Shown one piece after another: positions 1-64,000 of a stretch of DNA of 64,000 bases. Under the pieces are notes generated by a model. The model was not told the origin of the DNA. It searched no databases and worked only from the letters and a program-made list of their open reading frames with translations. Origin of the DNA: Acidobacteriota bacterium (GTDB taxonomy: Bacteria > Acidobacteriota > Polarisedimenticolia > Polarisedimenticolales > JAIQFR01). Both the position numbers and the translations under genes were made by a program. The stretch's first letter is position 1, and every line of letters starts with the position of its first letter. The stretch covers positions 24,797 through 88,796 of the forward strand of contig JBGQAU010000001.1 of NCBI GenBank assembly GCA_041494445.1. The letters run 5' to 3'.

Positions 1-819
1 GGCCCTTACACCGCCGGGGCGATCGCCAGCATCGCCTTCGGGCTCCCCGAGCCGGCACTCGACGGCAACGTGAGGCGCGTCCTTTCGCGGGTCCTCGCCC
101 GTTCCGGGAGCGGCGCCGCGGAGGAGCGAACGATCCTCCGGGCGGCGCGCGATCTCGTTCGGGGCCCGGAGCCGGGGGACCTGAACCAGGCCCTGATGGA
201 GCTGGGAGCGCTCGTATGCACGCCGCGGTCACCGCGTTGCGGGGCATGCCCCGTGACGGCGGTCTGCCTCGCGCGCGCCTCGGGCGATCCGGAAGGCTTC
301 CCCGTCGGACGGCGCACGCGACGAGCGGTCCCGGGGCGGGTCGCGGTGGCGCTCATCGAGCACCGAGGCCGGGTCCTCCTTGAGCGGCGCGGCCCCGCGA
401 CTCCGTTCCGCGGCGCGTGGGATGTTCCGGCTGCCGAGGTCCCGGAGGCCGCGGACCCCGTGAGGCTCCTCCGTGCGCTCCTCGGACGGCTCGGGATCCG
501 CGTGCGGATGGGGGCAGAGATCGCACGGACACGTCACGCGATCCTGAACCGGCGGCTCCGTATCGAGGTCTTCGCCGGCCGATTGAGCGACCGGGTCGCT
601 CCGGCGCCGGATGGGGCCCGGTGGGTCCGGCTGGGAGACCTCGGCTCGGTCGCGATCTCGGGGGCGACGCGCAAGGTCCTGAGGGCCGCCGGACGGCTCG
701 TGGCCGAGCCGGGACCCGGGGCGTCTCAGAACCGCTCCCAAGGCGGAACCCAGTCCGCACCCCGCCCGCCGCGGCGCTGTGGGATCGGATCGCGATCGAG
801 CGGGCGCTCGAAGCGGTAG
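1..819 (+). CDS. mutY: A/G-specific adenine DNA glycosylase MutY, C-terminal part (5' end lies outside the window)
   Basis: Frame-1 ORF is open from nt 1. It has the 4Fe-4S loop CTPRSPRCGACPVTAVC (C-x6-C-x2-C-x5-C) followed by a NUDIX-like C-domain (FRGAWDVPAAEV). Confidence 0.85.
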   Translation, partial: GPYTAGAIASIAFGLPEPALDGNVRRVLSRVLARSGSGAAEERTILRAARDLVRGPEPGDLNQALMELGALVCTPRSPRCGACPVTAVCLARASGDPEGFPVGRRTRRAVPGRVAVALIEHRGRVLLERRGPATPFRGAWDVPAAEVPEAADPVRLLRALLGRLGIRVRMGAEIARTRHAILNRRLRIEVFAGRLSDRVAPAPDGARWVRLGDLGSVAISGATRKVLRAAGRLVAEPGPGASQNRSQGGTQSAPRPPRRCGIGSRSSGRSKR

Positions 820-1235
820 GACTTGCCTTCCATCAGCGGGATCGCGCCGAACGCGAGGTCGAGCCCCGCCCAGTAGGCCAGGAACGCGGTCACCCCCACG
901 CCCACCGCCCCGCGTTCGTCCATGATGGTGAGGACCACGAGACCCACCGCGGTGATGGCCGCCGGCGGGTAGAGCAGGAAACGGAGAAAGCGCGCGTGCG
1001 TCCGGCCCGGGTTCGACAGGGCGGCGTCCCTCCCGAACCTCCCGATCGTGAATCCGATCGACAGACCGGAGAGCAGCACGACATACTCGAGCCAGCGTAA
1101 CCTCTCGTCCACGAGCCCACCCAGGCTTCGCCAGGGGGCGGCGACGACGTAGAGGACCAGGATCCAGACGAGAAGCCAAAGGGCGCCGGCGAGCTTGCGT
1201 TTCCAGGGCCGAGGAGCCGGGGCGCGGCGTTTCAT
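726..1235 (-). CDS. Small integral membrane protein, function unknown
   Basis: 169 aa from ATG 1235 (MKRRAPAPRPWKRKLAGALWLLVWILVLYVV...) with about four hydrophobic helices. The longer 344-aa ORF-track version has an Arg/Pro-rich junk N-terminus, so I truncated it. The 3' end overlaps the mutY 3' end by 94 nt. Confidence 0.6.
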   Translation of the reverse strand: MKRRAPAPRPWKRKLAGALWLLVWILVLYVVAAPWRSLGGLVDERLRWLEYVVLLSGLSIGFTIGRFGRDAALSNPGRTHARFLRFLLYPPAAITAVGLVVLTIMDERGAVGVGVTAFLAYWAGLDLAFGAIPLMEGKSYRFERPLDRDPIPQRRGGRGADWVPPWERF

Positions 1236-1336
1236 GGTGCCATCCGTCGGGCGGCGCTCCGGGACCGCTCGGGAAGATGGCTTCCCGGCGAGGGGGCGTC
1301 CAGCACCCGGGTTGCGCCGCTGCAACCTGTCCTTCG

Positions 1337-2536
1337 CTATCCGAGCAGGACCAGATCCCTCTGCATCGGGCCCGCCACGTCGACCTTCCCGGAGGGGGTG
1401 ACGAACACGTCGATCTCGCTTCGTACCGCCATGCTCCCGGCGAGGTAGATCCCCGGCTCGATGGAGAAGCAGATCCCGGGCACGAGCAGGCGCTCGTCGC
1501 GCGTTTCGAGGTTGTCGATGTTCACCCCGTTCCCGTGGACCGAGACGCCGATGCTGTGCCCCGTCCGGTGGAGGAACTCCTTGCCGTAGCCCGCGGCGGC
1601 CACGACGTTCCTGCATGCGTCGTCCACCTCCCAGCCGTGGACCGGCTTGCCGGCGGCGAACCGGCCGCGGACGAACTCGAGGGCGGCGTCGCGGGCATCG
1701 CGGACCACGCGGAAGATTTCGACGTACTTCGCCTTGGGCTCCTTCCCGGCGAAGCCGCACCAGGTGATGTCGTAGTAGATCCCCACCGGCTCCTTACGCC
1801 TCGCCCAGACGTCCACGAGGATCGTGTCGCCGGGCTTCAGCGTGTACGCGTTCTCGCGCGTCGGCTCGAAGTGGGGGTCGGCGGGGTGGTCGTTGAACCC
1901 GATGATCGGGCTGTCCCCGTCGCACGTGAGCCCCTCGGCCTCGAAGCGGGACACGACGTGCTCCTTGACGTTGAACTCGGTCAGCGCCCTCCCCCGGCGG
2001 AGGGCGTCGGCCATCATCTCGAACGCTTCGTCCTTGATCCGCTGGACTTTCTCCCCCGCCTCGACGTGGCTCCGGTAGCCCGCCTCGTCGATCACAGCCT
2101 CGAACTCCTGGACGAGATCGGCGGAGGAAACGACCTCGTGGCCGAACGAGCGGACGAGCTCCACCGTGCCCGCGTCCACCACCGCGACGTACGGGATCGC
2201 GTTCAGCGGCGAGTACTGCATGGCGATGCGCTTCGGCGCTCCCAGCGCGGCGCGCAGCCTCTCGTGCAGCTCCGTCCACGCCAGAAAGAACTCCTGCCTC
2301 CCCGGGAGCGGGTCGAGCTTGCGGGGCTCGACCCTGTGGGAGAGCTTCGAGGGCTCCCCCTCGGCGGGGACGAAGTAGTACCAGCGGCGCGACGTGATCC
2401 CCGAAGGGTCGAGGCCCAGGATCTTGTAGGCCATCAGGTCGCGGTGGTGGAAGTCGCAGAAGAGCCAGCCGTCGAGGCGGGCGCGGCGCAGGGCTTGCTG
2501 GATCGCGGCGAGGTCCATCCGGGTTTCCTCCTGCAA
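1337..2536 (-). CDS. M24 family Xaa-Pro aminopeptidase/dipeptidase (creatinase-prolidase fold)
   Basis: 399-aa ORF with pita-bread fold motifs (YYDITWCGF, HRTGHSIGVSVHG, FSIEPGIY). An alternative start is ATG 2518 (MDLAAIQ). Confidence 0.85.
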   Translation of the reverse strand: MQEETRMDLAAIQQALRRARLDGWLFCDFHHRDLMAYKILGLDPSGITSRRWYYFVPAEGEPSKLSHRVEPRKLDPLPGRQEFFLAWTELHERLRAALGAPKRIAMQYSPLNAIPYVAVVDAGTVELVRSFGHEVVSSADLVQEFEAVIDEAGYRSHVEAGEKVQRIKDEAFEMMADALRRGRALTEFNVKEHVVSRFEAEGLTCDGDSPIIGFNDHPADPHFEPTRENAYTLKPGDTILVDVWARRKEPVGIYYDITWCGFAGKEPKAKYVEIFRVVRDARDAALEFVRGRFAAGKPVHGWEVDDACRNVVAAAGYGKEFLHRTGHSIGVSVHGNGVNIDNLETRDERLLVPGICFSIEPGIYLAGSMAVRSEIDVFVTPSGKVDVAGPMQRDLVLLG

Positions 2537-2570
2537 AAGAAGAAACCCTACACTCCGCCGCGAGCGGGTG

Positions 2571-3026
2571 TCAAACCTCCGGGGAGGAGCGCGCCCCGGC
2601 CCTCTTCCTGAAGCGAGCGTTGCGTTCCACGACCTCCTTCAGGGTCGTGCGGTCAAGGATCGCCGCGGCCGCGTTCCGGACGTCCATCAGAACCTCGTAG
2701 AACCCCGCGTGCCGCGGGCTCCGGTGCATCAGCTCGCGAAGCTCCGCGGCGCTGCCCATCGGGGCGAGCGGGCCGTCGAGGAGCCTGATGACCTCGGCGA
2801 GGACGATCTCCTCGGGCGGCCTCGCCAGCGCGTACCCGCCGTCGATCCCCCGCCGGCTCCTTACGATCCCCGCGGCCTTCATCTGGAGAAGGATCCCCTC
2901 GAGAAACTTGGAGGGGATCGACTCGAGGCGCGCGATCTCGCGGATCTGCACGACCCCCTCGCCGTGCCGCTCCGCGAGATGGCACAGAGCGCGGATGCCG
3001 TACTCCCCCTTCTTCGAGACCTTCAC
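2571..3026 (-). CDS. Rrf2 family transcriptional regulator
   Basis: MKVSKKGEYGIRALCHLA...IPSKFLEGILLQMKAAGIVRSRRGIDGGYALARP is a typical Rrf2 winged helix. No C-terminal Cys cluster is present. It lies directly upstream of the M24 peptidase gene. Confidence 0.85.
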   Translation of the reverse strand: MKVSKKGEYGIRALCHLAERHGEGVVQIREIARLESIPSKFLEGILLQMKAAGIVRSRRGIDGGYALARPPEEIVLAEVIRLLDGPLAPMGSAAELRELMHRSPRHAGFYEVLMDVRNAAAAILDRTTLKEVVERNARFRKRAGARSSPEV

Positions 3027-3118
3027 GCTCGTCCTTGCCTTCCCGAGTTAGTCCATCGGGAAGATAGGATATACGCCATTCCCCCCGCTCCCGGCAATCC
3101 CGAGGGGCCGCCCGGACG

Positions 3119-4096
3119 TCACGCCGCGGCGCGGACCTCCGCGAAGAACGCCTCCACCGCGTCGAGGAAAGCGCTCGAGGAATGGAGCGAGCTGATGCGC
3201 GTCCTGAGATCGCGGCCGCCGGCGAGACCGTGGGTGTACCAGCCGGTGAAGGTGCGGAGCTTGTGGAGCGCGAGCCTCGGATCCTCCTGCTCGGCCACGA
3301 GACGGAAGTGGCGGAGGATCAGGTCCCGCCGGTCCTCGATCGTCGGCTCCGCGGGAACCCTCCCGGCCAGGAGGTCCGCCGCCTGCCGGTAGATCCAGGG
3401 GTTCTTCATGGACGCGCGCCCGATCATCACCGCGTCGCAGCCGGTCTCGCGGAACATCCGCGCCGCGTCGGCGGCCGAGGTCACGTCGCCGTTCCCGATC
3501 ACGGGGATCGAGAGCGCCTCCTTGAGGCGCGCGATCCGGCTCCAGTCGGCGGCTCCGCCGAACATCTGCTTCGCGGTCCGAGGATGGAGCGTCACCGCCT
3601 CGGCCCCCTCCGCCTCGCAGATGCACCCCAGCTCGACGAAGTTGACCCGGTCGTCCCGCAGCCCCGCACGGAACTTCACCGTGAGCGGGATCCGGATCGC
3701 GCGGCGCACCGTCGCGACGATCCGCCTCGCGAGATCGAGGTCCCCCATGAGGCTGCACCCGGCACATCCCCTAAGAACCTTGTTCGCGGGGCAGCCCATG
3801 TTGACGTCGCACGCGTCCGCTCCGATGCCCTCGACGACGCGCGCCGCTTCGGCCATCCGGGCGGGGTCCGAGCCGTAGAGCTGGACGGAGATCGGCCGCT
3901 CCTCCTCCGCGAACCGCATCAGGGCGCGCGTGCGCTCGTTCCCCCGCGTCATCCCCTCCGAGGAGATGAACTCCATCGTCACCAGGCCGACCCCGCCGAT
4001 TCGCCGGAGAACCACGCGGAACTGCCGATCCGTGATCCCCGCCATCGGCGCGAGGACCAGGGGCGGATCGATCTCGAGGGACCCCAGACGCGCCAT
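3119..4096 (-). CDS. dus: tRNA-dihydrouridine synthase
   Basis: LAPMAGITDRQFR, catalytic-Cys motif VNMGCP and GNGDV are Dus family TIM-barrel signatures. Confidence 0.9.
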   Translation of the reverse strand: MARLGSLEIDPPLVLAPMAGITDRQFRVVLRRIGGVGLVTMEFISSEGMTRGNERTRALMRFAEEERPISVQLYGSDPARMAEAARVVEGIGADACDVNMGCPANKVLRGCAGCSLMGDLDLARRIVATVRRAIRIPLTVKFRAGLRDDRVNFVELGCICEAEGAEAVTLHPRTAKQMFGGAADWSRIARLKEALSIPVIGNGDVTSAADAARMFRETGCDAVMIGRASMKNPWIYRQAADLLAGRVPAEPTIEDRRDLILRHFRLVAEQEDPRLALHKLRTFTGWYTHGLAGGRDLRTRISSLHSSSAFLDAVEAFFAEVRAAA

Positions 4097-4130
4097 GGGG
4101 GGATTGTATCAGCCGGGACGGGGACCGGCC

Positions 4131-4913
4131 TCAGCGCCCCTTGAATCGCGGCGGACGCCCCTCCGCGAAGGCCCGGAGAGCCTCCATCCGATCGTCGGTG
4201 GCGATCAACGCCTGGTAGCACTCCCACTCGTGGGCCAGCGCCTCGGCGATCGGCAGGTCGAATCCGCCGTCGATCGCCCTCTTCGCCAGGCGCACGGCCA
4301 CCGGGCCGTTCGCCGCGATGGCCTCCGCGAGACGCCGGGCCTCGGCGTCGAGCCTTTCCGCGGCGACCACCTTGTCGGCCACGCCGTCCGCGAGCGCCTC
4401 GGCGGCGGAGAACGCCTTCGCGGTGAAGATCCACCGCTTGGCCCGGGCGAGGCCGGCGATCCGCGCGAGACGCTGGGTCCCGCCGGCGCCGGGGAGCACG
4501 GCCAGAGCGGTCTCCCGGAGCCCCATGGTGGCGTCCTCGGCCACCACGCGGAGGTCGCACGCCAGCGCGAGCTCGCACCCTCCTCCGACCGCCGCGCCGC
4601 GGATCGCCGCGACGGACGGAAACGGCAGCGAGGCGACCGCGGAGACCGCGCTCCCCAGCATCGTGACGAAGGAGCGCACCTCGTCCACGCTCATCGTCTG
4701 GCGCTCCTTCAGGTCGGCGCCGGCGCAGAAGTGGCGCTGGGACGACCGGACGATCAGGCAGCGCGCCTCGTCGTCCTTCCTGAGCCTCGCCACCGCCCGC
4801 CCCAGGTCCTCGACCAGCTCGAATCCCAGCGCGTTGACGGGAGGACGGTCCAGCGTGAGGACGCGGATGCCGTCCTCGGTTCTCTCGATCCGCACCCAAC
4901 GGAGATCGATCAT
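4131..4913 (-). CDS. Enoyl-CoA hydratase/isomerase (crotonase) family protein
   Basis: FCAGADLKE and GAAVGGGCELALACDLRV motifs; 260 aa. Confidence 0.9.
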   Translation of the reverse strand: MIDLRWVRIERTEDGIRVLTLDRPPVNALGFELVEDLGRAVARLRKDDEARCLIVRSSQRHFCAGADLKERQTMSVDEVRSFVTMLGSAVSAVASLPFPSVAAIRGAAVGGGCELALACDLRVVAEDATMGLRETALAVLPGAGGTQRLARIAGLARAKRWIFTAKAFSAAEALADGVADKVVAAERLDAEARRLAEAIAANGPVAVRLAKRAIDGGFDLPIAEALAHEWECYQALIATDDRMEALRAFAEGRPPRFKGR

Positions 4914-5005
4914 CGCCCACTCCGCTCCGAGAAGAGCTTCTCCCGGGCGACCGTACGCCGACCTCGTGGATTATAGCGGGAATGGGGAGGCGCGTGAGGA
5001 GGGGG

Positions 5006-7333
5006 TCAGCTCTGCCCGCGGCCGGCGTCCGTGTTCGCCAGGATCTCGGTCGCGGTGCGGATCAGGTCCGTGATGTCGAACGGCTTGTGGACCACCGCGG
5101 CGATCCCCTTCTCCCGGACGTCTGCTTCGTCGAGGCTCGTACCCCAGCCCGTGACGAGGGCCACCGGGAGGCCGGGTCGAACCTGGCCGATGCGCTCGGC
5201 GACCTCCCATCCGGACATGTCGGGCATGCCCAGGTCCGTGAAGACCATGTCGTAGGAGGAGACGGTCGCGAGCCGGATCCCGTCCGCACCGCAGACCGCC
5301 ATGTCCACCGAGTGTCCCTCCGAGACCAGCACGTCACGAACGACCTCGCCGACTTCGGCCTCGTCGTCGATGACGAGAATCCTGCCGGGGCGCAGGAGCT
5401 GAGGAAGTGCGGCCCCGTCCCCGCCGGCGGCCTTGAATCCCTCTCGCGCCACGGGGAGCTCCAGCACGAAGGTCGTGCCCCTGCCCATCGCCGTCTTGAC
5501 TTCGATCCGCCCCTCGTGCCGCGTCATGATTCCGTAGGCCACGCTGAGGCCGAGCCCCATGCCCCGGGTCCCCTTGGTGGTGAAGAAGGGATCGAACAGC
5601 TGCTTGCGAATCTCCGCGGTCATCCCGACGCCGCTGTCCTCGACCTCCGCCACCACCTTGTCCCCTGCCCCCCGGCACGCAAGCCGGAGCTTCCCGCCCT
5701 GCGGCATCGCGTCCACGGCGTTCAGGATCAGGTTGGTGAACACCTCGCGCAGCTCCGCCCCGTTGCCCAGCACCGGCGGCACGTCCTCGGTCTCCACGGA
5801 GACCTGGAAGCTGATGTTCCGGCGCTCGGCCTCGGACTTCCAGCGCGACCGCGTGATCTCCAGCGAATCCCGGATCACCTCTCTCAGGTCCACCGGGACG
5901 AACTTCCGGTCGCGACGGATGCGCGAGAAGTCCTGGATCCTGCGGATCGTCTCCCGGCCGTCCTGGGCCGCTTTCTCGATGACGGTGAGGTCGCGGTCCA
6001 CGTCGGAGCTGAACCCGCGGCGCCTGAGCAGCTGGACGCGCCCGAGGATCGCGCCGAGGAGATTGTTGAAGTCATGAGCGACCCCCCCGGCCAGCTCGCC
6101 CAGAGCCCGGAGTTTCTCGGTCTCCGCCAGCCGGTCGCGAAGCTGGCGCGCCTCGGTGGTGTCGATGAGGAGGCACTCGGCGGCGGGCCTGCCGCGGTAC
6201 TCGATCCGGCTTCCCCTGAGCTCCAGATGGCGGATCTTCCCCGACGCGTCCCGGCCCAGCACCTCGACGGAGGCCGTCGCCTCCCCGCGGAGCCACACGT
6301 CGATCCGGCCGCGCACCAACGCCGACGACGAGGAGTCGAAGATCCGGACCAGGTCGAATCCCGGTGCGCACGCCTCCTCCATGGTGACGCCGAAGGTCTC
6401 CTCGAAGGCTCGGTTGACGAACCGGACACGCTTGTCCTGCACGATCAGGATCATGTCCGGGGAGTGCTCGACGAGGGTCTTGTACTGGGCCTCGGACTCC
6501 TCGAGGGCTCGGGTGCGCTCGAGCACCTGCTCCTCCAGAGTGCTGTTGAGCGACTCGAGCGCCGCCTGGAACTCGGAGGATTCCCTGGCCTTCTCCTGCA
6601 CTCTGTCCATCATCACGTTGAACGCTCGCCCGAGCTCCACGAACTCCCTCGCGCCGGCCACGGAAATCCGGTGCGCCGTGTCGCCGGAGGAGAGCGCCTC
6701 GGTTCCCTTGGCGAGGTCCCGGAGCGGCGCGGTGGCCTTCCTCGCGACCCAGATCGCCGCGGCGATTGCGCCCACGGCCAGCGTGAGCCCGAGGGCGACC
6801 AGGTGACCGACGATCCTGCGAAGGCGCTCGTTGACCTGCTCGCAGGAGAGACCGACACGGACGGCGCCCCACGGCTCGTTCGCCCCCTCCACGCGAACCG
6901 GAACCACGACCTCGAGGACCTGCTCGGAGCCCCCCGAGGCGTTGTCCATGATGCGGTCCGAGAATCCGGCCTCGCGCGGGACACGAGCCAGCGCGGAGGA
7001 GACGCCGACGATCGCGGGCGCCCGGCCGGCCACACCCGCGACGACCCCTTCCTTGTCGTGGATCACCACGTACACGAGCCCGGTGTCGCCCAACGCGCCA
7101 TCGGCCGCTATCTGGAGGGCCGGGTAGTTGTAGGCCAGCAGGGACGGGGTGGCCACCGCGCCGATGCTCCGGGCGATGGAGAGGCCGCGCGCCTCGAGCC
7201 CCTCGCGCAGTGTCTCCTCGACGCGGGACCGCACGACCAGGAGCGTCGCCGATATGACCACGAACACGAGGAGCGTCGTGGCGACGGCGAAGCTCTGAGC
7301 GAGCGTCCTCGCTCGGAACAGGCGGGCGATCAT
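5006..7333 (-). CDS. Hybrid sensor histidine kinase (periplasmic sensor, HAMP, PAS, HisKA, HATPase_c, receiver)
   Basis: Two TM segments flank a sensor domain of about 150 aa. The H-box is GGVAHDFNNLLGAI, the N/G boxes are NLILNAVDAM and DSGVGM..GTRGMGLGLS, and the C-terminal REC has ILVIDDE and FTDLGMPDMSG. Confidence 0.9.
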   Translation of the reverse strand: MIARLFRARTLAQSFAVATTLLVFVVISATLLVVRSRVEETLREGLEARGLSIARSIGAVATPSLLAYNYPALQIAADGALGDTGLVYVVIHDKEGVVAGVAGRAPAIVGVSSALARVPREAGFSDRIMDNASGGSEQVLEVVVPVRVEGANEPWGAVRVGLSCEQVNERLRRIVGHLVALGLTLAVGAIAAAIWVARKATAPLRDLAKGTEALSSGDTAHRISVAGAREFVELGRAFNVMMDRVQEKARESSEFQAALESLNSTLEEQVLERTRALEESEAQYKTLVEHSPDMILIVQDKRVRFVNRAFEETFGVTMEEACAPGFDLVRIFDSSSSALVRGRIDVWLRGEATASVEVLGRDASGKIRHLELRGSRIEYRGRPAAECLLIDTTEARQLRDRLAETEKLRALGELAGGVAHDFNNLLGAILGRVQLLRRRGFSSDVDRDLTVIEKAAQDGRETIRRIQDFSRIRRDRKFVPVDLREVIRDSLEITRSRWKSEAERRNISFQVSVETEDVPPVLGNGAELREVFTNLILNAVDAMPQGGKLRLACRGAGDKVVAEVEDSGVGMTAEIRKQLFDPFFTTKGTRGMGLGLSVAYGIMTRHEGRIEVKTAMGRGTTFVLELPVAREGFKAAGGDGAALPQLLRPGRILVIDDEAEVGEVVRDVLVSEGHSVDMAVCGADGIRLATVSSYDMVFTDLGMPDMSGWEVAERIGQVRPGLPVALVTGWGTSLDEADVREKGIAAVVHKPFDITDLIRTATEILANTDAGRGQS

Positions 7334-8988
7334 GACGCTCCGTCGCCCACGGCGAGCCAGACGTGCTCAAGGTTCAGGCTGGCTATGCCCAGGGGTGTCG
7401 GCTCGAAGCCGTGCACGGTCCTGCGCACCGCGACGACCGCCAGCGTGTGGTACAGCGGCACCAGAGGCGCCATCCCGAGGATGTGCTTCTCCGCCTCCCG
7501 GTAGATCTTCGCCCGCGTCACCGGGTTCATCTCCCGCGCGCCCGCCTCGAGCAGGGCGTCGGTCTCCGCGTCGAGGAAGTCGAAATAGTTCGCCGAGTTG
7601 CCCGACTGGAACAGTGTCCTCAGGAACGCGTCCGGGTCGGTGAGGTCGGCGATCCACGCCAGCACGAACGCCGGCGCGTCGTGGTCGTCGGTCCGTTTTG
7701 TCAGCTCGCTCCAGGTGACGTCCCGCACGTCGAGCCTTATCCCTACCGCCTCGAGGTCCGAGCGGATCTGCGCCTGTACCCGCAAGCTCGCCTTGCTCCG
7801 CGAGGCGTTGTAGAGAACGATCGGCCTAAGGCCGCGCCCGCCCGGGTGCCCCGCCTCGGCCAGGAGCTGCCGCGCCCTGGCGGGATCGTGCGGAAGCGCC
7901 TTGAGGTCCGGGGAATAGCCGGGCATGCCCGGAGGCAGGATGCCCACGGCGAAGCGTCGGACCAGCGGGGACTGTTTCACCAGCGCCTCGCGATCGATCG
8001 CCATGGCCGCGGCTTGGCGCACGCGCACGTCGTCGAGGGGCGGGGTGCCCGTGAGGAAGCCCAGGAACGAGACGCTCAGCTCCTGGTACCGCAGCACCCT
8101 CGCCCGAGGGTCTTGGGCGGCTGCGTCCATGTGTTCCCTGGACACGTCGTAGAGGTCCACCTCGCCCCGGTCGAATCGGCCGGCGCCGAGGTCCGTCTCG
8201 TCGGGTCCCATGAAGAGGATGTCCGTGCCGTCGAGGTAAGGCGCGCCGCCGAAGTAGTCCGGGTTCGCGGCGAGGCGAAGCCCTTGCGGCGTCCACGAGA
8301 CGAGACGGAACGGCCCCGTGCCGACCGGCGCGCGCCCGAACGCCTCGTCCCCGAGCCGCTCGGCGACGCGACGCGGCACGACCCTGAGGCCGTCCATCGC
8401 CATGACGTCCAGGAACGAGAGATACGGCCTGTCCAGGCGGATCCGGATCGTGAGCGGGTCGGGCGCGTCGACACCGGGAAGGTCCGGTCGCTTCCCCGCC
8501 GCGAAGTCCATCGCTCCCGAAACCACGGCCAGGTACGAAAACGCGACGCTCCTCTTCTTCCGGCCGGGCTCGAGAACGCGCCGGATCGAGAACAGCACGT
8601 CATCGGAGGTCAGCGGGCTTCCGTCGTGGAACCGGACACCCGACCTCAGATGGAAGGTATAGGTGAGCCCGTCCTTGGAGATGACCCAGGTGTCGGCCAG
8701 CCCCGGCACGACATGGAGGCCGGCATCGAGGGCCACGAGTCCGTCGAAGATCTGGTTGACCGGGAAAGACTCGTAAACCGTCGTCGTGAGGGCGGGATCG
8801 AGGGTCGCGGGGGCCTCCTCGACCATGCGGAGGACGCCGCCGCGCCGCGGCCCGGACCTCCCGGCCTGCTGCGCGGACGCCGCCCCGGGACCGGAGCATC
8901 CGACGAGGAGCACCGACAGCCCGAGAACGGCCGTGAACAGAAGAAGCGAATGGAGACCCGCCGGGATGTCCTTCCGTAGGGACGGCAC
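7330..8988 (-). CDS. Family-5 (peptide/nickel type) solute-binding lipoprotein, orphan
   Basis: Signal peptide with lipobox LLVGC. The overall SBP_bac_5 look includes DTWVISKDGLTYTFHLRSGVRFHDG. Its stop overlaps the kinase ATG (ATGA at 7330-7333). No permease or ATPase genes are adjacent. Confidence 0.8.
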   Translation of the reverse strand: MPSLRKDIPAGLHSLLLFTAVLGLSVLLVGCSGPGAASAQQAGRSGPRRGGVLRMVEEAPATLDPALTTTVYESFPVNQIFDGLVALDAGLHVVPGLADTWVISKDGLTYTFHLRSGVRFHDGSPLTSDDVLFSIRRVLEPGRKKRSVAFSYLAVVSGAMDFAAGKRPDLPGVDAPDPLTIRIRLDRPYLSFLDVMAMDGLRVVPRRVAERLGDEAFGRAPVGTGPFRLVSWTPQGLRLAANPDYFGGAPYLDGTDILFMGPDETDLGAGRFDRGEVDLYDVSREHMDAAAQDPRARVLRYQELSVSFLGFLTGTPPLDDVRVRQAAAMAIDREALVKQSPLVRRFAVGILPPGMPGYSPDLKALPHDPARARQLLAEAGHPGGRGLRPIVLYNASRSKASLRVQAQIRSDLEAVGIRLDVRDVTWSELTKRTDDHDAPAFVLAWIADLTDPDAFLRTLFQSGNSANYFDFLDAETDALLEAGAREMNPVTRAKIYREAEKHILGMAPLVPLYHTLAVVAVRRTVHGFEPTPLGIASLNLEHVWLAVGDGAS

Positions 8989-9238
8989 CTGCTTTCCCCC
9001 TTGCAGAAGCGAGGTCGCTCCCAGCGGAAAACATCGTGGCTGCGCGGGGTCAAGTCAAGTCGGCGGCCCCCGGGAGCGGCGGGAGGCCACCGGTACCGAA
9101 GTCGAACGGCCCCGGGTGGATGAGCCCGAAGCCTCGACGTATGATGGAGATCGTTCCCGAACGGAGGACCGCGTGGAGACGGACGTTCGCAGGAATCCCG
9201 GCCTGCTCAAGCTGGACCTCTATTGCAGGGGCGTGAGG

Positions 9239-10417
9239 ATGGACGACCCCTCCCTCGTGGAGGAGCACGGGGGGCGCAAGATCCTGAGGACGCGCGCAGG
9301 CCTCGGCTCCGGGCTCGAGGCGATCCTCCCCGGGGGGCTGTGGACCAACATCCCCGTGGTGGAGGAATTCGCCGCGTCCTCGCCGTACACGCTCCGGTAC
9401 CGCCACGAGCGGTTCTGGATCGACCGGGACGGCACGGGACCGGTGGCGGAGATCCGCCTCTCCCCCCAACCGCCTTGGTACGTGCGGAAGACTCGGACCG
9501 GGAAGCCGATGACCCGGATCGGCTCGCTCCAGGGAACGTACCTCGGGATCTACCCGGCCAAGGTTTGCGAGTATTGGCTCGCCGAGCCCAAGGAGCAGTG
9601 CCGGTTCTGCTCGGTCGGCCTCAACCTCGGCGCGGACGACGCCGACACGAAGTCCGTGGACGAGGTGGTCGAGGTGGTCAAGGCCGCCCGCCGGGAGTCG
9701 GGGATCACCTACGTGGATTTCAACACGGGGCACTACGACGGGGACACCTACCTCGACATCCTCGAGCCCTACATCGTCAAAGTGAAGGAGGCGACGAACC
9801 TCCTGATCGGCATCCAGACCCCTCCCCACCACGACCTCGCGCGGTACCGCGAGCTTCGGCGGATGGGCGTGAACCGGGTCTCGTTCTGCTTCGAGCTTTT
9901 CAACCGGGAGGTCTTCCGGAGGGTCTGCCCAGGGAAGGACCGCCAGTACGGCCTGGACCGCTACCTCGCGGCCGTCGAGTACTGCGCCAACGAGGTGCCG
10001 CCGCAGGGGCGGGGCTTCGGGCCGTGGGTCACGAACGGCGAGATCATCGCCGGGCTCGAGCCTCCCGAGGACTCCGTCAAGGCGATCGATTGGATCACCA
10101 AGGTCGGGGCAATCCCGACGGTGTGCGTGTTCCGTCCGCTGGCCGGCACGGACTACCGGGACGTGCCGCCCCCGAAGACCGACGACATGATCCCGGTGTT
10201 CCGCCGGATGTACGAGGCGTGCATGGAGCGGGGGTTGCCGATCGGCGTCGCCCCGAACGTCCACGTCTCGCTCGTGATGCTCCCGGAGGAGGGGCGCTGG
10301 CTCACGGATCGCCCGAACCGTTTCTGGCTCGGCGAGCTGAAGCTCAAGGCGATGCGGAAGGTATTCGCCCACCAATTCCGTCGGGAGCTGCAGAGGGCCG
10401 AGGCACGCGCCGCCTGA
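9239..10417 (+). CDS. Radical SAM superfamily protein with a non-canonical Cys spacing
   Basis: 392 aa from ATG 9239. The Cys motif is CEYWLAEPKEQCRFC (C-x10-C-x2-C), followed by a TIM-barrel-like pattern (ITYVDFNTG, NRVSFCFE, GEIIAGL). The upstream 151 codons of the ORF are junk. Confidence 0.7.
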   Translation: MDDPSLVEEHGGRKILRTRAGLGSGLEAILPGGLWTNIPVVEEFAASSPYTLRYRHERFWIDRDGTGPVAEIRLSPQPPWYVRKTRTGKPMTRIGSLQGTYLGIYPAKVCEYWLAEPKEQCRFCSVGLNLGADDADTKSVDEVVEVVKAARRESGITYVDFNTGHYDGDTYLDILEPYIVKVKEATNLLIGIQTPPHHDLARYRELRRMGVNRVSFCFELFNREVFRRVCPGKDRQYGLDRYLAAVEYCANEVPPQGRGFGPWVTNGEIIAGLEPPEDSVKAIDWITKVGAIPTVCVFRPLAGTDYRDVPPPKTDDMIPVFRRMYEACMERGLPIGVAPNVHVSLVMLPEEGRWLTDRPNRFWLGELKLKAMRKVFAHQFRRELQRAEARAA

Positions 10418-10719
10418 CCTTTCCGCTTCTTCTTTCCTTCGAGCCGAAAGCGAAACGTCCCGCACCATGTTATAGTCCTTCCGTCCGCGCCGGTCGCGGC
10501 CGGCAATCTCGCCAGGGCCGCGCTGCACCCCCGGGAACCCGGTTCCGTCACCGGGGTGGTTGCCGGCGGCGCGGGGCGCCGGGTAGTCCAGCATAGGAGC
10601 CCGCCCGCCGCAGCGTTCCGGAGCGACCCGCAGAAGGGGCCCCGGCGCCGCGGCGGACCTGAGCCATGGGTCGGGCCAGTCCGGACGAGGCCTTAGGGAC
10701 CGGGGAGATCCGCTCATCC

Positions 10720-13056
10720 ATGTCCAAGGTCATGCTCGTCAACGTAACGCACGTCGAGGAGTCCCGCGTCGCGATTCTCGAGGACGGTGTCCTCGCGCAG
10801 TACGAGATCGAGACGATCAACCGGACCAACATCAAGGGGAACATCCACAACGCGGTGGTCGAGAACGTCCACCCCTCCCTCGAGGCCGCGTTCCTCAAGC
10901 TCTCGTCCGACCTCAAGGGGTTCCTGCCTCTCGACGAGGTCAACTTCAAGCTCCTCCCCTCCCGCGGGGACAGCCGCGCACGGGGACGGATCGGGCAGCA
11001 CCTGCACCCCGGACAGAGGCTCCTGGTCCAGGTCGTCCGCGAGCCGTTCGCGGGCAAGCCGCCGACGGTCACGACGTATTTCTCCCTGCCCGGCCGTTAC
11101 CTTGTGCTGATGCCCGGCGTCGACTCTGCCGGAGTCTCCCGCAAGATCGAGGACGCCTCGCAGCGCGATCAGCTCCGCAAGCTCGTCGACGAGCTGAAGC
11201 CGCCCGAGGGGTTCGGCCTGATCGTCAGGACGGCGGGACTCGGGCAGACCAAGGTCGAGCTGCAGCGCGACCTTCGGTACTTGCTCCGGCTCTGGGAGTC
11301 CATCCAGCGCGCATCGAAGGCCACGGACTTTCCCGGCCTCGTCTACCGTGAGCGGGACCTCGTGATTCGTACGATCCGCGACTACTTCACGCCGGAGATC
11401 GGCGAGGTCTGGATCGACAGCCCGGAGACCTACGAGCGGGCGCTGGAGTTCGTCCGCGACGTGATGCCCGGCAAGGCGAAGATCGTCAAGCTCCACTCGG
11501 GAGATCGCCCGCTGTTCAGCAAGTTCAACCTCGAGGATCAGATCGAGAGCATCTACAAGCGCCGCGTGCCGCTGAAGTCCGGCGGCGAGATCGTGATCGA
11601 CGGGACGGAGGCGCTCACCGCGATCGACGTGAACAGCGCCCGCTCCAACCGGCAGGGGGACGCGGAGGAAAACGCGACGTCGACGAATCTCGAGGCCGCG
11701 GCGGAGATCGCCCGCCAGTTCCGGCTCCGGGACCTGGGCGGCCTGGTGGTCGTGGACTTCATCGACATGATGGCGACGCGCAACCAGAAGAAGGTGGAGA
11801 AGGTGATGCGCGACGCCATGCGCACCGACCGGGCCAAGTACGACATCACACGAATCTCGAAGCTCGGCCTGATGGAGATCGCCCGCCAGCGGATCAAGGG
11901 GGAGAAGCTCGGCGCGTCCTACGCCACCTGCCCCACCTGCGAGGGGTTCGGTCTGATCAAAAACGTCGAGCCCGCGGGCCTGGCCGCGTTGCGGAAGCTG
12001 CAGGCGCGCTGCCTCCGCGGCGACTTCGGCCGGATGCGGATGGCGCTCCCGCCCGACGTGGCGAGCTGGACCCTGAACAACAAGCGAGACGATCTCGTGC
12101 AGCTCGAGAAGCGGCACGGTATCCGGATCGTCGTGGAGCCGAAGCCGGCGCTGAAGCGGCACGAGAGCGAGTTCGAGGCGTTCCCGCGGGAGAAGGTCGA
12201 GGAGCCCCCCGCCCTCGTGGTCGGAGACCGTCCCGCGCCGCAGATCCCGCCGGATCTCAAGGACCTCGGCGAGATGGCCGCCGAGCAGGCCGCCGCCTCG
12301 GAGCCCGCGCCGGCTGCGGCACCGGCGGCACCGCCCGCGGAAGGGGCTGCGCCGGCGGAAGGCGCCGGCCGGAAGCGCAGGCGCCGGCGTCGCCGGCACT
12401 CCCGCGGAGCGGGTGCGCCGCCCGAAGCTCCCCTGGCCGGCACGCAGGCGTCGGCGGACGGAGACTTCCTCGGCGAGACCGGACCGGCGGTGGCCGCGCC
12501 CTCGCCGCACTCCGACGCGGGGGAGACGCCGGATTCCCGCGAGGAGGTCCCCGCGCCGCCGGTCTCGACGGCAGGGCCCGGGGATGCGTTGGTTCCATCC
12601 CGGCCCGGACCCGACGCGGGTACGCCCGCCAACGGCGGTGCCGGCGAAGGCGGCGGCCCGGACAACGGCGGCCCCTCGCGCCGCCGCCGGAGACGGCGCC
12701 GGCGTCGGCGCGGTCGCGGGGCGGCCGACGGCGGCCAGGAACAAGGCGACGGGCGGCCCGCCGCGCCCGCCGGTTCGGGCGACCATCCGCCCTCCCCCGT
12801 TCGGGTCGAGGAGCGTGAGGAAACGGCGGTGCCCCGACACATTCGGAGCGAAGAGCTCATGCCCGCGGCGACCGGGAAGGTCGGACGCGCGAAGGCCGCG
12901 GCGGGAATCGGGGCCCGGCCACGCCGCCGGCGACGGGGCGGGCCGGCGATCCCGGGAGCGTCGACCGGGCACCCCGCCGCCGGACCTGCGGCGGAGCATT
13001 TGCCTCCGGGGTTGCCGCCGGACGTCGGGCCCTCGGGCGGCGACCACGAGAGCTGA
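10720..13056 (+). CDS. rne: Ribonuclease E (RNase E/G catalytic core plus a disordered Arg/Pro-rich C-terminal region)
   Basis: MSKVMLVNVTHVEESRVAILEDG, an S1 domain, IDVNSARSNR and the Zn-link CPTCEGFG. The C-terminal 280 aa or so are low complexity with poly-Arg runs. The start was chosen at ATG 10720. Confidence 0.9.
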   Translation: MSKVMLVNVTHVEESRVAILEDGVLAQYEIETINRTNIKGNIHNAVVENVHPSLEAAFLKLSSDLKGFLPLDEVNFKLLPSRGDSRARGRIGQHLHPGQRLLVQVVREPFAGKPPTVTTYFSLPGRYLVLMPGVDSAGVSRKIEDASQRDQLRKLVDELKPPEGFGLIVRTAGLGQTKVELQRDLRYLLRLWESIQRASKATDFPGLVYRERDLVIRTIRDYFTPEIGEVWIDSPETYERALEFVRDVMPGKAKIVKLHSGDRPLFSKFNLEDQIESIYKRRVPLKSGGEIVIDGTEALTAIDVNSARSNRQGDAEENATSTNLEAAAEIARQFRLRDLGGLVVVDFIDMMATRNQKKVEKVMRDAMRTDRAKYDITRISKLGLMEIARQRIKGEKLGASYATCPTCEGFGLIKNVEPAGLAALRKLQARCLRGDFGRMRMALPPDVASWTLNNKRDDLVQLEKRHGIRIVVEPKPALKRHESEFEAFPREKVEEPPALVVGDRPAPQIPPDLKDLGEMAAEQAAASEPAPAAAPAAPPAEGAAPAEGAGRKRRRRRRRHSRGAGAPPEAPLAGTQASADGDFLGETGPAVAAPSPHSDAGETPDSREEVPAPPVSTAGPGDALVPSRPGPDAGTPANGGAGEGGGPDNGGPSRRRRRRRRRRRGRGAADGGQEQGDGRPAAPAGSGDHPPSPVRVEEREETAVPRHIRSEELMPAATGKVGRAKAAAGIGARPRRRRRGGPAIPGASTGHPAAGPAAEHLPPGLPPDVGPSGGDHES

Positions 13057-13119
13057 CGCCGTTACGCGCCGAGAAGGCGGCGCGGCGACGTCGAGACAAC
13101 GTTTTCCAGGAGGCCCGCC

Positions 13120-14148
13120 ATGCGCAATACGCGTTCCTTCGCCATTCTCCCGCTCGCGGTTTTTTCCGTTTCGTCGGCGATCGGCGCCGTCCCCGCGGTG
13201 ACGCCACGGCGCCCGGTCGCAACGTACTCGATCGTCGCCCGCGACCCGGCCACCGGTGAGATGGGCGTCGCGGTCCAGAGCCATTGGTTCTCGGTCGGCT
13301 CCGTCGTCCCGTGGGCCGAGGCGGGAGTCGGCGCCGTCGCGACGCAATCGTTCGTCGAGCCGTCGTACGGGCCGCTCGGGCTTCGGTCCATGAAGGACGG
13401 AGCCGCGCCCGAGAAGGCGCTCACCGACCTCCTCGCCAGGGACCCGCACCCCGAGGTGCGCCAGGTGGCTTTCGTGGGCGCCGACGGGCGGGTGGCCGCG
13501 CACACCGGCGCGAAGTGCATCCCTGCTGCGGGCCAGAGGATCGGGAAGGGATACTCGGTCCAGGCCAACCTGATGCTGAGCGACGAGGTCCCCGGCGCCA
13601 TGGCGAAGGCCTTCGAGGCGTCGAGCGGTCCGCTCGCGGAACGGATGCTCGCGGCGCTCGAGGCGGCGCAGGCCGTCGGAGGGGACATCCGGGGAAAACA
13701 GTCCGCCGCGATCCTCGTCGTCCGCGCCAAGGCGACCGACAAGCCTTGGACCGACAGGCTCGTGGACCTCCGGGTGGAGGATTCCGAACAGCCTCTCGCC
13801 GAGATCCGGCGGGTCCTCGCCCTGGCCCGCGCGTACGACCTGATGAACCAGGGGGACGAGGCGGTCGCCGCCGGGAGGATGGACGAGGCCCTGGCGAAGT
13901 ACTCGCGCGCCGAGGCGATGTTCCCGGGAAACGACGAGTTCGTGTTCTGGCACGCGGTCACCCTCGTGACCAACGGACGCACCGACGAGGCGCTCCCCGT
14001 GTTCGCGAAGGCGTTCCGGATGAACCCCTCCTGGATGCTCCTGGTGCCTCGCCTGCCCGCGGTGGGACAGCTTCCGGACGCTCCCGGCCTCGTCGAGAAG
14101 ATCCTGGCCACCGGTCCGACCGCGAACTCGGCTCCGAAGGGCCGCTGA
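13120..14148 (+). CDS. Exported DUF1028 (Ntn-hydrolase-like) protein with a TPR-like C-terminal tail
   Basis: AGGAGG Shine-Dalgarno site. A signal peptide is followed by TYSIVARDPATGEMGVAVQS (DUF1028 N-terminal signature). The C-terminus has helical-repeat character. Confidence 0.75.
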   Translation: MRNTRSFAILPLAVFSVSSAIGAVPAVTPRRPVATYSIVARDPATGEMGVAVQSHWFSVGSVVPWAEAGVGAVATQSFVEPSYGPLGLRSMKDGAAPEKALTDLLARDPHPEVRQVAFVGADGRVAAHTGAKCIPAAGQRIGKGYSVQANLMLSDEVPGAMAKAFEASSGPLAERMLAALEAAQAVGGDIRGKQSAAILVVRAKATDKPWTDRLVDLRVEDSEQPLAEIRRVLALARAYDLMNQGDEAVAAGRMDEALAKYSRAEAMFPGNDEFVFWHAVTLVTNGRTDEALPVFAKAFRMNPSWMLLVPRLPAVGQLPDAPGLVEKILATGPTANSAPKGR

Positions 14149-14162
14149 GCCGCCGGCGTCTC

Positions 14163-16508
14163 GTGCAGAGCGGTTCCCGAGGGACCTCGCGTCTCGGCTC
14201 CGCCGCCGCCTTCGCGGCCATGGCGGCCCTCGTGGTCGTGCTCTCGGGCCTCGCGCTGCTCCGAGCTCCGATTCCGCTTCGGGAGGGGCACGCTCGCCTG
14301 CGCGGGCTTTCGTCGCCCGCCGAGGTGAAGTTCGACCGCAGGGGCACGCCGCATGTGCGCGCGGCGACCGAGCAGGACGCCTACCGTGTGCTCGGTTGGC
14401 TCCATGCCGGGGACCGTCTGTTCCAGATGGAAACGCGCCGCAGGACCGCCGCGGGGCGCCTGTCCGAGTCGATGGGAGCGGCGACGGTTCGGATGGACGA
14501 GCGCGCGAGGACGCTCGGCATCCGCGCGCAGGCCGAGCGCGAATTCCGCGCGCTTTCCGTCGGGGAGCGCCGCCTGCTCGAGGCCTATGCCTCGGGCGTG
14601 AACGCGTACGTGTCGTCGCACCCCCGGCCGTGGGAACTGGTGGCGCTCGGGATCCGCCCCGAACCCTGGACCGCCCTCGACAGCCTGCGGTTCCTCGGGC
14701 TCATGTTCACCACGCTCTCCGCTTCGGAGAGCGTGGAGCGCGCGAATCTCTCCCGGATCCTCAGGTCCGGTCTCGGCCCCCTGCTCCCCGTCCTCGACGC
14801 GCAGAGCGCGGCCCCGACCTTCGTTCCTCCCGAGGCGCCGTACCCGGTCGCCCGGGGCGCGCGGCTCCCGGCGGGCCCGGGGACGGTGGGAGGGAGCAAC
14901 GCGTGGGCGGTCTCCGGCCTCAGGACCGCGTCGGGCCGCCCGATTCTCGCCAACGATCCCCATCTCGAGGCGGAGATGCCGGGGGTTTGGTACGCCGCGC
15001 ACCTCGTCACCGCCGACGGGCTCGACGTGGCGGGGCTCACGATGGCGGGGATCCCGGGGATCGTGATCGGCCACAACGGCGTCGCGGCGTGGGGGCTCAC
15101 CATGCACCAGGCCGACGATGCGGACCTCTTCCTGGAGCGTCTCGACGAAACCGGCGAGCGGTACGAGGCCCAGGGAAGGTGGCTCCCCGTCGAGCGCAGC
15201 GTGGAGCGGATCGGGGTGAAGGGTGGAAGGGACGTCGAGATCCGCCTTGCGCGGACGCGCCACGGCCCGGTCGTGGAGATGTTTCATCCCGAGGGAAGCG
15301 GTCCGCTTGCGGTCTCCCTCGCGTGGTCGCCGGCGCTCGACGTCGGCAGCTTGCGGGCATTCCTCGCGGCGGCCAGGGCACGGACGGCCGAGGAGATCGC
15401 CGGTGCCTGGTCGCTCTACCGGGGCCCGTCCCTCAACGTGTGCTGGGCCACGGCCGATGGACGGATCGGCCTCCTGGCGGCCGGCGCGGTCCCTCGCCGA
15501 AAAAGGGGGGACGGCCGGCTGCCCGTCCCCGGCTGGACCGGGTCCTACGACTGGGACGGTCTCGTTCCGCAGGCGGATCTTCCAAGGATCGAGGATCCAC
15601 CCGAAGGATTCGTCGCGTCGGCCAACGACGACTGGACCGCCAGCGGTGTCCGCCTCCCCTACCCCGGGGACTACGCCCCGCGGGAGCGGGTGGATCGGAT
15701 CCGCGAGGTGCTCGCGTCGCTCCGGCGCGCGACCCCCTCGGACATCCGCGTCCTCCAGAACGATGTCCTGTCGCTCTACGCGGTCCGGGTCCGCGATGCC
15801 CTGCTCCGCATCGGCGCGCGGGATCCCGAGGCCCGGCGCGCGCTCGTGATCCTCGCGGGATGGGACGGCCGCGCGCTCCGCCGTGGCCCGTCGCTGCTGT
15901 TCTACACGTTCATGCAGGACCTGAGACGGCGGGCGTTCGGCCCCCGCGAGGAGCGGCTCCGCGAGCGTCTCCCGGCCGGCTGGGACCTGCTGGCGAGGAT
16001 GATCGGAGGAACCGGCGGGTCGGCGTTGTGGGACGATCCCGGGACGGACGAGGTCGAGACGCGCGAAGCGGCGGTGTCGGCGTCGCTCGCCGCCGCGCTC
16101 CGGGTGGTTGAGGCCCGGGAAGGCGCGGTCCCCGCCGCGTGGAGCTGGGGCCGCGCGCACGCGCTTTCCTACGTTCACCCGTTCGCCGAGGCGTTCCCGG
16201 CGCTCGGCCGGCTCCTGAACATCGGGCCGATCGAGATGCCGGGCGACTCGGCGACCGTCGCCGTCTCCGCGTTCTCGCTCGCCTCCCGGGACGCCGGGCC
16301 GTGGCTCATCGTGTCGGCCCGCCTGATCGTGGACCTCGGGGACCCGGACGGATCGAGGCTGGTCCTCCCGCTCGGAGAGTCGGGGCAGTTCGGCGACCCG
16401 CGGCGCGACGACCAGGCGGCAGCGTGGGCGGAAGGCCGGGACTTCCCGTTCCCCTTCCGCCGCGCCGCGGTGGACGCCGCCGCAGTCTCCACGTTGCGGC
16501 TCGAGTGA
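14163..16508 (+). CDS. Penicillin amidase / acyl-homoserine-lactone acylase family protein (S45, Ntn hydrolase)
   Basis: N-terminal membrane anchor, LHAGDRLFQME, nucleophile Ser in GGSNAWAVSG, and ANDPHL. The GTG 14163 start is uncertain; ATG 14220 is an alternative. Confidence 0.85.
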   Translation: MQSGSRGTSRLGSAAAFAAMAALVVVLSGLALLRAPIPLREGHARLRGLSSPAEVKFDRRGTPHVRAATEQDAYRVLGWLHAGDRLFQMETRRRTAAGRLSESMGAATVRMDERARTLGIRAQAEREFRALSVGERRLLEAYASGVNAYVSSHPRPWELVALGIRPEPWTALDSLRFLGLMFTTLSASESVERANLSRILRSGLGPLLPVLDAQSAAPTFVPPEAPYPVARGARLPAGPGTVGGSNAWAVSGLRTASGRPILANDPHLEAEMPGVWYAAHLVTADGLDVAGLTMAGIPGIVIGHNGVAAWGLTMHQADDADLFLERLDETGERYEAQGRWLPVERSVERIGVKGGRDVEIRLARTRHGPVVEMFHPEGSGPLAVSLAWSPALDVGSLRAFLAAARARTAEEIAGAWSLYRGPSLNVCWATADGRIGLLAAGAVPRRKRGDGRLPVPGWTGSYDWDGLVPQADLPRIEDPPEGFVASANDDWTASGVRLPYPGDYAPRERVDRIREVLASLRRATPSDIRVLQNDVLSLYAVRVRDALLRIGARDPEARRALVILAGWDGRALRRGPSLLFYTFMQDLRRRAFGPREERLRERLPAGWDLLARMIGGTGGSALWDDPGTDEVETREAAVSASLAAALRVVEAREGAVPAAWSWGRAHALSYVHPFAEAFPALGRLLNIGPIEMPGDSATVAVSAFSLASRDAGPWLIVSARLIVDLGDPDGSRLVLPLGESGQFGDPRRDDQAAAWAEGRDFPFPFRRAAVDAAAVSTLRLE

Positions 16509-16617
16509 GCGGGCGCGACGCTGAAGGGCGAGAACGCCGACACCGCAGGCCGGGGTCGGGAACCGCCGGCCGCGCGCCGGCGGGGCCGCTGGCGCGTCCC
16601 CGTCGCGGACCCTAACA

Positions 16618-17517
16618 TTGACCTTCCGCCACCCGGCTCCCGCGGAGCACGAGGAGAAGAGCCCCTTGAGCGTGTCCGGGATCGAACCTCGCATCGAGGC
16701 GCGCCAGCGGTTCGCCGCCCTGGTGAGCGGGAAGGACGATTTCGACCTCCTCGAGGCGTGCCTTCTCGTGGCCGCAGAGGAATACCCGCGCCTGGACATC
16801 GGGGCCGAGATCGCCCGTGTGGACGCGCTGGGGCGCGAGGCGCTGCCGAGGGTCGAGCCCCTCGCGAACTTCTTCGCGCGGCTCGACGCGCTCCGCACCT
16901 TCCTCTTCGAGGACCTCGGCTTCCGGGGGAACGCCGAACAGATCGACGACCCCCGCAATTCGTTTCTCAACGAGGTCCTGAACCGGCGCACCGGCATCCC
17001 GATCACCCTCTCGGTCCTCTACGTGGAGGTGGCCCGGCGGGCACGGGTGGACGCCCGCGGCGTGGTCCTTCCCGGTCATTTCGTCGTGCGAGTCGGCGAC
17101 GCGACGCGGGCCACCTTCGTGGACCCGTACCACGGCGGCCACGTGATCACCGAGGACGACTGCCGCGAGCTGTCCGCACGGACCATGGGCCGCGCCTCGC
17201 TCTTCCGCCCCGAGATGCTCCTGGGGGCGAGCTCCGCCACGCTCCTGGCCCGTCTCCTGCAAAACCTCAAGCGGATCTACCTCGCGCGCGAGGACTACCC
17301 GCGCGCGCACGCCGCGGTGGACCGGCTCTTGATCGTCTCGCCGGACGACCACCGCGAGATCCGCGACCGCGGCTTCCTGCACGCTCACCTCGGCCGGACC
17401 GACGCCGCGGTGGCCGACCTCGAGTCCTACCTGAGCCTCGCGCCGCGCGCTCCCGACGCCGAATCCGTCCGCGGCCGCCTCGCCTGGCTCGTCCGCAAGA
17501 CGTCGGAGATCAGTTAG
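16618..17517 (+). CDS. SirB1/UPF0162-like protein (transglutaminase-like N-domain plus TPR-like C-domain)
   Basis: NSFLNEVLNRRTGIPITLSVLYVEVARR...LPGHFVV is typical of this family. The start codon (TTG 16618) is uncertain. Confidence 0.7.
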   Translation: MTFRHPAPAEHEEKSPLSVSGIEPRIEARQRFAALVSGKDDFDLLEACLLVAAEEYPRLDIGAEIARVDALGREALPRVEPLANFFARLDALRTFLFEDLGFRGNAEQIDDPRNSFLNEVLNRRTGIPITLSVLYVEVARRARVDARGVVLPGHFVVRVGDATRATFVDPYHGGHVITEDDCRELSARTMGRASLFRPEMLLGASSATLLARLLQNLKRIYLAREDYPRAHAAVDRLLIVSPDDHREIRDRGFLHAHLGRTDAAVADLESYLSLAPRAPDAESVRGRLAWLVRKTSEIS

Positions 17518-17535
17518 CCCCTGACTCCCCGGGGT

Positions 17536-17564
17536 TTGATCCGTCCTGCGCGATGAGACATAAT
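17536..17564 (+). promoter_or_regulatory. Candidate sigma-70 promoter for korAB
   Basis: TTGATC (17536-17541), a 17-nt spacer, then CATAAT (17559-17564), about 43 nt upstream of the korA ATG in an AT-richer patch. Confidence 0.45.
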
Positions 17565-17606
17565 GGACCTGGTCGGTCCACTATTTGGGATTCGAGAAGG
17601 GAAGCC

Positions 17607-19460
17607 ATGGCCAGCGAGACGACATCCAACGGGACCAAGCCGGGCGTCGAGACGCTGGACCGCGTCGTGATCCGTTTCGCCGGCGACTCCGGCGACGGAA
17701 TGCAGCTCACCGGGACGCAGTTCACCGCGACCGCCGCCATCGTCGGCAACGACCTCGCGACCTTCCCCGACTACCCCGCGGAGATCCGCGCTCCCGCCGG
17801 GACGCTGCCGGGCGTGTCGGGGTACCAGGTCAACTTCGCCTCGGAGGACATTTTCACGCCCGGCGACGCGCCGGACGTGCTGGTGGCGATGAACCCGGCG
17901 GCGCTCAAAGTCAATCTCAAGGACCTCAAGGCGGGTGGGATCCTCGTCGTGAACTCCGACGCGTTCCGGGAGTCCGACCTGGCGAAGGCGGGGTACCAGG
18001 GGAACCCGCTCGAGGACGGCTCCCTCGACGGCTACCGCCTGGTCCGGGTCGAGATGAACCGCCTCACGCGCTCGGCGCTCGAGGGAACCGGGCTGCCGCA
18101 GCGGACGATGGACCGCTCGAAGAACTTCTTCGCCCTCGGGATGATGTACTACCTGTACAACCGGCCTCTCGAGGTCTCCCTGCGGTGGATCGAGGAGAAG
18201 TTCGCCTCAGAGCCGGAGATCGCGGCGGCCAACCGGCTCGCGCTCAAGGCGGGGTACGCGTACTGCGAGGCGAGCGAGATCTTCCACGACACCTACGAGG
18301 TCCCGGCGGCCCGCCTGGCACCGGGCACGTACCGCAACGTGAACGGGAACCAGGCGCTCGCGTTGGGGTTCGTGGCCGCGTCGCGGAAGAGCGGGCTTCC
18401 GCTCTTCCAGGGGTCGTACCCGATCACGCCGGCATCGGACATCCTGCACGAGCTGGCCGCGTACAAGAATTTCGGCGTGATCACGTTCCAGGCGGAGGAC
18501 GAGATCGCGGCGATCGGCGCGGCGCTGGGCGCCTCGTTCGCGGGGTCGCTCGCGATCACGACCACGAGCGGGCCGGGCCTCGCCCTCAAGAGCGAGTTCG
18601 TCGGGCTCGCCGTGATGGTCGAGCTGCCGCTCGTGGTGGTGGACATCCAGCGCGGCGGCCCTTCGACGGGCCTTCCGACCAAGACCGAGCAGGCCGACCT
18701 CCTCCAGGCGCTCCACGGCCGGCACGGCGAGGCCCCGTGCGTGGTGCTGGCCGCCCGCTCCCCCGCCGACTGTTTCGAGTGCGCTTACGAGGCAAGCCGC
18801 CTCGCGGTCCGGCACATGACGCCGGTGCTGCTCCTCTCGGACGGGTTCATCGCGAACGGCGCCGAGCCCTGGCGCATTCCGGCGGTCGAGGATCTCCCGC
18901 CGATCCCGGTCGCCTTCCGCACCGATCCCGAAGGGTTCCTGCCGTACGCCCGCGACCCCGAGACCCTGGCCCGTCCCTGGGCGATACCCGGCACGCCGCG
19001 GCTTGAGCACCGGATCGGGGGGCTCGAGAAGTCGGACGGGGCCGGAAACGTCTCGTACGAGCCGCTGAACCACGAGCGGATGGTCCGCCTGAGGGCCGAG
19101 AAGATCGCGCGGGTCGCCCTCGATATCCCGCCCGCGAGTCCCTCGGGCGACCACGAGGGCGGCTTGCTCGTGGTCGGCTGGGGCTCCACGTACGGTTCGA
19201 TCACCGCGGCGGTCCGCCGCGCCCGCGCGGAGGGAAAGCGCGTGAGCCGTCTCCACCTGCGCTATCTCAATCCGCTCCCCTCGAACCTGGGCGAGGTGCT
19301 CTCACAGTACGACAGGATCCTGGTCCCGGAGATGAACCTGGGCCAGCTCGCGTTCGTGCTCCGTGGCCGGTACCTGAGGGAGATCGTCTCCCAATCGAAA
19401 GTCGAGGGGCAGCCGTTCCGCGAGAGCGAGATCCTCGACCGCATCCGCGAGATCGCGTAG
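17607..19460 (+). CDS. korA: 2-oxoacid (2-oxoglutarate):ferredoxin oxidoreductase, fused gamma/alpha subunit
   Basis: RFAGDSGDGMQLTG, SYPITPASD and TTTSGPGLALK; 617 aa from ATG 17607. The upstream part of the ORF overlaps the previous gene and is junk. Confidence 0.9.
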   Translation: MASETTSNGTKPGVETLDRVVIRFAGDSGDGMQLTGTQFTATAAIVGNDLATFPDYPAEIRAPAGTLPGVSGYQVNFASEDIFTPGDAPDVLVAMNPAALKVNLKDLKAGGILVVNSDAFRESDLAKAGYQGNPLEDGSLDGYRLVRVEMNRLTRSALEGTGLPQRTMDRSKNFFALGMMYYLYNRPLEVSLRWIEEKFASEPEIAAANRLALKAGYAYCEASEIFHDTYEVPAARLAPGTYRNVNGNQALALGFVAASRKSGLPLFQGSYPITPASDILHELAAYKNFGVITFQAEDEIAAIGAALGASFAGSLAITTTSGPGLALKSEFVGLAVMVELPLVVVDIQRGGPSTGLPTKTEQADLLQALHGRHGEAPCVVLAARSPADCFECAYEASRLAVRHMTPVLLLSDGFIANGAEPWRIPAVEDLPPIPVAFRTDPEGFLPYARDPETLARPWAIPGTPRLEHRIGGLEKSDGAGNVSYEPLNHERMVRLRAEKIARVALDIPPASPSGDHEGGLLVVGWGSTYGSITAAVRRARAEGKRVSRLHLRYLNPLPSNLGEVLSQYDRILVPEMNLGQLAFVLRGRYLREIVSQSKVEGQPFRESEILDRIREIA

Positions 19461-19469
19461 GAGGCCGGC

Positions 19470-20483
19470 ATGGGCGCGCCGACGGCTCTGACGAAGAAGG
19501 ACTTCGTTTCCGACCAGGAGGTCCGCTGGTGTCCGGGGTGCGGGGACTACGCGATCCTGAGCGCGGCCCAGCAGGTCTTCCCCGAACTGGGCGTCCCTCG
19601 CGAGAGGTTCGTGGTGGTCTCGGGGATCGGCTGCTCGAGTCGCTTCCCGTACTACATGAACACTTACGGCTTCCACGCCATCCATGGCCGCGCGCCCGCG
19701 ATCGCCACCGGCATCAAGATCGCGAACCCCGACCTTTCGGTCTGGATCGCGACCGGGGACGGCGATGCGCTGTCTATCGGCGGGAACCATGTGATCCACA
19801 CGCTCCGCCGCAACCTCGACATCAAGATCCTGATGTTCAACAACCGGATCTACGGACTGACCAAGGGGCAGCTTTCGCCGACCTCCGAGATGGGTAAGAA
19901 GACGAAGTCGACACCGTACGGCTCCGTCGATCGTCCGTTCAACCCCGTCGCCCTGGCGCTGGGCGCCGACGCGACCTTCGTCGCCCGGAGCGTGGACGTC
20001 AACGCGCCGCACCTCAAGGAGGTGATCCGCGCGGCCGCCGACCATCGGGGCGCCGCGTTCGTCGAGATCCTCCAGAACTGCAACATCTTCAACGACGGCG
20101 CCTGGAGCGAGTTCCGTGAGAAGGATCGGCGGGACGAGCACGTGGTTGAGCTCCGGCAGGGGGAGCCGCTCGTGTTCGGGAAGAGCCGCGATCGGGGGAT
20201 AAGGCTCGCAGGTTGCCACCGGCCGGAAGTCGTGACGCTGGGGAGCGGCGTCACAGAGAAGGACCTGCTCGTGCACGACGAGCAGGCCCCCCTCGGTTAT
20301 GCGTTCATGCTCGCGCACATGCAGCCGCCGGAGTTCCCGCTCCCGATCGGGGTATTCCGCCGTGCCGTGCTTCCGACGCTCGAGGCCGCGATCCACGAGC
20401 AGATCGGCGCCATCACGGCGAAGAAGGGTCCGGGCGACCTCGGGAAGCTGCTGCGCTCGGGCGACGTGTGGGAGGTCAAGTAG
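19470..20483 (+). CDS. korB: 2-oxoacid:ferredoxin oxidoreductase beta (TPP-binding) subunit
   Basis: RWCPGCGDYAIL, GIGCSSRFPYY and ATGDGDALSIGGNH. Confidence 0.9.
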   Translation: MGAPTALTKKDFVSDQEVRWCPGCGDYAILSAAQQVFPELGVPRERFVVVSGIGCSSRFPYYMNTYGFHAIHGRAPAIATGIKIANPDLSVWIATGDGDALSIGGNHVIHTLRRNLDIKILMFNNRIYGLTKGQLSPTSEMGKKTKSTPYGSVDRPFNPVALALGADATFVARSVDVNAPHLKEVIRAAADHRGAAFVEILQNCNIFNDGAWSEFREKDRRDEHVVELRQGEPLVFGKSRDRGIRLAGCHRPEVVTLGSGVTEKDLLVHDEQAPLGYAFMLAHMQPPEFPLPIGVFRRAVLPTLEAAIHEQIGAITAKKGPGDLGKLLRSGDVWEVK

Positions 20484-20515
20484 GCGGCGCCCGAGCGGGG
20501 CCTCTCAGACGCGAC

Positions 20516-21133
20516 TCACGGCGCCGCGGCTCCGGACGCGCGGACGGAACCTCTCCCGTGCACGATCTCAAAGTCGAAGCGGATGTCCAGGTAGACCGGT
20601 ACCAGCTCCATCGACGTGGCACGTCTGTAGTCGGGCTTGCCGTCCCCGTCGAGATCGTTCCCTTCCTCGGTCCGGAGGAGCACCGCCGGCTCGAACTTCC
20701 AAGCCCCCACCGCGGCCTCCGCGGAGCCCCGGAACTCGTCGGCGAACGGGCCCTCCATCTCGGGAACCAGCGGGCTGGGGCCGATGGTCTCGACATCTCC
20801 CCTGGGGCCGACAACGAAGCGCAGTCCGGCGTGGCCGCCGGCGCCGGCGGCCAGCGCGACGGCGGGGTACTCCGGCATTCGGTTATCGCTCCTCGGCTCC
20901 GGAGGACGGAGTTCGGTGTCGGCCGGCAAGGCGAGGGCAGGGTTCTTCGGATCGAACACGAACCTCGAGGTCGCCCGTCCGCGGAGGTCGGGGACGGTCG
21001 GTCGAGCCCCGGCATCCCCGCGGGAGCGCCCCCGGGCCGCGCAACCTGAGTCGAGCGACACGACGAGCAGCAAGGAAGCGAGCGGCGCGGCGGCGCGTGA
21101 GAAGCAGCGGGGATGCCAAGAGCGGGGTCGCAT
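20516..21133 (-). CDS. TonB C-terminal-domain protein, probable exported or lipoprotein
   Basis: N-terminal signal with SLDSGC. The TonB_C-like segment MPEYPAVALAAGAGGHAGLRFVVGPRGDV...AWKFEP carries a DGDGKPD insertion. Confidence 0.6.
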   Translation of the reverse strand: MRPRSWHPRCFSRAAAPLASLLLVVSLDSGCAARGRSRGDAGARPTVPDLRGRATSRFVFDPKNPALALPADTELRPPEPRSDNRMPEYPAVALAAGAGGHAGLRFVVGPRGDVETIGPSPLVPEMEGPFADEFRGSAEAAVGAWKFEPAVLLRTEEGNDLDGDGKPDYRRATSMELVPVYLDIRFDFEIVHGRGSVRASGAAAP

Positions 21134-21137
21134 GGCC

Positions 21138-22082
21138 TCAGCTCAGCGTGAACTCGATCTGGATCGTGAAGTAGATCGGCACCGCTCGGCCGTCGAAGCG
21201 GGCCGGCTCGTAGCGCCACTGCTGCACCGCCTCCACCGAAGCGGCGGCGAGATCCTCGCAGCCAGGCGGCACGCGCAGCACCTGCACCGCCCGTGGAACC
21301 CCCTCGGTGTCGATCACCGCTTGCAGCAGGATCCGGCCGCTCCTCTTTTCCTTGCGGGCCGTTTTCGGGTACACCGGGTCGACCTTGCGAATCCGATTGG
21401 GCGGCTCGACGCGGAGGTCCCCGGTAAGGACCTCGATCTTCTGCACCCGCTCCAGCCGCTCCCTCACCGCTTCCGAATCCATAGGCGTCACGGCAACGAC
21501 GATCCACTCCCCGTCGATCGGCGACGGGGCCGCGATCGCCACCGTCCGCTCGCTTCCGGCCAGTAGGCGCGCCTCGGCCAGAGGCTGCCCCTTCCCGCCG
21601 GGGCCGTCGATCGTCAGGGAGATCTCGTGGATGCGGTCGGGACCCGCGGGCGCTTCGGCCAAGAATCGCAGCTCGGCCCAGGTCTGCCCCGGGTAGATCG
21701 TCCCTTCGAATCGCGCCTCGCCGCTAGAGTCGGGGCTGACGATGAAGCCGGTCACCGCTTCGGCCCGTTCTCCACCCAACACTCGCGCGAGCGCATCAAT
21801 CTGCCCGGGCGTTCCCCAGGCCTCCTCGTCGGGCAGGACGATCGGCGTCCCGCAGAACTTCGCGCATCCGTACCCCACGCCGCGCGGCGAGGCGGTTCCC
21901 GCGACCCGCACCACGCGCAGGTGGTACGCGAAGCGCGTGGGGTCTTGGCTCCCTCCCGCCCCCGTCGGGGGCGCGCCCGTCGTCCCCTGTCGTTCCGACG
22001 CCCCGAGCCCGACCCCGGCCGCCAGCGCGATCCCGGTGACCGTCAGCCATGCGATGCCCGCGACCTTCGCCACCTTTCTCAT
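21138..22082 (-). CDS. Membrane-anchored protein with a TonB C-terminal domain
   Basis: The N-terminal TM helix is followed by an unknown central domain. The C-terminus VDPVYPKTARKEKRSGRILLQAVIDTEGVPRAVQVL...WRYEPARFDGRAVP is a clear TonB_C fold signature. Confidence 0.7.
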   Translation of the reverse strand: MRKVAKVAGIAWLTVTGIALAAGVGLGASERQGTTGAPPTGAGGSQDPTRFAYHLRVVRVAGTASPRGVGYGCAKFCGTPIVLPDEEAWGTPGQIDALARVLGGERAEAVTGFIVSPDSSGEARFEGTIYPGQTWAELRFLAEAPAGPDRIHEISLTIDGPGGKGQPLAEARLLAGSERTVAIAAPSPIDGEWIVVAVTPMDSEAVRERLERVQKIEVLTGDLRVEPPNRIRKVDPVYPKTARKEKRSGRILLQAVIDTEGVPRAVQVLRVPPGCEDLAAASVEAVQQWRYEPARFDGRAVPIYFTIQIEFTLS

Positions 22083-22417
22083 CGGATGCCCCCCTCCGAA
22101 CGCGGCTCGGGCGTCGCGCCCGGGACCGCGACGACCACGATCGATCCGGCCGCCGGCGAGTCGATCACCCTGACCCGAGCGTCGCGGCCTCCGAGACGCA
22201 ACGCGAGCACTTCGACGGGCGCGCGCGGGTGCTGCGGCACCTCCCGGGGAAGCAAGAAGCGTCCCGCGACGAGCACCGCCACGAGAGCCGCCGCCGCCGC
22301 GAGCCCCCAGACGATGGGTCGCGCCGCCTTCGGCCGCCGCCGGGGCGGAGGCAGCGAGGCGGCGACCTCCGTCACGACTTCCCTGAGCAGCCCGATTCCG
22401 TCCCGCTCTTCGTTCAT
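22079..22417 (-). CDS. Small single-pass membrane protein, positional anti-sigma factor candidate
   Basis: 112 aa from ATG 22417 (MNEERDGIGLL...), one TM helix (IVWGLAAAAALVAVLVAG). It has 4-nt overlaps with both neighbours. No HxxxCxxC zinc anti-sigma motif is present. Confidence 0.5.
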   Translation of the reverse strand: MNEERDGIGLLREVVTEVAASLPPPRRRPKAARPIVWGLAAAAALVAVLVAGRFLLPREVPQHPRAPVEVLALRLGGRDARVRVIDSPAAGSIVVVAVPGATPEPRSEGGIR

Positions 22418-23004
22418 CGACGTGCCTCCAACGGCGGCCGGACCTCGAGGGCGGCGCGGGCGAGGCGAGCGCGGGCGTCCCGCGCGATGGACCGCACGCC
22501 TCCCGCCGTGATACCGAGCAACCGGCCCGTGTCCTCGGCCGTGAGCTCGCCGATCTCGTAGAGCGCGATCACCTCGCGCTGCCCCTCGGTGAGTGCACCG
22601 AGGAGTCGAGTCAGCGTGAGCCGCGCCTCGACGGCGTCCATCGGCCGCGGCCTCGCACCCCACCGGATCAGGACGCCGAAGCGCTCGGCCAGTCTCCGGC
22701 GACGCCGCTCCGCGCGAAACGAGTTCCTTGCCCGCCGGACGAGGGACGTGGAGAGCCACGCCTCGATGGTCCCCTTCCCCGGATCGAACGATTCCAGCCG
22801 CCGGTGCGCAGCGAAGAGCGCGTCCTGAACGAGGTCCGGCACGTCGTCCGGCGGGATGCCGATCGCCAGCGCGACTCGCGAGAGGCGCGGCCGCAACGCC
22901 GCCCAGAGCCGATCCGCCGCCCCGGCGTCGCCCTGCCTCGCCCGGAGCGCGAGGGCCGTGAGATCCTCTTTTTTCGGACCCGGCAGGTCGTTGCTCGGTG
23001 CCAT
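22414..23004 (-). CDS. ECF-type RNA polymerase sigma-70 family factor
   Basis: Region 2 is DLVQDALFAAHRRLESFDPGKGTIEAWL and region 4 is LTEGQREVIALYEIGELTAEDTGRLLGITAGGVRS. The start was chosen at ATG 23004 (MAPSNDL). Confidence 0.85.
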   Translation of the reverse strand: MAPSNDLPGPKKEDLTALALRARQGDAGAADRLWAALRPRLSRVALAIGIPPDDVPDLVQDALFAAHRRLESFDPGKGTIEAWLSTSLVRRARNSFRAERRRRRLAERFGVLIRWGARPRPMDAVEARLTLTRLLGALTEGQREVIALYEIGELTAEDTGRLLGITAGGVRSIARDARARLARAALEVRPPLEARR

Positions 23005-23137
23005 TGCCGCCTCCGAGCGGGCCGCCCATCCCCGCCGCCTCGATCCTTCATACACCGGAACCGGGGGAAACGTGCGGGGTCGCCGTCGTCCTCCGGAACG
23101 GTGATATGTTTCGGCACCCCCAACGGAGGCCGGACAC

Positions 23138-25378
23138 ATGACCATCCGCCCCCTTCCCCGCCGCCTCGCGGTCCTCGCCGGGGCTCTTGCTCTCTCCGCG
23201 GTCCTCGCGACCGCCCGCGGCGCATCATCGACCGCGCCTCACCCCGCCGACCCTCTCGACGACGCGCTCGCATCGGCTGGAATCCCGCCCGGCCGGCTCG
23301 GATTCGAGCCCGAGGGGACGTGGCTCCGATACCCGGACCCGCGGCAGGTGCCGTACGTCAACCGGATGTTCTCCGACCTGTTCGCGCATCCGGACAGGAT
23401 CGACGACACGCTCCGGCTGATGGCGCAAGCGGCGCGCGACTTCCTGTCGCCCGCCTACCGCACCGCCAAGGACGACGGGCTGTTCCGCGCCGCGTACTTC
23501 ACCGGCTGGGACCTCAGGCTCTCGGGGCACCGCGAGTACACGGCGGCGCTCGACGACAAGGCTCCCGCGGGTCCCGGCGCCGAGGACCCGCTCGTTTTCG
23601 CGGTGGAGCGGCTCTACCGCGACCTGGGCCTCCCCTTCGACCTCGTCCGCCTCGACAAACCGGCCGACTTCCCGCGCCACCGGGAGGACGCGAGGACGGC
23701 GGCGGCGAAGCTCGATCCCGAGCTTCGGGCCATCGTCGCCCAGGCGGTGCTCGACCTCGCCGACGCGCTCCGATGGCACCGGATCGCCTTCGCGAAGGTC
23801 GACGGGAAGGACATGATCGCGGTCGCGAAGCTCCGGGACCTGGGCGCGACGCAGTTCGACGGGATGGAGTACCACCCGGAGTGCGACCGAGTCGCGCGCG
23901 ACCTGGACGAGCGGGCGCTGAACACCTCGTCTCGCAAGGTCGTCGCGGCGGGCGAGCGGCTCGTGAAATCGCTCCAGGCGTGGGTGGCGGCGACCAAGGC
24001 GGATCTCGCGACGCAGCACTTCGACCTCGTCACCCCCGCGGGGCGGATCGTGGTGTCCGGGTCCGGGAACGACACTCACGAGGAGCCGGACCTCCTGCTC
24101 CTCGTGGACCTCGGCGGGGACGACGTGTACCGGGGCGGAATCGGGGGCAACACGCCTACGCAATCGGTCACGCTGGCCGTGGATCTCGCGGGGAACGACC
24201 GCTACCTCGCGGAGGACGAGCGCTCGAACGCCCAGGGGAGCGGGATTCTCGGCACCGGCGTCCTGATCGACGCGGCCGGCGACGACGTTTACCGGGCATA
24301 TGGCTCGTCGCAAGGATACGGCCTCTTCGGCACCGGGCTCCTCGCCGATCTCGCCGGCAACGACCGTTACGAGCTGACCGTGGAAGGCCAGGGGGCGGCG
24401 GAGTTCGGCGTCGGGCTGCTCTTCGATCTCGCGGGGAGCGACTCGTACCGGATCGTGAGCGGGGGCCAGGGGTTCGGCGGCGTGGGGAACGGCATCGGGA
24501 CGCTGGTGGACCTCGGCGGGAACGACTCCTACTTCGCGGAGCCGGACTCGTCGAAGGCGTACCGTCCCGACGACCACTCGCAGCTCAAGGTCAACTACTC
24601 GTACGCGCAGGGTGCGGCCGCGGGAAGGCGCGGTGACCTCGAGGACGGCCACTCGTGGGCGGGCGGCGTCGGCACGCTGATCGATCTCGGCGGGAACGAC
24701 ACCTATCGCTCCGGGAACTGGTCGGCGGGCTCGGGGTACTGGTACGGGATCGGCTGGCTCTACGACGCGTCGGGCGACGATCTCTACAGCGCGTCGGTTT
24801 TCTCCCTCGCCTCCGGCGCGCACTTCTGCATCGGGGCGCTGATCGACGAGCGAGGGAACGACCGGTACGAGGGGTACGGCGACTCGCACACCGGCATGGC
24901 CTTCGGGCACGACTTCACGATAGCGCTCCTCTACGACGGCGCCGGGAACGACGTCTACCGCTACGGCGCCGACGGCTTCGGGTACGCGATCAACATGAGC
25001 CTCGCGATGCTCGTGGACGCGGGAGGCGACGACACGTACGTCCTCGACCGCGGGAAGGAAGGGTTCGGGGTCACGAACTTCACCGCGGCGGATCTCACGC
25101 CCAACGTGACCCGGAACTATCTCGCCTGGCCGGTCGAGGTCGGGCTCTTCCTCGACGCCGGCGGGAAAGACCGGTATCTGGAGCGCGATCCCGCGACCGG
25201 ACAGGAAGCCCCTTCGGCCGCGCGAAAGGACGGCGTGCGCATCCTGAGGCCCGCCTCCCCCGCTCGCGATGCGGACGGCCGGTACGCCGGGATCTTCTTC
25301 GACCGGCCCGGCGCGTCCCCGCGGCCGATCGATTGGTTCCGCTTCCGCTGGTCGCCGATGCCTGCGCCGGCCCAGTGA
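23138..25378 (+). CDS. Secreted 746-aa protein with 12 DxxGxDxY repeats (beta-solenoid-like?), function unknown
   Basis: Signal peptide MTIRPLPRRLAVLAGALALSAVLATARG, a non-repeat N-domain of about 300 aa, then the repeat region (next feature). Confidence 0.75.
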   Translation: MTIRPLPRRLAVLAGALALSAVLATARGASSTAPHPADPLDDALASAGIPPGRLGFEPEGTWLRYPDPRQVPYVNRMFSDLFAHPDRIDDTLRLMAQAARDFLSPAYRTAKDDGLFRAAYFTGWDLRLSGHREYTAALDDKAPAGPGAEDPLVFAVERLYRDLGLPFDLVRLDKPADFPRHREDARTAAAKLDPELRAIVAQAVLDLADALRWHRIAFAKVDGKDMIAVAKLRDLGATQFDGMEYHPECDRVARDLDERALNTSSRKVVAAGERLVKSLQAWVAATKADLATQHFDLVTPAGRIVVSGSGNDTHEEPDLLLLVDLGGDDVYRGGIGGNTPTQSVTLAVDLAGNDRYLAEDERSNAQGSGILGTGVLIDAAGDDVYRAYGSSQGYGLFGTGLLADLAGNDRYELTVEGQGAAEFGVGLLFDLAGSDSYRIVSGGQGFGGVGNGIGTLVDLGGNDSYFAEPDSSKAYRPDDHSQLKVNYSYAQGAAAGRRGDLEDGHSWAGGVGTLIDLGGNDTYRSGNWSAGSGYWYGIGWLYDASGDDLYSASVFSLASGAHFCIGALIDERGNDRYEGYGDSHTGMAFGHDFTIALLYDGAGNDVYRYGADGFGYAINMSLAMLVDAGGDDTYVLDRGKEGFGVTNFTAADLTPNVTRNYLAWPVEVGLFLDAGGKDRYLERDPATGQEAPSAARKDGVRILRPASPARDADGRYAGIFFDRPGASPRPIDWFRFRWSPMPAPAQ
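24050..25192 (+). repeat. In-frame tandem protein repeats with a period of about 25-30 aa and signature (L/I)xDxxGxDxY
   Basis: The copies are DLGGDDVY, DLAGNDRY, DAAGDDVY, DLAGNDRY, DLAGSDSY, DLGGNDSY, DLGGNDTY, DASGDDLY, DERGNDRY, DGAGNDVY, DAGGDDTY and DAGGKDRY, at aa 324, 349, 378, 404, 430, 458, 516, 543, 570, 600, 627 and 673. Confidence 0.85.
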
Positions 25379-25387
25379 TCCGCGAGA

Positions 25388-27046
25388 TCAGTTGCCTGCG
25401 GCCGGGCGGGCGTGGGCGAACTCGTCGCCGGGCCGCCACTCCGGACGGTGGTCCGCCTGGGCGACCGCGTAGCCGACCAGGAACCCCAGACGGGCGTCCT
25501 CCACCATGCCGTCCCAGTTCCAAGTCGGGTCGATCTGGTCGCTGGGCTGGTGGTAGTGAGCGTCACGCCAGGCGTCGCCGGTCTCTTTCCCCCACCCCGG
25601 CGGGCGGCCGATGTAGTCGAGGCCCGAGGAGAAGTAGAGCGACGGGATCCCCGCCTTGGCGAACGAGAACTGGTCGGAGCGGTAGAACGCGCCGCGGTCC
25701 GGGAACGCCTCGTCCGTGACCACCCGACCCTGAAGCCCGGCGACCGCGTCGAGGATCGGGTCCAGGTCGGACTTGCCGCGGCCGACCTCGGAGACGTCGC
25801 GGGTCTTCCCGAAGATGTTCCCGGAGTCGAAGTTGATGTCGGCCAGCAAGTGGTCGTTGGGCACGGTCGGGTGGGTGGCGAAGTAGTGGGAGCCGAGCAG
25901 GTTCGACTCCTCTCCGCTCACGAACAGGAAGAGGATCGACCGCCGTGGGGGCTCCGCAAGCGCGGCAAAGCCCCGGGCGATGGCCAGGACCATGGCGACG
26001 CCCGACGCGTTGTCACGCGCGCCGTTGTAGATGCGGTCACCCGTCGCGTCGGGCTTGCCCACACCGAGATGATCGTGATGCGCGGAGAAGACGACGACCT
26101 CGTCGCGGAGCTTCGGGTCGGTGCCCCGGAGCACTCCCATTACGTTGCTCGTCTCGGCCCGGGTGACGTCGTTGGCGATCGTCAACGAGGTACGGATCCC
26201 CAGCGGGATCGGGCGGAAATCGCGCGAGCGGGCCTTCGCGACCAGTGCGTCGAAGTCGAAGCCGGCTGCCTGCAGGACCTTGCGCGTCGCGGCTTCGGTC
26301 GTCCAGGCCTTGACCTCGATCGTGGGCTCGCCGCCGTTGGGGAGCTCGTACTGCTCGCCCGTCCAGGAGTTCCGGACCACCGGCCATCCGTACCCGGCGG
26401 AGGGTATCGTGTGGATGACGATCGCCCCCGCGGCTCCGCGACGCGCCGCCTCCTCGTACTTGTACGTCCAGCGCCCGTAGTACAGCCGCCGCTTGCCGGC
26501 GAACAGCCCATCGTCCCAGTCCGGATCGTTGTTGAGGATCACCAGAACCTTGCCCCGGACATCCACGTCCTTGAAGTCGTCCCACCGGTACTCGGGCGCG
26601 GTGATGCCGTAGCCGACGAAGACGAGCTCGGCGTCGCCGAGCACCGAGCTCGGCGCCTGCCTGCCGGTGGCGGCGATGAAATCGTCCCAGAACCTCAAGA
26701 ACACTCGGCCGCCCTTGGTGCCGAAGCTCCACTCCTCCGGCACGTGCGAGGTCAGTCCGACGACCTCGAACCTCTGCTCCCAGCCGCCGTCCGGCCCCGC
26801 CGGCTCGAGGCCGAGGGACTCCATGGTACTCGCCAGGAACGCCACCGCGAGCACGTCGCCGGGCTTCGAGGTCGCCCGACCCTCCAGAAGGTCGTTGGAC
26901 AGGAATCGCGTCGGCCCGGAGATCGCGTCAGCCGTCACGGCCTTCGAGGCCGCGAGCGCCTGGGGCGACACAGGGGCCGGCAGGGCGTGTGCGGTCGCAG
27001 CCCCCGTCACGGCAAGGCCGAGTACCAACGCTGTCAGCCTGGTCAT
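25388..27046 (-). CDS. M28 family aminopeptidase with a PA domain, secreted
   Basis: Signal peptide MTRLTALVLGLAVTGAATAHA. Zn-ligand motifs are SAHHDHLG, ARDNASG and FVSGEESNLLGS. GGAGGA precedes ATG 27046, so the ORF-track start 27061 is probably too long. Confidence 0.85.
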   Translation of the reverse strand: MTRLTALVLGLAVTGAATAHALPAPVSPQALAASKAVTADAISGPTRFLSNDLLEGRATSKPGDVLAVAFLASTMESLGLEPAGPDGGWEQRFEVVGLTSHVPEEWSFGTKGGRVFLRFWDDFIAATGRQAPSSVLGDAELVFVGYGITAPEYRWDDFKDVDVRGKVLVILNNDPDWDDGLFAGKRRLYYGRWTYKYEEAARRGAAGAIVIHTIPSAGYGWPVVRNSWTGEQYELPNGGEPTIEVKAWTTEAATRKVLQAAGFDFDALVAKARSRDFRPIPLGIRTSLTIANDVTRAETSNVMGVLRGTDPKLRDEVVVFSAHHDHLGVGKPDATGDRIYNGARDNASGVAMVLAIARGFAALAEPPRRSILFLFVSGEESNLLGSHYFATHPTVPNDHLLADINFDSGNIFGKTRDVSEVGRGKSDLDPILDAVAGLQGRVVTDEAFPDRGAFYRSDQFSFAKAGIPSLYFSSGLDYIGRPPGWGKETGDAWRDAHYHQPSDQIDPTWNWDGMVEDARLGFLVGYAVAQADHRPEWRPGDEFAHARPAAGN

Positions 27047-27128
27047 CAGGACGTCCTCCACGCTCGGAAAGATGGAACTGCGCTGTCCCCAGGTTTCCCG
27101 CCGGGCGCCTGTGCTGGACGGTCCGAGC

Positions 27129-28394
27129 TCAGGCGTACAGCCCGCGAAGCTCCGCGGCGCGCGCGACGCGCTGGATCGCGACGATGAACGCGGCGATCCG
27201 CATATTCGTCGCGTGCTCGACGCTCGCGGCCAGGACCGCGTCGAACGCCTCGACCATGTAGCGCTCGAGCTCCCGGGCCACCCGTTCCTCCTGCCAATAG
27301 TACCCCTGCCGGTTCTGCACCCACTCGAAGTAGGAGACGGTGACGCCGCCCGCGTTGCAAAGGATGTCGGGGATCAGGAACGTCCTCCTCTTCGAGAGGA
27401 TCGCGTCGGCATCGTAGGTGGTCGGGCCGTTGGCGCACTCGGCGATCACCCGCGCCTTGATGCGCGAGGCGTTCTCGCCGGTGATCTGGGTCTCGAGCGC
27501 CGCCGGGACCAGGACGTCCACGTCCATCTCGAGGAGCTTCATCGGGTCGTCGAGGTGCCTGACCTTGAGCGCGCGCTCGAGCCCCGCGAGCCCTCTGTGC
27601 TCCGCGTTGTGGCGGAACGCCGACTCGATGTCGATCCCCGCCTCGTTCACGAAGGCGCCGTTCACGTCGGAGATCCCCACGACGCGGAAGCCGAGATCGA
27701 CGAGGAGCTTCGCGGCCCACGATCCGACGTTCCCGAACCCCTGGATCGCCACGCGGGCCCTGCCCGGGTGGATCCCGAGATGCTTGCACGCCTCCCGCAC
27801 GCAGAACACCATCCCCTGCGCCGTCGCCGACTCGCGCCCCTTCGATCCACCCAGGTCGAGGGGCTTGCCCGTGACCACGCCCGGCAGGTACCCCTGCGCG
27901 TGCATCGAGAGCGTGTCCATGATCCACGCCATGATCTGGGCGTTGGTGTTCACGTCCGGCGCCGGGACGTCCCGGTCCACCCCGAACAGGTCCTCCAGCT
28001 CGGCGGCGTATCGCCTCGTCAGCCGCTCCAGCTCGCCCAGGGAGAGCTTCGACGGGTCCACGATGATGCCGCCCTTCCCGCCGCCGAACGGGATGTTCAC
28101 CACCGCGCACTTGTAGGTCATCCAGAACGCGAGCGCCTTGACCTCCTCCACGGTCACCGCGGGGTGGTACCTCAGGCCTCCCTTCGCCGGCCCGCGGGCC
28201 ATGCTGTGCTGCACCCGGTAGGCGGTGAAGATCTCGATCCGGCCGTCGTCCATCCGGACGGGGAGCTTGACCTCCGTCACCCGGCGCGGCTGCTTGATCA
28301 TGGCGACCTGGTTCGGCGTCAGATGGAGCACCCGGGCCGCCTCGTCGAACTGCTTGAACGCGTTCTCGAGCGCGTTGACGTTGTCCTTCTCCAT
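27129..28394 (-). CDS. gdhA: Glutamate dehydrogenase
   Basis: PAKGGLRYHP, FGGGKGG and the dinucleotide fold IQGFGNVG; 421 aa from ATG 28394, which has a GGGAGGA Shine-Dalgarno site. Confidence 0.9.
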   Translation of the reverse strand: MEKDNVNALENAFKQFDEAARVLHLTPNQVAMIKQPRRVTEVKLPVRMDDGRIEIFTAYRVQHSMARGPAKGGLRYHPAVTVEEVKALAFWMTYKCAVVNIPFGGGKGGIIVDPSKLSLGELERLTRRYAAELEDLFGVDRDVPAPDVNTNAQIMAWIMDTLSMHAQGYLPGVVTGKPLDLGGSKGRESATAQGMVFCVREACKHLGIHPGRARVAIQGFGNVGSWAAKLLVDLGFRVVGISDVNGAFVNEAGIDIESAFRHNAEHRGLAGLERALKVRHLDDPMKLLEMDVDVLVPAALETQITGENASRIKARVIAECANGPTTYDADAILSKRRTFLIPDILCNAGGVTVSYFEWVQNRQGYYWQEERVARELERYMVEAFDAVLAASVEHATNMRIAAFIVAIQRVARAAELRGLYA

Positions 28395-28524
28395 GGGGTC
28401 CTCCCGTCTCGGCCGGCGGAGCATGGTAGCGCGTCTCCCGGTCCTCGGCCGCTCGCACCCGCCATGCGCGGCTTCCGAGGGTTGGATACACTGTGGCGAG
28501 ATTCGGGTGTTTGCGGAGGAGAGG

Positions 28525-29445
28525 ATGAAGAACGCCGTCGTCGCCCATTCGGTCGGGCTCGCGCTCGCGATCGTCTCGTCGCTGTGCACGGGCCGGGCGG
28601 CGTCCGCGGGTCTGTGCGGCGGTGACGATCGCGTGCGGCTCGTCGAAGGCGCCTCCTTCGACACCGGGACCGCCAGATTGTCGCCCGATCAGGTCGCAGC
28701 TCTGCGACTCGCGGTCTACGCGCTGCGTCCCAAGATCGGGCTGGGCGTGGGCCCGGCCTGCACGGGGACGGCGATCTCCGAAAAGCTCATGCTGACCGCG
28801 GGGCACTGCGTGATCAAGGGCGGGATGAAGGCCTATCAGAAGCACCTCCGGCCGCGGCCCAAGCCGGTGGACCTCAAGCTCGTCTATCGCGTCTTCGACA
28901 AGCTGACGGGCGCCGATCTGGCCCTGTACGCCCGGAAGTCCGGGACGTTCCGCGACTACCTCCCCGTCGACCCGGGGTTCGGCTTCGATGCCGTGGAGCC
29001 CGGCGACCGCTTCGGGTTTCCCGCGTTTCCGTACAAGAAGTGGAACGTCTTCTCCTGGCCGCAGAAGAAGCTCCTGTTCTCGCCCGTATCGCAATCGGCG
29101 GTCGAGGATGAGGACGTGTGGTTCGGCGTGCAGCCCTGCCACGACGATCCCGCGGGAGAGCGTGGTGACGCCGGTACCACCCCGGAGCGGGCCGCCGAGA
29201 AGACCGCGGGCGGCGGGGACTTCCCTTGGTGCCGCGTGTTCTCCTGCGCAGACTTCTTCGACGGGAACAGCGGCTCGCCGATGCTGCGCTTCCACCTCGA
29301 GAACGGCGCCGAAACGATCTCGGTGATCGCGGTGGGCACGGTGAGCGTCAAGGGGAACGCACCGGACCGGTCGTTGAGCGCCGGTGCGGTGCCGGTCGCC
29401 CTGCTCCGGGACGTGCTCCCCGGGTTCCTGGCGCCGTCGAGGTAG
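28525..29445 (+). CDS. Secreted trypsin-like (S1) serine protease
   Basis: GGAGGAG Shine-Dalgarno site and a signal peptide. The catalytic His is in LTAGHC and the Ser in DGNSGSP. Confidence 0.75.
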   Translation: MKNAVVAHSVGLALAIVSSLCTGRAASAGLCGGDDRVRLVEGASFDTGTARLSPDQVAALRLAVYALRPKIGLGVGPACTGTAISEKLMLTAGHCVIKGGMKAYQKHLRPRPKPVDLKLVYRVFDKLTGADLALYARKSGTFRDYLPVDPGFGFDAVEPGDRFGFPAFPYKKWNVFSWPQKKLLFSPVSQSAVEDEDVWFGVQPCHDDPAGERGDAGTTPERAAEKTAGGGDFPWCRVFSCADFFDGNSGSPMLRFHLENGAETISVIAVGTVSVKGNAPDRSLSAGAVPVALLRDVLPGFLAPSR

Positions 29446-29573
29446 GACCGGTCTCCGGCGAACGGCAAAAACTCAAGACGGCATCGAGCCGCCAGCTGAT
29501 CGGACTTGCCCAGGGCCTCCGCGCGCCGTAGACTCCCGCTTCTTCTTCCTCTCTTTCCCACGGGGGGCGCCCG

Positions 29574-31670
29574 ATGGCAGCGAACGACCCGAAGCGAGGC
29601 GAGGGCGAGACCCGCCGCCTCCATCCTGCGGCTTATCGCGAGCTCGAGCCCGGCGAGACCTACGAGCCGTTCGTGCCTTCCGGCGCCGCGGTGCCGGAGT
29701 TCACGTTCCGCTCGGTCTTCACCGGGATCGTGATGGTCCTGATCTTCTCGGTGGCCGCGACCTACTCGGGGCTCAAGGTCGCCCAGGTGTTCGAGGCGGC
29801 GATCCCGATCTCGATCCTGGCCGTGGGCCTGTCGGGTCTCTTCCGCAGGCGCAACTCGATCCTCGAGAACGTGATCATCCAGAGCATCGGGGGCGCGTCG
29901 GGGCTCATCGTGGCCGGCTCGATCTTCACGCTTCCGGCGCTCTACATCATGAACGTCGCGCCGGGAGCCGGGAGGATGCTCCTGACGGTGTTCGTGGTCG
30001 CGGTCCTGGGCTCTTCCCTCGGCCTCCTGTTCCTGATCCCTCTCCGGCGCTATTTCGTCGCCGAGCAGCACGGGAAGCTGCCGTTCCCCGAGGCGACGGC
30101 GATCAACGAGGTCTATATCACGGGGGAAGCCGGCGGCGAGCAGGCGAGAACGCTGCTCCTCGCGGCGGGTGTGGGCGGGATCTACGACTTCCTCGCCACC
30201 TCGGTCCGGGCGTGGTCCGAGATCGTGAACTTCCAGTTCCTGCCGTTCATGAAGAACCTGGCGGACAAGTACAAGGCCGCGGTCAGCGTGAACGCGGTCG
30301 CGATGATCGTCGGGCTCGGCTACATCACCGGCCTAAGGTACTCGGCGATCATCTGCGCCGGGGGCCTGTTCTCGAACCTGATCATGGTCCCGCTGATCTA
30401 CCACTTCGGCCAGTACGTCCCCTCGATCTCCATTCCGCCGGCGCCCCTGCCCGGCGTTCCCGGGTTCATCGCGGACATGAGCGCCGGGAACATCTTCCGG
30501 CTTTACGCCCAGCGGGTCGGCGTCGGGGCCATGGCGGGCGCCGGCATCATCGGGATCCTGAAGGCGCTCCCCACCATCGCCAGCGCGTTCTCGCTGGGAT
30601 TCAAGCAGATCTTCCGCCCGCACGCCCACGCCCAGGAGGTCAGGCGCACCGACCGCGATCTCAAGATGAGCACGGTGATGGGCGGGATCGTGGCCGCGAC
30701 GCTCGCCGTCGGCGTGTTCTTCCTCGTGCTCCTGCGCCAGGACCCGGTCGCCGCCGGGAAGGCGCCTCAGATCGCGCTGACCGGCCTCGTGATCGCGTTC
30801 GTGTTCTCTTTCCTGTTCACCACCGTGGCCGCCCTGGCGACGGCCATGACCGGCAACAACCCGATCTCGGGCATGACCCTGGTCACGCTGATCATCGGCT
30901 CGACGGCCCTGGTCTCGGTCGGGCTCCAGGGCGAGTACGGGAAGTTCGCAGCGATCGTGATGGGCGCCGTGGTCTGCTCCGCCCTGGCGATGAGCGGCGG
31001 GTTCGTCACCGACCTCAAGGTCGGCTACTGGCTCGGCTCGACCCCGAGGTACCAGCAGATCTCCAAGGTGATCGGCACGCTGTTCGCCGCGGTCGGCGTC
31101 GCCCTGACCGTGCTCCTGATCCACCGCGCGTTCGGCAGGACGGACGCCGCCACGGGGCAGTTCGTCTCCGGCTTCATGAACACGCAAGTGGTGCCGGCGC
31201 CGCAGGCGAACCTGTTCGCCACGATCCTCTCCGGCATCTTCGACAAGCAGCCGGTGACCTGGCTCCTCTACAGCGTGGGCCTCGTGCTCGCGGTGCTCCT
31301 CGAGATGATGAAGATCCCGCCGCTGGCGTTCGCCATCGGGATGTACCTGCCGCTGCAGGTCAACACGCCGCTGTTCATCGGCGGCGTCGTCTCGCACTGG
31401 GTCGGGAAGAGCAGCAAGGACCCGAAGGTGTCCGAGGCGCGGTCCCAGCGCGGCACGCTCCTCGCCAGCGGGTTCATCGCCGGCGGCGCGATCATGGGTG
31501 TCGTCGGCGCGCTCCTGGTCATCGGCAAGGAGTACCTCTCGTTCCTGAACGTGGACCTCGGCGTGCCCGACAAGAGCGACACGCTGGGGCAGATCGTGAG
31601 CATCGTGATGTTCACCGGGCTGTGCCTCTTCCTCTACTTCGACTCGAGGCGCGCCAAGCCGCCGGCGTAG
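29574..31670 (+). CDS. OPT family oligopeptide transporter
   Basis: 698 aa, polytopic. The N-terminal pattern is EFTFRSVFTGIVMVLIFSVAATYSGLKV, with Gly-rich helices typical of OPT throughout. Confidence 0.85.
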   Translation: MAANDPKRGEGETRRLHPAAYRELEPGETYEPFVPSGAAVPEFTFRSVFTGIVMVLIFSVAATYSGLKVAQVFEAAIPISILAVGLSGLFRRRNSILENVIIQSIGGASGLIVAGSIFTLPALYIMNVAPGAGRMLLTVFVVAVLGSSLGLLFLIPLRRYFVAEQHGKLPFPEATAINEVYITGEAGGEQARTLLLAAGVGGIYDFLATSVRAWSEIVNFQFLPFMKNLADKYKAAVSVNAVAMIVGLGYITGLRYSAIICAGGLFSNLIMVPLIYHFGQYVPSISIPPAPLPGVPGFIADMSAGNIFRLYAQRVGVGAMAGAGIIGILKALPTIASAFSLGFKQIFRPHAHAQEVRRTDRDLKMSTVMGGIVAATLAVGVFFLVLLRQDPVAAGKAPQIALTGLVIAFVFSFLFTTVAALATAMTGNNPISGMTLVTLIIGSTALVSVGLQGEYGKFAAIVMGAVVCSALAMSGGFVTDLKVGYWLGSTPRYQQISKVIGTLFAAVGVALTVLLIHRAFGRTDAATGQFVSGFMNTQVVPAPQANLFATILSGIFDKQPVTWLLYSVGLVLAVLLEMMKIPPLAFAIGMYLPLQVNTPLFIGGVVSHWVGKSSKDPKVSEARSQRGTLLASGFIAGGAIMGVVGALLVIGKEYLSFLNVDLGVPDKSDTLGQIVSIVMFTGLCLFLYFDSRRAKPPA

Positions 31671-31699
31671 CGCGAAGCGCGGCGGTGTAGACTCCGCAT

Positions 31700-33427
31700 A
31701 TGCGCGCGCAAGAGGCTTCGCACCGCTTCCGCAGCGTCATCTTCCTCCTGCTGCTCGCGGCGGCGGTCGCGGCGGGGATCGGCGCGGCCGGCCCCGCGGC
31801 CCCTTCCGCGCGCCCGGCTCCCGGCGGGGGCGCGGTGGCGTCGGCGGCCCCCGCGGCCACGGAGACGGGTCTCCTGGTCCTCCGGGAGGGCGGCAACGCC
31901 GCGGACGCGGCGGTCGCCGTCGCGCTGGCGCTCGCGGTCGTCCACCCACAGGCGGGGAACCTCGGCGGCGGCGGGTTCGCCGTCGCGAAGTTCGGCGACG
32001 AGATTGCCGCTCTCAACTTCCGCGAGACGGCCCCCGCCGCGGCGACGCCGGGAATGTTCCTCGGCCCGGACGGGGCCCCTGTTCCGGAAAAGTCGCTCGT
32101 GGGGCCGCTCGCCGCGGGCGTACCGGGGTCGCCCGCGGGCCTCTTCGAGCTTCACCGCCGGTTCGGGCGGCTTCCGTGGAAGAAGGTCGTCGCGCCGGCG
32201 GTCGGCCTCGCCCGCGATGGATTCACGGTTACGGAGCGGTTGTCCCGGGCGATCGCCGAGGACCGCATGCTCCTGGCCCGCTTCCCGGAGACCGCGGCGG
32301 TCTGGTTGCCGGGAGGCAAGCCTCCGGCGACGGCATCGAGGATGCGGCTTCCGCGGCTCGCGGAGGCGCTCGAGGATTACGGCCGACGCGGCCCCGTAGC
32401 GCTGACGCGCGGCCGCGCCGCCAAGGCGATCGAGGCGGCGTCCCGAAAGCACGGCGGCATCCTGACCGCGCCCGACCTCGCGGCCTATGCCCCGGCCTGG
32501 CGGGCTCCGGTTCGCTTCCGCTCGTTCGGCTGGGAGATCGCCTCGATGCCGCTCCCTTCCTCGGGCGGGATCATCCTCGGGGAGACCTTCGGCATGCTGG
32601 AGCGTCTCGGATTCGCGAGGCTCGGGAAGGACAGCACGGATCGCGCGCATCTTCTGGTCGAAGCCTGGCGCCGCGCGTTCGCCGATCGCTTTCTGCTCGG
32701 CGACCCATCCACGACCGGGGCCGACGCCCCGCAGCTACTCGACCCGTCCTGGCTCGACCGGCGCGCGCGGGAGATCGACCGCGCGCGTGCAACGAGATCC
32801 ATCGACGTGATGCCCTGGCCCGGCGGCGGCCCGGAGTCGGCGCAGACGACGCACCTGTCGGTGGTGGACGCGCGCGGGGACGCGGTGGCGATGACGGTCA
32901 CGCTCAACGACTCCTTCGGCTGCCGCCTGCTGGTCCCGGAGCTCGGCATCCTCCTGAACAACGAGATGGACGACTTCGCGGCGGCCCCGGGAAAGGCCAA
33001 CCTCTACGGCCTCGTGCAGGGCCCCGCGAACGCCGTCGGACCGGGCAAGCGCATGCTCTCGTCCATGAGCCCCACGCTGGCGTGGAAAGGAAGCGAGATC
33101 CTCGCGATGGGGTCGCCGGGCGGCTCCCGCATTCCGACGGCCACCGGACAGGCGCTGCTGCGGATCCTGGTGGACGGGGATTCGCTGCAGGGCGCGGTGG
33201 CCCACCCCAGGATCCACCACCAGTGGATGCCGGACGAGGTGGTGGGCGAGGCCGGAGCGCTGACCGGAGAGGTCCGTGCGGAGCTGGCGAAACGGGGTCA
33301 CACCTTCAAGGACGTCGCCGCGCTAGGCGAGGTCCACGCCGTGCGCCGCCGTGCCGACGGCCGTCTCGAGGCTGCCGCGGATCCGCGGGGACCTGGCGCC
33401 GCCGGAGTTCAGGAGCCGCGGAAGTAG
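31700..33427 (+). CDS. ggt: Gamma-glutamyltranspeptidase
   Basis: Signal peptide, GGNAADAAVA, the autoprocessing Thr in AQTTHLSVVD, and GSPGGSRI. Confidence 0.9.
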   Translation: MRAQEASHRFRSVIFLLLLAAAVAAGIGAAGPAAPSARPAPGGGAVASAAPAATETGLLVLREGGNAADAAVAVALALAVVHPQAGNLGGGGFAVAKFGDEIAALNFRETAPAAATPGMFLGPDGAPVPEKSLVGPLAAGVPGSPAGLFELHRRFGRLPWKKVVAPAVGLARDGFTVTERLSRAIAEDRMLLARFPETAAVWLPGGKPPATASRMRLPRLAEALEDYGRRGPVALTRGRAAKAIEAASRKHGGILTAPDLAAYAPAWRAPVRFRSFGWEIASMPLPSSGGIILGETFGMLERLGFARLGKDSTDRAHLLVEAWRRAFADRFLLGDPSTTGADAPQLLDPSWLDRRAREIDRARATRSIDVMPWPGGGPESAQTTHLSVVDARGDAVAMTVTLNDSFGCRLLVPELGILLNNEMDDFAAAPGKANLYGLVQGPANAVGPGKRMLSSMSPTLAWKGSEILAMGSPGGSRIPTATGQALLRILVDGDSLQGAVAHPRIHHQWMPDEVVGEAGALTGEVRAELAKRGHTFKDVAALGEVHAVRRRADGRLEAAADPRGPGAAGVQEPRK

Positions 33428-33431
33428 GCCG

Positions 33432-33737
33432 TCAGCCCGCACGGCGCCGGCCGCGCAGCCACTTTTCGAGTGACGTCTTCGATTCGCCCGACGGCAGCCC
33501 GGCGAGAAGCCCCTCAACGCTCAGGTCCTCGTCCAGATCGGGCCAGTGGATGCCATGCCCCTGCCCGATGAGCCGCCACTTCGATCGTTCCGCCGGGGAT
33601 CCATCCACCAGCCGCGGGTACCAAGCAAGCGGCACGGAGATCGTCCTTCCGTCGGAGAGGTCGACGATGAGAGAGTCCTTTGTGACCCTGACGTCCTGCG
33701 CCAACGCCTCTCGCGGCCTATTCCGCGAAGAACTCAT
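33432..33737 (-). CDS. DUF2442 domain protein
   Basis: VRVTKDSLIVDLSDGRTISVPLAWYPRL...WRLIGQGHGIHWPDLDEDLSVEGLL is the DUF2442 signature. The start at ATG 33737 is preferred over 33764. Confidence 0.75.
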   Translation of the reverse strand: MSSSRNRPREALAQDVRVTKDSLIVDLSDGRTISVPLAWYPRLVDGSPAERSKWRLIGQGHGIHWPDLDEDLSVEGLLAGLPSGESKTSLEKWLRGRRRAG

Positions 33738-33954
33738 CCCATTTCCTCGAGAAAAACTCGGCATTCTCCTCTACCATTGCTCGGAGCCGTGCCAGCTCCA
33801 TCCGCCCGAAGCCCCCGCTATCGGCGATTCTGACGGGATCCAACCAGAATTTCGCCCTCATTCGCTCACGTTCTACGTGCACATGCCCCGGCTCGCGACG
33901 GTCAGCCCCATAGAAAAAGAACCGGTACGGTCCGCGACGGAGAACCGTCGGCAC
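33718..33954 (-). CDS. DUF4160 domain protein
   Basis: GPYRFFFYGADRREPGHVHVERERMRAKFWLDP is the DUF4160 signature. It overlaps the downstream DUF2442 gene by 20 nt, and the local GC is visibly lower. Confidence 0.75.
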   Translation of the reverse strand: MPTVLRRGPYRFFFYGADRREPGHVHVERERMRAKFWLDPVRIADSGGFGRMELARLRAMVEENAEFFSRKWDEFFAE

Positions 33955-34099
33955 CCCGCCCGCCTTCCTCGGGACCGAGGAGAAGTATAGCGCCGCGGTA
34001 CAGGCGTGGCGCGGCCGACGCGGAAACAGGTTGTGGCGCGGGAAGGCCCAGTGTGGGAAGGATGAGCACTCACATGGTTATCCGATCAACGCGCCACCC

Positions 34100-34651
34100 T
34101 CACTCCACCAGCAGGATCGCGTAACGGTTCATCGGCTGGGACGGATCGGTCAGCACGTCGAGCGGATACCCGACGGCGTGGGCGGTCGAGAAGAGGTCCA
34201 CCGCCAGCCCCTCGGGCGTGGGGCGGGCCGAGCCCGGCAGGCGGCAATCGCCCGGCCGCCCGACGCACTCCTCGCAGTGAGGGCAGCTGCCCATGAGGAG
34301 CATGAACGCCTTGCGATGACCGGAGAGGAACACCGCCCGCTCGAGCGCGAGGAGCTCCGCGTTGAGAGGCCGCGACCACCGCTTGCGTTCTTCCTCGTCC
34401 GGGGCGGCCTTCACGAAGCGGAAGATCGCCGCTTCCGCGTACTCGCGAATGAAGCGCTCGCACTCGGCGACGGACGGGTTATTGGGAGGGCACGCCACGT
34501 TGGTGCCGTACTCGGGGCATCCGTACTGGCACTTCATGCGGACCCAGTGGGCCACCACGATGTCGGCCGCGCGAAGCCAGCGGAAGTCCTCGAAGCCGTG
34601 TTCTCGAAAGAGCCTTTCTAGAGGCTCCCGATTCGTCGTGGCGACTTGCAT
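34100..34651 (-). CDS. DUF2284 family Cys-rich metal-binding protein
   Basis: MKCQYGCPEYGTNVACPP and GSCPHCEEC motifs. The start is ATG 34651 (MQVATTN). Confidence 0.7.
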   Translation of the reverse strand: MQVATTNREPLERLFREHGFEDFRWLRAADIVVAHWVRMKCQYGCPEYGTNVACPPNNPSVAECERFIREYAEAAIFRFVKAAPDEEERKRWSRPLNAELLALERAVFLSGHRKAFMLLMGSCPHCEECVGRPGDCRLPGSARPTPEGLAVDLFSTAHAVGYPLDVLTDPSQPMNRYAILLVE

Positions 34652-34690
34652 TCTCGCTCTCCCTGCGCGCTCGCGGCGCGGCATGGAACG

Positions 34691-35563
34691 CTAGAGAGCC
34701 GGCTTCGCCACGAGGTCCAGCTCGACCGTCAGCCTCGCGCCCTCGCGGGAAACCGAGCCGAACTTCCCGGCGCGATCCTGGAACACGAGGCGTCCGTCGC
34801 CCGTCGAGAGCACCTTGAGGAGCGGGTCGAGCCCCCCGCGGACGTGGGCCAGCGCCCCCGCGGCGGCCTCCGGCGACGGGTAGTCGGCGATCAAGAGCGT
34901 ACGCGTGCCGGATCCCGTCTGCCGGTACTCGCCGGCGACCGCCGTGACCCTGCCGCCGAGGAGCAGGAGGTCCCCCTCGCCGAGCGCCCCGGCGACGGCC
35001 TGGAGGCCGTACCGGCCGCGGACGAGCCGCACCGACGAGGTAACCAGACCCTCCTTCGGGAGCAGCGCCATCGCGGCGGGCGGCTCCGCGGTCGGGATCC
35101 GCGAGGCCACGAACCGCCCGAACTCGAGAAGGGCCGGCGAGACCTCCGGCGTCCCGGCGTCGTTGTTGACGAGCACGTAGTAGCGCCCCTTCACGAACGC
35201 GAGCTGATATCGGCCATAAGTGTGCCGCTCCGAGAAGCCGGAGGCCGGGGTCTCCTTACCGCACTTCGAGAGGTAGATCCCCCAGGCCGCGACCGGGTCG
35301 TCCATCCGGTAGACCTCGAGGACGATCTCCACCTCGCCGCGATGGAAACGTGCCAGGGTCAGCGCATCGAACCCCAGCTCCAGGAAGAGCTCGGCGCCGC
35401 CGTCGATGTGGCCGTAGAGCTCGGCGCCTTTGAAGGCCCGCGGGGCCTCGACCCGGCTGAAGCCGGTGAGAAAACCGTCCGGAGGAACGAGCGCGGGGTC
35501 GCCGTCGGCGCGCGCTGCGGCGGCCGCCAGGAGGAGGAACGCCGCCGCCAGCGCGCGCCTCAC
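34691..35563 (-). CDS. Secreted protein of unknown function
   Basis: GTG 35563 overlaps the stop of the upstream gene (GTGA). The signal peptide is VRRALAAAFLLLAAAAARADG. The body has ordinary globular composition (YGHIDGGAELFLELGFD...YYVLVNNDAG). Confidence 0.65.
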   Translation of the reverse strand: MRRALAAAFLLLAAAAARADGDPALVPPDGFLTGFSRVEAPRAFKGAELYGHIDGGAELFLELGFDALTLARFHRGEVEIVLEVYRMDDPVAAWGIYLSKCGKETPASGFSERHTYGRYQLAFVKGRYYVLVNNDAGTPEVSPALLEFGRFVASRIPTAEPPAAMALLPKEGLVTSSVRLVRGRYGLQAVAGALGEGDLLLLGGRVTAVAGEYRQTGSGTRTLLIADYPSPEAAAGALAHVRGGLDPLLKVLSTGDGRLVFQDRAGKFGSVSREGARLTVELDLVAKPAL

Positions 35564-36792
35564 GCTTCGATCCGGACGAGGCGGATCTTCGTGGGATCGC
35601 CCACCCCGAGGCCGAGCTTCTCCGCCTGGGCGAAGTAATCCGTGTAGCGCGGGTGGTCGACGACCTTGATCTCCATCGCCCGCCGCTTTTCGGTGATCTG
35701 GTCGTGGCCGACCCGGTCGACGGCGAAGGGGTCCGTCGCGAAGTACAGCGAGCGGAGCGGGTAGACGAACTTCTCGTTGAACATCGGGCCGTCGTCGTAC
35801 TGCGCGCGGATCCCGTCGATCACGTTCAGCACCAGCTTGTCCCGCACGGCCGGCGCCGCCAGGACCTCGGTGCAGACCCTGAACCCAAGCGGCGCGTGGA
35901 GCCGGCCGGTGTTGCAGATCGCGCCGTACCCCAGGTTCTTCGTGGCCATTGAGATCCCGGGCCCGGCGTTCTTGAACACGGCGACGTTGACGATCTTGGT
36001 CAGCCGCTCGGTGACCAGCTTCCCGAAATAGGAGAATTCGTCGTTGAACACGTGCTGGTTGAGATAGAACTCGTCGTCCTTGTAACCCGGGACCCCCTTC
36101 CCGACCACCCCTTTCGCGAAGTAGCGGGCGCTGCGATCGAAATTCCCGGCGCTGACGTGGTCCCCCTTCGCGTCGCGGAAGCTCTTTCCCTCGTCCACCA
36201 TCGTCTGGAGCGATTCGATCCTCACGCCCGGGAAACGCTCGGCGGTGAACCCGGCTTGCTTGAGCATGTCGTCGAACCGGTCCCAGATCACGATGTTCCC
36301 GCGGGGGATCCCGTTCTTCTCGAGCCAGGCGATCAGCGCCGCCACGACCTCGGGCTTGCTGCACATGAGCGGGGGGCCGACCGGATTGACCTTGATCCCG
36401 ACCACGTCGCTGCGGTCGAAGAGCATCCGGAAGCTCTTCTTCATCCCCTTTCCCGTGAGGGTCGTGATCCCCTTATCGACCATCTCCGCGACGACCTTCG
36501 CGTCCACCTTGTCGTCCTTGAGGCAGCGCGCGTCGGTCACCTGGACCACGCGCCCGGGGAATGGGCCGGGGATCGCGTGGGGCCCCTTCGGAACCTTCAT
36601 GAAATCCGCGAGGTTCGTCTCGACGTCGGCGGCAGGCTTGGGCGGGGGCGCTCCTTCCTCCGCGTGGAGCGCGGGGATGCCCAGGACCGCCCCGCCGGCG
36701 GCGACCGCGGACGCGGTGCCCAACGCCTTGAGGAAGTCGCGGCGGTCCACGCCGAGGACGGGTTTCATCGACGTGTAGCGATTGCGCCTCAT
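35560..36792 (-). CDS. Tat-exported DUF362 domain protein
   Basis: Twin-arginine signal GVDRRDFLKALGTASAVAAGGAVLGIPALHA, DUF362 core SDVVGIKVNPVG, and C-terminal FATDPFAVDRVG. Confidence 0.75.
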   Translation of the reverse strand: MRRNRYTSMKPVLGVDRRDFLKALGTASAVAAGGAVLGIPALHAEEGAPPPKPAADVETNLADFMKVPKGPHAIPGPFPGRVVQVTDARCLKDDKVDAKVVAEMVDKGITTLTGKGMKKSFRMLFDRSDVVGIKVNPVGPPLMCSKPEVVAALIAWLEKNGIPRGNIVIWDRFDDMLKQAGFTAERFPGVRIESLQTMVDEGKSFRDAKGDHVSAGNFDRSARYFAKGVVGKGVPGYKDDEFYLNQHVFNDEFSYFGKLVTERLTKIVNVAVFKNAGPGISMATKNLGYGAICNTGRLHAPLGFRVCTEVLAAPAVRDKLVLNVIDGIRAQYDDGPMFNEKFVYPLRSLYFATDPFAVDRVGHDQITEKRRAMEIKVVDHPRYTDYFAQAEKLGLGVGDPTKIRLVRIEA

Positions 36793-36827
36793 CGGATTGC
36801 CCTCCCGCCTCGTTGTACGGGGCCGGC

Positions 36828-38360
36828 CTACCACGAGTTCTGGAGCGGCCCGATCTCTCTCTCGACGGCGTCCAGCACCTCGCAACGCTCGACCGCCGCC
36901 TTCATCGCGTTGTGGTCCGGGAACAGCGGCCGGTCCACGTCGAGGTGCGCCACCACCTTGCGGATCGCGGCGTGCGCGGCGCGCGTGCCGGCGCCGGGCG
37001 TGAACTCCCGGAAGTCGAGCCCCTGCGCGGCGGCGATCATCTCGATGGCAAGCACCCCCCGGGCGTTGTCCAGGATCTGCTTCGTCTTGAGCGCCCCGTT
37101 CATCCCCATGCTCACGAAGTCCTCCTGGTCCGCCGCGGCCGGGATGGACTGGATGAAGGACGGCATGCTCAGGATCCGCTGCTCGACGATCAGCATGTCC
37201 GCGGTGTACTGGCTCAGCATCAGGCCCGAGAACATGCCGGCTCCCTTGGTCAGGAAGGCGGGCAGCCCGACGGAGAGCGCTGGGTTCGTCAGCCGGTTGA
37301 GCCGGCGCTCGGAGAGGACCGACACCATGGTGATCCCGGCGCCGACCATGTCGAGGGGCATGCTCACCGGGGTTCCCTGGAAATTCGCCCCGGTCAGCAC
37401 CCGATTCTCCTCCTGGATGAAGATCGGGTTGTCGGCGACCGCGTTCAGCTCGATCTCGAACTGCTTCCTCGCGTACGCCATCAGGTCGCGGAGCGCGCCG
37501 ATCACCTGCGGGGTCGAGCGCATCGAGTACGCGTCCTGCACCTTGACCTTGAGCTTCCCGGTAATGAGGTCGGAGCCGGTCATCACCTTCCGGAGGTTCG
37601 AGGCGCAGGTGACCGCCCCCTTGAACCCGCGCAGCTCGTGGAGCTTGGCGTCGTACGGCTTCATGTTCGCCAGCAGCGCCTCGAGGGTCATGGAGGCGGT
37701 GATCTCCGCCTGCTGGATCCAGCGCTCCGTGTCGTAGAGCAGAAGGGAGCCGATGGCGGTGATCAGGTTGGAGCCGTTGATCGCCGCAAGCCCGTCCCGG
37801 GCCTGGAGACCGGGGATAGGGATCCCCGCCTTTTCCATCGCCGCGCGGGTCGGCATCCTTTCGCCCCGGTAGAAGCTCTCTCCCTCGCCCATCAGGGACA
37901 GGGCCATCTGGCTCATCGGCGCCAGGTCGCCGCAGGCCCCGACGCTCCCCTTCTCGCACACCACGGGGGTGACCCCGCGGTTCAGCATCTCGACGTACGT
38001 CCCTGTGATCTCCGGACGGCAGCCGGAATAGCCGTTCGCATGGACGTTGATCCGGCTGAGCATCGCGGCGCGGGCGTGCTCCACCGGGATCGGATCGCCG
38101 ATGCCCGCGGCGTGGTTGTAGATCAGGTAGCGCTGGAACTGCTGCACCTGCTCGTCGTTGAGCACCACCTCGGAGAACTCGCCGATCCCCGTGTTGACGC
38201 CGTACATGATCTCGCGGGCCTCGATCTTCTTCTGGAGCATCCCACGGCATTTCTTGATCTTCTCGAGGGACTCGGGCGCCAGCGCCACTTTCTCTCCGTG
38301 GCGCGCCACCTTCACCACATCCTCGATGCTCAGGCTCTTTCCGTCGATCATCACGGGCAT
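36828..38360 (-). CDS. Aromatic amino acid / histidine ammonia-lyase family (MIO enzyme) homolog with an Ala-Cys-Gly triad
   Basis: 510 aa. MYGVNTGIGEF, YNHAAGIG, GSVGACGDLAPM (canonical is GSVGASGDLAPL), QDAYSMR and NPIF. Confidence 0.85.
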   Translation of the reverse strand: MPVMIDGKSLSIEDVVKVARHGEKVALAPESLEKIKKCRGMLQKKIEAREIMYGVNTGIGEFSEVVLNDEQVQQFQRYLIYNHAAGIGDPIPVEHARAAMLSRINVHANGYSGCRPEITGTYVEMLNRGVTPVVCEKGSVGACGDLAPMSQMALSLMGEGESFYRGERMPTRAAMEKAGIPIPGLQARDGLAAINGSNLITAIGSLLLYDTERWIQQAEITASMTLEALLANMKPYDAKLHELRGFKGAVTCASNLRKVMTGSDLITGKLKVKVQDAYSMRSTPQVIGALRDLMAYARKQFEIELNAVADNPIFIQEENRVLTGANFQGTPVSMPLDMVGAGITMVSVLSERRLNRLTNPALSVGLPAFLTKGAGMFSGLMLSQYTADMLIVEQRILSMPSFIQSIPAAADQEDFVSMGMNGALKTKQILDNARGVLAIEMIAAAQGLDFREFTPGAGTRAAHAAIRKVVAHLDVDRPLFPDHNAMKAAVERCEVLDAVEREIGPLQNSW

Positions 38361-38540
38361 GGGTTGTCTCTCCCAGGAACGAACGCTCGCGCGATCGGTA
38401 TCGCGGCCGGAAAATTGGGGAACAGGGTACTACAAGCGGAACGACCTTTCCGCCCCGCGTGCAGCGTGGCACGCGCGCACGACGATCCGCTCCCTCCGGG
38501 CTCACGCGAGCATCCGGGGGACGGCCCCCGGACCCCCGTG

Positions 38541-38584
38541 GCCACCCGTTGCAACGGCGGCAAACCGCCGTCGCAACGGGCGGC
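38541..38584 (-). other. 20-bp stem-loop, fully paired only as minus-strand RNA
   Basis: gccacccgttgcaacggcgg / caaa / ccgccgtcgcaacgggcggc. The two imperfect positions are A-C mismatches on the plus strand but G-U wobbles on the minus strand, which is the transcribed strand. Confidence 0.6.
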
Positions 38585-38650
38585 TACTTCAAGAAGACCC
38601 GGATCCATCACCCGACTCCCGCCAATGCTCTCAAGAAGGACCCGCGCGAA

Positions 38651-38676
38651 GGATGCGTCGGTCCCCCGACGCATCC
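38651..38676 (-). terminator. Candidate terminator or processing hairpin downstream of the GT39 gene
   Basis: Perfect 11-bp stem ggatgcgtcgg / tccc / ccgacgcatcc, about 50 nt after the stop at 38726. There is no clear U-tract. Confidence 0.3.
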
Positions 38677-38725
38677 GTAGCGCGGGGGCGGGGGTCCGGG
38701 GGAGACCCCCGGATGCCGGCCCAGT

Positions 38726-40543
38726 TCAGGGGTGCGGGGAGTTCCGGAGCGCCTCCTCGACCTCCTTGAGCTCCCTGGCACTGCCCGCGCGCCGGGGATC
38801 GAGACGGAGGGCCTCGCGGAACGAGGCCTCGGCCGCGGGGAGGTCGCCGACCCTCCGGTACAGCAGGCCCAGGACGTGGCGGATGTCCGGCCGGCCGGGG
38901 GCGAAGTCGGTCGCGCGGCGGTAGAAGTCGATCGCCTCCCGGTCGCGCCCCTGCCGGGCAAGGACCTTGCCCAGCTCGACGTGGACCTCGACGTGGCCGG
39001 GATCCTGCCGCAGAGCCTCCCTCAGCTCATCCTCCGCCGCGCCGAGATCGCCCTCTTTCGCCAGCAGGACCCCGATGTTGAAGTGGGCGACCGACGAGCT
39101 TTCGGGCACCGCGGGCAGTCCTACCGCGGAGGCGACCCGGTACGCCCAGTGGTTGGCCGGTGCCCGGACCGGGAGATTGACGAGCGCGAGCGCCGCGGCG
39201 GCGAGGAGCGCGGCGCGCCCCGCGGCGGGCCGCAGGGACCGGTCACGGAGCCCCAGCCGGATCCTCCCCCAAAGCTCCACGGCTCCGAACCCCGCAAACG
39301 GGAGGAGGGCCGGGATCATCGCCATGCGGTACCGGGCGATCACGAAGAACAGGATCACCGAGAGGAAGTAGGCCGCGACGTAGACGAGGAGGCCCCGCGG
39401 CCAGCCGGGCCGCCGCCACGCGAGGATCGCGCCCAGGAGGCCCAGCGGCACCACGAGGCCGAACCCCGGAAGCGGCCACCGCAGGACGGGCGCGGTCTCG
39501 CGATAGGCGTAGTAGTCGAGATTGTCAGGAACCTCGTAGGCACTCCAGTAGACGCGGATCTTCCTCGACGTCAGCACGAGCCAGTCCACGGGATGGGACG
39601 AGATCCAGGACAGGCCCTCCCGAAACCAGTAGCCCGAGGTCTCGGCGGGATCGAGCCGGCGGCCGGTACGCCTCTCGGCCTCGGCGGCGAAGTCGCGCTC
39701 CTCATGCTTCGGATTCGTCCTCAGGAACGGCGGCGCCTCGTAACGGCCGGAGTGCGCGAGCGGGTTGTTCCCGATGTAGAAGTTCTGCCCCCCCTGCGCC
39801 GTCGTCAGGACCCACCGGCCCCCCACCCACCAGTTCCGCACCGCCGTCGTCCCCAGCACGACGACGGTGCCGAGGACGAGGACGAGCGCCGCCTTGAGCG
39901 CGCGCCCGCGCGTCGTGCCCTCCCCGAGTGCTTTACCGTCGAGGAAGACCCAGACCGCCAGCGCGGCGACGACGAGCAGGAGGTTCCCGCGCGACAGAAC
40001 GGAAAGCCCGAGCACGAGCCCGGTCGCGGCCCACGTCCGCAGGCGGCACGAGGCCACCGCGCGAGAAAGGGCCAGGAGGGCTGTGGTCGCGAGGAACACG
40101 TCCATCCAGGTCTTGAGGAGGATCGCCTCATAGTAGATCGACGGGAGATACGTCGCGGCGAGGAGGCCCGACACGATCGCCGCTCGCCGTCCGAACCACG
40201 GCGACGACGCCGCGAAGACCATGGGGGCGACGAGCGATCCCAGGAGAAGCTGCACGGCGACGGCGGGAACGTGGTGGACGCCGAACAGCGAGTAGAGCGC
40301 CCCAAGGAAATACGGGTAGAGGGGATCCTGGTAGAAGATCCCACCGCCCAGCCAGTCGCCCGCGGCGATCCTCTTCGCCCATTCGTCGAAGAAGAGCGGG
40401 TCGAGACCGAGGTGCGTGAAGTACTTCGAGTCGACGACCGTCGCGAGGTGGATCGCCCGCAGGGCGGCGGAGAGCAGGAACAGCGCGAGCGGCCACCCGA
40501 AGCGCGCCAGCGCCGCCGGGTTCCGCTGCCGAGCGTCCTCCAT
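38726..40543 (-). CDS. GT39/ArnT-PMT-like membrane glycosyltransferase with C-terminal TPR repeats
   Basis: A polytopic N-domain of about 450 aa is followed by TPR-like repeats (NIGVLLAKEGDLGAAEDELREALRQDP...). Confidence 0.75.
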   Translation of the reverse strand: MEDARQRNPAALARFGWPLALFLLSAALRAIHLATVVDSKYFTHLGLDPLFFDEWAKRIAAGDWLGGGIFYQDPLYPYFLGALYSLFGVHHVPAVAVQLLLGSLVAPMVFAASSPWFGRRAAIVSGLLAATYLPSIYYEAILLKTWMDVFLATTALLALSRAVASCRLRTWAATGLVLGLSVLSRGNLLLVVAALAVWVFLDGKALGEGTTRGRALKAALVLVLGTVVVLGTTAVRNWWVGGRWVLTTAQGGQNFYIGNNPLAHSGRYEAPPFLRTNPKHEERDFAAEAERRTGRRLDPAETSGYWFREGLSWISSHPVDWLVLTSRKIRVYWSAYEVPDNLDYYAYRETAPVLRWPLPGFGLVVPLGLLGAILAWRRPGWPRGLLVYVAAYFLSVILFFVIARYRMAMIPALLPFAGFGAVELWGRIRLGLRDRSLRPAAGRAALLAAAALALVNLPVRAPANHWAYRVASAVGLPAVPESSSVAHFNIGVLLAKEGDLGAAEDELREALRQDPGHVEVHVELGKVLARQGRDREAIDFYRRATDFAPGRPDIRHVLGLLYRRVGDLPAAEASFREALRLDPRRAGSARELKEVEEALRNSPHP

Positions 40544-40567
40544 TTTGGCGACGCGCCGTGGAGAAGC

Positions 40568-41716
40568 CTACCCCTTCGCCTTCCCGACGAAGTCCCGGCG
40601 AAGGGTGTCGAGCATCCGGTCCCGCTGGTCGTAGAGGCGGCGGAGGGGGCGGGGCTCGTGGCGCGTCAGGGCGTAGGCGGCGAGAAGCGGCAGGACGATC
40701 GTGCCGTCGCCGTAAACCACCACCGTGTCCGGTAGCTTGTCCGGGTCCACCTTCCCCCACGAGACCGCCTCGCTCGGGGTCGCTCCCGAGAGCCCGCCGG
40801 TGTCGGGGCGCGCGTCGGTGACCTGGATGAAGTAGTCGTGCCCCTCCTCGGGAAGTCCGAGAACCTCCTGGATGTGGGGCTCGGTCTGCAAGACGAAGTT
40901 CTTCGGCGAGCCGCCTCCCAGGATCAGCACGCTCGAGGTCCCGTCGCTCTTCTTCGCCTCGTAGACGATCGCCGCGGTCTCGTTCACGTCGCGCGAGACG
41001 TCGATCCGCGGGCCGCGGCTCCTCAGCCACAGCTCGGCGACGTTCATCCCGATGGACGAGTCGCCGGGCGAGGAGGTGTAGCAGGGCACGCCGCACCGGT
41101 ACGCGGCGGAAAGCAGGCAGGTGTCCTGCACCCCCAGCTCGTCCTCGCGCGCCGCGAGGTACTTCCCGAGAAGGTGGTGCAGCTCGGCGGACGACATGTC
41201 TCGCTGGAACTCCGCGCCGAGCATGACCTCCCGCAGGTACGCGTCCGTCTTCAGGAGCACGTTGTAGTCGAACAGGACGTCGTAGATCCTGACGACCCCC
41301 TCCTGACGCAGGACGCGGTCGTCCACCTGATGGTCGCCGCGATGGAGCGCGAGGCCGAGCCCGAAGTGGGCGTCGTGGTAGAGGTTCGCCCCGGTGGACA
41401 CGATCCAGTCCACGAACCCAGCGCGGATCATCGGAACCAGCGCGGAGCGGCCGAGACCGGCGGGCGTCAAGGCTCCCGAGAGGCTCATCCCCACCCGGCT
41501 CCCGGGCTCGAGCATCCGCTCGACGAAGAGTCGCGCGGCCTTCTCCAGGCGCCCGGCGTTGAAGGCCAGGAACGCATGGTCCACGAGATCCGCGGCGCCG
41601 ACCCCCTTCCCGATCGGCTCGGGGTCGATCTTCTCGCCGGAAAGCCACCCGCTCTTGGAGTCGGACACGCTTCCCTCCCGACGACCCGGGCCGGTCGCGT
41701 CGTAGAAGGGCCGCAT
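40568..41716 (-). CDS. Deoxyhypusine synthase-like protein
   Basis: [23 protein letters not shown] and [11 protein letters not shown]. The start is ATG 41716, with GTG 41668 as an alternative. Confidence 0.75.
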
Positions 41717-41735
41717 CGTAACACGGGATGCTAAG

Positions 41736-43877
41736 ATGGCTTCCATGCTCCGCGGGAATCGGCTCACGAGACCGACGCTCGCCGCGCTGGTGCTGGCCGG
41801 AGCGGCTCTCTTCGCCTGCGGCCCGAGCGAGGCCCCGAAAATTCCCGTCTCGTCGGAGACCCAGGCCCCGCCGCGGTCGGGAAGCCGCCCTCCCGACGTC
41901 GTGCTGATCACGATCGACACCCTGCGCTACGACGCCACCGGTTTCTCGGGCGCGGGACGGGTGGAGACCCCCGCGTTCGACCGGCTAGCGTCCGAGGGGC
42001 GGGCGTTCCCGTCGGCGCACGCGCACGCGGTGATCACGCTCCCGTCGCACGCGTCCATCCTGACCGGCCTCTATCCGTACGAGCACGGGATCCGGGACAA
42101 CGCGGGGTTCGTGCTGCGCGAGGACATCCCGACCCTCGCGACGATCCTGAAGGGAGCGGGGTACGCCACCGGCGCGTTCGTCTCCTCGTTCACGCTCGAC
42201 GGGCGGTTCGGACTGAAGCGCGGGTTCGACGTGTACGACGACCGGTGCGAAGGTTTCTCGGGAGACCCCTCGAGGCTGGCCGAGCGTCCGGGCGACCAGA
42301 CGGTCGGGCTGGCGATGGCCTGGTGGGAGGCGCACCGTGACGGCCCGCGGTTCCTCTGGGTCCATGTGTTCACGCCGCACTTCCCGTACGACCCGAGGGA
42401 GCCTTTCAAGAGCCGGTACCCCGACGCGCCGTACTACGGCGACGCCGCTCTCGCCGACGACCAGATCCGGCCTCTGGTGGACGCGCTGGAGCACGTGCGC
42501 GACCCGAGCCCGCTCGTCGTGTTCACCGCGGACCACGGCGAGTCGCTCGGCGAGCACGGCGAGAAAAGCCACGGCGTCTTCTGCTACGAGGCGACGCTCC
42601 GGATCCCGCTGGTGCTCTGGTCGCCCGGCCGGATCGCCCCGGGCTCCGACCCGAGGCCCGCGCGGCACGTGGACGTCCTGCCGACCGTGCTCGAGATGCT
42701 TCGTCTCCCGGCCCCGGCCGGACTTCCCGGACGCTCGCTCCTCGCTTCCGCGGCCGGCGACGCTCCCAGCTACTTCGAGGCCCTCACCGCGTGGATCAAC
42801 CGGGGATGGGCTCCGCTGTACGGAAGGATCGAAGGGGGCCGGAAGGCGATCGATCTTCCCGTGCCCGAGCTGTACGACCTCAAGGCCGACCCCGGCGAGA
42901 AGAGGAACCTCGCCCGCACCAGCCCGGCCGTTCAGCGCGAGATCGCCTCCCGCATTCCGGCGGAGGCCCGCGAGGCGCCGGGTCGCGAGACCCCGAACCA
43001 AGAGGTCGTCGAGAAACTGCGGTCCCTGGGATATCTCGCGTCGGGTCCCGCCCCGGCGCCCGCCCGCTTCGACCTCTCCTCCGACCCTAAGAACCTGATC
43101 TTCCTCGACGACGAGGTGAACGACGCGGTGCTGCGCTACCGGAGGGACCGCGACGCCCCGGGAGCGATCCGCGCTCTCGAGTCGATCCTCGCGCGGGCCG
43201 CCGGCATGGCGAACGTGTACACGCAGCTCGCCCTGATCGAAGCCGAGCAGGGGCAAGTCGAGCGGGCACTGTCGGTGCTGAAGAAGGCGGTCTCGACGGG
43301 GGTAGGCGGCGAGAAGATGAAGATCCAGCTCGCCCGGGGCTTGAGCCAGGCGGGAAGGGCGGACGAGGCGTGGGCGGCCCTGTCCGACTGCCTCGACTCG
43401 AAGAACCCGGTGACCCAGGAGGCGCTCGGCACCATCGCGGCCTCGCAGGGACGGTACGACGAGGCCCGGGCGAGGTTCGACAAGGCGCTCACACTGGATC
43501 CCACCTACCCCGCCGCGCGCGTGGACCTCGCGGTGCTCCTGATGAACCAGGGGCGAAGGGACGAGGCGAAGCGGATGCTCGAGCGCGCGCTGTCGGAAAA
43601 CGCGTACCTCCCGGACGGCTGGAACGCGATGGGGGTGATAAGGGCCCAGGAGGGCGACCTGCGCGGCGCGGTGGACGCGTGGGAGCGGGCGGTGCGGATC
43701 AACCCGAAGCTGACCATCGCCCTCATGAACCTTGCGGTCGCGTCGGAGAAGCTCGGGGATCGCGGGAAGGCGGTGGCCGCGCTGAGGCGGCTCGTCCCGA
43801 CGCTGCAAGGAGAGGCACGGCGAAAGGCGGAGGCGAAGCTCCGCTCCCTGGAGCCGAGCGCCCCGGCGGGGCCTTGA
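41736..43877 (+). CDS. Sulfatase-like (alkaline phosphatase superfamily) lipoprotein with C-terminal TPR repeats
   Basis: Lipobox [18 protein letters not shown] and [13 protein letters not shown]. The C-terminal 250 aa or so are TPR-like. Confidence 0.8.
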
Positions 43878-43970
43878 AGACCCGGGAGAGCGGCTCCGGC
43901 CCCGGAGCGGCTATACTTCGGAATCCGCCATTCCTCTAGGAGCGGCGTCCCGCTCCACGGAGAGCCCGCC

Positions 43971-45800
43971 ATGATCTGTTTCAGCCTGCGCCGTCGCCTC
44001 GCGCTCCCGATTCTCCTGGTCGCTCTCGCTCTTCCCGCCGTCGCGGCTCCGGACGGGCCCTCAGCGGCTCCTCCCACCCCGGACGACGCCCGGAAGTTCA
44101 TCGAGGCGGCCGAAACCGAGCTGCTCGGCCTGTGGACCGCCGCAGAGCGGGCTTCGTGGGTGGAGTCCAACTTCATCACCGACGACACGGAGAGGATCGC
44201 CGCGGATGCGCACCAGGCGGTGATCGCCGCGACCATGCGGCTCGCATCGGAAGCGAACCTCTACGGCGGCCTCGATCTCCCGGCCGACGTCGCCAGGAAG
44301 ATCAAGCTCATCAAGATCTCCCTCGCGCTCGTCGCACCGAGCGATCCGGCCAAGCAGGCGGAGCTGTCGCAGATCGCGGCCTCGATGGAAGGCGCGTACG
44401 GGAAGGGGCGATACTGCCCGCCCGGCAAGGCGTGCATGGACCTGACCGAAATCGAGCCCCGCATGGCCGTAAGCCGGGACCCCAAGGAGCTCCTCGACCT
44501 CTGGACCGGCTGGCACGCCATCGCCCCTCCGCTCCGTCCGAAGTACGAGCGGTTCGTGACCCTCGCGAACGAGGGGGCGAGGGAGCTGGGGTTCCCCGAC
44601 CTCGGCGCCCTCTGGCGCTCCGGCTACGACATGCCTCCCGACAAGTTCGCGAAAGAGGTGGACCGTCTCTGGGACCAGGTCAGGCCGCTCTACGAGTCCC
44701 TCCACTGCTACGTGCGGTCGAAGCTCCAGGAGAAATACGGGAAGGGCCTCGTCCCCGACGGGGAGCCGATCCCGGCCCACCTCCTGGGGAACATGTGGGC
44801 CCAGGAATGGGGCAACGTCTACGACCTCGTGAAGCCCCCGCCGAAGGACGACTCGGGAGTCGACGTGACCGCGCTGCTGCGCGCGAAGCAGATGGACGAG
44901 CGGGAGATGGTCCGCTACGGCGAGCGGTTCTTCGCGTCGCTCGGATTCGCCCCGCTCCCCAAGACGTTCTGGGATCGGTCGCTGTTCACGAAGCCCAGGG
45001 ACCGGGACGTGGTCTGCCACGCCAGCGCCTGGGACATCGATTGGATGAACGACCTGCGGCTCAAGATGTGCATCCGGGCCACCGGCGAGGACTTCACCAC
45101 GATCCACCACGAGCTGGGACACAACTTCTACCAGCGCGCCTACAACCGGCAACCGCCCCTGTTCGCCAGCGGCGCCCACGACGGGTTCCACGAGGCGATC
45201 GGCGACGCCATCGCCCTCTCGATCACTCCCGATTACCTCGTGAAGGTCGGCCTGCTCGACAAGGCGCCGGCCGCCGGCGGCGACATCGGCCTCCTGCTCC
45301 GAATGGCCATGGACAAAGTCGCCTTCCTCCCGTTCGGCCTCCTGGTGGACCAATGGCGGTGGAAGGTATTCTCGGGAGAGATCGGCCCCGCGGATTACAA
45401 CAAATCTTGGTGGGACCTGAGGCGCAGATACCAGGGGGTCGTGCCTCCCGGCGAGCGCACCGAGGCCGACTTCGACCCGGGCGCCAAATACCATGTCCCG
45501 GCGAACACGCCGTACACGCGGTACTTCCTCGCGGCCATCATGCAGTTCCAGTTCGACCGGGCCATGTGCGCCGAGGCCGGCTACGTCGGCCCGCTCCACC
45601 GCTGCTCGATCTACGGGAACAGGAAGGTCGGCGACAAGCTCAACCGGATGCTCGAGATGGGCCAGTCGAAACCCTGGCCCGAGGCGCTGTCCGCCCTGAC
45701 CGGCGAGACGAGGATGGACGCCACGGCCATCCTCGACTACTTCGCGCCGCTCAAGAAGTGGCTCGACGAGCAGAACGCGGGGAAGGTCTGCGGCTGGTAG
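43971..45800 (+). CDS. M2 family peptidyl-dipeptidase (angiotensin-converting-enzyme homolog), secreted
   Basis: Signal peptide, HHELGH zinc motif, downstream HEAIGD, and ACE-like length (609 aa). Confidence 0.85.
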   Translation: MICFSLRRRLALPILLVALALPAVAAPDGPSAAPPTPDDARKFIEAAETELLGLWTAAERASWVESNFITDDTERIAADAHQAVIAATMRLASEANLYGGLDLPADVARKIKLIKISLALVAPSDPAKQAELSQIAASMEGAYGKGRYCPPGKACMDLTEIEPRMAVSRDPKELLDLWTGWHAIAPPLRPKYERFVTLANEGARELGFPDLGALWRSGYDMPPDKFAKEVDRLWDQVRPLYESLHCYVRSKLQEKYGKGLVPDGEPIPAHLLGNMWAQEWGNVYDLVKPPPKDDSGVDVTALLRAKQMDEREMVRYGERFFASLGFAPLPKTFWDRSLFTKPRDRDVVCHASAWDIDWMNDLRLKMCIRATGEDFTTIHHELGHNFYQRAYNRQPPLFASGAHDGFHEAIGDAIALSITPDYLVKVGLLDKAPAAGGDIGLLLRMAMDKVAFLPFGLLVDQWRWKVFSGEIGPADYNKSWWDLRRRYQGVVPPGERTEADFDPGAKYHVPANTPYTRYFLAAIMQFQFDRAMCAEAGYVGPLHRCSIYGNRKVGDKLNRMLEMGQSKPWPEALSALTGETRMDATAILDYFAPLKKWLDEQNAGKVCGW

Positions 45801-45808
45801 CGGTCGGT

Positions 45809-46696
45809 CTATTCCAGGAGGTCCCAGAAATCCGGCGCCTTGCGGAAGTGGAGGTGCGCGAAGACCGCGCCCCCGATGTAGCGCCGCACGTGCTCCAGAA
45901 CCGACTCCGACAGGTCGGGCATCGCCCACGGGAACGCGGCGCAGCCCATGAGAGAGGCCGCCGCGATCGTCGGCGCGACCGGTTCGAGCCTCGGCTCGGC
46001 GGCCTGGTAGAGGCGCCAGATCCCGGCCACGGGGAATAGATCCTCCCGGGACTTGGGGGGGGCCTTCTCGCTGCTGTCGAACGGCAGCGCCGGCGTCAGC
46101 CATCCGGGCTCGCCGGGTACCAGCACCGCGAAGTCGTCTCCCAGGCTCCGGGACGGAGCGGACAGCGCCACCGCGGTGCTCTTCCCCGAGCGGGAAGGGC
46201 CCGTGAACACGTAGGCCCGGCCCTCCCGGAGCACTCCCGCGCCATGCAGGGCGAATCCGCCGGCCTCCGCGGCCATTCTCGCGAGCGCGTAGCGGGCCAC
46301 GTTCTCCACGATCCGCTCCACCGGCTCGTCCGGCTCGTCCGCGAGGGCGAACCGCCACGTGCCTCCTTCCGCGTCCGGGGCAAGGGCGAAATGGTACGAG
46401 CGGACCACCGGCACGCCGCGCTCGAGTGTCCCCTCGATCCGGTACCGTTCGAACGCTCGCCAGTGAGGGAGCCACAGGGACTCTCCCTCGCCCCGCACGA
46501 CTCGGACGACCCGCGCCGACGGGGCCTCGCGCGTCGGCACGACGAACCCCTCCCACCGCCGCGCGAGGGCATCGGCGAGGCCGTCGTCGAGACCGTCGAG
46601 GACGAGGCGGAACTCGCCGAGCGCCAGCGCGAGCGAGCGCTCGCCCCGCGGGTGGTCGAGGGAACGCAGCGTGTCGAGCAGGCCGATCTCCGGCAT
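45809..46696 (-). CDS. HPr kinase-like P-loop protein (HprK-related kinase)
   Basis: 295 aa from ATG 46696. FALHGAGVLREGRAYVFTGPSRSGKST resembles the HPr kinase C-domain Walker A context. The upstream 360 codons or so of the ORF are antisense junk. Confidence 0.65.
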   Translation of the reverse strand: MPEIGLLDTLRSLDHPRGERSLALALGEFRLVLDGLDDGLADALARRWEGFVVPTREAPSARVVRVVRGEGESLWLPHWRAFERYRIEGTLERGVPVVRSYHFALAPDAEGGTWRFALADEPDEPVERIVENVARYALARMAAEAGGFALHGAGVLREGRAYVFTGPSRSGKSTAVALSAPSRSLGDDFAVLVPGEPGWLTPALPFDSSEKAPPKSREDLFPVAGIWRLYQAAEPRLEPVAPTIAAASLMGCAAFPWAMPDLSESVLEHVRRYIGGAVFAHLHFRKAPDFWDLLE

Positions 46697-46778
46697 GGCG
46701 CCGCGTAGTCTATCAATCCGGCGGAGGCCGCTCAATTCGGGAAAACGGGGTAATCTCTTCCCGCACCGCGGAGGAGCC

Positions 46779-47375
46779 ATGGTGGGCGCAATCGTCCTCG
46801 CCGCCGGAAGATCGGAGCGGATGGGAAGGCCCAAGCCGCTCCTCCCCTGCCGCGGCTCCACGTTTCTGGGCACCGTTCTAGCAACCCTCGCCCGGACGCG
46901 GGTCGGCGCGGTGCGGGTCGTCCTCGGCCACGGCGCCGAGGATATCCGCGGGGTGGTCGACATCCCGGACGGAGGCGTGGCGATCAACCCGAAGCCGGAC
47001 CGCGGGATGCTGTCCTCGTTGCGCTGCGGGATCGCGGCGTTGCCGCCGGGCGTCACCGCGTTCCTGGTCTGGCCGGTGGACCACCCGCTCGTCGAGGCCG
47101 GAACCGTGGACCGGCTGATCGAAGCACTCGAGGCATCGGGCGCCCCCCTCGCGATCCCTATCCGCGCCGGCCGCCGCGGCCACCCCGCGCTGTTTTCGAT
47201 CGGGCTCGCCACGGAGATCGAGGCCGCGCCAGAAAACGAGGGGGCGCGCGCAGTGGTGCGCGCGCACGCCGGGGATCTCATCGAGGTCCCGGTGAACGAC
47301 CGGGGCGTCGTGACCGGCATCGACACTCCCGAGGGGTACGCCGCGGCATTCGGGCGGCCGCCCGTGGGAGAATGA
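46779..47375 (+). CDS. MobA/MocA-like nucleotidyltransferase (NTP_transf_3)
   Basis: MVGAIVLAAGRSERMGRPKPLL and WPVDHPLV; 198 aa. Confidence 0.8.
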   Translation: MVGAIVLAAGRSERMGRPKPLLPCRGSTFLGTVLATLARTRVGAVRVVLGHGAEDIRGVVDIPDGGVAINPKPDRGMLSSLRCGIAALPPGVTAFLVWPVDHPLVEAGTVDRLIEALEASGAPLAIPIRAGRRGHPALFSIGLATEIEAAPENEGARAVVRAHAGDLIEVPVNDRGVVTGIDTPEGYAAAFGRPPVGE

Positions 47376-47668
47376 CTCGCGGAGGAACGCCGATGAGCGA
47401 GATCGAGGTGGAGAAGGGACCGGCGGCCGAGACGCTCGGGAAACTCGGGGTCATGGGGTGGCCGATCTGGACCAAGGAGGTCTCGACGTTCCCCTGGAGC
47501 TACGACGAGCCGGAGACCTGCTACTTCCTGGAAGGCGAGGTGGTCGTCACCCCCGACGGCGGGAGTCCGGTCAGGGTGGGAAAGGGCGACCTCGTCACGT
47601 TTCCGTCCGGCATGTCCTGCACCTGGGACGTGAAGAAGCCGGTGCGGAAGCACTGCCGCTTCGGATAG
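47372..47668 (+). CDS. Cupin_3 (DUF861) small cupin protein
   Basis: FPWSYDEPETCYFLEGEVVVTPDGG...GDLVTFPSGMSCTWDVKKPVRKH. ATG 47372 overlaps the upstream stop (ATGA); ATG 47393 is an alternative start. Confidence 0.75.
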   Translation: MTRGGTPMSEIEVEKGPAAETLGKLGVMGWPIWTKEVSTFPWSYDEPETCYFLEGEVVVTPDGGSPVRVGKGDLVTFPSGMSCTWDVKKPVRKHCRFG

Positions 47669-47712
47669 CGCGGCGGCTTGAATCACCGGAGCGAACGGCG
47701 GATCATGGGGCC

Positions 47713-48279
47713 ATGAGAGGCCGCGCCGTCGCGATCCTGTTTGCCGCCGCCGTCGTCGCGGGCTGCTCCGGGTCCGGCCAAACACCGGAGCAACGCACCG
47801 TCGAGGACCACGAGCGAGGCTACCGCTTCGTCCTCCCCCCCGGTTGGCGAACGTTCGGCTGGGAGGCCCGCTCCTCCTCCGGGAGCCTCCTCACCATCGA
47901 CGTCCACTCGCTGATCGGCGCCGACGCGAAGTTCGTCGCCGGCCTCCCGCAATCCGTCGTCCCGCAGCTCGAGGCCTGGACGCTCTACTACTTCAGCGTC
48001 GTGGACAAGCCCGTGAGTCGCGGAACGACCGTGGGAGGCGCGTCGGCGCTCGAGGTGGTCTACCCGACCCGAATCCGCGCCCAGGACCCGCCCTCACGCG
48101 CCGAGTACTGGGTCGTGCGGAACGGGTCGCTCCTTTACATCCTTCGCGCGACCTACCCCGGCGGGCGCGCCGACGCCGACGGTCCCGCGGTGCGCGACCT
48201 GCTGGCGTCCTGGAAATTTCTCGAGGCCACCGCGCCGGGCGCCAAGCCCATCGGCACGACTCCCCCGCCTCGTTCCTGA
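47713..48279 (+). CDS. Lipoprotein of unknown function
   Basis: MRGRAVAILFAAAVVAGCSG lipobox with a globular-looking body. Confidence 0.65.
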   Translation: MRGRAVAILFAAAVVAGCSGSGQTPEQRTVEDHERGYRFVLPPGWRTFGWEARSSSGSLLTIDVHSLIGADAKFVAGLPQSVVPQLEAWTLYYFSVVDKPVSRGTTVGGASALEVVYPTRIRAQDPPSRAEYWVVRNGSLLYILRATYPGGRADADGPAVRDLLASWKFLEATAPGAKPIGTTPPPRS

Positions 48280-48293
48280 GGCCCCTCCGACCC

Positions 48294-50357
48294 CTACATC
48301 ACCGCGGTGGGCGGCGCCGGCTCGTCGGCCGCGCCGGCCTTCTTGAGCGGCACGAACACCATGTAAAGGGCCAGGACCGCGAACACGGCCAGCGCGAGCC
48401 ATCCCGTCACCGGACCGAAAGCCGGCAGCGCCGGGAACGTGGGTCCCCGTTTCATCTGGTCCTTGACGAACACCACCGCCGCGATGACCAGGCCCATCAG
48501 CGCCTCGCCGGCGATCAACCCCGACGCGGCGAGGATGCCGGCGTTCTCCACCCGCGCCTTCTGCGCGTCGTTGTACTTCCGCTTCATGGCGACTTTCTCC
48601 ACGATCCCCTTGATGAGCCCGCCGACGAAGATCGCGAAGGTGGTCTCGAGCGGGAGGTACATCCCGACGGAAAAGAGCATCGGGCTCCGCACCTTCACCA
48701 GGATCATCGAGATCCCCATGGCGATGCCGACGATCACCAGCGGCCACGCCATCTCGCCGCCGACGATCCCCTGGGAGAGGGCCGCCATGAGCCCTGCCTG
48801 CGGGGCTGAAAGGTTCGGTCCACCGAAGCCGCCGTTCGCCGGGTTCTGCGCCAGGTCGGAGTTGTGCAGGACGTAGAGCGGGAAGAACATCACGAGACCG
48901 GCGATGATCACGCCGAAGATGTCCCCGACCTGCATCTTCCAGGGCGTGCCGCCGAGAATGTGCCCGACCTTGAGGTCCTGGAGCATCTCGCCGGCGACCG
49001 CCGCCGAGACGCAGCCGATCGCCGCGACCCCCAGCACCGCGGCGACCCCCTGGGTGCCCTTCGCGCCCACGATGACCATGGTCAGGGCCGCGACGATCGT
49101 GGTCGCCAGCGTCAGGCCGGAGATCGGGTTGTTGGACGAGCCGATCATGCCGACCAGGTTCCCCGACACGGCGGCGAAGAAGAACCCCGTGATGAGCATC
49201 ACGATCGCGGCGAGGATGGCCGCGGGCAGGGCCTTCGTGAAGTAGAAGTAGAGGGCGACCATCAGCACGAACACCGCGATGATCCCGAAGCCGACGAACT
49301 TGAGGTTCATGTCCCGCTCGGTCCGCTCGGTCGCCGCCGCCGCCGTGGCCGACGCCCTGACGTCCGCGATGCTCCTCTTGAGGCCGGCGATCAGGTTCTT
49401 GCGCATGCGCCAGAGGGTGAAGCAGGCGCCCACGAGCATCCCGCCCACCGCGATCGGCCGGACGATCCTCCGATAGACTCCTGCGGTGAGAGCGGCCCAG
49501 TCGCCGCCGTACTGGTCGATCTGGGTCGGGCCGAGAAAGTAGACGAGGAGCGGGACGAACAGCCCCCACGCGAGCAGGCCGCCGGCGAAGTTCAAGGCGC
49601 CCAGCTCGGGTCCGATGATGTACCCGACACCGAGGTAGGCCGGCGTCGCCGCCGGCGCGGTGACGGTGGTGATGCCCCCGGCCGCGACCGTCTTGTCGCC
49701 GGCCAGCCGGACGAATCCGTCCTTGAGGCGCCCGACGCCCAGCTGGAACCGGTTGACGGCGTAATAGATGCCGAGACCGTCGAACGTCTCGGAGTCGGTC
49801 CTGCCCAGGAGCCGGATCAAGGCGCCGACCCCCATGGCCTGGAACAGCTGGATCGCCGCCGCCGCCCCGCGCTGCCCGGCCTTGTGGATCTCGCCCGCCG
49901 CCACCGACTCCGGGAACGGCAGGGTCGGGTCCTCGACCATCACTCTACGGAGGATCGTGACGAACAGGATCCCCAGGATGCCGCCGAGGATCATCAGGGC
50001 GGAGGCGGTCAAGTACTCGCTCAGCTGGCTGGGGCCCGGCTTGAACTTCCAGATCTGAAGCATGACGAACGCGGGGATGGTGAAGATCGCCCCCGCCGCC
50101 ACGGACTCGCCGATGGATCCGACGGTCCTCGCGAAGTTTTCCTCCAGGATCGAGCCCTTGAACAGCTTGAGCACCGCCATCCCGATCACGGCCGCGGGGT
50201 AGGTGGCCGCAATCGTCATGCCGGCCTTGAGGCCCAGGTAGGCGTTCGCCGCCCCCAGGATCACGCACATGATCAGCCCGAGGACGAGCGCCCGGAGCGT
50301 GAACTCGCGCATGTCGGTGTTGGGCGGCACGAACGGCTTGTGAGGCGTCTCGCTCAT
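48294..50357 (-). CDS. OPT family oligopeptide transporter (second paralog)
   Basis: The AAGGAG Shine-Dalgarno site precedes ATG 50357 (MSETPHKPF). EFTLRALVLGLIMCVILGAANAYLGLKAG is followed by a polytopic body. Confidence 0.85.
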   Translation of the reverse strand: MSETPHKPFVPPNTDMREFTLRALVLGLIMCVILGAANAYLGLKAGMTIAATYPAAVIGMAVLKLFKGSILEENFARTVGSIGESVAAGAIFTIPAFVMLQIWKFKPGPSQLSEYLTASALMILGGILGILFVTILRRVMVEDPTLPFPESVAAGEIHKAGQRGAAAAIQLFQAMGVGALIRLLGRTDSETFDGLGIYYAVNRFQLGVGRLKDGFVRLAGDKTVAAGGITTVTAPAATPAYLGVGYIIGPELGALNFAGGLLAWGLFVPLLVYFLGPTQIDQYGGDWAALTAGVYRRIVRPIAVGGMLVGACFTLWRMRKNLIAGLKRSIADVRASATAAAATERTERDMNLKFVGFGIIAVFVLMVALYFYFTKALPAAILAAIVMLITGFFFAAVSGNLVGMIGSSNNPISGLTLATTIVAALTMVIVGAKGTQGVAAVLGVAAIGCVSAAVAGEMLQDLKVGHILGGTPWKMQVGDIFGVIIAGLVMFFPLYVLHNSDLAQNPANGGFGGPNLSAPQAGLMAALSQGIVGGEMAWPLVIVGIAMGISMILVKVRSPMLFSVGMYLPLETTFAIFVGGLIKGIVEKVAMKRKYNDAQKARVENAGILAASGLIAGEALMGLVIAAVVFVKDQMKRGPTFPALPAFGPVTGWLALAVFAVLALYMVFVPLKKAGAADEPAPPTAVM

Positions 50358-50439
50358 GAGGTCTCCTTCGCCCTGCGCTTCGGCGCGCACCGTCCCGACC
50401 CCGGCCGGGGCGCCGACGGAACCGGGATTCTACTTCAAA

Positions 50440-50535
50440 ACGGGGTCAGAGCTTGATTCTTGCCTCGCCGAGACGAGGCAGCGGGCCCGCTCGCCGATTC
50501 GAGCCAAAGGGGCAAGAATCAAGCTCTGACCCCGT
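50440..50535. repeat. Perfect 25-bp inverted repeat with a 46-nt spacer in the dipeptidase-OPT intercistronic region
   Basis: 50440-50464 (acggggtcagagcttgattcttgcc) is the exact reverse complement of 50511-50535. The spacer has its own 6-bp hairpin (50462-50479) and the palindrome gcgggcccgc (50481-50490). Confidence 0.9.
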
Positions 50536-51626
50536 CAGGGGTTCGCTTCCAGCACCCGGCGGAAGTTGGTCCCGGCGATCTTGGCGATCGAGGCCTCGGA
50601 GAACCCCCTCTCCCGCATCCGGTCGAGGATCGCGGGGAAGGCGCTGCAGTCTGGAACCCCGTCCGGCAGGTCGGGGACGCCGTCGAAATCGGAGCCGAAC
50701 GCGACGAAATCGTCCCCGACCAGGCGGACGACGTGCTCCACGTGGTCCACGATCCGGTCGAGCGGGGGGCGGGTCGGGGTCATCCGCTCGCGCATCGTGC
50801 GGGCGAGCTTGCGCGACGCTTCGGCCCTGCGGACGGGGTCGTGGAGGTGCTCCCGCTCGACCTCCTGGAGCGCCGTGAACAGGTCCCCCAGCTCGGCGTG
50901 CTGCCGCCGGGAATACGCGCCGTCGAGGAACCCCGGGTAGAAGTTGATCCCGACGAGCCCGCCGTGGTCCGCGAGGATCCGGATCTGGTCGTCGGTGAGG
51001 TTCCGCGCGCACGGGCAGAGTGCCGACGCCCCCGAGTGCGACGCGATGAAGGGGCGGCGCGAGAGGCGGGCCACGTCCCGAAACGTCGTCTCGTGGACGT
51101 GGGAGACGTCCACGACGATCCCTATCTCGTTCATCGCGGCGACGACCTTTTCGCCGAACGACGTGAGCCCCTCGAAGTCGCAGCGCTCCTCGCCCGAGGA
51201 CGCGGCCCAGGGGAGGTTCCTGGCGTGCGTCAGGGTCATGTAGCGGACGCCGCGGGCGCGGAGGCGCTCGAGATTCGAGAGGCTCTCCTCGATCGCGTGC
51301 CCGTTCTCCACGGCGAGGATCGCCGCGGTCCTCGCTCCCCGCTCGATCACCCGGTCGGCCTCGGCGGCCGTCTCGACCTTCACGAGCGCTCCGCCGGACA
51401 GCGCGCAGGCAGCCTCGACCCCGTCGAGTAGATCCATCGCCTCCCGGAACGCGCGGTCCTTCGGGAGCACCGAGGAAACGTAGGTCGCGAACAACTGGAG
51501 GGTCACAGCGCCCCGGTCGAGGCGCTCGAGATCCACATGCCCCTCGGGATTCCCGGACGAGAGGTCCGCGCCCGCCTGGATCTCGAGCGCCGTGTCGCAA
51601 TGCAGGTCGGTGACGGGGGTTCTCAT
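50535..51626 (-). CDS. M19 membrane dipeptidase family protein
   Basis: [20 protein letters not shown] and ASHSGA motifs of the renal-dipeptidase family. Confidence 0.85.
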
Positions 51627-51706
51627 CCCTGACCTCCCTTTCGTGGCCCGAGCTTATACGTCGGGCCGGCGTCGCGGGGCAAGGGAGAGCTTGCCGTTGG
51701 ACGGGG

Positions 51707-51739
51707 TTGACCCCGAGCCAGGTATGACGTATAGTCATA
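51707..51739 (+). promoter_or_regulatory. Candidate sigma-70 promoter with an overlapping operator palindrome for mazEF
   Basis: TTGACC (51707-12), 17 nt, then TATAGT (51730-35). The palindrome tatgac-gtata-gtcata (51723-51739) overlaps the -10 element. An AGGAGG Shine-Dalgarno site lies at 51743-48. Confidence 0.6.
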
Positions 51740-51753
51740 CTAGGAGGTTGCTC

Positions 51754-51996
51754 ATGGCCCGATCCAAGGTGGCTATCTCTCTCGACGAGTCGACACTGGA
51801 CCGTCTCGATAGGCTGGTCCGCCGGGCGGTTTTCCCCAATCGGAGCCAGGCGATCCAACAGGCCGTGGACGAGAAGCTTGCTCGGCTGGAAGGCAGTCGT
51901 CTTGCACGCGAATGTGCGAGGCTCGATCCCGCCTTCGAGAAGGCCCTTGCGGAAGAGGGGTTATCCGAGGAGCTCTCGCAATGGCCCGAATACTGA
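51754..51996 (+). CDS. mazE: Ribbon-helix-helix (CopG/MazE-type) antitoxin
   Basis: [22 protein letters not shown] is an RHH N-terminus; 80 aa. It overlaps the toxin gene by 16 nt. Confidence 0.8.
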
Positions 51997-52319
51997 GGGG
52001 CGACGTCCGGTGGGCCGACCTGAACCCTGTCCGCGGAAGCGAGCAGGCGGGGAACCGTCCCGTCCTTGTTCTCAGTCACGACGTTTTCAATGAACGATCC
52101 GGAACCGTCATTGCCGTGGCCCTGACGAGCCAACCGCCGCGAGCGGGGTTTCCCCTCACCCTCGAGCTTCGGGCGAAAGGATTGCCCAAGCGATCCTGGG
52201 TGAAGATCAGCCAGATCCGGACGCTTGCTGTCGAACGGATCGGCTCGCGCCTTGCGCGGGCGACACCGGAGGAGCTGGCGGAGATTGTCGAAGGATTGAC
52301 CGAGATCATCGGAACCTGA
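51981..52319 (+). CDS. mazF: MazF/PemK family endoribonuclease toxin
   Basis: [32 protein letters not shown]...VIAVALTS...[16 protein letters not shown]. Confidence 0.85.
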
Positions 52320-52549
52320 CTGCGGCATTCAGCCGACGGCCTCGGCGCCCACCTCCACGAGCAGATCGCCGACACGCTGTGCATCATGCGCTTCGACCTG
52401 CTCTAGTCCGCTCCGCGGACCGACCTGCGCCTACCGTGGCCCACCCTCGCCTCGGCCCGGGCAGTCGGCTGAGCCGCGGCGAAGAAGGGTATGATCCGTC
52501 CGGGTCGCGGGAACCTGGAGACACCGATTTCACGGGGCGGAGGTCGGGA

Positions 52550-53095
52550 ATGAAGGCACTGCATCTCCTCGTGGCGGCGATTCTCATCGCGGGAGCGAGC
52601 GTCTCCGCCGCGACCGAGCCTCGACAGGGCGCAGCGGCGGAGCAGGCCGCCAGGACCCTCATAAGGACCGAGATCGATCCGGCGACGTTCGACGAGCTAT
52701 ACGTCCAAGCATCCCGCGCGGCCGTGCAGAACCTCGAGGCGGCCGTTCAACCGTCGCTCCAGCGCGCCTTGACCGACGACGAGAGGAAGCGCCTCTCGCT
52801 GTTCTGGCAACGGAAGATGCGCGAATTGCTGCCGTACTCGGCGATCGAGGATCGGCTGGTTCCACGGGTCACGAAGCAGCTCTCCCTCGAGGAGCTGCAG
52901 GAGATCAACCGGTTCAACGGCTCTCCCGTCGGTCGAAAGCTCGCCGAGGTGCAGGCGGTGATCTCCTTTGAGGCCAGGGCGTCGGGCGAGCAGATGGGAA
53001 AGAGGCTCGCAGACAAGGACTGGCAGGCCAAGGTCGACGAAGAGCTGAAGCGGGAGTTTCCTCTGTGGTTCCCGACACCCGGACCGGGAAAGTAG
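52550..53095 (+). CDS. Periplasmic protein of unknown function
   Basis: Signal peptide MKALHLLVAAILIAGASVSAA with a helical, charged body; 181 aa. Confidence 0.6.
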   Translation: MKALHLLVAAILIAGASVSAATEPRQGAAAEQAARTLIRTEIDPATFDELYVQASRAAVQNLEAAVQPSLQRALTDDERKRLSLFWQRKMRELLPYSAIEDRLVPRVTKQLSLEELQEINRFNGSPVGRKLAEVQAVISFEARASGEQMGKRLADKDWQAKVDEELKREFPLWFPTPGPGK

Positions 53096-53195
53096 GCGGA
53101 TCGCAGGCTCGACGGGTTGCCGGCCGCGACGGCCGGAGAGAGGTCGGACATGAACGGCTCGAGACTCAAGCTGGCCGTCGCCCCCGGAGGGCACG

Positions 53196-53966
53196 CTGGC
53201 TCGTAGGCTCGCCGCCGCGCTGCTGCTGACCTCGATCGTCGGCGCTTCCCGGAGTGCCGCCGCGGGCGGAACCATTCTCGTGTCCGCCGCGAGCAGCCTC
53301 AAGGAGGCGGCCCGGGAGGCGGCGGATCGGTTCGAGGCCGAGCACCCCGGGACCGGGGTCGTGGTCAACGCGGCCGCCTCCGGCGTCTTGCTACGCCAGA
53401 TCGAGGAGGACGCCCCGGTGGATCTCTTCCTGAGCGCCTCCCGCGACGAGATCGGGCGCCTCGAGCGCGCCGGCCGGATCGAGATCGGGGCGGCACGTCC
53501 TTTCGCCTCGAACCGCCTGATCGTCATCGTGCCGGCGGGGAGCAGCCCGCCGGCGACGCTCGCGGGCCTCGCGGATCCGCGCTTCGACCGGATCGCGATC
53601 GGGAACCCGAGGACGGTCCCGGCGGGGCGCTACGCCGAGCAAGCGCTCCGATGGGCGGGGATCCGGGACGCGGTCGCTTCCCGCCTCGTCCCCGGCGAGA
53701 GCGTCCGCCAGGCGTTGGAATACGTCGCCCGGGGCGAAGCGGCGGCCGGGCTCGTGTACGCGACGGACGCCCGCGCGCTCGGGAGGAAAGTCACGTTGGG
53801 CCCCGCGGCGCCCGAGGGCTCCCACGATCCGATCGTCTACGTGGCGGCTCCGCTCCGCGACGCGCCGCACCGTACGGAGGCCGCCGCGCTGCTGGCGTTT
53901 CTTCTGTCGGAGGAGGGGCGCCGGATCCTGGCGCGCCACGGCTTCCTCCCTCCTCCCGCGCCATGA
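53196..53966 (+). CDS. modA: Molybdate ABC transporter substrate-binding protein; start codon problematic
   Basis: The mature part ILVSAASSLKEAA...NPRTVPAGRYA is ModA-like. The signal peptide ARRLAAALLLTSIVGASRSAAA is in frame but has no ATG/GTG/TTG. CTG 53196 lies 5 nt after GGAGG (53186-90). Confidence 0.7.
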   Translation: MARRLAAALLLTSIVGASRSAAAGGTILVSAASSLKEAAREAADRFEAEHPGTGVVVNAAASGVLLRQIEEDAPVDLFLSASRDEIGRLERAGRIEIGAARPFASNRLIVIVPAGSSPPATLAGLADPRFDRIAIGNPRTVPAGRYAEQALRWAGIRDAVASRLVPGESVRQALEYVARGEAAAGLVYATDARALGRKVTLGPAAPEGSHDPIVYVAAPLRDAPHRTEAAALLAFLLSEEGRRILARHGFLPPPAP

Positions 53967-54619
53967 TCTTCTCCGCCCTCCGGCTCTCGGTGACCGTGGC
54001 GCTCGCGTCCACCGCGCTCGTCGCCGGGGTCGGGACGCTAGCGGGATGGCTTCTCGCGCGGTCGCGCTTCCGGGGTCGCGAGACGCTGGACGCCGTGCTC
54101 AACCTGCCGCTCGTCCTCCCGCCCACGGTGACCGGCTACTACTTGATCGCCCTGCTCGGCCGTCGCGGCCTCCTGGGAACGCCGCTTTACCGGTTCACGG
54201 GCTGGTCCGTCCCGTTCACGTGGGTCGCCTGCGTCGCGGCGGCCTCGGTCATGGCGTTCCCGCTGATGGTCCGATCGGCGCGCGTGGCGTTCGAGGGGAT
54301 CGATCCGAGACAAGAGATCGCGTCGGCGAGCCTCGGGCACGGGCGCGTCTCGTACCTGCTCAGGGTCGCCCTCCCGATGGCCCGGCGGGGGCTGGCTTCG
54401 GGAGTCGTCCTCGCGTTCGCCCGCTCGATCGGGGAGTTCGGCGCCACCCTGATGCTCGCGGGGAACATCCCGGGCCGGACGCAGACCCTGCCGCTGGCGA
54501 TCTACGACGCGGTCCTCGCCGGGGAGGACCGGACGGCGCTCGCGCTCTCCGCGCTCCTCACCGCCGTCTCGGTCGGGGTGATGCTCGCGGCGGGTCGCCT
54601 CGGGCGGAGGCGGGCGTGA
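53963..54619 (+). CDS. modB: Molybdate ABC transporter permease
   Basis: ATGA overlap with modA. The EAA-loop-like segment is ASLGHGRVSYLLRVALPMARRG. 218 aa, about 5 TM segments. Confidence 0.85.
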   Translation: MIFSALRLSVTVALASTALVAGVGTLAGWLLARSRFRGRETLDAVLNLPLVLPPTVTGYYLIALLGRRGLLGTPLYRFTGWSVPFTWVACVAAASVMAFPLMVRSARVAFEGIDPRQEIASASLGHGRVSYLLRVALPMARRGLASGVVLAFARSIGEFGATLMLAGNIPGRTQTLPLAIYDAVLAGEDRTALALSALLTAVSVGVMLAAGRLGRRRA

Positions 54620-55698
54620 ACGGCTTCTCGGTGGACATCGCCGTCGAGCGGCCCGGGACGCCGGGCCGCCCGTTCCGGCTCGAGGCCGCGTTCGAGACCG
54701 AAGGCGGCTTCACTGTCGTGTTCGGCCCGAGCGGAGCCGGCAAGAGCACGCTCCTCCTCGCGATCGTGGGGGCGATACGGCCGGTGCGCGGGAGGATCGT
54801 CGCGGGGGGCAGGGTGTTGTTCGACTCCGACCACGGGATCGACCTGCCGACCCGCGAGCGGCGCCTCGGGATCGTGTTCCAGGACGCGTTGCTCTTCCCC
54901 CACCTCGACGCCCGGCGCAACGTGGAGTTCGGCCTCCGCGGCCGGGATCGGCGCGGCCGCGCGGAGGAGATCCTCGCGCGGGTGGAAGCGGCGGGGCTCG
55001 CCGGCGGTTTCCCTGAGGAGCTGTCGGGGGGCGAGCGCCAGCGGGTCGCCCTCGCCCGGGCGCTTGCCGCGGAGCCGGCGGGGCTCCTGCTGGACGAGCC
55101 GTTCTCCGCGCTCGACCCGGGGTCCCGCGAGGGCCTGGGCGCCGTGGTCGCCGGGCTCCAGCGCGAGACCGGGCTCCCGTTCCTCCACGTGACCCACGAC
55201 CTGGGCGAGGCGCTCCGTCTCGGGACGAGCCTCGTGGTCCTCGACGGTGGCAACGTCGTCCAGACGGGGCCGCCGGTCGAAGTGCTGTCCGCCCCCGCGC
55301 GGGCGGCGGTGGCGCGGGCGGTCGGCTTCGAGAACGTGTTCACCGGGACCGTTCTGCGGCACGCGCCGGAGGAGGGGTGGAGCGAGGTGGATCTCGGCGG
55401 GACGCGGGTCGAAACGGGTCTCCTCGCTGAGCCACCCGGAAGCCGCGTCGCGCTCGGGCTTCGCGCGGGCGACGTGATCGTATCGGTCGAGAGGATCGCC
55501 GGGACCTCCGCTCGGAACGTCCTCGAGGGGACGGTGGTCGCGGCGGAGCGCCGCGGCCCGGTGGTCGAGCTGGTCGTGGCGACGCCGGTGCGCTTCCGGG
55601 CCATCGTGACGCCCGCCGCCGCTCGCGCGCTCTCGCTGGCCCCCGGCCGCCGCGCGTGGCTCCTCGTGAAAGCCCTTGCGTTCCACCGCCTCGAGTAG
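54616..55698 (+). CDS. modC: Molybdate ABC transporter ATP-binding protein with a C-terminal TOBE domain
   Basis: GTGA overlap with modB. Walker A is GPSGAGKST, the signature is LSGGERQRVALARAL, and Walker B is LLLDEP. Confidence 0.85.
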   Translation: MNGFSVDIAVERPGTPGRPFRLEAAFETEGGFTVVFGPSGAGKSTLLLAIVGAIRPVRGRIVAGGRVLFDSDHGIDLPTRERRLGIVFQDALLFPHLDARRNVEFGLRGRDRRGRAEEILARVEAAGLAGGFPEELSGGERQRVALARALAAEPAGLLLDEPFSALDPGSREGLGAVVAGLQRETGLPFLHVTHDLGEALRLGTSLVVLDGGNVVQTGPPVEVLSAPARAAVARAVGFENVFTGTVLRHAPEEGWSEVDLGGTRVETGLLAEPPGSRVALGLRAGDVIVSVERIAGTSARNVLEGTVVAAERRGPVVELVVATPVRFRAIVTPAAARALSLAPGRRAWLLVKALAFHRLE

Positions 55699-55709
55699 CG
55701 ACGTCCGCG

Positions 55710-57302
55710 TCAGGACCGGAGGCGGTACACCGCGTCGAAGGGAGCGGGGCCAGGGATCCGCTCGATCCCGCGCGACGGGTTCGCGGCGAGCCGCTCCAGA
55801 ACGTGGAAGGCGGTCTCGGCCTCGTCGGGGGCGCCGGCGGCCGCCGCCAGAGCCTCCGCGGTGGCCCCATCGTGCCCTCGGGCGCGGAGCGCCTCGAGGA
55901 GCCGCCGCTGGAGGTCGAGCACCGCGGCCGCCGCCTTCTTGCCCGCCTCGACTCCCGGTTGGTGGTAGGCGTTGACGTTCACGAGGGTCGCGTAGAACCC
56001 GACCGCCCGCTCGAACAGCGCGACGAGCGCGCCGACGCTCTTCGGACCGACGTCCGGCAGCGTGATGGTGAGGGACGGGCGGCCGCTTTCGTGGAGGGCA
56101 CGACGGGTCCCGAGCAGGAAGCCGCCGAGGTAGTCCCCCGTCGTGACCCCCGGCTCGACCTCGACGCCCTTCCCCTCCCGGTCCCTCAGCACCTCGATGA
56201 ACGTCACGAAGAAGTTCGGCACGCCGTCCCGGAGCTGCTGCACGTACGCGTGCTGGTCGGTCGAGCCCTTGTTCCCGTAAACGGCGATCCCCTGGTGGAC
56301 CGTGCGGCCGTCGAGGTCCTTCTCCTTCCCCAGGGACTCCATGACGAGCTGCTGCAGGTAGCGGCTGAACAACGCCAGCCGGTCCTTGTACGGCAGCACC
56401 ACCATGTCCTTCGCGCCCTTTCCGCCGCCGGCGTGGTGCCACGAGAGCGCCAGGAGCGCCGCGGGGTTCTTCGCCGCCTGGCGCGAGCGCGTCAGCCCGT
56501 CCATCGTCGCGGCTCCCTTGAGCATCTCGCGGACGTCGATCCCCTGGAGCGCCGCGGGTAGGAGTCCGACCGCGGACATCTCCGAGGTCCTGCCGCCGAC
56601 CCAGTCCCACATCGGGAACCGGTCGAGGAAGCCGTGCTCCGACGCGAACCGGTCGAGGGCACTCCCCTCCCCCGTCACGGCCACCGCGTGGCGGCCGAAG
56701 TCGAGCCCGCGCGCGGCGTACGCGGCGGACGCCTCCAGCATTCCGTTCCGGGTCTCGGGGGTCCCGCCCGACTTGGAGATGACGACGGCGAGGGTGCTGT
56801 CGAGGCCCTTCCCGATCCCCGCCAGGACCCGGTCGATGCCGTCGGGATCGGTGTTGTCCAGGAAATGCGGGACCATCGGGGCGTTGAGCGCGCCGAGCGC
56901 GTCGGCGACGAACTCGGGCCCGAGGGCGGAGCCCCCGATCCCGATGACGAGCAAGTGCCGGAACCGCTCCGCGCGCTGCGGCCGGACCTGACCGTCGTGG
57001 ACCCGCGAGGCGAAGTGGAGCACCTTCGCGAGCGTCCGGCGGATCGCGTCGGCGATCTCGGGCGACGGCGACAGCTCCGGCGCGCGGAGCCAGTAGTGTC
57101 CGACCCTCCTCTTTTCGTCCGGGTTCGCGATTGCGCCCGCCTCGAGCGCCTCCATCGCGTCGAGCGCGCGCAGCAGCGGCGCCTCCATGGTCCGCAGGAT
57201 GTCCGCCGGGAGGTCCATCCGGCTGACGTCCAGCCGGAAGCCGAGATCGGGCGCGTCGAAAAGCCAGGCTCGGTAGCGGTCCCAGAGCTGGGTCGAGGTC
57301 AT
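55710..57302 (-). CDS. pgi: Glucose-6-phosphate isomerase
   Basis: 530 aa, with [24 protein letters not shown] and [12 protein letters not shown]. Confidence 0.9.
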
Positions 57303-57354
57303 GGCTCCCTCCGCGAAGAGGATACCCCGGTCCCGCGATCGACCGCGGGACGGG

Positions 57355-58098
57355 TCACAGCTCCTTCTCGATCCAATTCGCCTTCTCCATCCGTCGGAGA
57401 ATCGTGTCCACGTGGCGACGGTACGCCCGGCTCCGCGAGCCGGGATGCCAATCCTCGGGATCCGGCAGCGAGGCCGCGAGCGCGGCCGCCTCCTCGTCGG
57501 TCAACTCCGCGGCGGACCTCCCGAACCAGCGCCGCGAGCCCGCCTCGGCCCCGTACACGCCCGGCCCCAGCTCGACGACGTTCAGGTACAGCTCCAGGAT
57601 GCGCCGCTTCGAAAGATGCCTCTCGATCTGCCGGGTGAGGATCGCTTCCTCGACCTTCCGGAGCGGGTTCCGCGATGGGGAGAGCCAGAGGTTCTTCGCG
57701 AGCTGCTGCGTGATCGTGGAGGCGCCGCGGGGCATCTCCTTGTCCTCGATCGCATCGCGCACCGCGTTCTTCATCTCCTCGACCTCGAAGCCGTGGTGCG
57801 AGAAGAAGCCGATGTCCTCCCCGACGAGCACCGCACGCTTGAGCGCGGGAGAGATCGCCGCGTACGGGACCCAGGTCCAGGAGACTCGGTCGCTCTTTCC
57901 TTCCGCGCGCCGCTCGGCCCGATAGCGCTCGATGAACGCGGTGGTCGTGGGATTCTCCGCGGCGAGGCGGGCCACGTCCGGCCAGGTCAGCGCCTCCCAC
58001 GCCGCATACCCGCCGGCCGCCAGGAGGGCGAGCACGACCGCCGTCAGGCAGCCGCTCCGCCGCCGCCGCTTCCGCCCGCCGGACTTCCGCGCGCCCAT
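57355..58098 (-). CDS. mtgA: Monofunctional biosynthetic peptidoglycan transglycosylase
   Basis: N-terminal anchor, then GT51 motifs [24 protein letters not shown] and RKVEEA. The start is ATG 58098. Confidence 0.85.
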
Positions 58099-58109
58099 TG
58101 GCCGCGAAT

Positions 58110-58280
58110 GATAGCGCCCGCGCTCCGCCTCCGGAAAGACTCCTCCCGGCGACGTGGCAGGAGCGCGGCCGAGCCCGCGACGCGAGGCCGCGCGATGCCC
58201 GAGCGAGGAGCGAGGCACAGCGCCGAGCAACGAGCGTTCGCGGGGAGGAGTCTTTCCGGAGGCGGAGCGCGCGACCTATC
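58110..58280. repeat. 171-bp element bounded by 38-bp inverted repeats (29-bp perfect core), MITE-like or operator-like
   Basis: The left core 58119-58147 (cgcgctccgcctccggaaagactcctccc) is the reverse complement of 58243-58271. The arms extend to gatag/ctatc at 58110 and 58280 with 3 mismatches. The spacer is 95 nt. Confidence 0.85.
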
Positions 58281-58357
58281 GCCCGGCGGTGCTGCGGGCG
58301 TTGCCATCGCGGGGACCTCGACCTAGACTCCGACCTGGCGGGGACAGGGGGTGCCGC

Positions 58358-59425
58358 GTGAAGGGAACGCTCTCCTTCCATCCGGTGGAACTGGCCTTCT
58401 TCGACGAGACCGTCGCTCCCCTTGCGTCCGGTCGCAAAATCGATCCGGAGCCGTTCTTGGCCGAGGCGATCAGGGTCCGGAAGATCCACTGGCAGGTTCG
58501 CCGGTACACGCGCGCGATCGAGACGGTCCTGGCGGTCGCCGGGCCGCCGCCGCCGCCGGACGGGGCGGGGCTCTGGGGAAACGTCAAGGCCTACCTGGAG
58601 AAGTTCGACTGGCGCCCCGACGACCTCACGAAGCGGGTATTGCAGTCGATCGATCCGGACCTGCACCTCTACGGCCGCCCGTTCTTCGTTGCGGAGGCGT
58701 CCGCGGCGAAGGTGGTGGAGACCGTGGACCGCTATCGCGGCGCTCCGTCGCCCGGAGCGGCCGAGGCGATCGCGAAGGAGCAAATCGCGCGCCTCGATCC
58801 GGAGCTTTCGCACGGGCTCGCTCCCGAGGACGGGCCTGACCTCTGCCCGGACAGTCTTCACCGCGCCGACCTCCTGGGAGCGCTCGCGCGGATCCACGAG
58901 ATCGCCTCGGCGGCGCGCGCCGGACGGGTCTTTACCGATGGACAGGCCGAAGCGAGGCCGGCCGTCGAGGTGCTGCGCGACGAGATGCCGTGGCGCGCCG
59001 TGAGCCTCCACGCGCGCATCGTCCCGTTCTGGACCGCCCGGGGGGTGGACGGTCTCGAGACGATCTGCCGCGCCGCGCGTGTGCTCGCGCCGGACTCCCT
59101 CGTCCCCGCGTGGCGGCTGTTCGCCGGGGCCTGCGACGAGTTCCCGGACCTCAAGGCATCGCTGCACCAGGAGGTCAAGGGGGAGCGGGACGTCGGCGCC
59201 TTCGTCGCCCCCCAGGACGTCCCGCGGCTGCTGGACTTCCTGAACGCGGAGGGCGCCCGGATCATCGAGGCGGCCGCCCGGCAGGACGAGGGACGGGCCT
59301 GCGCCACGCTGCTCCACAAGATCCGGGAGTGCGCCGCCTACGCGGTCCGACACGGCCTGGGCTACCTCGAGGCTTCGGGGATCCTCCCGCCCGATCTCGA
59401 AGAGGGCTTTACGGCGGGCGGCTGA
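58358..59425 (+). CDS. Hypothetical protein with no recognisable family
   Basis: 355 aa from GTG 58358 (VKGTLSFHPVELAFFDE...). Composition is ordinary, mostly helical-looking and clearly non-junk. No signal peptide is present. Confidence 0.6.
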   Translation: MKGTLSFHPVELAFFDETVAPLASGRKIDPEPFLAEAIRVRKIHWQVRRYTRAIETVLAVAGPPPPPDGAGLWGNVKAYLEKFDWRPDDLTKRVLQSIDPDLHLYGRPFFVAEASAAKVVETVDRYRGAPSPGAAEAIAKEQIARLDPELSHGLAPEDGPDLCPDSLHRADLLGALARIHEIASAARAGRVFTDGQAEARPAVEVLRDEMPWRAVSLHARIVPFWTARGVDGLETICRAARVLAPDSLVPAWRLFAGACDEFPDLKASLHQEVKGERDVGAFVAPQDVPRLLDFLNAEGARIIEAAARQDEGRACATLLHKIRECAAYAVRHGLGYLEASGILPPDLEEGFTAGG

Positions 59426-59449
59426 CCCTCCCCCACCCCCGGCCCGCGC

Positions 59450-60922
59450 TCAGATTCCCGGAGCGCCGCCCCGCTCGGCGGTGAGCCGCCGGCTGCCGAA
59501 GGGCTCCGCGTGCACCGCGATCCGCGTGAGCTCCGGGACCGCATCCCGGAAGGCACTCTCCAGGCGATCGGTCAGCTCGTGCGCCTCCGCGAGCGATGTG
59601 TCCGCCGGCACGAAGCAGTGGCACGAGAGGTACACTCCGGCCGCGGTCCGCGCGAGCATCATGTCGTGGACCGACCCTTCGCCCGCCAGGCTCCGGGCGA
59701 CTGCGAGGACCCGCACCTCGAGATCGCGGCGCACCGCGTCGTCGAGGCTCCCCACGGACTCCGGGGTCTCCTCGTGCAGCTCCAGATGGATGTCCACCCG
59801 CCCCACCCCGGCGACCTCGCGCAGGATCCGGGCCTCGACCCGGTCCGCGATCGCGTGTCCCTCGCCGAGGCTCATGTTGCCCGGCAGCTCGAGGTGGAGG
59901 TCCGCGTGGACGCGGGGCGGCTCGCCGCGGATCGTGATGTTGTGCCCGTGCACACCTTCCATGGCGACCGCGGTCGCGACCCTCTGGTGCAGGGACTCGC
60001 TGCCGTCCTGCCGCGCCTTGAGCTCCACGGTGACGCCGGCGTTCGAGCCGACCACGGCAACGACCCGCTCGCGCGCGCCCTGCGCGATCCTCTCCGCCTC
60101 GGCGAGAGGCAGCCCTCGCTCGACGGCCAGCTCCACGTCGGCGAACACCCGGTCGCCGGCCTGGCGCAGGCGGACGCGCGGCGCGCCCTCCTGCCCCTCG
60201 ACCCCCTCGAGTGCCGCGACGACCAGGTCGGTCAGCCGGGAGGGGGCGCGGTCGAGGAGCATGTCCGCGGCACGGCGTCCCAGCTTCCAGGAGAGCGCGA
60301 GGACGATCAGAGCCACGAGGCTGGCCGCGACCGGGTCGGCCAGCGTGAGCCAGGGCACACCCATTTCCCGGGCGAGAAGAACGCCGAGGAGCCCCGCGAC
60401 GACCACCGACGACGAGGCGATGTCCGTGCTGAAGTGCAGGGCGTCCGCCTCGAGCGCCTGGCTTCCGCTCTTCCGGGCGACCCGCCTCAGGTCCCGCGAA
60501 CGCAGGATGTCCACGACGATGGATACGCCCATGACCGCGAACGCCCAGAGCGAGGGGTCGACCTCCGGCCCGGCGCCGAGGATCCGCCTGGAGGCCTCCC
60601 ACAGGATCCAGAAGGAGGTCAGCACCAGCAGCAGCGTCTCGCCCAGGGCCGTGAGATTCTCGATCTTGCCGTGGCCGTACGGGTGCTCCTCGTCGGGCGG
60701 ACGCCAGGAGGTCCGCACCGCGAACCAGGTCATCGCCGCCGCCACGAGGTCCAGCGCCGAGTGCGCCGCCTCCGCCAGGATGCCGAGGGAACCGGTGGCG
60801 AGCCCCGCCGCGACCTTGATCGCGGTCAGCGTGAGTCCGGCCCAGACCGAGCGGCCGGCTGCCCGCTGCTTCTCGCGGATGAGCGCCGCCCGTTCCGCGT
60901 CGAGATCATCGATTCCGGTCAC
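59450..60922 (-). CDS. Cation diffusion facilitator (CDF) transporter with three tandem cytoplasmic domains
   Basis: GTG 60922 is preceded by GGAGGA. The TMD motifs are AEAAHSALDLV and HFSTDIASS. About 275 aa follow, made of three ZT_dimer-like modules. Confidence 0.8.
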   Translation of the reverse strand: MTGIDDLDAERAALIREKQRAAGRSVWAGLTLTAIKVAAGLATGSLGILAEAAHSALDLVAAAMTWFAVRTSWRPPDEEHPYGHGKIENLTALGETLLLVLTSFWILWEASRRILGAGPEVDPSLWAFAVMGVSIVVDILRSRDLRRVARKSGSQALEADALHFSTDIASSSVVVAGLLGVLLAREMGVPWLTLADPVAASLVALIVLALSWKLGRRAADMLLDRAPSRLTDLVVAALEGVEGQEGAPRVRLRQAGDRVFADVELAVERGLPLAEAERIAQGARERVVAVVGSNAGVTVELKARQDGSESLHQRVATAVAMEGVHGHNITIRGEPPRVHADLHLELPGNMSLGEGHAIADRVEARILREVAGVGRVDIHLELHEETPESVGSLDDAVRRDLEVRVLAVARSLAGEGSVHDMMLARTAAGVYLSCHCFVPADTSLAEAHELTDRLESAFRDAVPELTRIAVHAEPFGSRRLTAERGGAPGI

Positions 60923-61142
60923 GCTTCCTCCGGGGAACGCGCGCGAGCCTCTTCTTGTATCAGAAGCCCGGCGCCGTGGAAAGCGGCGACGAAGCCGTTG
61001 CCGGAGGAGGGCCACTGGTGACACAATCCACCCGCGGAAGCCGGGCCAAGGCGGGGCGCTGCTCCGGACGGAGGCGAGGACATCGGGGGAGTTGGCCCGG
61101 GGGTCGTCCCGCCGGCCTCTTGTCCCCGCCGGAACGTCGTCC

Positions 61143-62570
61143 ATGAACTCGATCCGAACGCCGGTCTCGTTGGCGGCGGAGCGCGCGGTCCGGTACCTGC
61201 GCGATCGGCGAGAGCCCGTCGGCAGCGGGGAGCTCGCACACGCCGTCCTGAGGACACGGGTGCGGGACGAGGAGATGGCGCGCCGGGTCCTCGAGACCGC
61301 GTTCGCCTCGGACCCGAGGCTCTCCTTCGAGGACGGAGCCTGGCGCGTGCGCGCCGTGCGGACCGCCCGGGCCGGCGCGGCGGGGCCGGCGCACGCGGCT
61401 CCCACCGAGCCCCCCCGCGTGCTGCTCCTGGTCCGGGGAGGAAGTCTCTCGCGAGGGTCCGGGTTCACGATCAACGATGTCGCCGCGATCCGGATCGAGG
61501 GGGACATCGTGGTGGCGGCCTGCGGGGGCGAGGTGATCGGTCGCTCCGCGGGCACGGACCTCAAGCACGCGGTCCGGGAGATCCTCGTGGGCGCGGTCCC
61601 CGTTCTCCACGATCCTCCCGGCGCGGTCGCCGCGCTCGAGCGGTGGATCGACGAGCCGCTCGACTCGCCGGTCTCGCTCCGCCGGCTCGGCCAGGATCGC
61701 CTCGGCCTCGCCGCGCGGCACGACCTCGAGGCCCTGGTGGCCCGGCTCGATCTCCCCTGGCGCGACTCCGACGATCCGCTCGATCTCGTCGAGACGGTGG
61801 ACGCTGCCCTCTCGGCGCTAAGGCGCCCCGGAGAGGATCTCGACGCGCTCAGGACCGCCTGCCGGCGCGGCGCCCCTCCGCCGGACTGGTCGCGCTTCGC
61901 GTTCGGCAGGGAGTTCCTCCGGGAGATCCCTCACGTGGCCGGGACCTACCGGTTCTACGACGCGCAGGGGGACCTTCTCTACGTCGGCAAGTCCAGGAAC
62001 CTCCACGCCCGGGTCGGATCCTACTTCCGCGAGGTGCGCTCCCGCCCCGCCCGCGTCCAGGGGCTTCTGGACGCCCTGCACCGGATCGAGCTCACGCCCG
62101 TGGGCTCGGACCTCGAGGCGGTGCTCCGGGAGGCGGCGGCAATCCGCCGCCGGCGCCCCTCCCACAACGTGCAGCGGAAGCAGCACCCGCGCCGCAGGCA
62201 CGAGGCCCGGCTCCGCTCGATCCTGATCCTCGAGCCGGCGTCTCCCCCGAATGTCCTGTGGGCCTACCTCCTTCGCGACGCGCGGCTCCTCGACCGAGTG
62301 GGGATCGGCCGGAGGGGCGGCGGGCTCCGGCGGATTCAGCGGATTCTCGAATCCCGGTTCTTCTCGTACGAGCCCGGCCCGGCGACGCCCCCGGGCCCCG
62401 ACGTGGACGTCGACGTGGTCGCGCGGTGGCTCGCGCAGAACCGGGACCGGGTGGTCGCCTTCGATCCCACCCAACTGCGCTCGGCGCGGGAGGTCATCAC
62501 GCGCCTCAGACTGTTCCTCGCGCAGGGAACCCCCTTCGAGCCGGACGGCACGCCCACCACCGTCCGCTGA
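61143..62570 (+). CDS. GIY-YIG nuclease domain protein (UvrC/Cho N-domain-like) with a degenerate exonuclease-like N-domain
   Basis: GTYRFYDAQGDLLYVGKSRNLHARVGSYF...LEAVLREAAAIRRRRPSHN is a GIY-YIG signature at about aa 275-360. Confidence 0.7.
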   Translation: MNSIRTPVSLAAERAVRYLRDRREPVGSGELAHAVLRTRVRDEEMARRVLETAFASDPRLSFEDGAWRVRAVRTARAGAAGPAHAAPTEPPRVLLLVRGGSLSRGSGFTINDVAAIRIEGDIVVAACGGEVIGRSAGTDLKHAVREILVGAVPVLHDPPGAVAALERWIDEPLDSPVSLRRLGQDRLGLAARHDLEALVARLDLPWRDSDDPLDLVETVDAALSALRRPGEDLDALRTACRRGAPPPDWSRFAFGREFLREIPHVAGTYRFYDAQGDLLYVGKSRNLHARVGSYFREVRSRPARVQGLLDALHRIELTPVGSDLEAVLREAAAIRRRRPSHNVQRKQHPRRRHEARLRSILILEPASPPNVLWAYLLRDARLLDRVGIGRRGGGLRRIQRILESRFFSYEPGPATPPGPDVDVDVVARWLAQNRDRVVAFDPTQLRSAREVITRLRLFLAQGTPFEPDGTPTTVR

Positions 62571-62644
62571 CCGCGGCGGCGCCACCCGCGCTGGTATACT
62601 GGCGCGCGGCGCGACGGGTCCGCTGTCCGCGCCGGCGCCAGACG

Positions 62645-63958
62645 ATGACCGCACTTTATATTCTCCTCGCGCTCGGACTGGTCCTGCTCAACGCGTTCTT
62701 CGTGGCCACCGAGTTCGCGATCGTCAAGGTCCGCGACACCCGGATAGAAGAGCTCGTGGAGGGGGGCCTCAAGCGGGCCGCCGCGGTCCAGAAGGTCCTC
62801 CGGAACCTCAACGCGTACCTTTCCGCCTGCCAGCTCGGCATCACCATCGCATCCCTCGGCCTGGGATGGGTCGGCGAGCCGGCCTTCGGTTGGCTGATCG
62901 AGCCGCTGTTCCCCGGAGGCGGCCCGGAGCGGAGCCTGGCGGTGCGCTCCGCCTCGCTGACCGCCGCCTTCCTCGTCATCACGGCGCTCCACGTCGTCGT
63001 GGGCGAGCAGGCGCCGAAGATCCTCGCCTTGGAGCGCCCGGAGGCGATCGCGCTCCTCGTCTCGCGGCCGATCCGGATCTTCCACGCCACGTTCTTCCCT
63101 CTGATCGCGCTGCTGAACTGGGCGGCGGGAATCACGGTGCGCGCGCTCGGGCTCGCCCCTGCCGCCGCCGCGGACGGTGCCGCGCACAGCGGAGAGGAGC
63201 TGCGCATGATCCTCGCGGGGAGCCACGCCGCCGGAGCGATCTCCACGACCCACGCCAGGCTCCTCGAGAACGCGCTGGACTTCGCCGACCGGACGGTGCG
63301 CCAGATCATGGTGCCGCGAGGCGACGTGGAGTTCCTCGACGTGAACCGCCTCTACGCGGCCAACCTCGCGGTGGCCCGGGCCGGCGGGCACACCCGTTAC
63401 CCGCTCTGCGACGGCGACCTCGACCACGTGATCGGCGTCGTGAACATCAAGGACCTGTTCCTGTCGCCGCCGAGGAGCGGGGAAGAGGCGGACTTGAAGG
63501 CGGTGGCGCGGGAGCCGCTGCTCCTGCCCGAGAGCCTGCGGCTCGAGCGGGCGCTCGCGCTGTTCCAGAAGCGACACCTCCACCTCGGGATCGTGCTGGA
63601 CGAGTACGGCGGGACTTCGGGCATGGTCACCCTCGAAGACGTGCTGGAAGAGCTTACGGGCGAGATCCAGGACGAGTTCGACCAGGAGCCGCCCAAGGTC
63701 CTGGACATCGGCGCGGGCCGCTTCTCGGTGGACGCCGCCCTCCCGCTGGACGAGATCGAGGAGAAGCTGGGGATCATGGAGGAAGTGGACGAGGAGGTGG
63801 ACACGCTGGGCGGGCTCGCCGTCGCGCGTCTCGGGAGAATCGCGAAGGTCGGGGACGCCGTGGAGCTCGGGGGGCGTCGCGTCGAGGTCACGCGGGTCCG
63901 CGGCCGCCGCATCCTGCGGCTGCTGGTGCACCCGCCGGAGGAATCGGGGGAGGCATGA
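62645..63958 (+). CDS. CNNM/TlyC-type hemolysin family protein (DUF21, CBS pair, CorC_HlyC)
   Basis: LLNAFFVATEFAIVKVR, CQLGITIASLGLGWVGEP, a CBS region, and VLDEYGGTSGMVTLEDVLEELTGEIQDE. Confidence 0.85.
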   Translation: MTALYILLALGLVLLNAFFVATEFAIVKVRDTRIEELVEGGLKRAAAVQKVLRNLNAYLSACQLGITIASLGLGWVGEPAFGWLIEPLFPGGGPERSLAVRSASLTAAFLVITALHVVVGEQAPKILALERPEAIALLVSRPIRIFHATFFPLIALLNWAAGITVRALGLAPAAAADGAAHSGEELRMILAGSHAAGAISTTHARLLENALDFADRTVRQIMVPRGDVEFLDVNRLYAANLAVARAGGHTRYPLCDGDLDHVIGVVNIKDLFLSPPRSGEEADLKAVAREPLLLPESLRLERALALFQKRHLHLGIVLDEYGGTSGMVTLEDVLEELTGEIQDEFDQEPPKVLDIGAGRFSVDAALPLDEIEEKLGIMEEVDEEVDTLGGLAVARLGRIAKVGDAVELGGRRVEVTRVRGRRILRLLVHPPEESGEA

Positions 63959-64000
63959 CCGTGCGAGCGAGCAAGGTCGCGGAGCCCGGCGGTCCGCAGC
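63955..64000 (+). CDS. Start of a further gene (3' end outside the window), function not assignable
   Basis: ATG 63955 overlaps the preceding stop (ATGA). Only MTVRASKVAEPGGPQ is visible. It resembles N-termini of quinone oxidoreductase/MDR proteins, but that is a guess. Confidence 0.35.
   Translation, partial: MTVRASKVAEPGGPQ

Follow-up and report, generated by a model that had tools for sequence, protein, structure and literature searches.

Four minus-strand genes stand together in the window, the 64-kb stretch of DNA analysed here, and in order of decoding they specify a 196-aa ECF sigma factor, a 112-aa single-pass membrane protein, a 314-aa envelope protein with a TonB C-terminal (TonB_C) domain and a 205-aa protein, probably a lipoprotein, whose TonB_C-like domain is divergent. 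Their junctions, on being re-read, are as the initial annotation gave them, two 4-nt overlaps and a 4-nt gap. The sigma gene (22414-23004), which has GGAGG 5 nt upstream of its ATG at 23004 and whose extent agrees with the public gene call, ends in ...CGATGA, and the ATG embedded there is the start of the small gene (22079-22417; overlap 22414-22417). The small gene ends in GGCATCCGATGA, in which an embedded ATG starts the 314-aa gene (21138-22082; overlap 22079-22082), and that gene ends in CTGAGCTGA, after which come ggcc (gap 21134-21137) and the ATG of the 205-aa ORF (20516-21133). Also on the minus strand, at 23051-23077 and 5′ of the sigma gene, is a promoter-like element, CCGCACG-N13-CGGTGTA, that is conserved at this place in relatives. 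A Pfam scan of the ~45 ORFs across the window yielded no TonB_dep_Rec, Plug, MotA_ExbB or ExbD, in agreement with the earlier remark that neither a TonB-dependent receptor nor ExbB/ExbD is encoded in it.

That the first gene product is an ECF (group IV) sigma-70 factor, as had been proposed, is confirmed by its Pfam matches to Sigma70_r2 (E 1e-13) and Sigma70_r4 (E 2.5e-9). Its closest solved structure is CnrH (4cxf_A, E 6e-15), and on NCBIfam profile comparison it scores under the cutoff for every named sigma family. The 112-aa protein encoded next to it has no Cys and one His on inspection of its sequence, and therefore no HxxxCxxC zinc anti-sigma motif, which bears out its first description. 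Its topology is N-in, with a basic cluster preceding the transmembrane segment (TM), and it comprises a cytoplasmic helix (residues 6-22; 22352-22402), an Ala-rich TM (approximately residues 35-56; 22250-22315) and a periplasmic beta-hairpin-like tail (approximately residues 67-99; 22121-22219). [quoted passage not shown] The family alignment has as its conserved blocks GIxLLRxAVxxVAxxL, the TM with its near-invariant A40, A42 and A43, and VEVLxLRVxGRxVxARV..AGSIVV. Matches to NF052375 ‘anti-sigma factor’ are seen in eight of 10 members of the family, but they are weak (E 4e-6 at best), far below the model cutoff, and lie mainly over the TM and the segment C-terminal to it; a sequence search found no similarity of the 112-aa protein to CnrY or to any solved protein. 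Its position, the family alignment and the gene fusions described below suggest that it is probably a short class II-like anti-sigma factor for the adjoining sigma.

The third gene product had been considered a membrane-anchored protein with a clear TonB_C end, and Pfam TonB_C does match its residues 236-313 with an E of 3.9e-15. Following an N-terminal signal/anchor (residues 4-26; 22005-22073) and a disordered linker are a family-specific beta-rich middle domain (residues 51-201; 21480-21932), a helix (residues 203-220) and a canonical TonB C-terminal domain (residues 229-312; 21147-21398) in which the YP and WRYEPA motifs are present. The predicted TonB C-terminal fold in the AF2 model (pLDDT 85.6, pTM 0.79) is confirmed by Foldseek, with which this domain matches TonB CTDs (6i97_D, target TM 0.80). 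For the middle domain Foldseek returned nothing significant and there was no Pfam or PDB sequence match; its relatives amount to 36 clusters among 1.84 billion representatives, and near-invariant in it are Y53, H54, R56, E87, W89, Q94, H152, E170 and W193. In several family members the N-terminus resembles a cleavable signal peptide, not an anchor. The protein is probably a periplasmic sensor or co-anti-sigma.

What of this is kept together in evolution? Sigma, small and TonB_C genes recur in unchanged order, for the most part overlapping by 4 nt, in ~25 distinct loci, that set being every related locus with sufficient upstream DNA, and wherever a taxon name is given the loci are all of Acidobacteriota. 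The genes that flank the triad differ from locus to locus and, to judge from this synteny, the conserved unit is the first three genes only. Rarely, the small protein and the TonB_C protein are fused in one ORF directly after the sigma gene. Two such homologues, P0185 (401 aa) and P0189 (407 aa), run from an N-terminal helix through a single TM and a hairpin to the middle domain and TonB_C, and each overlaps by 4 nt an upstream gene fragment encoding sigma region 4. With hhalign the small-protein profile aligns to P0185 residues 8-97 at a probability of 81% (E 1.2e-5), P0189 resembles that family only weakly, and in P0172 (420 aa) a complete small-protein sequence is N-terminal to the TonB_C protein. 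Because of the fusions the two proteins are read as a split anti-sigma/sensor, and the fusions together with the conservation of the triad argue that the 314-aa protein belongs to the signalling apparatus. The idea that TonB_C proteins serve as ECF signalling modules is thus supported for this protein but not for the 205-aa protein, whose gene goes with the triad only in the window's lineage and in L013. The fusions sit on short metagenomic contigs and could be assembly or gene-calling artefacts.

The fourth gene is of a different standing. Its annotation as encoding an exported TonB_C-like protein is upheld by a Pfam TonB_C match (E 6e-6; score 27 bits, cutoff 24.6; profile positions 3-61) and by a hydrophobic leader followed by a conserved Cys (SLDSGC in the window, AFAGC in L013). 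The encoded protein aligns by BLASTP to the C-terminus of the 314-aa protein (E 0.003), and in this alignment the remaining part of TonB_C lies beyond an insertion of ~21 aa. Public gene calls for the same DNA are only 120 or 147 aa, but by tblastn the 205-aa ORF is conserved to L013 from residue 13 on (44% over 190 aa), which together with the conserved signal-peptide Cys supports the longer reading. Besides the window's own lineage, L013/L029 are the only loci in which the triad is followed by a homologue, and from this distribution the lipoprotein gene appears as a lineage-specific accessory outside the conserved core.

The element upstream of the sigma gene has 17 distinct sequence versions, relatives included, in which the two blocks are invariant and the 13-nt spacer variable; as the versions were regex-selected, the invariance applies to that selection, and variant forms occupy the same place in L024, L025 and L045. 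With a relaxed pattern it is found once in the window against 0.03 expected. It is probably an auto-regulated ECF promoter, with CCGCAC as its putative -35 and GGTGTA as its putative -10, and the GGTGTA block resembles the CGTA-type -10 elements of ECF sigmas, e.g., the CnrH element CCGTATA (PMC13492112). A motif search in ~0.6 Mb of loci found no regulon members besides the operon itself.

By analogy, the closest counterpart of the triad is CnrH/CnrY/CnrX, the ECF system for nickel and cobalt in Cupriavidus metallidurans, classified formerly as ECF20 and more recently as ECF291. CnrH has as partners CnrY, a class II anti-sigma of 95 aa, and CnrX, a separate membrane-anchored periplasmic sensor that binds the periplasmic tail of CnrY (PMC6851896). 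Common to both are a sigma factor, a very small single-pass protein with a short cytoplasmic N-terminus that is, or resembles, an anti-sigma, a separate membrane-anchored periplasmic sensor, auto-regulation of the operon, as judged here from the conserved motif, and similar -10 elements (CCGTATA and CGGTGTA), and the sigma's closest solved relative is CnrH itself. However, the Cnr order is cnrYXH whereas here it is sigma-small-sensor, the sensor here is unlike CnrX and joins a novel beta-domain to a TonB C-terminal domain, no similarity to CnrY can be detected in the small protein, for which a single helix is predicted where CnrY has two, the -35 element differs, and in the annotated loci no metal-efflux or specific transporter genes are linked to the triad. 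FecI/FecR/FecA is similar in that an ECF sigma is governed from the envelope by a regulator that crosses the inner membrane once, and in that TonB machinery and the Ton-box belong to the signalling logic. But here FecR domains are lacking, no TonB-dependent transducer carrying a signalling domain is adjacent, and the TonB C-terminal domain is on the regulator side, in contrast to Fec where a separate TonB-ExbBD energises the receptor. The operon is neither a FecI/FecR/receptor system nor a TonB-ExbBD one, in line with the view taken at the outset. Among M56 BlaR-like sensors TonB_C ranks second in frequency as the C-terminal domain (PMC13492132), an architecture that is common and functionally uncharacterised (PMC13492132; PMC10350073). 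There too a transmembrane signal transducer has TonB_C at its periplasmic end, but the signal goes out through a BlaI-type repressor that the M56 protease cleaves, whereas here it would go out through an ECF sigma and no M56 domain is present. The searchable literature holds no description that we found of a sigma / small anti-sigma-like / TonB_C arrangement, as was initially supposed; the arrangement places a TonB_C-type domain on the regulatory side of an ECF sigma circuit, with a middle domain without known relatives.

The interpretation we lean towards, somewhat more than we doubt it, is that the locus is a conserved, self-contained, Acidobacteriota-specific three-protein ECF signalling module with one lineage-specific extra gene. 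What the comparisons show is the order of the genes with their overlaps, the domains, their conservation, the fusions and the promoter-like motif; from these we infer the anti-sigma activity, the contact between small protein and sensor, the nature of the signal and the binding partner of TonB_C. The 112-aa membrane protein most likely holds the sigma factor inactive, much as CnrY and other short class II anti-sigmas do, and the 314-aa protein would bind its short periplasmic tail or, in the fusions, be the periplasmic part of the same polypeptide. In an AF2 model of a fused homologue the N-terminal 150 residues have a pLDDT of 40-68 and are uninformative for contact between hairpin and sensor, which is therefore without structural support. 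Input would come through the 314-aa protein, whose strongly conserved beta-domain with its near-invariant residues is a likely ligand or partner site and whose TonB C-terminal domain may dock by beta-strand pairing onto an outer-envelope partner, candidates being the cell wall and an outer-membrane protein that offers a Ton-box-like strand. A change at the docked end would alter the hold on the small protein, or expose it to proteolysis, and the sigma so freed would transcribe its own operon from CCGCACG-N13-CGGTGTA, and unlinked targets.

Might the 314-aa protein, and perhaps the 205-aa protein, instead be what the circuit switches on, a TonB paralogue under ECF control which, with unlinked ExbB/ExbD, energises certain outer-membrane transporters, leaving regulation of the sigma to the 112-aa protein alone? 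Target genes are often co-transcribed in ECF operons, two annotated loci (L004 and L003) have a TonB-dependent receptor within 10 kb, and the hydrophobic N-terminus, the YP and WRYEPA motifs and the predicted fold of the C-terminal domain are those of TonB energy transducers. TonB couples to ExbBD through a conserved His-containing TM motif, however, and in the alignment of the 314-aa family the N-terminal segment is not conserved and has neither a conserved His nor a Pro-rich spacer, in place of which the AF2 model has the family-specific globular domain. Many TonB paralogues are common in bacteria, some with extra domains of obscure role (PMC10350073), but in this family the gene always follows the sigma/anti-sigma-like pair, no ExbB or ExbD is within ±10 kb in any annotated locus, and the fusions hang the same domains on an anti-sigma-like N-terminus right after the sigma gene, which is the architecture of a sensor; we consider an output role unlikely. 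Similarly improbable is an envelope-stress module of the RseA/RseB type, in which the 314-aa protein would cap the periplasmic tail of the small anti-sigma against a site-1 protease until its TonB_C domain, its middle domain or both were titrated by unassembled outer-membrane proteins or other envelope intermediates, with stepwise proteolysis then releasing the sigma. The rpoE-rseA-rseB operon has just this gene order of sigma, single-pass anti-sigma and periplasmic partner, together with translational coupling and sigma auto-regulation, and the absence from the annotated loci of linked specific transporter or efflux genes is what a general stress sensor predicts. Beta-strand augmentation by TonB_C would suit recognition of unfolded beta-barrels, and the Ala-rich TM would leave a degron-like Ala-rich C-terminus after intramembrane cleavage. 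Yet RseA has a full class I cytoplasmic domain, far longer than the cytoplasmic part of the small protein, RseB has the lipid-binding MucB_RseB fold, and neither family nor a protease gene was detected in the operon or conserved nearby. This stress module shares its core architecture with the three-protein signalling module that we favour, the one difference being the signal proposed.

The initial annotation went further, and took GGAAC(-N17-GTC) as a hint that the ECF circuit drives the divergent gene of the secreted repeat protein, with both TonB_C proteins as signalling or anchoring modules. The motifs do exist in the 133-bp intergenic region (GGAAC at 23057-61 and 23095-99, with GTC 17 nt past the first copy), but GGAAC has 210 copies in the window and ~0.2 is expected per strand in 133 bp, so that two copies are only mildly unusual. 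As a -35 element neither copy holds up: the first is the complement of part of the variable 13-nt spacer of the minus-strand sigma promoter and does not recur in any of the 16 other versions of that spacer, and the second is GGTTCC in L001; the full sigma-promoter motif, as given above, occurs just once in the window. Synteny was partly as anticipated, with sigma, small and TonB_C genes kept together, but among the loci recovered with the TonB_C protein outside the window's own lineage the repeat gene is beside the triad only in L001/L002, the one other lineage to retain the divergent arrangement. In L020 and L021, whose repeat proteins are 77–80% identical, the repeat gene is directly 3′ of an oxidoreductase beta gene and there is no sigma operon, and thus the proposed regulon link is unsupported. 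The repeat-protein family has >1,600 members in many phyla, in contrast to the tiny triad family confined to Acidobacteriota. On these comparisons the repeat gene appears to be a chance neighbour of the sigma operon and not its target, and the full circuit as first drawn, which we deem very improbable, is largely refuted by synteny. Upstream of the repeat gene, the window and L001 have in common a block, CGGTG(A/G)TATG, that is loosely like the CGGTGTA of the sigma promoter but is better read as an extended -10, TGnTATGNT.

Four minus-strand genes make up the sigma operon of the window: an ECF sigma factor of 196 aa (22414-23004; Sigma70_r2 and r4), a small protein of 112 aa with a single transmembrane (TM) segment (22079-22417), a 314-aa protein with a TonB_C domain (21138-22082) and a 205-aa ORF which also has a TonB_C match (20516-21133; E 6e-6). 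As the initial annotation had it, the first three genes overlap by ATGA (22414-17 and 22079-82) and 4 nt (21134-37) separate the third from the fourth; GGAGG-type ribosome-binding sites sit inside the preceding coding sequences. Its further statement that a TonB-dependent receptor, ExbB and ExbD are absent was borne out by Pfam scans of the approximately 45 ORFs of the whole 64 kb. An Rfam scan of 20000-26000 returned no RNA family, a sigma-70 promoter scan of 20400-23300 found no promoter, and the two terminator-like matches in the latter interval were not above chance. The window, with a G+C content of about 70%, is essentially identical to contig JBGOYL010000012.1 (L057; assembly GCA_041479655.1). 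In the public records of this DNA the fourth gene is called as 120 or 147 aa (L057 11205-11567, L058 11124-11567). The 205-aa ORF is favoured by its conservation with the homologous locus L013 from residue 13 and by a conserved lipobox-like Cys, and the public annotation probably cuts off the signal peptide.

How far is this arrangement conserved? Loci were gathered from genome and metagenome collections and by contig look-ups, and in every one with enough upstream DNA the order sigma factor, small TM protein (105-170 aa), TonB_C protein is the same. This triad was seen in about 25 distinct loci, with junctions that are mostly 4-nt overlaps, and all named relatives are Acidobacteriota metagenome-assembled genomes. 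Full-length homologues of the 314-aa protein form only about 46 clusters at 90% identity, and a profile of its middle domain, run on 1.84 billion representatives, gathered no more than 36 (50% identity). The sole apparent exception, CP070706.1 (L003/L010), has a run of N at the expected site of the sigma gene, a data gap, and loss of that gene as a biological event was rejected. The genes flanking the triad vary in nearly every lineage. The 205-aa gene follows it in L013/L029 and the window's lineage alone, so that conservation as a unit extends to three of the four genes. The genes and links initially described are confirmed. ExbB and ExbD are absent within 10 kb on either side in all six annotated relatives; unlinked copies may exist elsewhere in the genome. 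Two of the six (L004 and L003) have a TonB-dependent receptor within that distance, 4-8 kb off with unrelated genes between, neither adjacent nor in the same operon, and in L004 it is encoded on the opposite strand; adjacent TonB_dep_Rec or Plug matches were found in none of L001, L023, L024 and L025. We rate the module as a narrow acidobacterial family with ordinary ECF logic and an unusual, uncharacterised sensor.

What kind of protein is the 314-aa product? Its AF2 model (pLDDT 85.6, pTM 0.79) has, in order, a hydrophobic N-terminal helix, a disordered linker, a beta-rich domain (51-201), a long helix and a TonB C-terminal domain, with residues 51-220, the beta-domain and helix, folded at pLDDT ~90. 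The identity of the last domain is given both by its PF03544 match (E 3.9e-15) and by Foldseek, which places it on solved TonB C-terminal domains with target TM 0.66-0.83. Conservation along the protein is highest in the beta-rich domain, where Y53, H54, R56, E87, W89, Q94, H152, E170 and W193 are among the near-invariant residues; this domain has no Pfam or PDB relative. The N-terminal TM segment of TonB has a His-containing motif that couples it to ExbB/ExbD. A conserved motif of this type is absent here: alignment columns 1-50 have no conserved residue except Met1, the hydrophobic segment of the window protein has no His, and the unconserved N-terminus resembles, in some members, a cleavable signal peptide. 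Nor does the 314-aa protein have a Pro-rich spacer or repeat. Without a conserved N-terminus, a conserved His or a Pro-rich rod, the protein therefore cannot be counted as a canonical energy-transducing TonB. The 205-aa protein is probably a lipoprotein, judging from the conserved Cys of its signal peptide; an insertion of about 21 aa splits its TonB_C-like domain.

The 112-aa protein begins with a conserved amphipathic stretch, after which come a cluster of basic and Pro/Arg residues, a single Ala-rich TM segment and a periplasmic tail of about 55 aa, and in the family alignment a conserved block, GIxLLRxAVxxVAxxL, precedes the basic stretch and the single TM. [quoted passage not shown] This protein has some 36 cytoplasmic residues and no zf-HC2 or RsiW match, and as it has no Cys the zinc motif is missing, in agreement with the original reading. 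Its length and topology are those of class II (CnrY/NepR type), namely a short (<50 aa) cytoplasmic N-terminus with helical propensity, followed in CnrY by one TM; a helix is also predicted, at low confidence, at the equivalent site of a fused homologue. No sequence similarity to solved anti-sigma factors was detected, and the family is unannotated and without a Pfam domain; eight of ten family members match NF052375, 'anti-sigma factor', weakly in the TM-proximal region. An ExbD-like role was rejected, there being no ExbD match and no TM Asp. The only invariant C-terminal residues of the family, Gly-Gly (22079-22095, minus strand in the window), are encoded just where the overlapping gene downstream has its ribosome-binding site, GGAGG/GGGGG. 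Their conservation was therefore probably imposed on the nucleotides by translational coupling and not by protein function. The TM segment (22250-22315, minus strand) is strikingly Ala-rich, with A40, A42 and A43 near-invariant, and it may be speculated that, if an intramembrane protease cuts there, the Ala-rich C-terminus generated would resemble known degrons.

Three representatives of the middle-domain family are about 400 aa long instead of about 300. Two of them, P0185 and P0189, open with a short helix, followed by a single TM and a segment resembling a hairpin, and continue with the middle domain and TonB_C, and 5′ of each there is a sigma-region-4 gene fragment with a 4-nt overlap. When the small-protein profile was compared by hhalign with P0185, residues 8-97 matched with a probability of 81% (E 1.2e-5); the match to P0189 was weak. 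The third, P0172 (420 aa), has a complete small-protein sequence before a TonB_C protein whose own hydrophobic N-terminus is kept, giving two hydrophobic segments; it arose by a recent in-frame fusion or else is an artefact of sequencing or gene calling. It follows that in some lineages the small and TonB_C proteins form one polypeptide right after the sigma gene, and this is how a transmembrane anti-sigma factor that carries a periplasmic sensor domain is built. No other argument speaks as strongly for joint action of the two window proteins as a split anti-sigma factor and sensor, and against the TonB_C protein being just a co-transcribed target. In an AF2 model of the fused P0189 the N-terminal 150 residues are at low confidence, and the model was uninformative as to docking of the hairpin on the middle domain. 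A joint MAFFT alignment was discarded, as it misplaced the small proteins onto the TonB_C region, and the likeness of hairpin and TonB_C seen there is superficial.

The sigma factor itself has the Sigma70_r2 (E 1e-13) and Sigma70_r4/r4_2 (E ~1e-9) domains of ECF group IV in its 196 aa, and scores 60 bits with TIGR02937 (sigma70-ECF; cutoff 42.9). It is under the cutoff of every named NCBIfam sigma family (the best is TIGR02983, 61.8 versus 141.6), and is a generic ECF. Its closest PDB relative is CnrH (4cxf_A, E 6e-15). When upstream DNA was aligned from relatives sharing only 45-63% sigma identity, two blocks, CCGCACG and CGGTGTA, proved invariant around 13 nt of variable spacer. This element lies about 35-60 nt 5′ of the sigma start codon and was found in 17 distinct versions upstream of sigma genes, with close variants in L024 (CGGAGTA), L025 and L045; the 64 kb of the window contain a single match, at 23051-23077 (minus strand). 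Its geometry, in which about 16 nt separate a −35-like hexamer from GTGTA, and its position are together consistent with an auto-regulated ECF promoter. In its −10 block it is similar to ECF elements of the CGTA type, among them the CnrH element CCGTATA, which was defined by experiment (PMC13492112). A regulon search found the motif upstream of sigma genes only. Relaxed matches in L003/L010 (13703), L012 (9198), L039 (1981 and 8234) and the window (34197, two mismatches), all in coding or N-masked DNA, were rejected as at or below chance, as was a coding match inside the TonB_C gene of L037/L038.

Does the circuit extend to the divergent gene for a secreted repeat protein? This 746-aa protein (23138-25378, plus strand) combines a signal peptide containing RR with about a dozen repeats of the G-x-D-x-Y type. 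The initial annotation took two GGAAC pentamers, as ECF −35 cores, for a hint that it belongs to the ECF regulon. The pentamers are indeed present in the 133-bp divergent region. However, the first (23057-61, plus strand) is the complement of a GGTTC in the variable spacer of the sigma element and has no counterpart in any of the 16 other spacer versions, the second reads GGTTCC in L001, and the pentamer is common, with 210 copies in the window, so that neither copy can be upheld as an ECF promoter. Gene order also counts against regulon membership. In L020 and L021, whose repeat proteins are 77% and 80% identical to that of the window, the repeat gene is directly 3′ of a 2-oxoacid:ferredoxin oxidoreductase beta gene with no sigma operon between the two, while in the window the operon sits exactly between them and in L001 it stands in place of the oxidoreductase genes; among other triad loci just L001/L002 have a repeat gene nearby. 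It follows that among close lineages the sigma operon is present or absent at the same spot. Its genes have a GC3 of 0.79-0.83 versus about 0.90 in their neighbours, with second-position GC higher in the operon, and the presence/absence pattern and codon-position composition suggest recent insertion or loss of the module. A regulon that includes the repeat protein is thus hardly credible; that protein is a bystander with no link to the circuit, and a false lead is removed. A block common to the window and L001 upstream of the repeat gene, TG(A/G)TATG(T/G)T at 23102-23110 on the plus strand (TGATATGTT in the window, TGGTATGGT in L001), may be the extended −10 element of a housekeeping promoter; it has no obvious conservation in L020 or L021. 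A GGAGG is 8 nt 5′ of the repeat-gene ATG at 23138.

From the architecture, conservation, fusions and promoter-like motif, which are observed, we infer a mechanism of which CnrH/CnrY/CnrX is the closest working analogue. The short cytoplasmic helix of the 112-aa protein would sequester the sigma factor in the class II manner of CnrY (PMC6851896, PMC7406223), and its periplasmic tail would be gripped by the 314-aa protein as CnrX grips CnrY. The middle domain of the latter would receive a signal and its TonB C-terminal domain would strand-pair onto an outer-envelope partner, a change at that contact freeing or destabilising the small protein, and the released sigma would transcribe its own operon and unlinked targets. 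The general architecture, with the small protein on sigma and the TonB_C protein as sensor, we consider somewhat favoured; for any specific signal our confidence is much lower. In contrast to Cnr, there is no four-helix metal sensor of the CnrX type here, the partner being a beta-rich domain plus TonB_C that matches no other Pfam family.

Which other known systems could this be? Defining features of FecIR-FecA, TonB-ExbBD, class I anti-sigma factors and RseAB are all missing from the module. For an ECF-controlled TonB paralogue there is the TonB C-terminal domain, but the anchor is unconserved and without the TM motif, the rod is missing, no linked ExbB/ExbD was found in the 64 kb or in six relatives, and the fusions are against it, making such a paralogue unlikely. 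The gene order resembles that of rpoE-rseA-rseB, and an envelope-stress module like RseA/RseB would share the proposed architecture and differ in signal only; the RseA_N and MucB_RseB Pfam families were not detected, and we regard this version as doubtful. Unlike FecIR-FecA, the module has no FecR, DUF4880 or DUF4974 domain and the window no TonB_dep_Rec or Plug. A more ambitious form of the split anti-sigma/sensor reading, to which we attach little probability, is a new kind of cell-surface signalling: an anti-sigma complex with its own TonB C-terminal domain would read the state of TonB-dependent outer-membrane transporters directly, by pairing with Ton-boxes exposed on ligand binding. In this way an ECF sigma would respond to transporter occupancy or to the state of the envelope without FecR, a receptor signalling domain or ExbBD, and with the middle domain as transducing element; the interest of the module would rise if direct reading of Ton-boxes proved true. 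For a TonB_C domain at the periplasmic end of a signalling protein there is bioinformatic precedent in M56 BlaR-like proteins (PMC13492132, PMC10350073), from which the operon proteins and fused homologues differ in having no match to PF05569 (Peptidase_M56). No literature linking TonB_C (PF03544) to ECF or anti-sigma factors was found; Casas-Pastor 2021, at least in its main text, mentions TonB for receptors only, and the ECF Hub group description might already list the context.

Within the little-studied Acidobacteriota the triad defines an ECF system that is both compact and recognisable, comprising a sigma factor, a class II-like anti-sigma candidate of about 110 aa, a sensor formed of an unknown domain plus TonB_C, and a clear candidate promoter, CCGCACG-N13-CGGTGTA. 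Bacterial signalling relies heavily on ECF sigma factors, and for most of their groups the inputs are uncharacterised. The module offers a testable case of a TonB C-terminal domain serving signalling and not energy transduction, at which the abundant M56-TonB_C proteins, their role unstudied, likewise hint. Its split and fused forms are a natural pair for learning how a minimal anti-sigma factor couples to a periplasmic sensor, and sigma, promoter and anti-sigma could serve as an orthogonal expression switch.

The repeat protein merits separate study in its own right: it gave no Pfam, NCBIfam or PDB sequence match, and its more than 1,600 homologues (37-89% identity), in Acidobacteriota, Eisenbacteria, Zixibacteria, Planctomycetota, Bacteroidota and others, make up a large, widespread, unannotated secreted family. 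Among minor observations, the acidobacterial chromosome CP070706.1, though designated 'complete', has runs of N (~9700-9780 and 13560-13598 in L003). The window is also dense in genes for peptide and amino-acid scavenging (1337-2536, 7330-8988, 14202-16508, 25388-27061, 29574-33427, 43971-45800 and 48294-51626), among them M24, M28 and M19 peptidases, an ACE-like M2 peptidase (E 3e-222), gamma-glutamyltranspeptidase, penicillin amidase, two OPT oligopeptide transporters and an SBP_bac_5 binding protein, and it encodes glutamate dehydrogenase and an aromatic amino-acid lyase as well.

Follow-up and report, generated by a model that had tools for sequence, protein, structure and literature searches.

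The locus examined here raises the question of what is built, and for what use, by a 746-residue protein in which a short acidic motif recurs twelve times. Its gene lies in a 64,000-nucleotide stretch of an Acidobacteriota genome (the window), and a preliminary description had presented the product as a secreted protein with a repeat of no recognised family, perhaps folded as a beta-solenoid with metal-binding turns. The start codon of the open reading frame is supported by the Shine-Dalgarno-like sequence that precedes it, and the features discussed below are collected in Table 1.

Table 1. Coordinates of the features of the gene and its product within the window.
Feature	Position (nt)	Strand	Basis or remark
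Gene for the 746-aa protein	23138..25378, stop codon included	+	ORF list; full-length homologs at 27-89% identity
Shine-Dalgarno-like GGAGG	23125..23129	+	8 nt upstream of ATG, read from sequence
Sec-type signal peptide, predicted, about residues 1-28	23138..23221	+	N-terminus MTIRPLPRRLAVLAGALALSAVLATARG
N-terminal all-helical domain, about residues 38-290	23249..24007	+	AF2 secondary structure; conserved
Beta-solenoid domain (predicted), residues 296-722, 12 arc-bearing coils	24023..25303	+	AF2 models; family unit statistics
Array of 12 arcs D-x-x-G-[DN]-D-x-Y	24107..25177	+	each arc 24 nt
First D codons, arcs 1-6	24107, 24182, 24269, 24347, 24425, 24509	+	
First D codons, arcs 7-12	24683, 24764, 24845, 24935, 25016, 25154	+	
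Insertion 1, residues 466-503 (double-length gap of the preliminary description)	24533..24646	+	invariant A1 columns
Coils 7-10, conserved non-motif residues on successive coils	24647..24913	+	conservation register map
Insertion 2, residues 635-660, source of the 46-residue gap	25040..25117	+	AF2; short helices
C-terminal tail, short, residues 723-746	25304..25375	+	low AF2 confidence; without sorting domain

Secretion is a plausible reading of the N-terminus, which combines a positively charged n-region with a hydrophobic stretch, LAVLAGALALSAVLA, in the manner of a Sec-type signal peptide. A hydrophobic h-region falls within the first 40 residues of 196/204 full-length family members, and lipobox-like sequences occur in 22 family members. 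After Sec export the protein is probably periplasmic. At the opposite end, the C-terminus of the AF2 model of the solenoid alone has confidence blocks of 52-53 and one segment below 50, and the tail past the last arc varies from 33 to 107 aa across the family; no Pfam domain, sorting domains included, is recorded for any of the 120 homologs listed.

The pattern D..G.D.[YVFL] matches the protein exactly 12 times, at residues 324, 349, 378, 404, 430, 458, 516, 543, 570, 600, 627 and 673, while 2000 shuffles of the same protein gave a mean motif count of 0.001 and a maximum of 1. The twelve copies originally counted are thus recovered with this looser pattern; the stricter form given at the time, D-[LAGE]-[GAS]-G-[DNSK]-D-x-Y, returns 11, and the remaining copy, DERGNDRY at residue 570 (R at the third position), had been quoted in that description. 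The reported spacing of 25-30 residues with two gaps also held, the gaps measuring 58 residues (458 to 516) and 46 residues (627 to 673), and the interval assigned to the repeats, 24050-25192, corresponds to residues 305-685 and encloses all 12 copies, with the last Y ending at nt 25177. One detail had to be moved: the Gly-rich segment said to follow each motif is present, but as QGxGxxGxG at the start of the coil, upstream of the hydrophobic strand. With an HMM of the repeat units, 12 significant copies were found in the protein (E 1e-10 to 1e-12) and none in its N-terminal 300 residues; across the family, D or N occupies position +4 in 81% of units. The invariant DLEDGHSW (residues 500-507) was considered as a degenerate thirteenth arc and dismissed because it lies 16 residues ahead of the next arc, out of register.

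The C-terminal half of the protein is confidently predicted to be a beta-solenoid. Both the full-length AF2 model (pLDDT 91.2, pTM 0.91) and the solenoid-only model (pLDDT 93.0, pTM 0.91) repeat one strand pattern in register with the motif, S1(2)-S2(6)-arc(5)-S3(4-8) in each coil, with a period of 26-27 residues, in agreement with the fold first suggested from the periodicity. The solenoid contains 17.6% Gly and has a net charge of -34. The N-terminal 300 aa, described earlier as non-repetitive and without a family, are helical in AF2 and have no Pfam or PDB match, the noise-level PDB hits being to DnaK-lid or designed helical bundles; residues of this domain that are invariant in alignment A1 are W62, P66, F78, P85, R132, A155 and D257.

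Searches for relatives bore out the statement that the repeat has no named family, with Pfam, NCBIfam, PDB sequence profiles and Foldseek all lacking a significant match. The query protein gave no Pfam or NCBIfam match at E<=10 and no significant PHROGs or PADLOC match on either domain, and when Pfam was run on 63 divergent members (E<=0.05) no model touched the solenoid and neither domain was assigned. Sequence searches of the PDB, by phmmer and with profiles of the whole family (A1), of a broader set (A3) and of the single unit (A2), returned only noise, such as a carbohydrate-binding module (5klc, E 1.1) and an albicidin resistance protein (E 0.9), and Foldseek against PDB and viral structures found nothing at E<=0.001. 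No family homolog was found in plasmid and phage collections, and the motif, in several spellings, was not found in the published literature. In about 1 Mb of loci scanned together with the window, the repeat unit occurred only in this family, and a three-coil profile search matched only unannotated fragments of 94-140 aa.

The family itself is large, with 3503 representatives at 50% identity, and spans at least 10 bacterial phyla at 27-50% identity; so far it is known only from uncultured bacteria, all retrieved loci coming from metagenome-assembled genomes (MAGs). There are several thousand distinct sequence clusters with a confidently predicted structure, yet no Pfam or NCBIfam entry and no solved relative detectable by sequence profiles or Foldseek; a description of the family would fill an annotation gap in many MAGs, without bearing on any open question of long standing. 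According to record titles, members were recovered from such samples as groundwater, lake sediment, fen and marine water, which do not point in any obvious way to cold habitats.

Gene context offered no conserved partner, either in all-against-all clustering of neighbours at 81 loci or in three contig look-ups, and both operon-based functional inference and a functional link to the adjacent ECF sigma/TonB_C genes were dropped for this reason. Neither type I secretion genes nor glycan-utilisation genes are conserved near the family loci. Synteny of the locus extends only to two Terriglobia MAGs, and a nitroreductase neighbour is limited to 8 loci, of which six carry the label Zixibacteria. The window's own neighbouring genes have peptide and amino acid functions, not polysaccharide ones.

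Across 46 members, the solenoid domain measures 393-431 aa, and G(+3) and D(+5) are kept in 46/46 members in each of the 12 coils, that is, in 552/552 coil-by-member cells. D(+5) is never replaced, not even by N or E, while D(0) tolerates N, E or S in some coils. Since every coil is orthologous across phyla, the solenoid looks like a fixed scaffold rather than an extensible array. Both insertions share this rigidity: insertion 1 is 38-40 aa long in 46/46 members and insertion 2 is 24-30 aa long in the 46 members.

Invariant residues outside the motif are concentrated within residues 476-592, and most of them persist at 27-33% identity. In insertion 1, R476, H480, Q491, G492, G496-R497-R498-G499-D500 and D503 are invariant in alignment A1, with Q491, G492 and R498 still at least 90% conserved at 27-33% identity. 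On the coils that follow it, 7-10, the conserved residues are G504, H505, W507, W528, Y534, W535, A561, H562 and D592, of which Y534, W535, H562 and D592 keep at least 90% conservation in A3 and A4, the divergent alignments. Together these stretches contribute a cluster of near-invariant polar and aromatic residues (R476, H480, Q491, R497, R498, D500, D503, H505, W507, W528, Y534, W535, H562 and D592), and this conservation marks insertion 1 and coils 7-10 as a candidate functional surface.

The acidic arcs invite comparison with the RTX beta-roll, whose unit has the consensus XUXGGXGXD with a bridging Asp (PMC6891781). The protein had been said not to contain the RTX nonapeptide, and in the strict sense this is correct: there is no GGxGxDxUx and there are no tandem 9-residue arcs, no two G-x-D-x-U arcs lying 9 residues apart and the arcs standing 25-30 residues apart. 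PF00353 (HemolysinCabind) matches neither the query (E<=10) nor any of the 63 divergent members (E<=0.05), and by any test applied the 746-aa protein is not an RTX protein. At the level of sequence, the arc is nevertheless closer to the RTX turn than the preliminary description implied, with segments xLx / DxxGxD / xYx equal in length to xUx / GGxGxD / xUx of the RTX unit and with G-[ND]-D-x-U in common. Both have a six-residue Gly/Asp-rich turn between three-residue flanking strands, followed by x-hydrophobic-x, and both, ours by prediction, are strongly acidic, Gly-rich beta-solenoids with stacked acidic turns that fold outside the cytoplasm. They differ in that one arc occurs per 26-27-residue coil here, against two per 18 residues in RTX; in that the copy number here is fixed, with coil-by-coil orthology; and in that an invariant Asp stands at G1 and a variable residue at G2. 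Because G1 is replaced by D and G2 by a variable, often hydrophobic residue, the turn conformation may differ from that of RTX. Moreover, whereas RTX proteins leave by type I secretion, on a C-terminal signal that is not cleaved and without a signal peptide at the N-terminus (PMC6891781), this protein has a Sec-type signal at its N-terminus.

A second comparison is with the ice-binding adhesin of Marinomonas primoryensis, whose region IV (MpAFP/MpIBP RIV) is a continuous beta-roll of 19-residue coils, each with one RTX-like nonapeptide and with Ca2+ on one side only (PMC3492233, PMC6891781). Its structure, 3p4g, has the top Foldseek TM-score among PDB chains for both of our models (TMt 0.45), in a match that is non-significant (TMq 0.21-0.32, E 0.64-7.4, probability <=0.38). 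Like MpIBP RIV, the predicted fold is a continuous solenoid with a single RTX-like turn per coil, and by this likeness a row of metal ions would lie along one edge. Unlike it, the period is 26-27 residues and not 19, the arc has one residue fewer between its acidic positions than the turn xGTGND, and no ice-binding Thr/Asx array is evident; region IV, moreover, is one part of a 1.5-MDa type-I-secreted adhesin.

Taken together, the reading we favour, with somewhat better than even confidence, is that of an exported, two-domain, unannotated family in which a one-sided ladder of RTX-like, putatively Ca2+-binding arcs stiffens a wide beta-roll presenting a conserved ligand-binding or catalytic site. 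Once exported through Sec, the protein would form from its C-terminal 430 residues a broad, flat beta-solenoid with 26-27 residues to the coil. A coil would start with a Gly-rich pair of strands (QGxGxxGxGxLx), pass through the acidic arc of six residues (D-x-x-G-[DN]-D) and turn back in a strand starting x-Y-x. The 12 arcs would stack along one edge, and Ca2+ held in a ladder of sites by their 24 aspartates may offset the charge of the domain and make it rigid, by analogy with the GGxGxD turns of RTX beta-rolls and with the one-sided 19-residue beta-roll of the Marinomonas adhesin. The cluster of insertion 1 and coils 7-10 would serve as the working site, for ligand binding or catalysis; its target could, speculatively, be an anionic polymer, for instance an acidic polysaccharide.

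That the 12 invariant turns probably bind Ca2+ is drawn from the absolute conservation of D(+5) and from the conserved net charge of the solenoid, about -34 (-14 to -52 across the family, against -19 to +8 for the N-domain); the charge of the 24 arc carboxylates equals that of 12 Ca2+ ions, which would cancel it. Alternatively, the arcs might be metal-free turns whose Asp residues cap them through hydrogen bonds to backbone amides within the coil and in adjacent coils, as in the Asn/Asp ladders of other beta-helices, the charge then serving solubility or the binding of a cationic ligand. The loss of Gly at RTX positions G1 and G2, the failure of HemolysinCabind to match and the non-significant similarity to any Ca2+ beta-roll (Foldseek E 0.64-9.4) are all in keeping with such turns, but N, S or T could cap them too and D(+5) is none of these in any of the 552 cells; furthermore, 24 stacked carboxylates without counter-ions would repel strongly, and in the RTX turn it is the half corresponding to G-[DN]-D-x-aromatic of the arc that ligates the metal (PMC6891781), so that we regard metal-free turns as unlikely. 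A structural role at the surface or in a matrix, as an adhesin or an ice- or mineral-binding protein working through a flat repetitive face like that of Marinomonas region IV, seems very improbable. In its favour are the regularity of the solenoid, its possible binding of metal, and MpAFP/MpIBP RIV as the best, if non-significant, structural neighbour; against it, neither the number of copies nor any single coil varies from phylum to phylum, in contrast to adhesin arrays, export relies on a Sec-type signal where RTX adhesins carry a type I signal at the C-terminus (PMC6891781), domains for anchoring or sorting are absent, the conserved residues gather in one place instead of running along a repetitive face, and the many phyla and varied habitats of the family show no obvious connection with cold.

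The coils of right-handed parallel beta-helices have a length and strand number near 26-27 residues and three strands, and the enzymes built on this fold draw their functional sites from loops inserted on the solenoid flank, some using Ca2+ with Arg or Lys in catalysis. The protein could accordingly be imagined as a very divergent member of this pectate-lyase-like group, a glycoside hydrolase or polysaccharide lyase missed by HMM libraries, with the arcs as a lineage-specific decoration. It resembles such enzymes (pectate lyase, PL6, GH28 type) in being an exported solenoid with a comparable period and up to three strands per coil, its Arg/His/Tyr/Trp/Gln/Asp cluster recalls the residue sets of carbohydrate-active sites, and the weak Foldseek matches include tailspikes and a fucoidan lyase. 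All of those matches, however, have E>2 and TM<=0.2, below the Ca2+ beta-roll 3p4g, and neither the query (E<=10) nor the 63 divergent members (E<=0.05) match Beta_helix (PF13229), NosD (PF05048) or pectate lyase profiles, with a search tool that did detect families of this clan in neighbouring genes of homolog loci. The canonical coils, moreover, look two-sheeted in the domain-only model, glycan-utilisation genes are not conserved nearby, and an acidic-arc ladder and QG/GxG-rich strands are not features of that superfamily, all of which makes this origin quite unlikely. As for the left-handed beta-helix, the query has no Hexapep Pfam match, its period is 26-27 residues in place of 18-residue hexapeptide coils, and LpxD (6p83) is a Foldseek match at E 1.4 and TM 0.12-0.14.

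Returning to the one-sided Ca2+-type roll, a bolder form of that reading, which we put forward tentatively and think unlikely, is that the family is a new class of Ca2+-dependent periplasmic enzymes, with an active site (R498, H562, D592, Y534, W535, Q491 and neighbours) supplied by a fixed flank insertion. A catalytic role for the cluster would make this a new family of enzymes, in lineages that are of value for degrading polymers; lyases or hydrolases acting on acidic polymers are one example, and the family would be widespread among uncultured Acidobacteriota and bacteria of the FCB and PVC groups. As a fold, the Sec-exported 26-27-residue coil with one acidic arc would add a third geometry to Ca2+-type beta-rolls, beside the 18-residue RTX and 19-residue MpIBP forms, and a regular, probably metal-switchable scaffold could interest protein designers. 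Rare fusions occur in single family members, to a metallo-beta-lactamase with PDZ and to HEAT.

The target gene encodes an exported two-domain protein, with a helical N-terminal domain and a predicted C-terminal beta-solenoid, of a large unannotated family that is so far known only from MAGs. As modelled, the C-terminal half of the protein appears to be a new variation on the acidic-turn beta-solenoid theme: each coil has 26-27 residues and a single RTX-like arc (the acidic turn D-x-x-G-[DN]-D, whose first Asp we denote D(0)), the number of arcs is fixed at 12, and export is by Sec. In our view there is a good case for a family or DUF entry of its own, with no surprise of principle, and both the observation and the interpretation of the preliminary description hold overall.

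Searching with the relaxed pattern D..G.D.[YVFL], we found 12 copies in the target protein (residues 324, 349, 378, 404, 430, 458, 516, 543, 570, 600, 627 and 673), spaced 25-30 residues apart except for one interval of 58 and one of 46. Shuffled versions of the protein held a mean of 0.001 copies, and an HMM built from the repeat units returned 12 significant copies, all within the C-terminal half, confirming the previously described number and spacing. The exact pattern originally given, D-[LAGE]-[GAS]-G-[DNSK]-D-x-Y, matches only 11 times, as the twelfth copy (DERGNDRY, residue 570) has Arg at the third position. The Gly-rich turns had been placed after the motif; instead, a Gly-rich segment starts each unit, whose sequence pattern is QGxGxxGxGxLx-D-x-x-G-[DN]-D-x-Y and then 5-9 variable residues.

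Structure prediction supported the proposed beta-solenoid, with a regular array of strands along the repeats in both AlphaFold2 models. The full-length model (46-sequence alignment; pLDDT 91.2, pTM 0.91) showed the signal peptide as a helix at residues 8-29, then an all-helical domain as far as ~285 and regular short strands up to 722, and the model of the solenoid alone (58 sequences; pLDDT 93.0, pTM 0.91) gave the same pattern. In the latter, a canonical coil has strands of 2 and 6 residues, the second ending at D(0), then the 5-residue turn x-x-G-[DN]-D, a strand of 4-8 residues beginning x-Y and a short G-Q-G turn. By this pattern the modelled solenoid resembles a wide, flattened roll, its acidic arcs stacked on one edge. 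Foldseek searches of PDB and BFVD with both models yielded nothing at E<=0.001; the weak rows were generic solenoids (LpxD, TibA, Ag43, tailspikes, curli CsgA, RTX domains and fucoidan lyase), and the top TM-score in each run was a non-significant match (TMt 0.45, E 0.64-7.4) to 3p4g, a Ca2+-bound beta-helix from region IV of a Marinomonas antifreeze/adhesin protein.

The repeat had been described as belonging to no nameable family, and within the reach of the libraries searched the target indeed matches no known one: Pfam and NCBIfam gave no family even at E<=10, PHROGs and PADLOC gave none, and searches of PDB sequences with the target protein, with two profiles of the family and with one of the single unit produced only noise. 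In 63 members sharing 27-33% identity with the target, no Pfam model touched either domain, the sole matches being to extra fused domains in single proteins. Two such proteins came from the search of 50%-identity representatives, namely P0247 (1017 aa), with an additional C-terminal metallo-beta-lactamase and PDZ, and P0254 (846 aa), with additional C-terminal HEAT repeats; these may be true fusions that hint at function, or run-ons of gene calling. The motif was not found in any paper in a literature search, nor was any homolog of the target found in plasmid and phage collections.

Among the candidates scored in a word-indexed search, 1683 were homologs; those listed were 420-950 aa long (mostly 700-800), and all names given were 'hypothetical'. 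An exhaustive search of 50%-identity representatives identified 3503 at E<=1e-3 and 1552 at E<=1e-30, and contigs from one genome per species carried at least 246 loci with a relative. All retrieved loci (80/80) derived from MAGs, including Acidobacteriota/Terriglobia (at 76-86% identity, which makes this group the probable source of the window), Eisenbacteria, Zixibacteria, Ignavibacteria, Calditrichaeota, Latescibacterota, Planctomycetota/Phycisphaerae, Lentisphaerae, Armatimonadetes, Aminicenantes and Bacteroidetes.

The arc residues G(+3) and D(+5) were kept in all 12 coils of 46 members spanning many phyla (552/552 cells); D(+5) was never even Asn or Glu, and Asn, Glu or Ser took the place of D(0) in some coils. 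The target solenoid contains 17.6% Gly and 11% Asp, with a net charge of -34 (-14 to -52 across the family, compared to -19 to +8 for the N-domain), and 12 Ca2+ ions would neutralise its 24 arc carboxylates. From this pattern we infer that the solenoid probably binds Ca2+.

In the RTX nonapeptide, XUXGGXGXD, Ca2+ ions lie buried in the turns and are bridged by the Asp (PMC6891781); in region IV (RIV) of MpIBP, 12-13 coils of 19 residues form a continuous roll, with one RTX-like repeat per coil and Ca2+ on a single side (PMC3492233, PMC6891781). The target plausibly works like an RTX or MpIBP roll: its x-L-x / D-x-x-G-[DN]-D / x-Y-x matches xUx / GGxGxD / xUx in segment lengths, and G-[DN]-D-x-U is common to both units. 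However, the target has an invariant Asp at RTX G1 and a variable residue at G2, and its export relies on an N-terminal signal peptide, not on a type I signal at the C-terminus. The earlier exclusion of the RTX nonapeptide stands, as we found neither a strict match nor tandem 9-residue spacing. In the membership comparisons with a clear outcome, the target fell outside the RTX proteins by repeat pattern, Pfam match and export route, and outside MpIBP RIV by coil period.

The solenoid is of nearly fixed size (393-431 aa in 46 members). In the same members, the 'double-length gap' of the preliminary description is an insertion of constant length (insertion 1, 38-40 residues; residues 466-503), and the 46-residue gap contains a second insertion of 24-30 residues. 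Invariant residues fall in insertion 1 (R476, H480, Q491, G492, GRRGD(496-500), D503) and at equivalent coil positions after it (G504, H505, W507, W528, Y534, W535, A561, H562, D592), with Q491, R498, Y534, W535, H562 and D592 still >=90% conserved at 27-33% identity. This pattern of fixed lengths and conserved residues is more in keeping with a rigid scaffold bearing a binding or catalytic site than with an expandable array of the adhesin type. The solenoid probably presents a conserved, candidate functional site; speculatively, the set of Arg, His, Asp, Gln, Tyr and Trp would suit an anionic carbohydrate. The GRRGD block (window 24623..24637), one of the best-conserved parts of the family outside the motif, includes an RGD tripeptide, which is probably coincidental in environmental bacteria.

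Signal-peptide-like N-termini occur in 196/204 full-length members (22 are lipoprotein-like), the tail beyond the last arc measures 33-107 aa across the family, and no sorting-domain Pfam match was recorded among the homologs listed. Because of these three features, a periplasmic location would be the simplest reading.

Clustering of ORFs from 81 loci revealed no conserved neighbour, the top clusters being the target gene itself and its antisense shadows, followed by generic clusters: secreted proteins carrying T9SS/FlgD tails, ABC ATPases and response regulators. The antisense shadows cluster by BLAST (74 and 8 loci) because the sense gene is conserved. One lineage-restricted cluster, a nitroreductase, occurred in 8 homolog loci (L021, L027, L031, L032, L033, L037, L038 and L041), six labelled Zixibacteria/Zixiibacteriota or unclassified bacterium and one Ignavibacteria; locus L002 also has a nitroreductase-family gene (9146-9931). 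The gene lies upstream of the homolog, in most such loci directly adjoining on the opposite strand, and this adjacency is lineage-specific synteny, absent elsewhere.

Features at and around the target gene in the window
Feature	Position	Strand	Remarks
Target ORF	23138..25378	+	746 aa
GGAGG	23125-23129		8 nt upstream of target ATG
Four-gene block	20516..23145	-	divergent from target
Shadow ORF	23225..24910	-	561 aa, overlaps target in other frame
Shadow ORF	22804..24636	+	610 aa, overlaps target in other frame
Shadow ORF	24655..25719	+	354 aa, overlaps target in other frame
Exported M28-family peptidase	25388..27061	-	convergent with target; weak, below-cut-off PA-domain match
Peptide/amino-acid scavenging genes	13284..16508, 27129..28664, 29574..31670, 31700..33427		around target locus
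2-oxoacid:ferredoxin oxidoreductase pair	16758..19457, 19470..20483	+	900-aa ORF (POR, POR_N, PFOR_II), then TPP-binding beta subunit

Neighbours in the window (G+C ~70%) include RNase E/G, penicillin amidase, 2-oxoacid:ferredoxin oxidoreductase, two TonB_C proteins, ECF sigma, M28 peptidase, glutamate dehydrogenase, OPT transporter and gamma-glutamyltranspeptidase. Synteny with the window was seen only in two Terriglobia MAGs and excluded the adjacent ECF-sigma/TonB_C genes; the four-gene block, comprising an ECF-type sigma factor (Sigma70_r2/r4), a 315-aa ORF and two TonB_C-domain proteins, is missing even from the closest Terriglobia relatives of the target. The true start of the sigma factor is likely the ATG near 23007, which has its own GGAGG. 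The 315-aa ORF, without a Pfam match and overlapping the sigma-factor ORF in another frame, may encode an anti-sigma factor or else be a spurious ORF of high-GC DNA. The shadow ORFs are typical for DNA of 70% G+C and could be mistaken for genes.

No terminator-like hairpin was found in the 9 nt separating the target and M28 peptidase stops. Together with this peptidase, the scavenging genes (a penicillin amidase-family protein, glutamate dehydrogenase, an OPT oligopeptide transporter and gamma-glutamyltranspeptidase), which are not linked to the target gene in other genomes, suggest a proteolytic lifestyle, and the oxidoreductase pair points to a source organism with an anaerobic or microaerobic metabolism.

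Follow-up and report, generated by a model that had tools for sequence, protein, structure and literature searches.

At 34100–38360 of the stretch of DNA analysed here (64,000 nt in total, hereafter the window), four genes are tightly packed on the minus strand. We consider it likely that this locus consists of a widely conserved, self-contained two-gene periplasmic module and two lineage-specific neighbours. Sequence comparison and structure modelling resolve the module into two translationally coupled genes, one for a divergent DUF362 protein with a LarA-type fold and predicted Tat export, the other for a DUF6599 protein with predicted Sec export. The neighbours are a MIO-family lyase and a DUF2284 protein (Table 1), and co-transcription of all four genes is probably the outcome of local operon growth, not the mark of a four-part pathway.

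Table 1 Features of the four-gene locus in window coordinates
Feature	Position	Strand	Details
11-nt conserved motif TGTAGTACCCT	38424..38434	-	64–74 nt upstream of the lyase start
MIO-family lyase, 510 aa	36828..38360	-	ATG at 38360, TAG at 36830-36828; PF00221
Tat-exported (predicted) divergent DUF362 protein, 410 aa	35560..36792	-	ATG at 36792, TGA at 35562-35560; PF04015 and Tat signal
Sec-type secreted (predicted) DUF6599 protein, 290 aa	34691..35563	-	GTG at 35563, TAG at 34693-34691; PF20244
Cytoplasmic (predicted) Cys-rich DUF2284 protein, 183 aa	34100..34651	-	ATG at 34651, stop codon ends at 34100; PF10050
Terminator-like hairpin, then T-run	33919..33933	-	Consensus scan; ~170 nt downstream of DUF2284

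Gene layout and transcription unit

Re-reading of the sequence gave spacings of 35 nt, a 4-nt overlap and 39 nt, as stated in the first-pass annotation. The 35-nt gap before the DUF362 gene contains GGGAGG, the GTG start of DUF6599 overlaps the DUF362 stop as GTGA, and the DUF2284 start is preceded by GGGAGAG; an alternative in-frame ATG at 34684 would shorten the last gap from 39 nt to 6 nt. From this packing, the first-pass annotation had argued for co-transcription. That conclusion is likely right, given the short gaps and the lack of any promoter-like site between the genes, but the packing itself is weak evidence because a dense genome of 70% G+C often has short same-strand gaps. Such gaps, together with high coding density, are widespread throughout the window. 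Conservation is therefore the informative test.

A scan for sigma-70 promoters found none, and across the span of the four genes there is a single terminator-like hairpin (35490-35475, inside DUF6599), a weak one in a count no higher than shuffled sequences give. A single transcript thus probably covers all four genes in this genome. The hairpin downstream of DUF2284 is a possible end of this transcription unit, although, with five sites in the scan and 2.8 ± 2.0 in shuffles, it is weak evidence. At the other end, the motif TGTAGTACCCT is invariant 5′ of the lyase in the window and in loci L086, L001, L088 and L089, despite differing upstream genes. It matches the window once at up to one mismatch (0.06 matches expected) and was not found in 108 other loci, stand-alone lyases included. 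On this pattern, we regard it as a candidate promoter or operator of the transcription unit. Matches to Rfam across 33000-39500 were at chance level only. The neighbourhood of the four genes is one of peptide and amino-acid catabolism; a natural-product cluster was ruled out, with no PKS, NRPS or tailoring genes present.

The conserved DUF362–DUF6599 pair

The DUF362 protein matches PF04015 (E = 9e-13; 49.2 bits, cut-off 24) over profile positions 99–198 only, in the C-terminal half of the model. Its N terminus carries the twin-arginine stretch DRRDFLK, followed by the hydrophobic region ALGTASAVAAGGAVLGIPALHA. The signal scores above the cut-off of TIGR01409 (23.2 versus 16.7) and below that of Pfam TAT_signal (17.9 versus 22.7), and the RR is invariant in 40 of 40 DUF362 homologs, with a mean column identity of 67%. 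These results bear out the earlier description of a twin-arginine (RRDFLK) DUF362 protein, for which export is predicted. By contrast, the 290-aa protein that had been called unplaceable has a family: it matches Pfam DUF6599 (PF20244) over residues 34–228 with 96.8 bits (cut-off 27, E = 1.5e-27). Its N terminus is hydrophobic, ending AARA/DGD, and the family shares an invariant polar motif, Y-x-x-I-D-G-G-A-E ... R-H-T. DUF6599 comprises 5604 clusters of 50% identity at E ≤ 1e-3, and a literature search found no publication on it.

When the stop-to-stop ORFs of 80 loci were clustered all against all, antisense and read-through ORFs of the high-G+C DNA dominated the result and few usable clusters were left (canonical Tat-DUF362 and lineage-specific synteny blocks); targeted phmmer and hmmsearch runs were used instead. 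Tat-DUF362 lies directly upstream of DUF6599, on the same strand, at 76 of 80 GTDB species-level loci, with 380 species genomes matched. The pair occurs in Acidobacteriota, Planctomycetota, Calditrichota, Zixibacteria, KSB1, Omnitrophota and other phyla. Its spacing is typical of translational coupling, with the 4-nt overlap in 19 of 73 loci and distances between -10 and +40 nt in 44 of 73. Distant paralogous pairs with reversed gene order (L105, L109 and L054) mean that the two families travel together regardless of gene order. The immediate neighbours of the pair vary by locus and include TetR, methyltransferase, M50 protease, RDD, Kelch and GSDH genes. At 17 of the 80 loci, a NapH-like Fer4_5 membrane ferredoxin is encoded directly upstream; a canonical Tat-DUF362 is also present at 11 of these 17, and at L063. 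The NapH-like neighbour hints at redox chemistry for the pair.

We also weighed whether the locus contains any functional unit at all, the four genes being adjacent by chance in a dense genome and the DUF362–DUF6599 adjacency being inherited synteny. High coding density and the short gaps common across the window would fit this reading. However, the pair persists from phylum to phylum as all its flanks change, the 4-nt overlap is seen repeatedly and the paralogous pairs have the reverse order, which makes chance adjacency the most improbable of the explanations that we weighed. On the sequence evidence, the conserved unit is the Tat-DUF362 and DUF6599 pair, which had been overlooked in the first-pass annotation.

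The lyase and DUF2284 as lineage-specific neighbours

The lyase matches Pfam Lyase_aromatic (PF00221) over its full length (E = 9e-163). It scores above the cut-off of the HAL subfamily model NF006871 (538.6 versus 524) and narrowly below that of the hutH equivalog TIGR01225 (519.9 versus 539.15). Its nearest solved relative is 7tqr, a probable HAL from T. acidophilum, and the alignment to it begins at residue 3, so that no signal peptide is predicted. An ergothionase-type enzyme was ruled out, the match to 6s7j (E = 3.5e-59) being far weaker than that to HAL (E = 1e-98) and a MIO-type triad being present. By these comparisons, the lyase is a cytoplasmic, histidine ammonia-lyase-like member of an extremely conserved, slowly evolving subfamily.

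The MIO triad is Ala-Cys-Gly (GSVGACGDLAP), not Ala-Ser-Gly. Among 120 lyase homologs at ≥80% identity, the triad is ACG in 114 and ASG in 6, and both QEDFVS and NHAAG are kept in all 120. The latter two segments align with QEDHVS and SHSSG of 7tqr. We take the His of S/N-H-A-A-G and the Glu of Q-E-D to be the HAL-type imidazole-binding positions (H83 and E414 in P. putida). Compared with HutH (P. putida 1b8f, T. acidophilum 7tqr), the window lyase keeps the SHAAG-type His and the QED Glu, but it has QEDF in place of QEDH, the Ala-Cys-Gly triad and no hutU or hutI neighbours. The P. putida HAL S143C mutant is reportedly processed to active enzyme, and the Cys of the Ala-Cys-Gly triad may likewise still give MIO. 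According to a 2026 preprint, the characterised ammonia-lyases of this family all have Ala-Ser-Gly; a literature search on Ala-Cys-Gly MIO or S143C found nothing. No urocanase or imidazolonepropionase family occurs among window ORFs of ≥320 aa, and at that size range the reported absence of hutU and hutI partners holds. Neither gene lies within 7 kb of four lyase orthologs.

A single acidobacterial clade has the lyase upstream of the pair, at six of the seven loci with ≥53% DUF6599 identity, where the gaps within the trio of lyase, DUF362 and DUF6599 are 11–88 nt. It adjoins the pair at 2 of the 80 species-level loci. Four lyase orthologs at ≥80% identity are stand-alone, in unrelated contexts and with no pair nearby. 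In L089, the trio is retained though the flanks differ on both sides. In an Aminicenantes-like lineage (L073 and L078), the lyase lies 2–3 kb from the pair, a proximity above the chance expectation of ~0.2 of 80 loci; in L073 it is on the opposite strand, with a transposase-like gene and an SDR gene in between. As judged from these contexts, the lyase is usually stand-alone and, in one clade of acidobacteria, came to head the transcription unit.

A lyase operon with exported partners has a counterpart in Shewanella, where operons (swoo_3912-3913, so_3056-3058 and so_3299-3301) couple PF00221-family lyases to periplasmic reductases, and the exported partner acts on what the lyase makes, urocanate or a derivative (bioRxiv 10.1101/2025.08.13.670108; 10.64898/2026.04.22.720169). 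The first-pass statement that no described pathway has this layout therefore needs tempering: a PF00221-family lyase in one operon with exported proteins has been described, whereas the lyase type and the partners differ. The Shewanella lyases are made with signal peptides, have no MIO triad and cleave trimethylamine from betaines, while the window lyase is predicted to be cytoplasmic and has a MIO-type triad. Their partners are FAD/heme flavocytochromes c, in place of DUF362 and DUF6599, and Pfam searches found no FAD or heme c reductase in the window cluster.

By analogy, the trio could form a three-gene unit in the clade, in which the lyase would deaminate histidine or a close derivative, the resulting urocanate or a derivative would pass to the periplasm, and the pair would reduce or convert it there. 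The recurrence of the trio with its short gaps, its integrity in L089, the conservation of TGTAGTACCCT in five relatives and the proximity in L073 and L078 all speak for such a unit, as do the precedent of PF00221 lyases whose products serve as electron acceptors for periplasmic reductases encoded with them and the redox chemistry suggested by the NapH-like link. Yet the pair occurs without a lyase within 10 kb at at least 70 loci, and the four close lyase orthologs lack the pair. Moreover, unlike the Shewanella enzymes, the window lyase has no signal peptide and keeps the MIO-type triad; the partner is not a flavocytochrome c; the L073 lyase is separated and on the other strand; and the clade may share the trio merely by descent. 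We therefore regard a three-gene unit as unlikely.

The fourth gene was correctly assigned to DUF2284, as its product matches PF10050 over the full length (E = 8e-43; 146.4 bits, cut-off 25). Comparison with the DUF2284 domains of MbdU and ArsM selenoproteins gave partial matches far below cut-offs, and the literature search returned nothing functional on the family. DUF2284 follows DUF6599 only in the window, in L086 (78% DUF6599 identity) and in the fragment L094. It is absent at the same position in the syntenic loci L001, L088 and L089, and from within 10 kb of the pair at all 80 GTDB loci. Relatives of DUF2284 lie within ~1.5 kb of other Tat-DUF362 genes in L096 and in L105/L109, in two unrelated arrangements, and 6 of ~9 DUF2284-relative loci with ~3 kb or more of flank have no DUF362. 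Sequence comparison thus identifies DUF2284 as a recent downstream neighbour, added only in the closest relatives and outside the conserved unit.

These distributions bear directly on the four-gene system put forward in the first-pass annotation, that is, a pathway of a cytoplasmic deaminase, two exported proteins and DUF2284. In such a pathway, DUF2284 could, for instance, donate a cofactor or metal to the Tat substrate. The tight packing, with no promoter-like site or convincing terminator between the genes, and the identical layout in L086 would fit such a pathway, and the DUF2284 relatives near other Tat-DUF362 genes hint at a loose association. Against it, synteny across genomes places the full set only in the window and its close relatives at 78–83% identity (L086 and the fragment L094), a distribution that the first-pass annotation itself had named as a refutation; DUF2284 is missing from the other syntenic loci and from the surroundings of the pair elsewhere, and most of its relatives with sufficient flank have no DUF362 beside them. 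A four-gene pathway is thus very improbable and, because the set does not generalise, a poor target.

Some loci sit less easily with a two-gene module: the trio kept in L089, the lyase near the pair in L073 and L078, and DUF2284 near Tat-DUF362 in L096 and L105.

Predicted folds and possible roles of the pair

The AF2 model of the DUF362 protein (pLDDT 82) was compared with the PDB by Foldseek. The top eight matches are without exception LarA, malate racemase or LarA-like NPN enzymes, with E-values of 4e-5 to 8e-4 and probabilities of 0.99–1.00, although the global TM is low (0.33–0.38). The LarA superfamily (DUF2088; nickel-pincer nucleotide) provides the only significant fold matches (4nar, 9q3j, 7s91, 6d6z and 9eid). 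Pfam groups DUF362 with DUF2088, the N-terminal family of LarA, in clan CL0471 (PMC11770544). There is no sequence-level match between the DUF362 protein and any solved LarA, and PDB sequence searches with alignments of window-type DUF362, canonical DUF362 and DUF6599, and with the DUF2284 protein, had no match below E = 0.28. LarA enzymes are cytoplasmic, whereas the DUF362 protein is paired with a secreted protein of its own and its Tat signal is invariant; larB, larC and larE are absent from the window and the flanks examined. Going by the model, the DUF362 protein has a LarA-type two-domain fold, and we do not file it as a member of the LarA family.

Canonical DUF362 proteins (PF04015) are often fused to or encoded beside 4Fe-4S proteins, and many are also Tat-exported. 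Canonical Tat-DUF362 is homologous to the window protein (hhalign probability 99%, E = 3.5e-18, 268 columns), and both have K-x-N, K-N, R-x-H and TDP-A-D motifs. Members of the window subfamily exceed the canonical proteins by ~80–110 aa and carry an insertion near residues 175–260. The invariant His of the canonical K-x-H (AK(H/T)H) aligns with FKNA and corresponds to A276 in the window subfamily, which may not share the canonical mode of catalysis. Literature searches returned no reported function for DUF362/PF04015, and no experiment or characterised homolog supporting an activity of DUF362 or DUF6599.

For DUF6599, structure prediction (AF2 model, pLDDT 92.8) revealed no convincing relative. 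Its best, weak fold matches are periplasmic alpha/beta ligand-binding proteins of the TP0453, LprG, TiME and RseB type, with TP0453 as the best PDB match (E = 3e-3, probability 0.96, TM ~0.3) and TiME at probabilities of 0.92–0.97; TM values reach only 0.2–0.35. These proteins are all extracytoplasmic, as predicted for DUF6599, but they have no sequence similarity to it and DUF6599 has a polar motif of its own.

From the models and gene contexts, we tentatively propose a chain of events for the pair, to which we give somewhat less than even chances. The DUF362 protein would fold in the cytoplasm and be loaded there with a cofactor or metal, which would account for the invariance of the twin-arginine motif. 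After export, it would convert a small molecule in the periplasm by redox or isomerase-type chemistry. DUF6599, produced in matched amounts, would serve as a periplasmic binding or accessory subunit of DUF362, and the NapH-like membrane ferredoxin, where encoded beside the pair, would supply or remove electrons. The low TM to LarA and A276 in place of the K-x-H His are at odds with the enzyme role proposed for DUF362. A fuller version, in which the pair is an undescribed LarA-fold periplasmic enzyme system with cytoplasmic cofactor loading and NapH-like membrane wiring, fed in the clade by a Cys-type MIO histidine lyase, is improbable, more so than the three-gene unit.

The pair, carried by at least 380 species-level genomes, is frequent in Acidobacteriota and in further soil and sediment phyla that have received little study. 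The LarA superfamily is known only from nickel-pincer racemases of the cytoplasm; a protein of this fold that is exported, with a Tat signal that never varies, would widen its range and points to an undescribed periplasmic cofactor enzyme. If a lyase-fed, LarA-fold periplasmic system were true, it would be a new route for the extracytoplasmic conversion or respiration of urocanate-like compounds. The lyase subfamily, whose members from different phyla are ≥80% identical and whose triad is naturally Ala-Cys-Gly, bears on MIO formation from Cys in nature.

Organization of the locus

Re-reading the sequence, which has a G+C content of ~70%, upheld the coordinates and spacings in the first-pass annotation for four minus-strand genes (table). 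The lyase and DUF362 genes are separated by 35 nt containing GGGAGG, the GTG start of the third gene overlaps the DUF362 TGA stop as GTGA, and a 39-nt gap containing GGGAGAG precedes DUF2284. Pfam assigned the products to Lyase_aromatic (E = 9e-163), DUF362 (E = 9e-13, a match limited to the C-terminal half of the model) and DUF2284 (E = 8e-43). The 290-aa protein, previously thought to fit no placeable family, belongs to DUF6599 (PF20244, E = 1.5e-27). The twin-arginine (Tat) signal of the DUF362 protein scores above the TIGR01409 cut-off.

A scan of the cluster found no sigma-70-like promoter. Its one internal terminator-like hairpin, inside DUF6599, is weak and does not exceed the shuffled-sequence count; a hairpin with a T-run lies ~170 nt past DUF2284. 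At 64-74 nt upstream of the lyase start we noticed an 11-nt motif, TGTAGTACCCT, which is invariant in five relatives (the window and comparison loci L086, L001, L088 and L089), though their upstream genes differ, and absent from 108 other loci. This motif is a possible promoter or operator, and from the sequence it is plausible that the four genes are co-transcribed in this genome.

A deoxyhypusine synthase-like gene and a divergent sulfatase+TPR gene are syntenic upstream of the lyase in L086, L001 and L088, and a PMT_2/TPR glycosyltransferase-like gene is common to L086 only. The stretch from DUF6599 to DUF2442 is variable: the window carries DUF2284 there, L001 has a 66-aa ORF, a HATPase_c protein and DUF4160, and L086 and L088 run straight on to a gamma-glutamyltranspeptidase gene. 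Genes for peptide and amino-acid catabolism are densely represented in the window; they encode two OPT transporters, gamma-glutamyltranspeptidase (GGT), glutamate dehydrogenase (GDH), ACE-like M2, M19, M24 and M28 peptidases, penicillin amidase, a family-5 solute-binding protein and 2-oxoacid:ferredoxin oxidoreductase. Three ORFs with coding-like GC3 (698, 519 and 326 aa) had no Pfam match, and a 1035-aa ORF had only a weak GIY-YIG match.

Coordinates of features in the window and in comparison loci (L numbers; other genomes or metagenomes, each with its own coordinates)
Feature	Locus	Position	Strand	Remarks
Lyase	window	38360-36828	-	510 aa
MIO triad codons	window	37928-37936
DUF362	window	36792-35560	-	410 aa; N-terminus starts MRRNRYTSMKPVLGVDRRDFLK
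DUF6599	window	35563-34691	-	290 aa; N-terminus MRRALAAAFLLLAAAAARA followed by DGD
DUF2284	window	34651-34100	-	183 aa; alternative in-frame upstream ATG at 34684
TGTAGTACCCT	window	38424-38434	-	64-74 nt upstream of lyase start
TGTAGTACCCT	L086	3077-3087
TGTAGTACCCT	L001	4134-4144
TGTAGTACCCT	L088	3166-3176
TGTAGTACCCT	L089	3135-3145
PMT_2/TPR gene	window	38726-40543
Deoxyhypusine synthase-like gene	window	40568-41920
Sulfatase+TPR gene	window	41736-43877
Variable region by DUF2442	window	33432-33764	-
Variable region by DUF2442	L001	9641-10163
Catabolism genes	window	1337-2524, 7330-8940, 14193-16508, 25388-33427, 44073-51620
698-aa ORF	window	23282-25375	+
519-aa ORF	window	45812-47368	-
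326-aa ORF	window	58445-59422	+
1035-aa ORF	window	59463-62567	+
Reversed-order pair	L105	1793-3652
Reversed-order pair	L109	154-2010
Reversed-order pair	L054	18815-20624
NapH-like gene region	L042	5966-8600		also L009, L018, L019, L021-L026, L030, L032, L035, L036, L038, L040, L052, L063
Transposase-like and SDR genes between pair and opposite-strand lyase	L073	10895-11857	-	Aminicenantes-like
DUF2284 layout	L096	4986-8214		DUF2284-CPBP protease-DUF362
DUF2284 layout	L105	2759-5546		pair-FmdB zinc ribbon-(YggS, opposite strand)-DUF2284

Conservation of the DUF362–DUF6599 pair

We gathered DUF6599 homologs and aligned 28 of them; a scan of GTDB, with each species represented by one genome, found a relative encoded in 380 genomes. 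For 80 DUF6599 loci we retrieved up to 10 kb of sequence on either side and searched the six-frame ORFs with the four window proteins. In 76 of the 80, DUF6599 is immediately preceded by DUF362 in the same orientation; among the four exceptions, one sits at the edge of its contig, and the upstream gene encodes an amidase in L071 and an Fe-S flavoprotein in L080. Spacing was measurable in 73 loci: the two genes are separated by −10 to +40 nt in 44, overlap by 4 nt in 19 and are interrupted by a gene of ~1 kb in 3. Distantly related pairs have the reverse arrangement, with a Tat-DUF362 of 297–299 aa downstream of a DUF6599-like gene. In L054 such a pair is the second at a locus that also carries a standard one, and the DUF6599-like member in L105 was verified by Pfam. 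Because these reversed-order paralogous pairs exist, the two families are linked regardless of gene order, and no other observation argues as strongly for a joint function.

The remaining genes follow a narrower distribution. All four, with flanks as in the window, occur in L086 (DUF6599 identity 78%). The lyase–DUF362–DUF6599 trio is present without DUF2284 in L001 (69%), L088 (60%) and L089 (53%, flanks differing on both sides). L007 (57%) also has the trio, on a contig that stops just past DUF6599, ahead of the place where DUF2284 would lie; L087 (70%) has the pair alone. Below ~52% identity the pair alone is kept, beside unrelated neighbours (TetR, methyltransferase, M50 protease, RDD). 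DUF2284 was found in none of the 80 loci within the searched flanks, and a metagenome scan with DUF2284 located it 3′ of DUF6599 in just one fragment, L094 (83% identical). The trio is conserved inside one clade; the pair is general. The first-pass annotation had proposed an uncharacterised four-gene operon: its description of the genes stands, and its interpretation is supported in part. The four co-occur only in close relatives, an outcome that the annotation itself had named as refuting its proposal. Relatives of DUF2284 also occur close to other DUF362 genes with Tat-exported products, in two layouts that are unrelated (L096 and L105), a faint sign of recurrent association.

The lyase and its possible link to the pair

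The lyase scores above the NCBIfam HAL subfamily cut-off and slightly below the hutH equivalog cut-off. Among solved structures, a probable Thermoplasma HAL is its closest relative; the alignment begins at residue 3, so the lyase has no signal peptide. NHAAG and QED are retained, matching this HAL. The lyase has Ala-Cys-Gly as its MIO triad (GSVGACGDLAP), as do 114 of 120 homologs (P0241–P0360). Since the S143C mutant of Pseudomonas putida HAL matures to active enzyme, the Cys may still yield MIO. These homologs, from Acidobacteriota, Thermoanaerobaculaceae and Elusimicrobiota, are 80–91% identical, pointing to unusually slow evolution or recent spread. All characterised ammonia-lyases of the family carry Ala-Ser-Gly, according to a 2026 preprint (10.64898/2026.04.22.720169).

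As first noted, hutU and hutI, the usual partners of hutH, are absent around the lyase; neither was found among the window ORFs of at least 320 aa. Around four homologs from long contigs, the gene neighbourhood is completely different and includes none of DUF362, DUF6599 or the hut genes. Among the 80 loci, the lyase adjoins the pair in two (L006, L007) and lies 2–3 kb away on the opposite strand in two more (L073, L078). In L073 it is separated from the pair by an SDR gene and a gene resembling a transposase, by eye of the REP-associated or IS200-like type.

The main alternative to a self-contained pair is a true lyase-to-periplasm pathway in the clade of the window. Four juxtapositions in two or three lineages, against ~0.2 expected by chance, speak for it, and a precedent exists in Shewanella, where periplasmic flavocytochrome c reductases are supplied by PF00221 lyases (bioRxiv 10.1101/2025.08.13.670108; 10.64898/2026.04.22.720169). 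However, the defining features of the Shewanella systems are absent here, and 4 of 80 loci is far from general. The best-supported reading is that of a general two-gene periplasmic module, DUF362–DUF6599, with clade-specific additions.

Properties of the DUF362 and DUF6599 proteins

The DUF362 protein is under strong constraint, with 60–90% identity among 120 homologs, a mean column identity of 67% and an invariant twin-arginine RR. By sequence it matched no solved structure. Significant PDB matches of its AlphaFold model (pLDDT 82) are to the LarA family only (E = 4e-5 to 8e-4, TM 0.33–0.38), including LarA-like nickel-pincer enzymes, malate racemase and Isosphaera LarA, consistent with Pfam clan CL0471, which unites DUF362 and the LarA family DUF2088 (PMC11770544). 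Profile comparison showed homology to canonical Tat-DUF362 over 268 columns. In the window subfamily there is an inserted segment, and the K-x-H motif is missing its invariant His.

DUF6599 comprises 5604 clusters at 50% identity, and we found no mention of it in the literature searched. The confident model (pLDDT 92.8) consists of two alpha/beta domains with weak PDB matches to TP0453 (E = 3e-3), TiME, LprG and RseB. One polar motif is invariant across the 28-sequence alignment: Y-x-x-I-D-G-G-A-E-x-F-L-E-x-G-F ... R-H-T.

In 17 of the 80 loci, the gene immediately before the pair encodes a NapH-like membrane polyferredoxin (Fer4_5 and 4Fe-4S domains), and in 11 of these it is itself preceded by a canonical 327-aa Tat-DUF362; L063 has both genes in another arrangement. 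This neighbour suggests an electron-transfer or redox context. We propose that the DUF362 protein would acquire a metal or cofactor while still cytoplasmic, be exported in loaded form via Tat and, together with DUF6599, act on a small substrate in the periplasm, probably by redox or isomerase chemistry. The object of interest is the uncharacterised DUF362–DUF6599 pair rather than the four-gene set.

Follow-up and report, generated by a model that had tools for sequence, protein, structure and literature searches.

Ala-Ser-Gly is described as the conserved precursor of the MIO (4-methylidene-imidazol-5-one) cofactor (bioRxiv 10.64898/2026.04.22.720169; PMC8773403). A 64,000-nucleotide stretch of Acidobacteriota DNA, referred to here as the window, carries on its minus strand a gene for a member of the aromatic amino acid lyase/MIO enzyme superfamily (PF00221); the encoded protein (the window protein) has Ala-Cys-Gly at the same position. 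The departure is one of the letter only, as the position and its flanks are conserved and Ser alternates with Cys within the protein's clade. The locus raises the question of whether Cys is a true and rare feature of this enzyme and, if it is true, whether it marks a different chemistry or still yields MIO through loss of H2S, both of which had been considered in an earlier note on this DNA. The triad itself was read correctly in that note: the codons gcc-tgc-ggc at 37937-37929 encode Ala-Cys-Gly, in agreement with our minus-strand reading of the 510-aa open reading frame, while the range of 37901-37960 given for the surrounding translation was one base out of frame and should be 37902-37961. 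The frame (36828..38360, minus strand) contains the peptide VCEKGSVGACGDLAPMSQMA, and the triad is flanked as GSVG-ACG-DLAP. Features of the gene are collected in Table 1.

Table 1. Coordinates of the ammonia-lyase gene and of its mapped residues, counted from the first letter of the window
Feature	Position	Strand	Basis or remark
Gene for probable HutH-type aromatic amino acid ammonia-lyase, 510 aa	36828..38360	-	ORF list; ATG 38360-38358, stop TAG 36830-36828
Putative MIO-precursor triad Ala142-Cys143-Gly144	37929..37937	-	gcc 37937-37935, tgc 37934-37932, ggc 37931-37929; aligns with PpHAL A142-S143-G144
Asp145 (PpHAL D145), MIO cyclisation	37926..37928	-	Conserved in all 81 clade and all 18 outgroup sequences
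Phe327 (PpHAL F329), MIO formation	37380..37382	-	Invariant
Tyr53 (PpHAL Y53), catalytic base, lid loop	38202..38204	-	Invariant in clade
Asn82-His83 of the YNHAAG "selectivity" motif	38112..38117	-	His83 matches PpHAL H83; Asn82 is peculiar to the clade, most other HALs having Ser
Asn195 (PpHAL N195)	37776..37778	-	Pairwise alignment and clade conservation
Gln275/Tyr278/Arg281 of QDAYSMR (PpHAL Q277/Y280/R283), carboxylate binding and catalysis	37518..37538	-	Invariant
Glu413 of the QED motif (PpHAL E414), imidazole-binding	37122..37124	-	81/81 clade and 18/18 outgroup sequences
Putative Shine-Dalgarno-like GGGAGAG, 7 nt upstream of ATG	38368..38374	-	Sequence reading

The window protein is most probably a HAL-family enzyme of the HutH type. 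Residues 10-468 match the whole PF00221 (Lyase_aromatic) profile (positions 1-466 of 466) with 542.6 bits (cut-off 27.3; E 9e-163). The score for the NCBIfam HAL subfamily NF006871 lies above the cut-off (538.6 versus 524), and that for the hutH equivalog TIGR01225 lies narrowly below it (519.9 versus 539.15); the orthologue at locus L007 shows the same pattern. Models for aminomutases score well under their cut-offs (TIGR03832, 373.4 versus 501; TIGR04475, 345.6 versus 800; TIGR04473, 155 versus 1250), and the NCBIfam models for PAL and TAL are also far under theirs. An AlphaFold (AF2) model computed from a 61-sequence alignment (pLDDT 92.7; pTM 0.93) was matched by Foldseek to 2ohy, 1eb4 and 1b8f with TM scores of 0.92-0.94, indicating the all-helical HAL/PAL/TAM fold. 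By sequence, the closest solved relatives are the Thermoplasma HAL 7tqr, SgTAM and PpHAL.

Residues were mapped by pairwise alignment to PpHAL (PDB 1gkm chain B). The two proteins are 38% identical over 435 aligned residues and share the triad numbering 142-144, and the predicted model of the window protein has a TM score of 0.93 to the PpHAL HutH fold (1b8f, 1gkm). C143 aligns on Ser143 of PpHAL, and A142, G144 and D145 are identical in both. Identity extends to Y53, H83, N195, Q277, Y280, R283, F329, M382 and E414 of PpHAL, which correspond to Y53, H83, N195, Q275, Y278, R281, F327, M381 and E413 of the window protein. Leaving the triad aside, the mapped functional residues are invariant in all 81 members of the clade described below. 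What these residues do is well established for PpHAL; binding of the imidazole by H83 and E414, together with M382, is known from its mutagenesis. The part played by D145 and F329 in MIO formation rests on PpHAL mutant structures and on Baedeker and Schulz (2002), a work cited in PMC8773403. Going by PDB titles, these structures are D145A (1gk3) and F329A/G (1eb4 and 1gk2), and a Y280F structure has also been deposited. Placement of the protein in the earlier note as a HAL-like member of the MIO family with Cys at the dehydroalanine-precursor position is hence borne out by PF00221, by the fold and by the alignment to Ser143 of PpHAL.

One element of that placement needs qualification. The motif YNHAAG, cited as His-containing and HAL-like, is present at residues 81-86; however, this His alone does not identify a HAL, as Ser-His occupies the same place in the tyrosine aminomutase SgTAM. 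Judged from the alignments, the HAL-specific Glu (E413, equivalent to E414 of PpHAL) is a better marker: SgTAM has Asp-Val (NQDV) where the QED motif of HALs has Glu, whereas the window protein keeps Glu413. Of the solved structures, the one closest in sequence is the probable HAL of Thermoplasma acidophilum (7tqr; E 1.3e-98). This protein and the Trypanosoma cruzi HAL (6v6h) share the HAL fold with the window protein but have Ser-His and NFHG where the window protein has Asn-His and NFQG, and in both the triad was deposited as a modified residue X, from which the precursor is not readable. SgTAM (2ohy, 2rjr) and Pantoea AdmH (3unv) resemble the window protein in fold and probably in the kind of cofactor, with triads that vary at position 1, whereas the window protein varies at the residue that is eliminated. 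The AdmH triad is Thr-Ser-Gly. Together with the TSG and SSG forms found in the family survey below, these aminomutases illustrate that variation is tolerated at the first residue of the triad.

Cys at position 143 is not rare, contrary to what the earlier note implied. Among the best 120 homologues, which are 80-91% identical to the query, come from Acidobacteriota and Elusimicrobiota MAGs and all have L[IV]YNHAAG, 114 have Ala-Cys-Gly and 6 have Ala-Ser-Gly. A genome scan found carriers in at least 589 species-representative genomes; in the best 80 of these (69-84% identity to the query) the triad is ACG in 68 and ASG in 12. These 80 loci span about 12 phyla, including Acidobacteriota, Elusimicrobiota, Eisenbacteria, Planctomycetota, Gemmatimonadota and Anaerolineae, with further examples from Aminicenantes, Ignavibacteria/Bacteroidota, Cloacimonadota, WOR-3, Myxococcota and others. 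Cys is encoded by TGC in 52 and by TGT in 16 of the 68 ACG genomes, while Ser in the 12 ASG genomes is encoded by AGC (7), AGT (2) or TCC (3). The 81 sequences that have the YNH motif form one clade in a neighbour-joining tree, with Cys143 in 69 and Ser in 12. HALs with Ala-Cys-Gly are, therefore, common in environmental, uncultured bacteria.

Cys at the second triad position also occurs outside this clade. A survey of the best 150 representatives of 50%-identity clusters plus the query found ASG in 123, SSG in 11, ACG in 9 and TSG in 1, while in 4 (P0203, P0220, P0251 and P0263) the triad is lost and the region reads "GSVGY---L". Six of the nine ACG sequences belong to the lineage of the query (the query itself plus five relatives or fragments). 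The other three (P0193, P0200 and P0216) are ordinary Ser-His/NFHG/EDH HALs, unrelated to the YNH clade, and these independent ACG proteins are without C114 and C135. A clade of Silvanigrellales type seeded with P0193 contained 56 ACG and 62 ASG forms among 119 sequences, and no column of its alignment tracked Cys versus Ser. Some of its members, which come from Silvanigrellales MAGs, bear the name histidine ammonia-lyase. As Cys recurs in an unrelated HutH clade and no column tracks it there, sequence comparison indicates that Cys at this position is a recurrent natural alternative needing no compensating change. The suggestion that Cys marks a different chemistry thus finds no support, since Cys is the normal state of the YNH clade and recurs among ordinary HutH proteins.

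Our results suggest that the window protein is likely to be a HutH-type histidine ammonia-lyase (EC 4.3.1.3 type) that forms ordinary MIO from Ala142-Cys143-Gly144 with loss of H2S. We infer MIO formation, H2S as the leaving group and histidine as the substrate from direct results on sequence, fold, conservation and the gene neighbours of relatives. By homology, the protein would be a tetrameric MIO enzyme. On folding, the amide nitrogen of Gly144 would attack the carbonyl of Ala142 and the ring would close with loss of water, Asp145 and Phe327 assisting as their counterparts do in PpHAL. Beta-elimination of the side chain at position 143 would follow, with H2S rather than H2O leaving, and the product would be the same 4-methylidene-imidazol-5-one. 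In the predicted active site, His83, Glu413 and Met381 would hold the imidazole and Arg281 the carboxylate, with Tyr53 and Tyr278 acting as base and acid, and ammonia and urocanate would be released. Continued MIO formation through H2S loss, as raised in the earlier note, is the reading favoured by the uncompensated interchange of Cys and Ser, by the invariance of the cyclisation and catalytic residues and by the presence of hutU and hutI beside relatives of the gene. The same chemistry would apply to the S143C mutant of PpHAL, which, in work by Langer, Lieber and Retey in 1994, reportedly matured into fully active wild-type enzyme. Ser143 of PpHAL is, to go by how the literature cites it, also the topic of companion work (Langer et al., 1994). 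Full-text literature searches found no mention of a natural Ala-Cys-Gly triad or of the biochemistry of any ACG protein. Hence, of the possibility that Cys is both common and already characterised in HutH orthologs, the first part holds and for the second no published characterisation was found.

The substrate is the point at which the main alternative arises. A protein with the same fold and a Cys-derived MIO might do another job, either as a specialised paralogue whose substrate is not free L-histidine (but, e.g., a modified histidine) or as an aminomutase; we regard this as doubtful, although it has more in its favour than the other alternatives. Neither hutU nor hutI was found within the 64-kb window. 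Among the 80 loci, hutU (urocanase) lies directly downstream in six (L005, L007, L012, L031, L050 and L064), each with an ACG form, and together these belong to four phyla (Elusimicrobia, Myxococcota, Planctomycetota and Anaerolineales), and in the first three of these a HutI equivalog (imidazolonepropionase) follows further downstream. No hut neighbour was present within the 10-kb flanks of the other 74. When the genes in these 10-kb flanks were clustered across the 80 loci, hutU (6-7 loci) and hutI (3 loci) were the only informative neighbours. The top "conserved" clusters turned out to consist of shadow ORFs that overlap the HAL gene from within, and clusters of histidine kinases and ABC ATPases group merely because these are large families. 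In the window, the gene is followed 35 nt downstream by one for a Tat-signal DUF362 protein; DUF6599 and DUF2284 genes are also nearby, with a PMT_2/TPR glycosyltransferase gene upstream and a deoxyhypusine-synthase-like gene. These were rejected as functional partners because, among the 80 loci, they are shared with that of one close relative (L001) alone.

The scarcity of hut neighbours at most loci favours another job for this protein, as do the score below the hutH equivalog cut-off and the clade-invariant substitutions near functional motifs (N82 replaces Ser, Q328 and F415 each replace His, and C135 replaces Pro). Four loci from Cloacimonadota carry a canonical ASG/Ser-His HAL gene in tandem behind the YNH-type one, an arrangement suggestive of divided labour. 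The YNH-clade protein is also unusually constrained, with a mean pairwise identity of 73% and 151 invariant columns across about 12 phyla, and in the same genome pairs it is more conserved than the adjacent HutU. The tandem HAL genes and this unusual constraint, which involves invariant residues of the clade's own, call for caution about the substrate. However, the imidazole-binding residues H83 and E413, as well as M381, are invariant, hutU and hutI do adjoin the gene in relatives, and the TIGR03832 and TIGR04475 scores speak against an aminomutase. On the basis of the adjacency in relatives and of these invariant residues, the comparisons support histidine as the probable substrate and urocanate as the product.

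If the window protein is a histidine ammonia-lyase with ordinary MIO, as we prefer, it is still necessary to ask why Cys has persisted. The clade differs from PpHAL, whose wild-type triad is Ala-Ser-Gly, in that Cys is both natural and ancestral, and it has Y81, N82, C135, M148-S149-Q150, Q328 and F415. With Fitch parsimony on the neighbour-joining topology of the 81 YNH-motif sequences (tandem paralogues left out), which gives approximate counts, Cys is ancestral and about nine independent changes from Cys to Ser have occurred, mostly at single tips. The nearest sister lineages share NFQG rather than NFHG and are mixed at the triad (ACG in P0121 and P0137; ASG in P0122 and P0123). The Ser143 codons (AGC, AGT and TCC) are in 12 of 12 cases one base away from TGC or TGT. 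The corresponding share is only 66% when the codons at nine Ser sites that never vary are counted in these 12 genomes, and AGY codons make up 75% at position 143 versus 29% at the nine sites. Because of this difference, the Ser forms look recently derived from Cys. Cys is nevertheless held at about 85-95% of the clade. As drift should favour Ser, with six codons against two, and yet Cys stays at about 85%, some unexplained advantage of Cys143 seems likely. A link to anaerobic life was dropped as unsupported: the YNH-clade lineages are mostly anaerobic, but the other clade rich in ACG is Silvanigrellales-like, and that group is not known to be strictly anaerobic.

It is also conceivable that Cys143 is actively selected, either because a thiolate leaving group makes MIO maturation faster or fuller or because unprocessed Cys143, perhaps with C38, C114 and C135, provides a redox- or metal-gated switch or a sulfur prosthetic group. 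We give this little chance; if it were true, it would amount to a second natural route to an MIO-type cofactor or to a variant of that cofactor. The three further cysteines are specific to the YNH clade and near-invariant in it. Neither these cysteines, in the YNH clade, the second clade or the representatives, nor any other column of the YNH-clade alignment varied together with Cys versus Ser.

A related but very improbable explanation is that Cys143 is not eliminated at all, so that the enzyme would have no MIO, or another prosthetic group (a thiol-bearing imidazolone or a Cys nucleophile), and a different chemistry. The maintenance of Cys against mutational drift to Ser would fit such a role, C38, C114 and C135 could in principle form a site, and relatives without MIO do exist. 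One of these, ergothionase (6s7j), has the PF00221 fold and a TM score of 0.94 to the window-protein model, and together with trimethylammonia-lyases of Shewanella (bioRxiv 10.64898/2026.04.22.720169) it represents a MIO-less group acting on imidazole-containing substrates. The "GSVGY---L" proteins of the survey are, from their triad pattern, putative MIO-less relatives of this kind. These proteins lose the whole triad rather than exchanging Ser for Cys, whereas the window protein, unlike the MIO-less group, keeps the full three-residue triad as well as D145 and F327. Ser occurs with no other change in 12 species of the clade and in half of the unrelated HutH clade, and the independent ACG proteins, as noted, do without two of the accompanying cysteines. 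Such repeated, uncompensated Ser substitutions, together with the invariant cyclisation residues, are hard to reconcile with a thiol-specific role, and the reported behaviour of S143C in PpHAL also speaks against it. Finally, a sequencing or assembly error by which agc or tcc (Ser) came to read tgc would need one base change and is of negligible probability, since Cys is present throughout the 90% cluster of the query, in all 8 members of full length (one being the window's own sequence and 7 coming from other contigs), and in the large majority of homologues and genomes counted above, with both TGC and TGT in use; Cys143 is real.

The formation of ordinary MIO from Ala-Cys-Gly would overturn nothing, as the cofactor and the reaction are most likely the ordinary ones. 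Apparently, the triad is a natural variant that has gone undescribed but was predictable, leading most likely to a known cofactor. What it adds is that Ala-Cys-Gly is in natural use too: it is the default of one very widespread and strongly conserved HAL clade and a roughly 50:50 polymorphism in another. The window protein would be a natural counterpart to the S143C mutant of PpHAL, implying a maturation step that releases H2S. There is also a consequence for motif-based annotation, as signature patterns that require Ser-Gly would miss Ala-Cys-Gly proteins. A comparison of C143S with the wild-type window protein would offer a test system for the effect of the leaving group on the rate and completeness of MIO formation, a question of relevance to anyone engineering PAL, TAL and HAL enzymes.

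Scans for tRNAs, Rfam families, promoters and terminators in the window or the gene region gave nothing relevant to the gene. A protein sequence identical to that of the window protein is already public under the label "histidine ammonia-lyase".

The YNH clade, that is, the window histidine ammonia-lyase (HAL) and its 80 species-genome relatives with a YNHAAG motif, is tightly conserved. The relatives' match regions, drawn from about 12 phyla, are 65-95% identical (mean, 73%), and 151 columns of the clade alignment are invariant. When the same genome pairs are compared, the YNH-type HAL is better conserved than the adjoining urocanase. Such a pattern suggests that the gene is under strong constraint or has recently spread by horizontal transfer. 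This degree of conservation is remarkable among catabolic enzymes.

Some genomes carry both types of HAL. In four Cloacimonadota MAGs (loci L028, L051, L069 and L071), the YNH-type gene adjoins, in the same direction, a canonical Ser-His HAL with an ASG triad. At L071, the canonical copy scores 662 bits against Pfam versus ~540 for the YNH-type copy. The side-by-side arrangement suggests that the two types are non-redundant; the L071 neighbours (a chaperonin, PorV, a T9SS cargo protein and TruA) give no clue to function.

The window HAL has three further cysteines (Table), each more conserved within the YNH clade than C143, the cysteine of the MIO-precursor triad. C135 lies 7 residues ahead of the triad, at a position where other HALs widely keep Pro. 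Both C114 and C135 are absent from the independent ACG proteins found outside the YNH clade and, hence, are not coupled to C143.

Variation in the triad is not confined to its second position. Among the 150 nearest family representatives, 11 have Ser-Ser-Gly (e.g., P0130, P0142, P0146 and P0156) and one, P0125, has Thr-Ser-Gly, such that variants at position 1 are about as common as Cys at position 2. In four more of these HAL-family representatives (P0203, P0220, P0251 and P0263), the triad is replaced ('GSVGY---L') and these proteins, therefore, presumably lack MIO. As putative MIO-less relatives they would resemble ergothionase (6s7j) and the Shewanella trimethylammonia-lyases described in bioRxiv 10.64898/2026.04.22.720169.

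Features of the window and of the Cloacimonadota loci (window coordinates unless a locus is named)
Feature	Coordinates	Strand	Remark
Sulfatase fused to TPR repeats	41736-43877	plus	upstream of HAL
Deoxyhypusine-synthase-family protein	40568-41920	minus	upstream of HAL
PMT_2-type glycosyltransferase fused to TPR repeats	38726-40543	minus	upstream of HAL
C38	38247-38249	minus	Cys in 80/81 YNH-clade sequences
C114	38019-38021	minus	Cys in 78/81
C135	37956-37958	minus	Cys in 80/81
Shadow ORF over HAL	36813-38924	plus	
Shadow ORF over HAL	35560-38505	minus	
DUF362 protein, twin-arginine signal	35560-36792	minus	begins 35 nt past HAL stop
DUF6599 protein, signal-like N-terminus	about 34691-35596	minus	start uncertain
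DUF2284 predicted metal-binding protein	34100-34684	minus	
Gamma-glutamyltranspeptidase	31700-33427	plus	directly after OPT gene
OPT-family oligopeptide transporter	29574-31670	plus	
Tandem HAL genes, L028	120-1646, 1680-3209		
Tandem HAL genes, L051	3097-4623, 4653-6176		
Tandem HAL genes, L069	4746-6272, 6342-7862		
Tandem HAL genes, L071	8724-10250, 10270-11793		

Directly 3' of the HAL gene runs a co-directional gene string (34100-36792, minus strand), whose DUF362/DUF6599/DUF2284 arrangement is common to the window and only one of the 80 loci (L001). The OPT transporter and gamma-glutamyltranspeptidase could plausibly form a module that imports and degrades peptide or glutathione; the pair lies a few kb away from the HAL gene.

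Scans of the 64-kb window found no tRNA genes and zero Rfam matches. G+C content is about 70% along the entire window (1-64000), where many long shadow ORFs overlap real genes, HAL included, either antisense to them or in a different frame.
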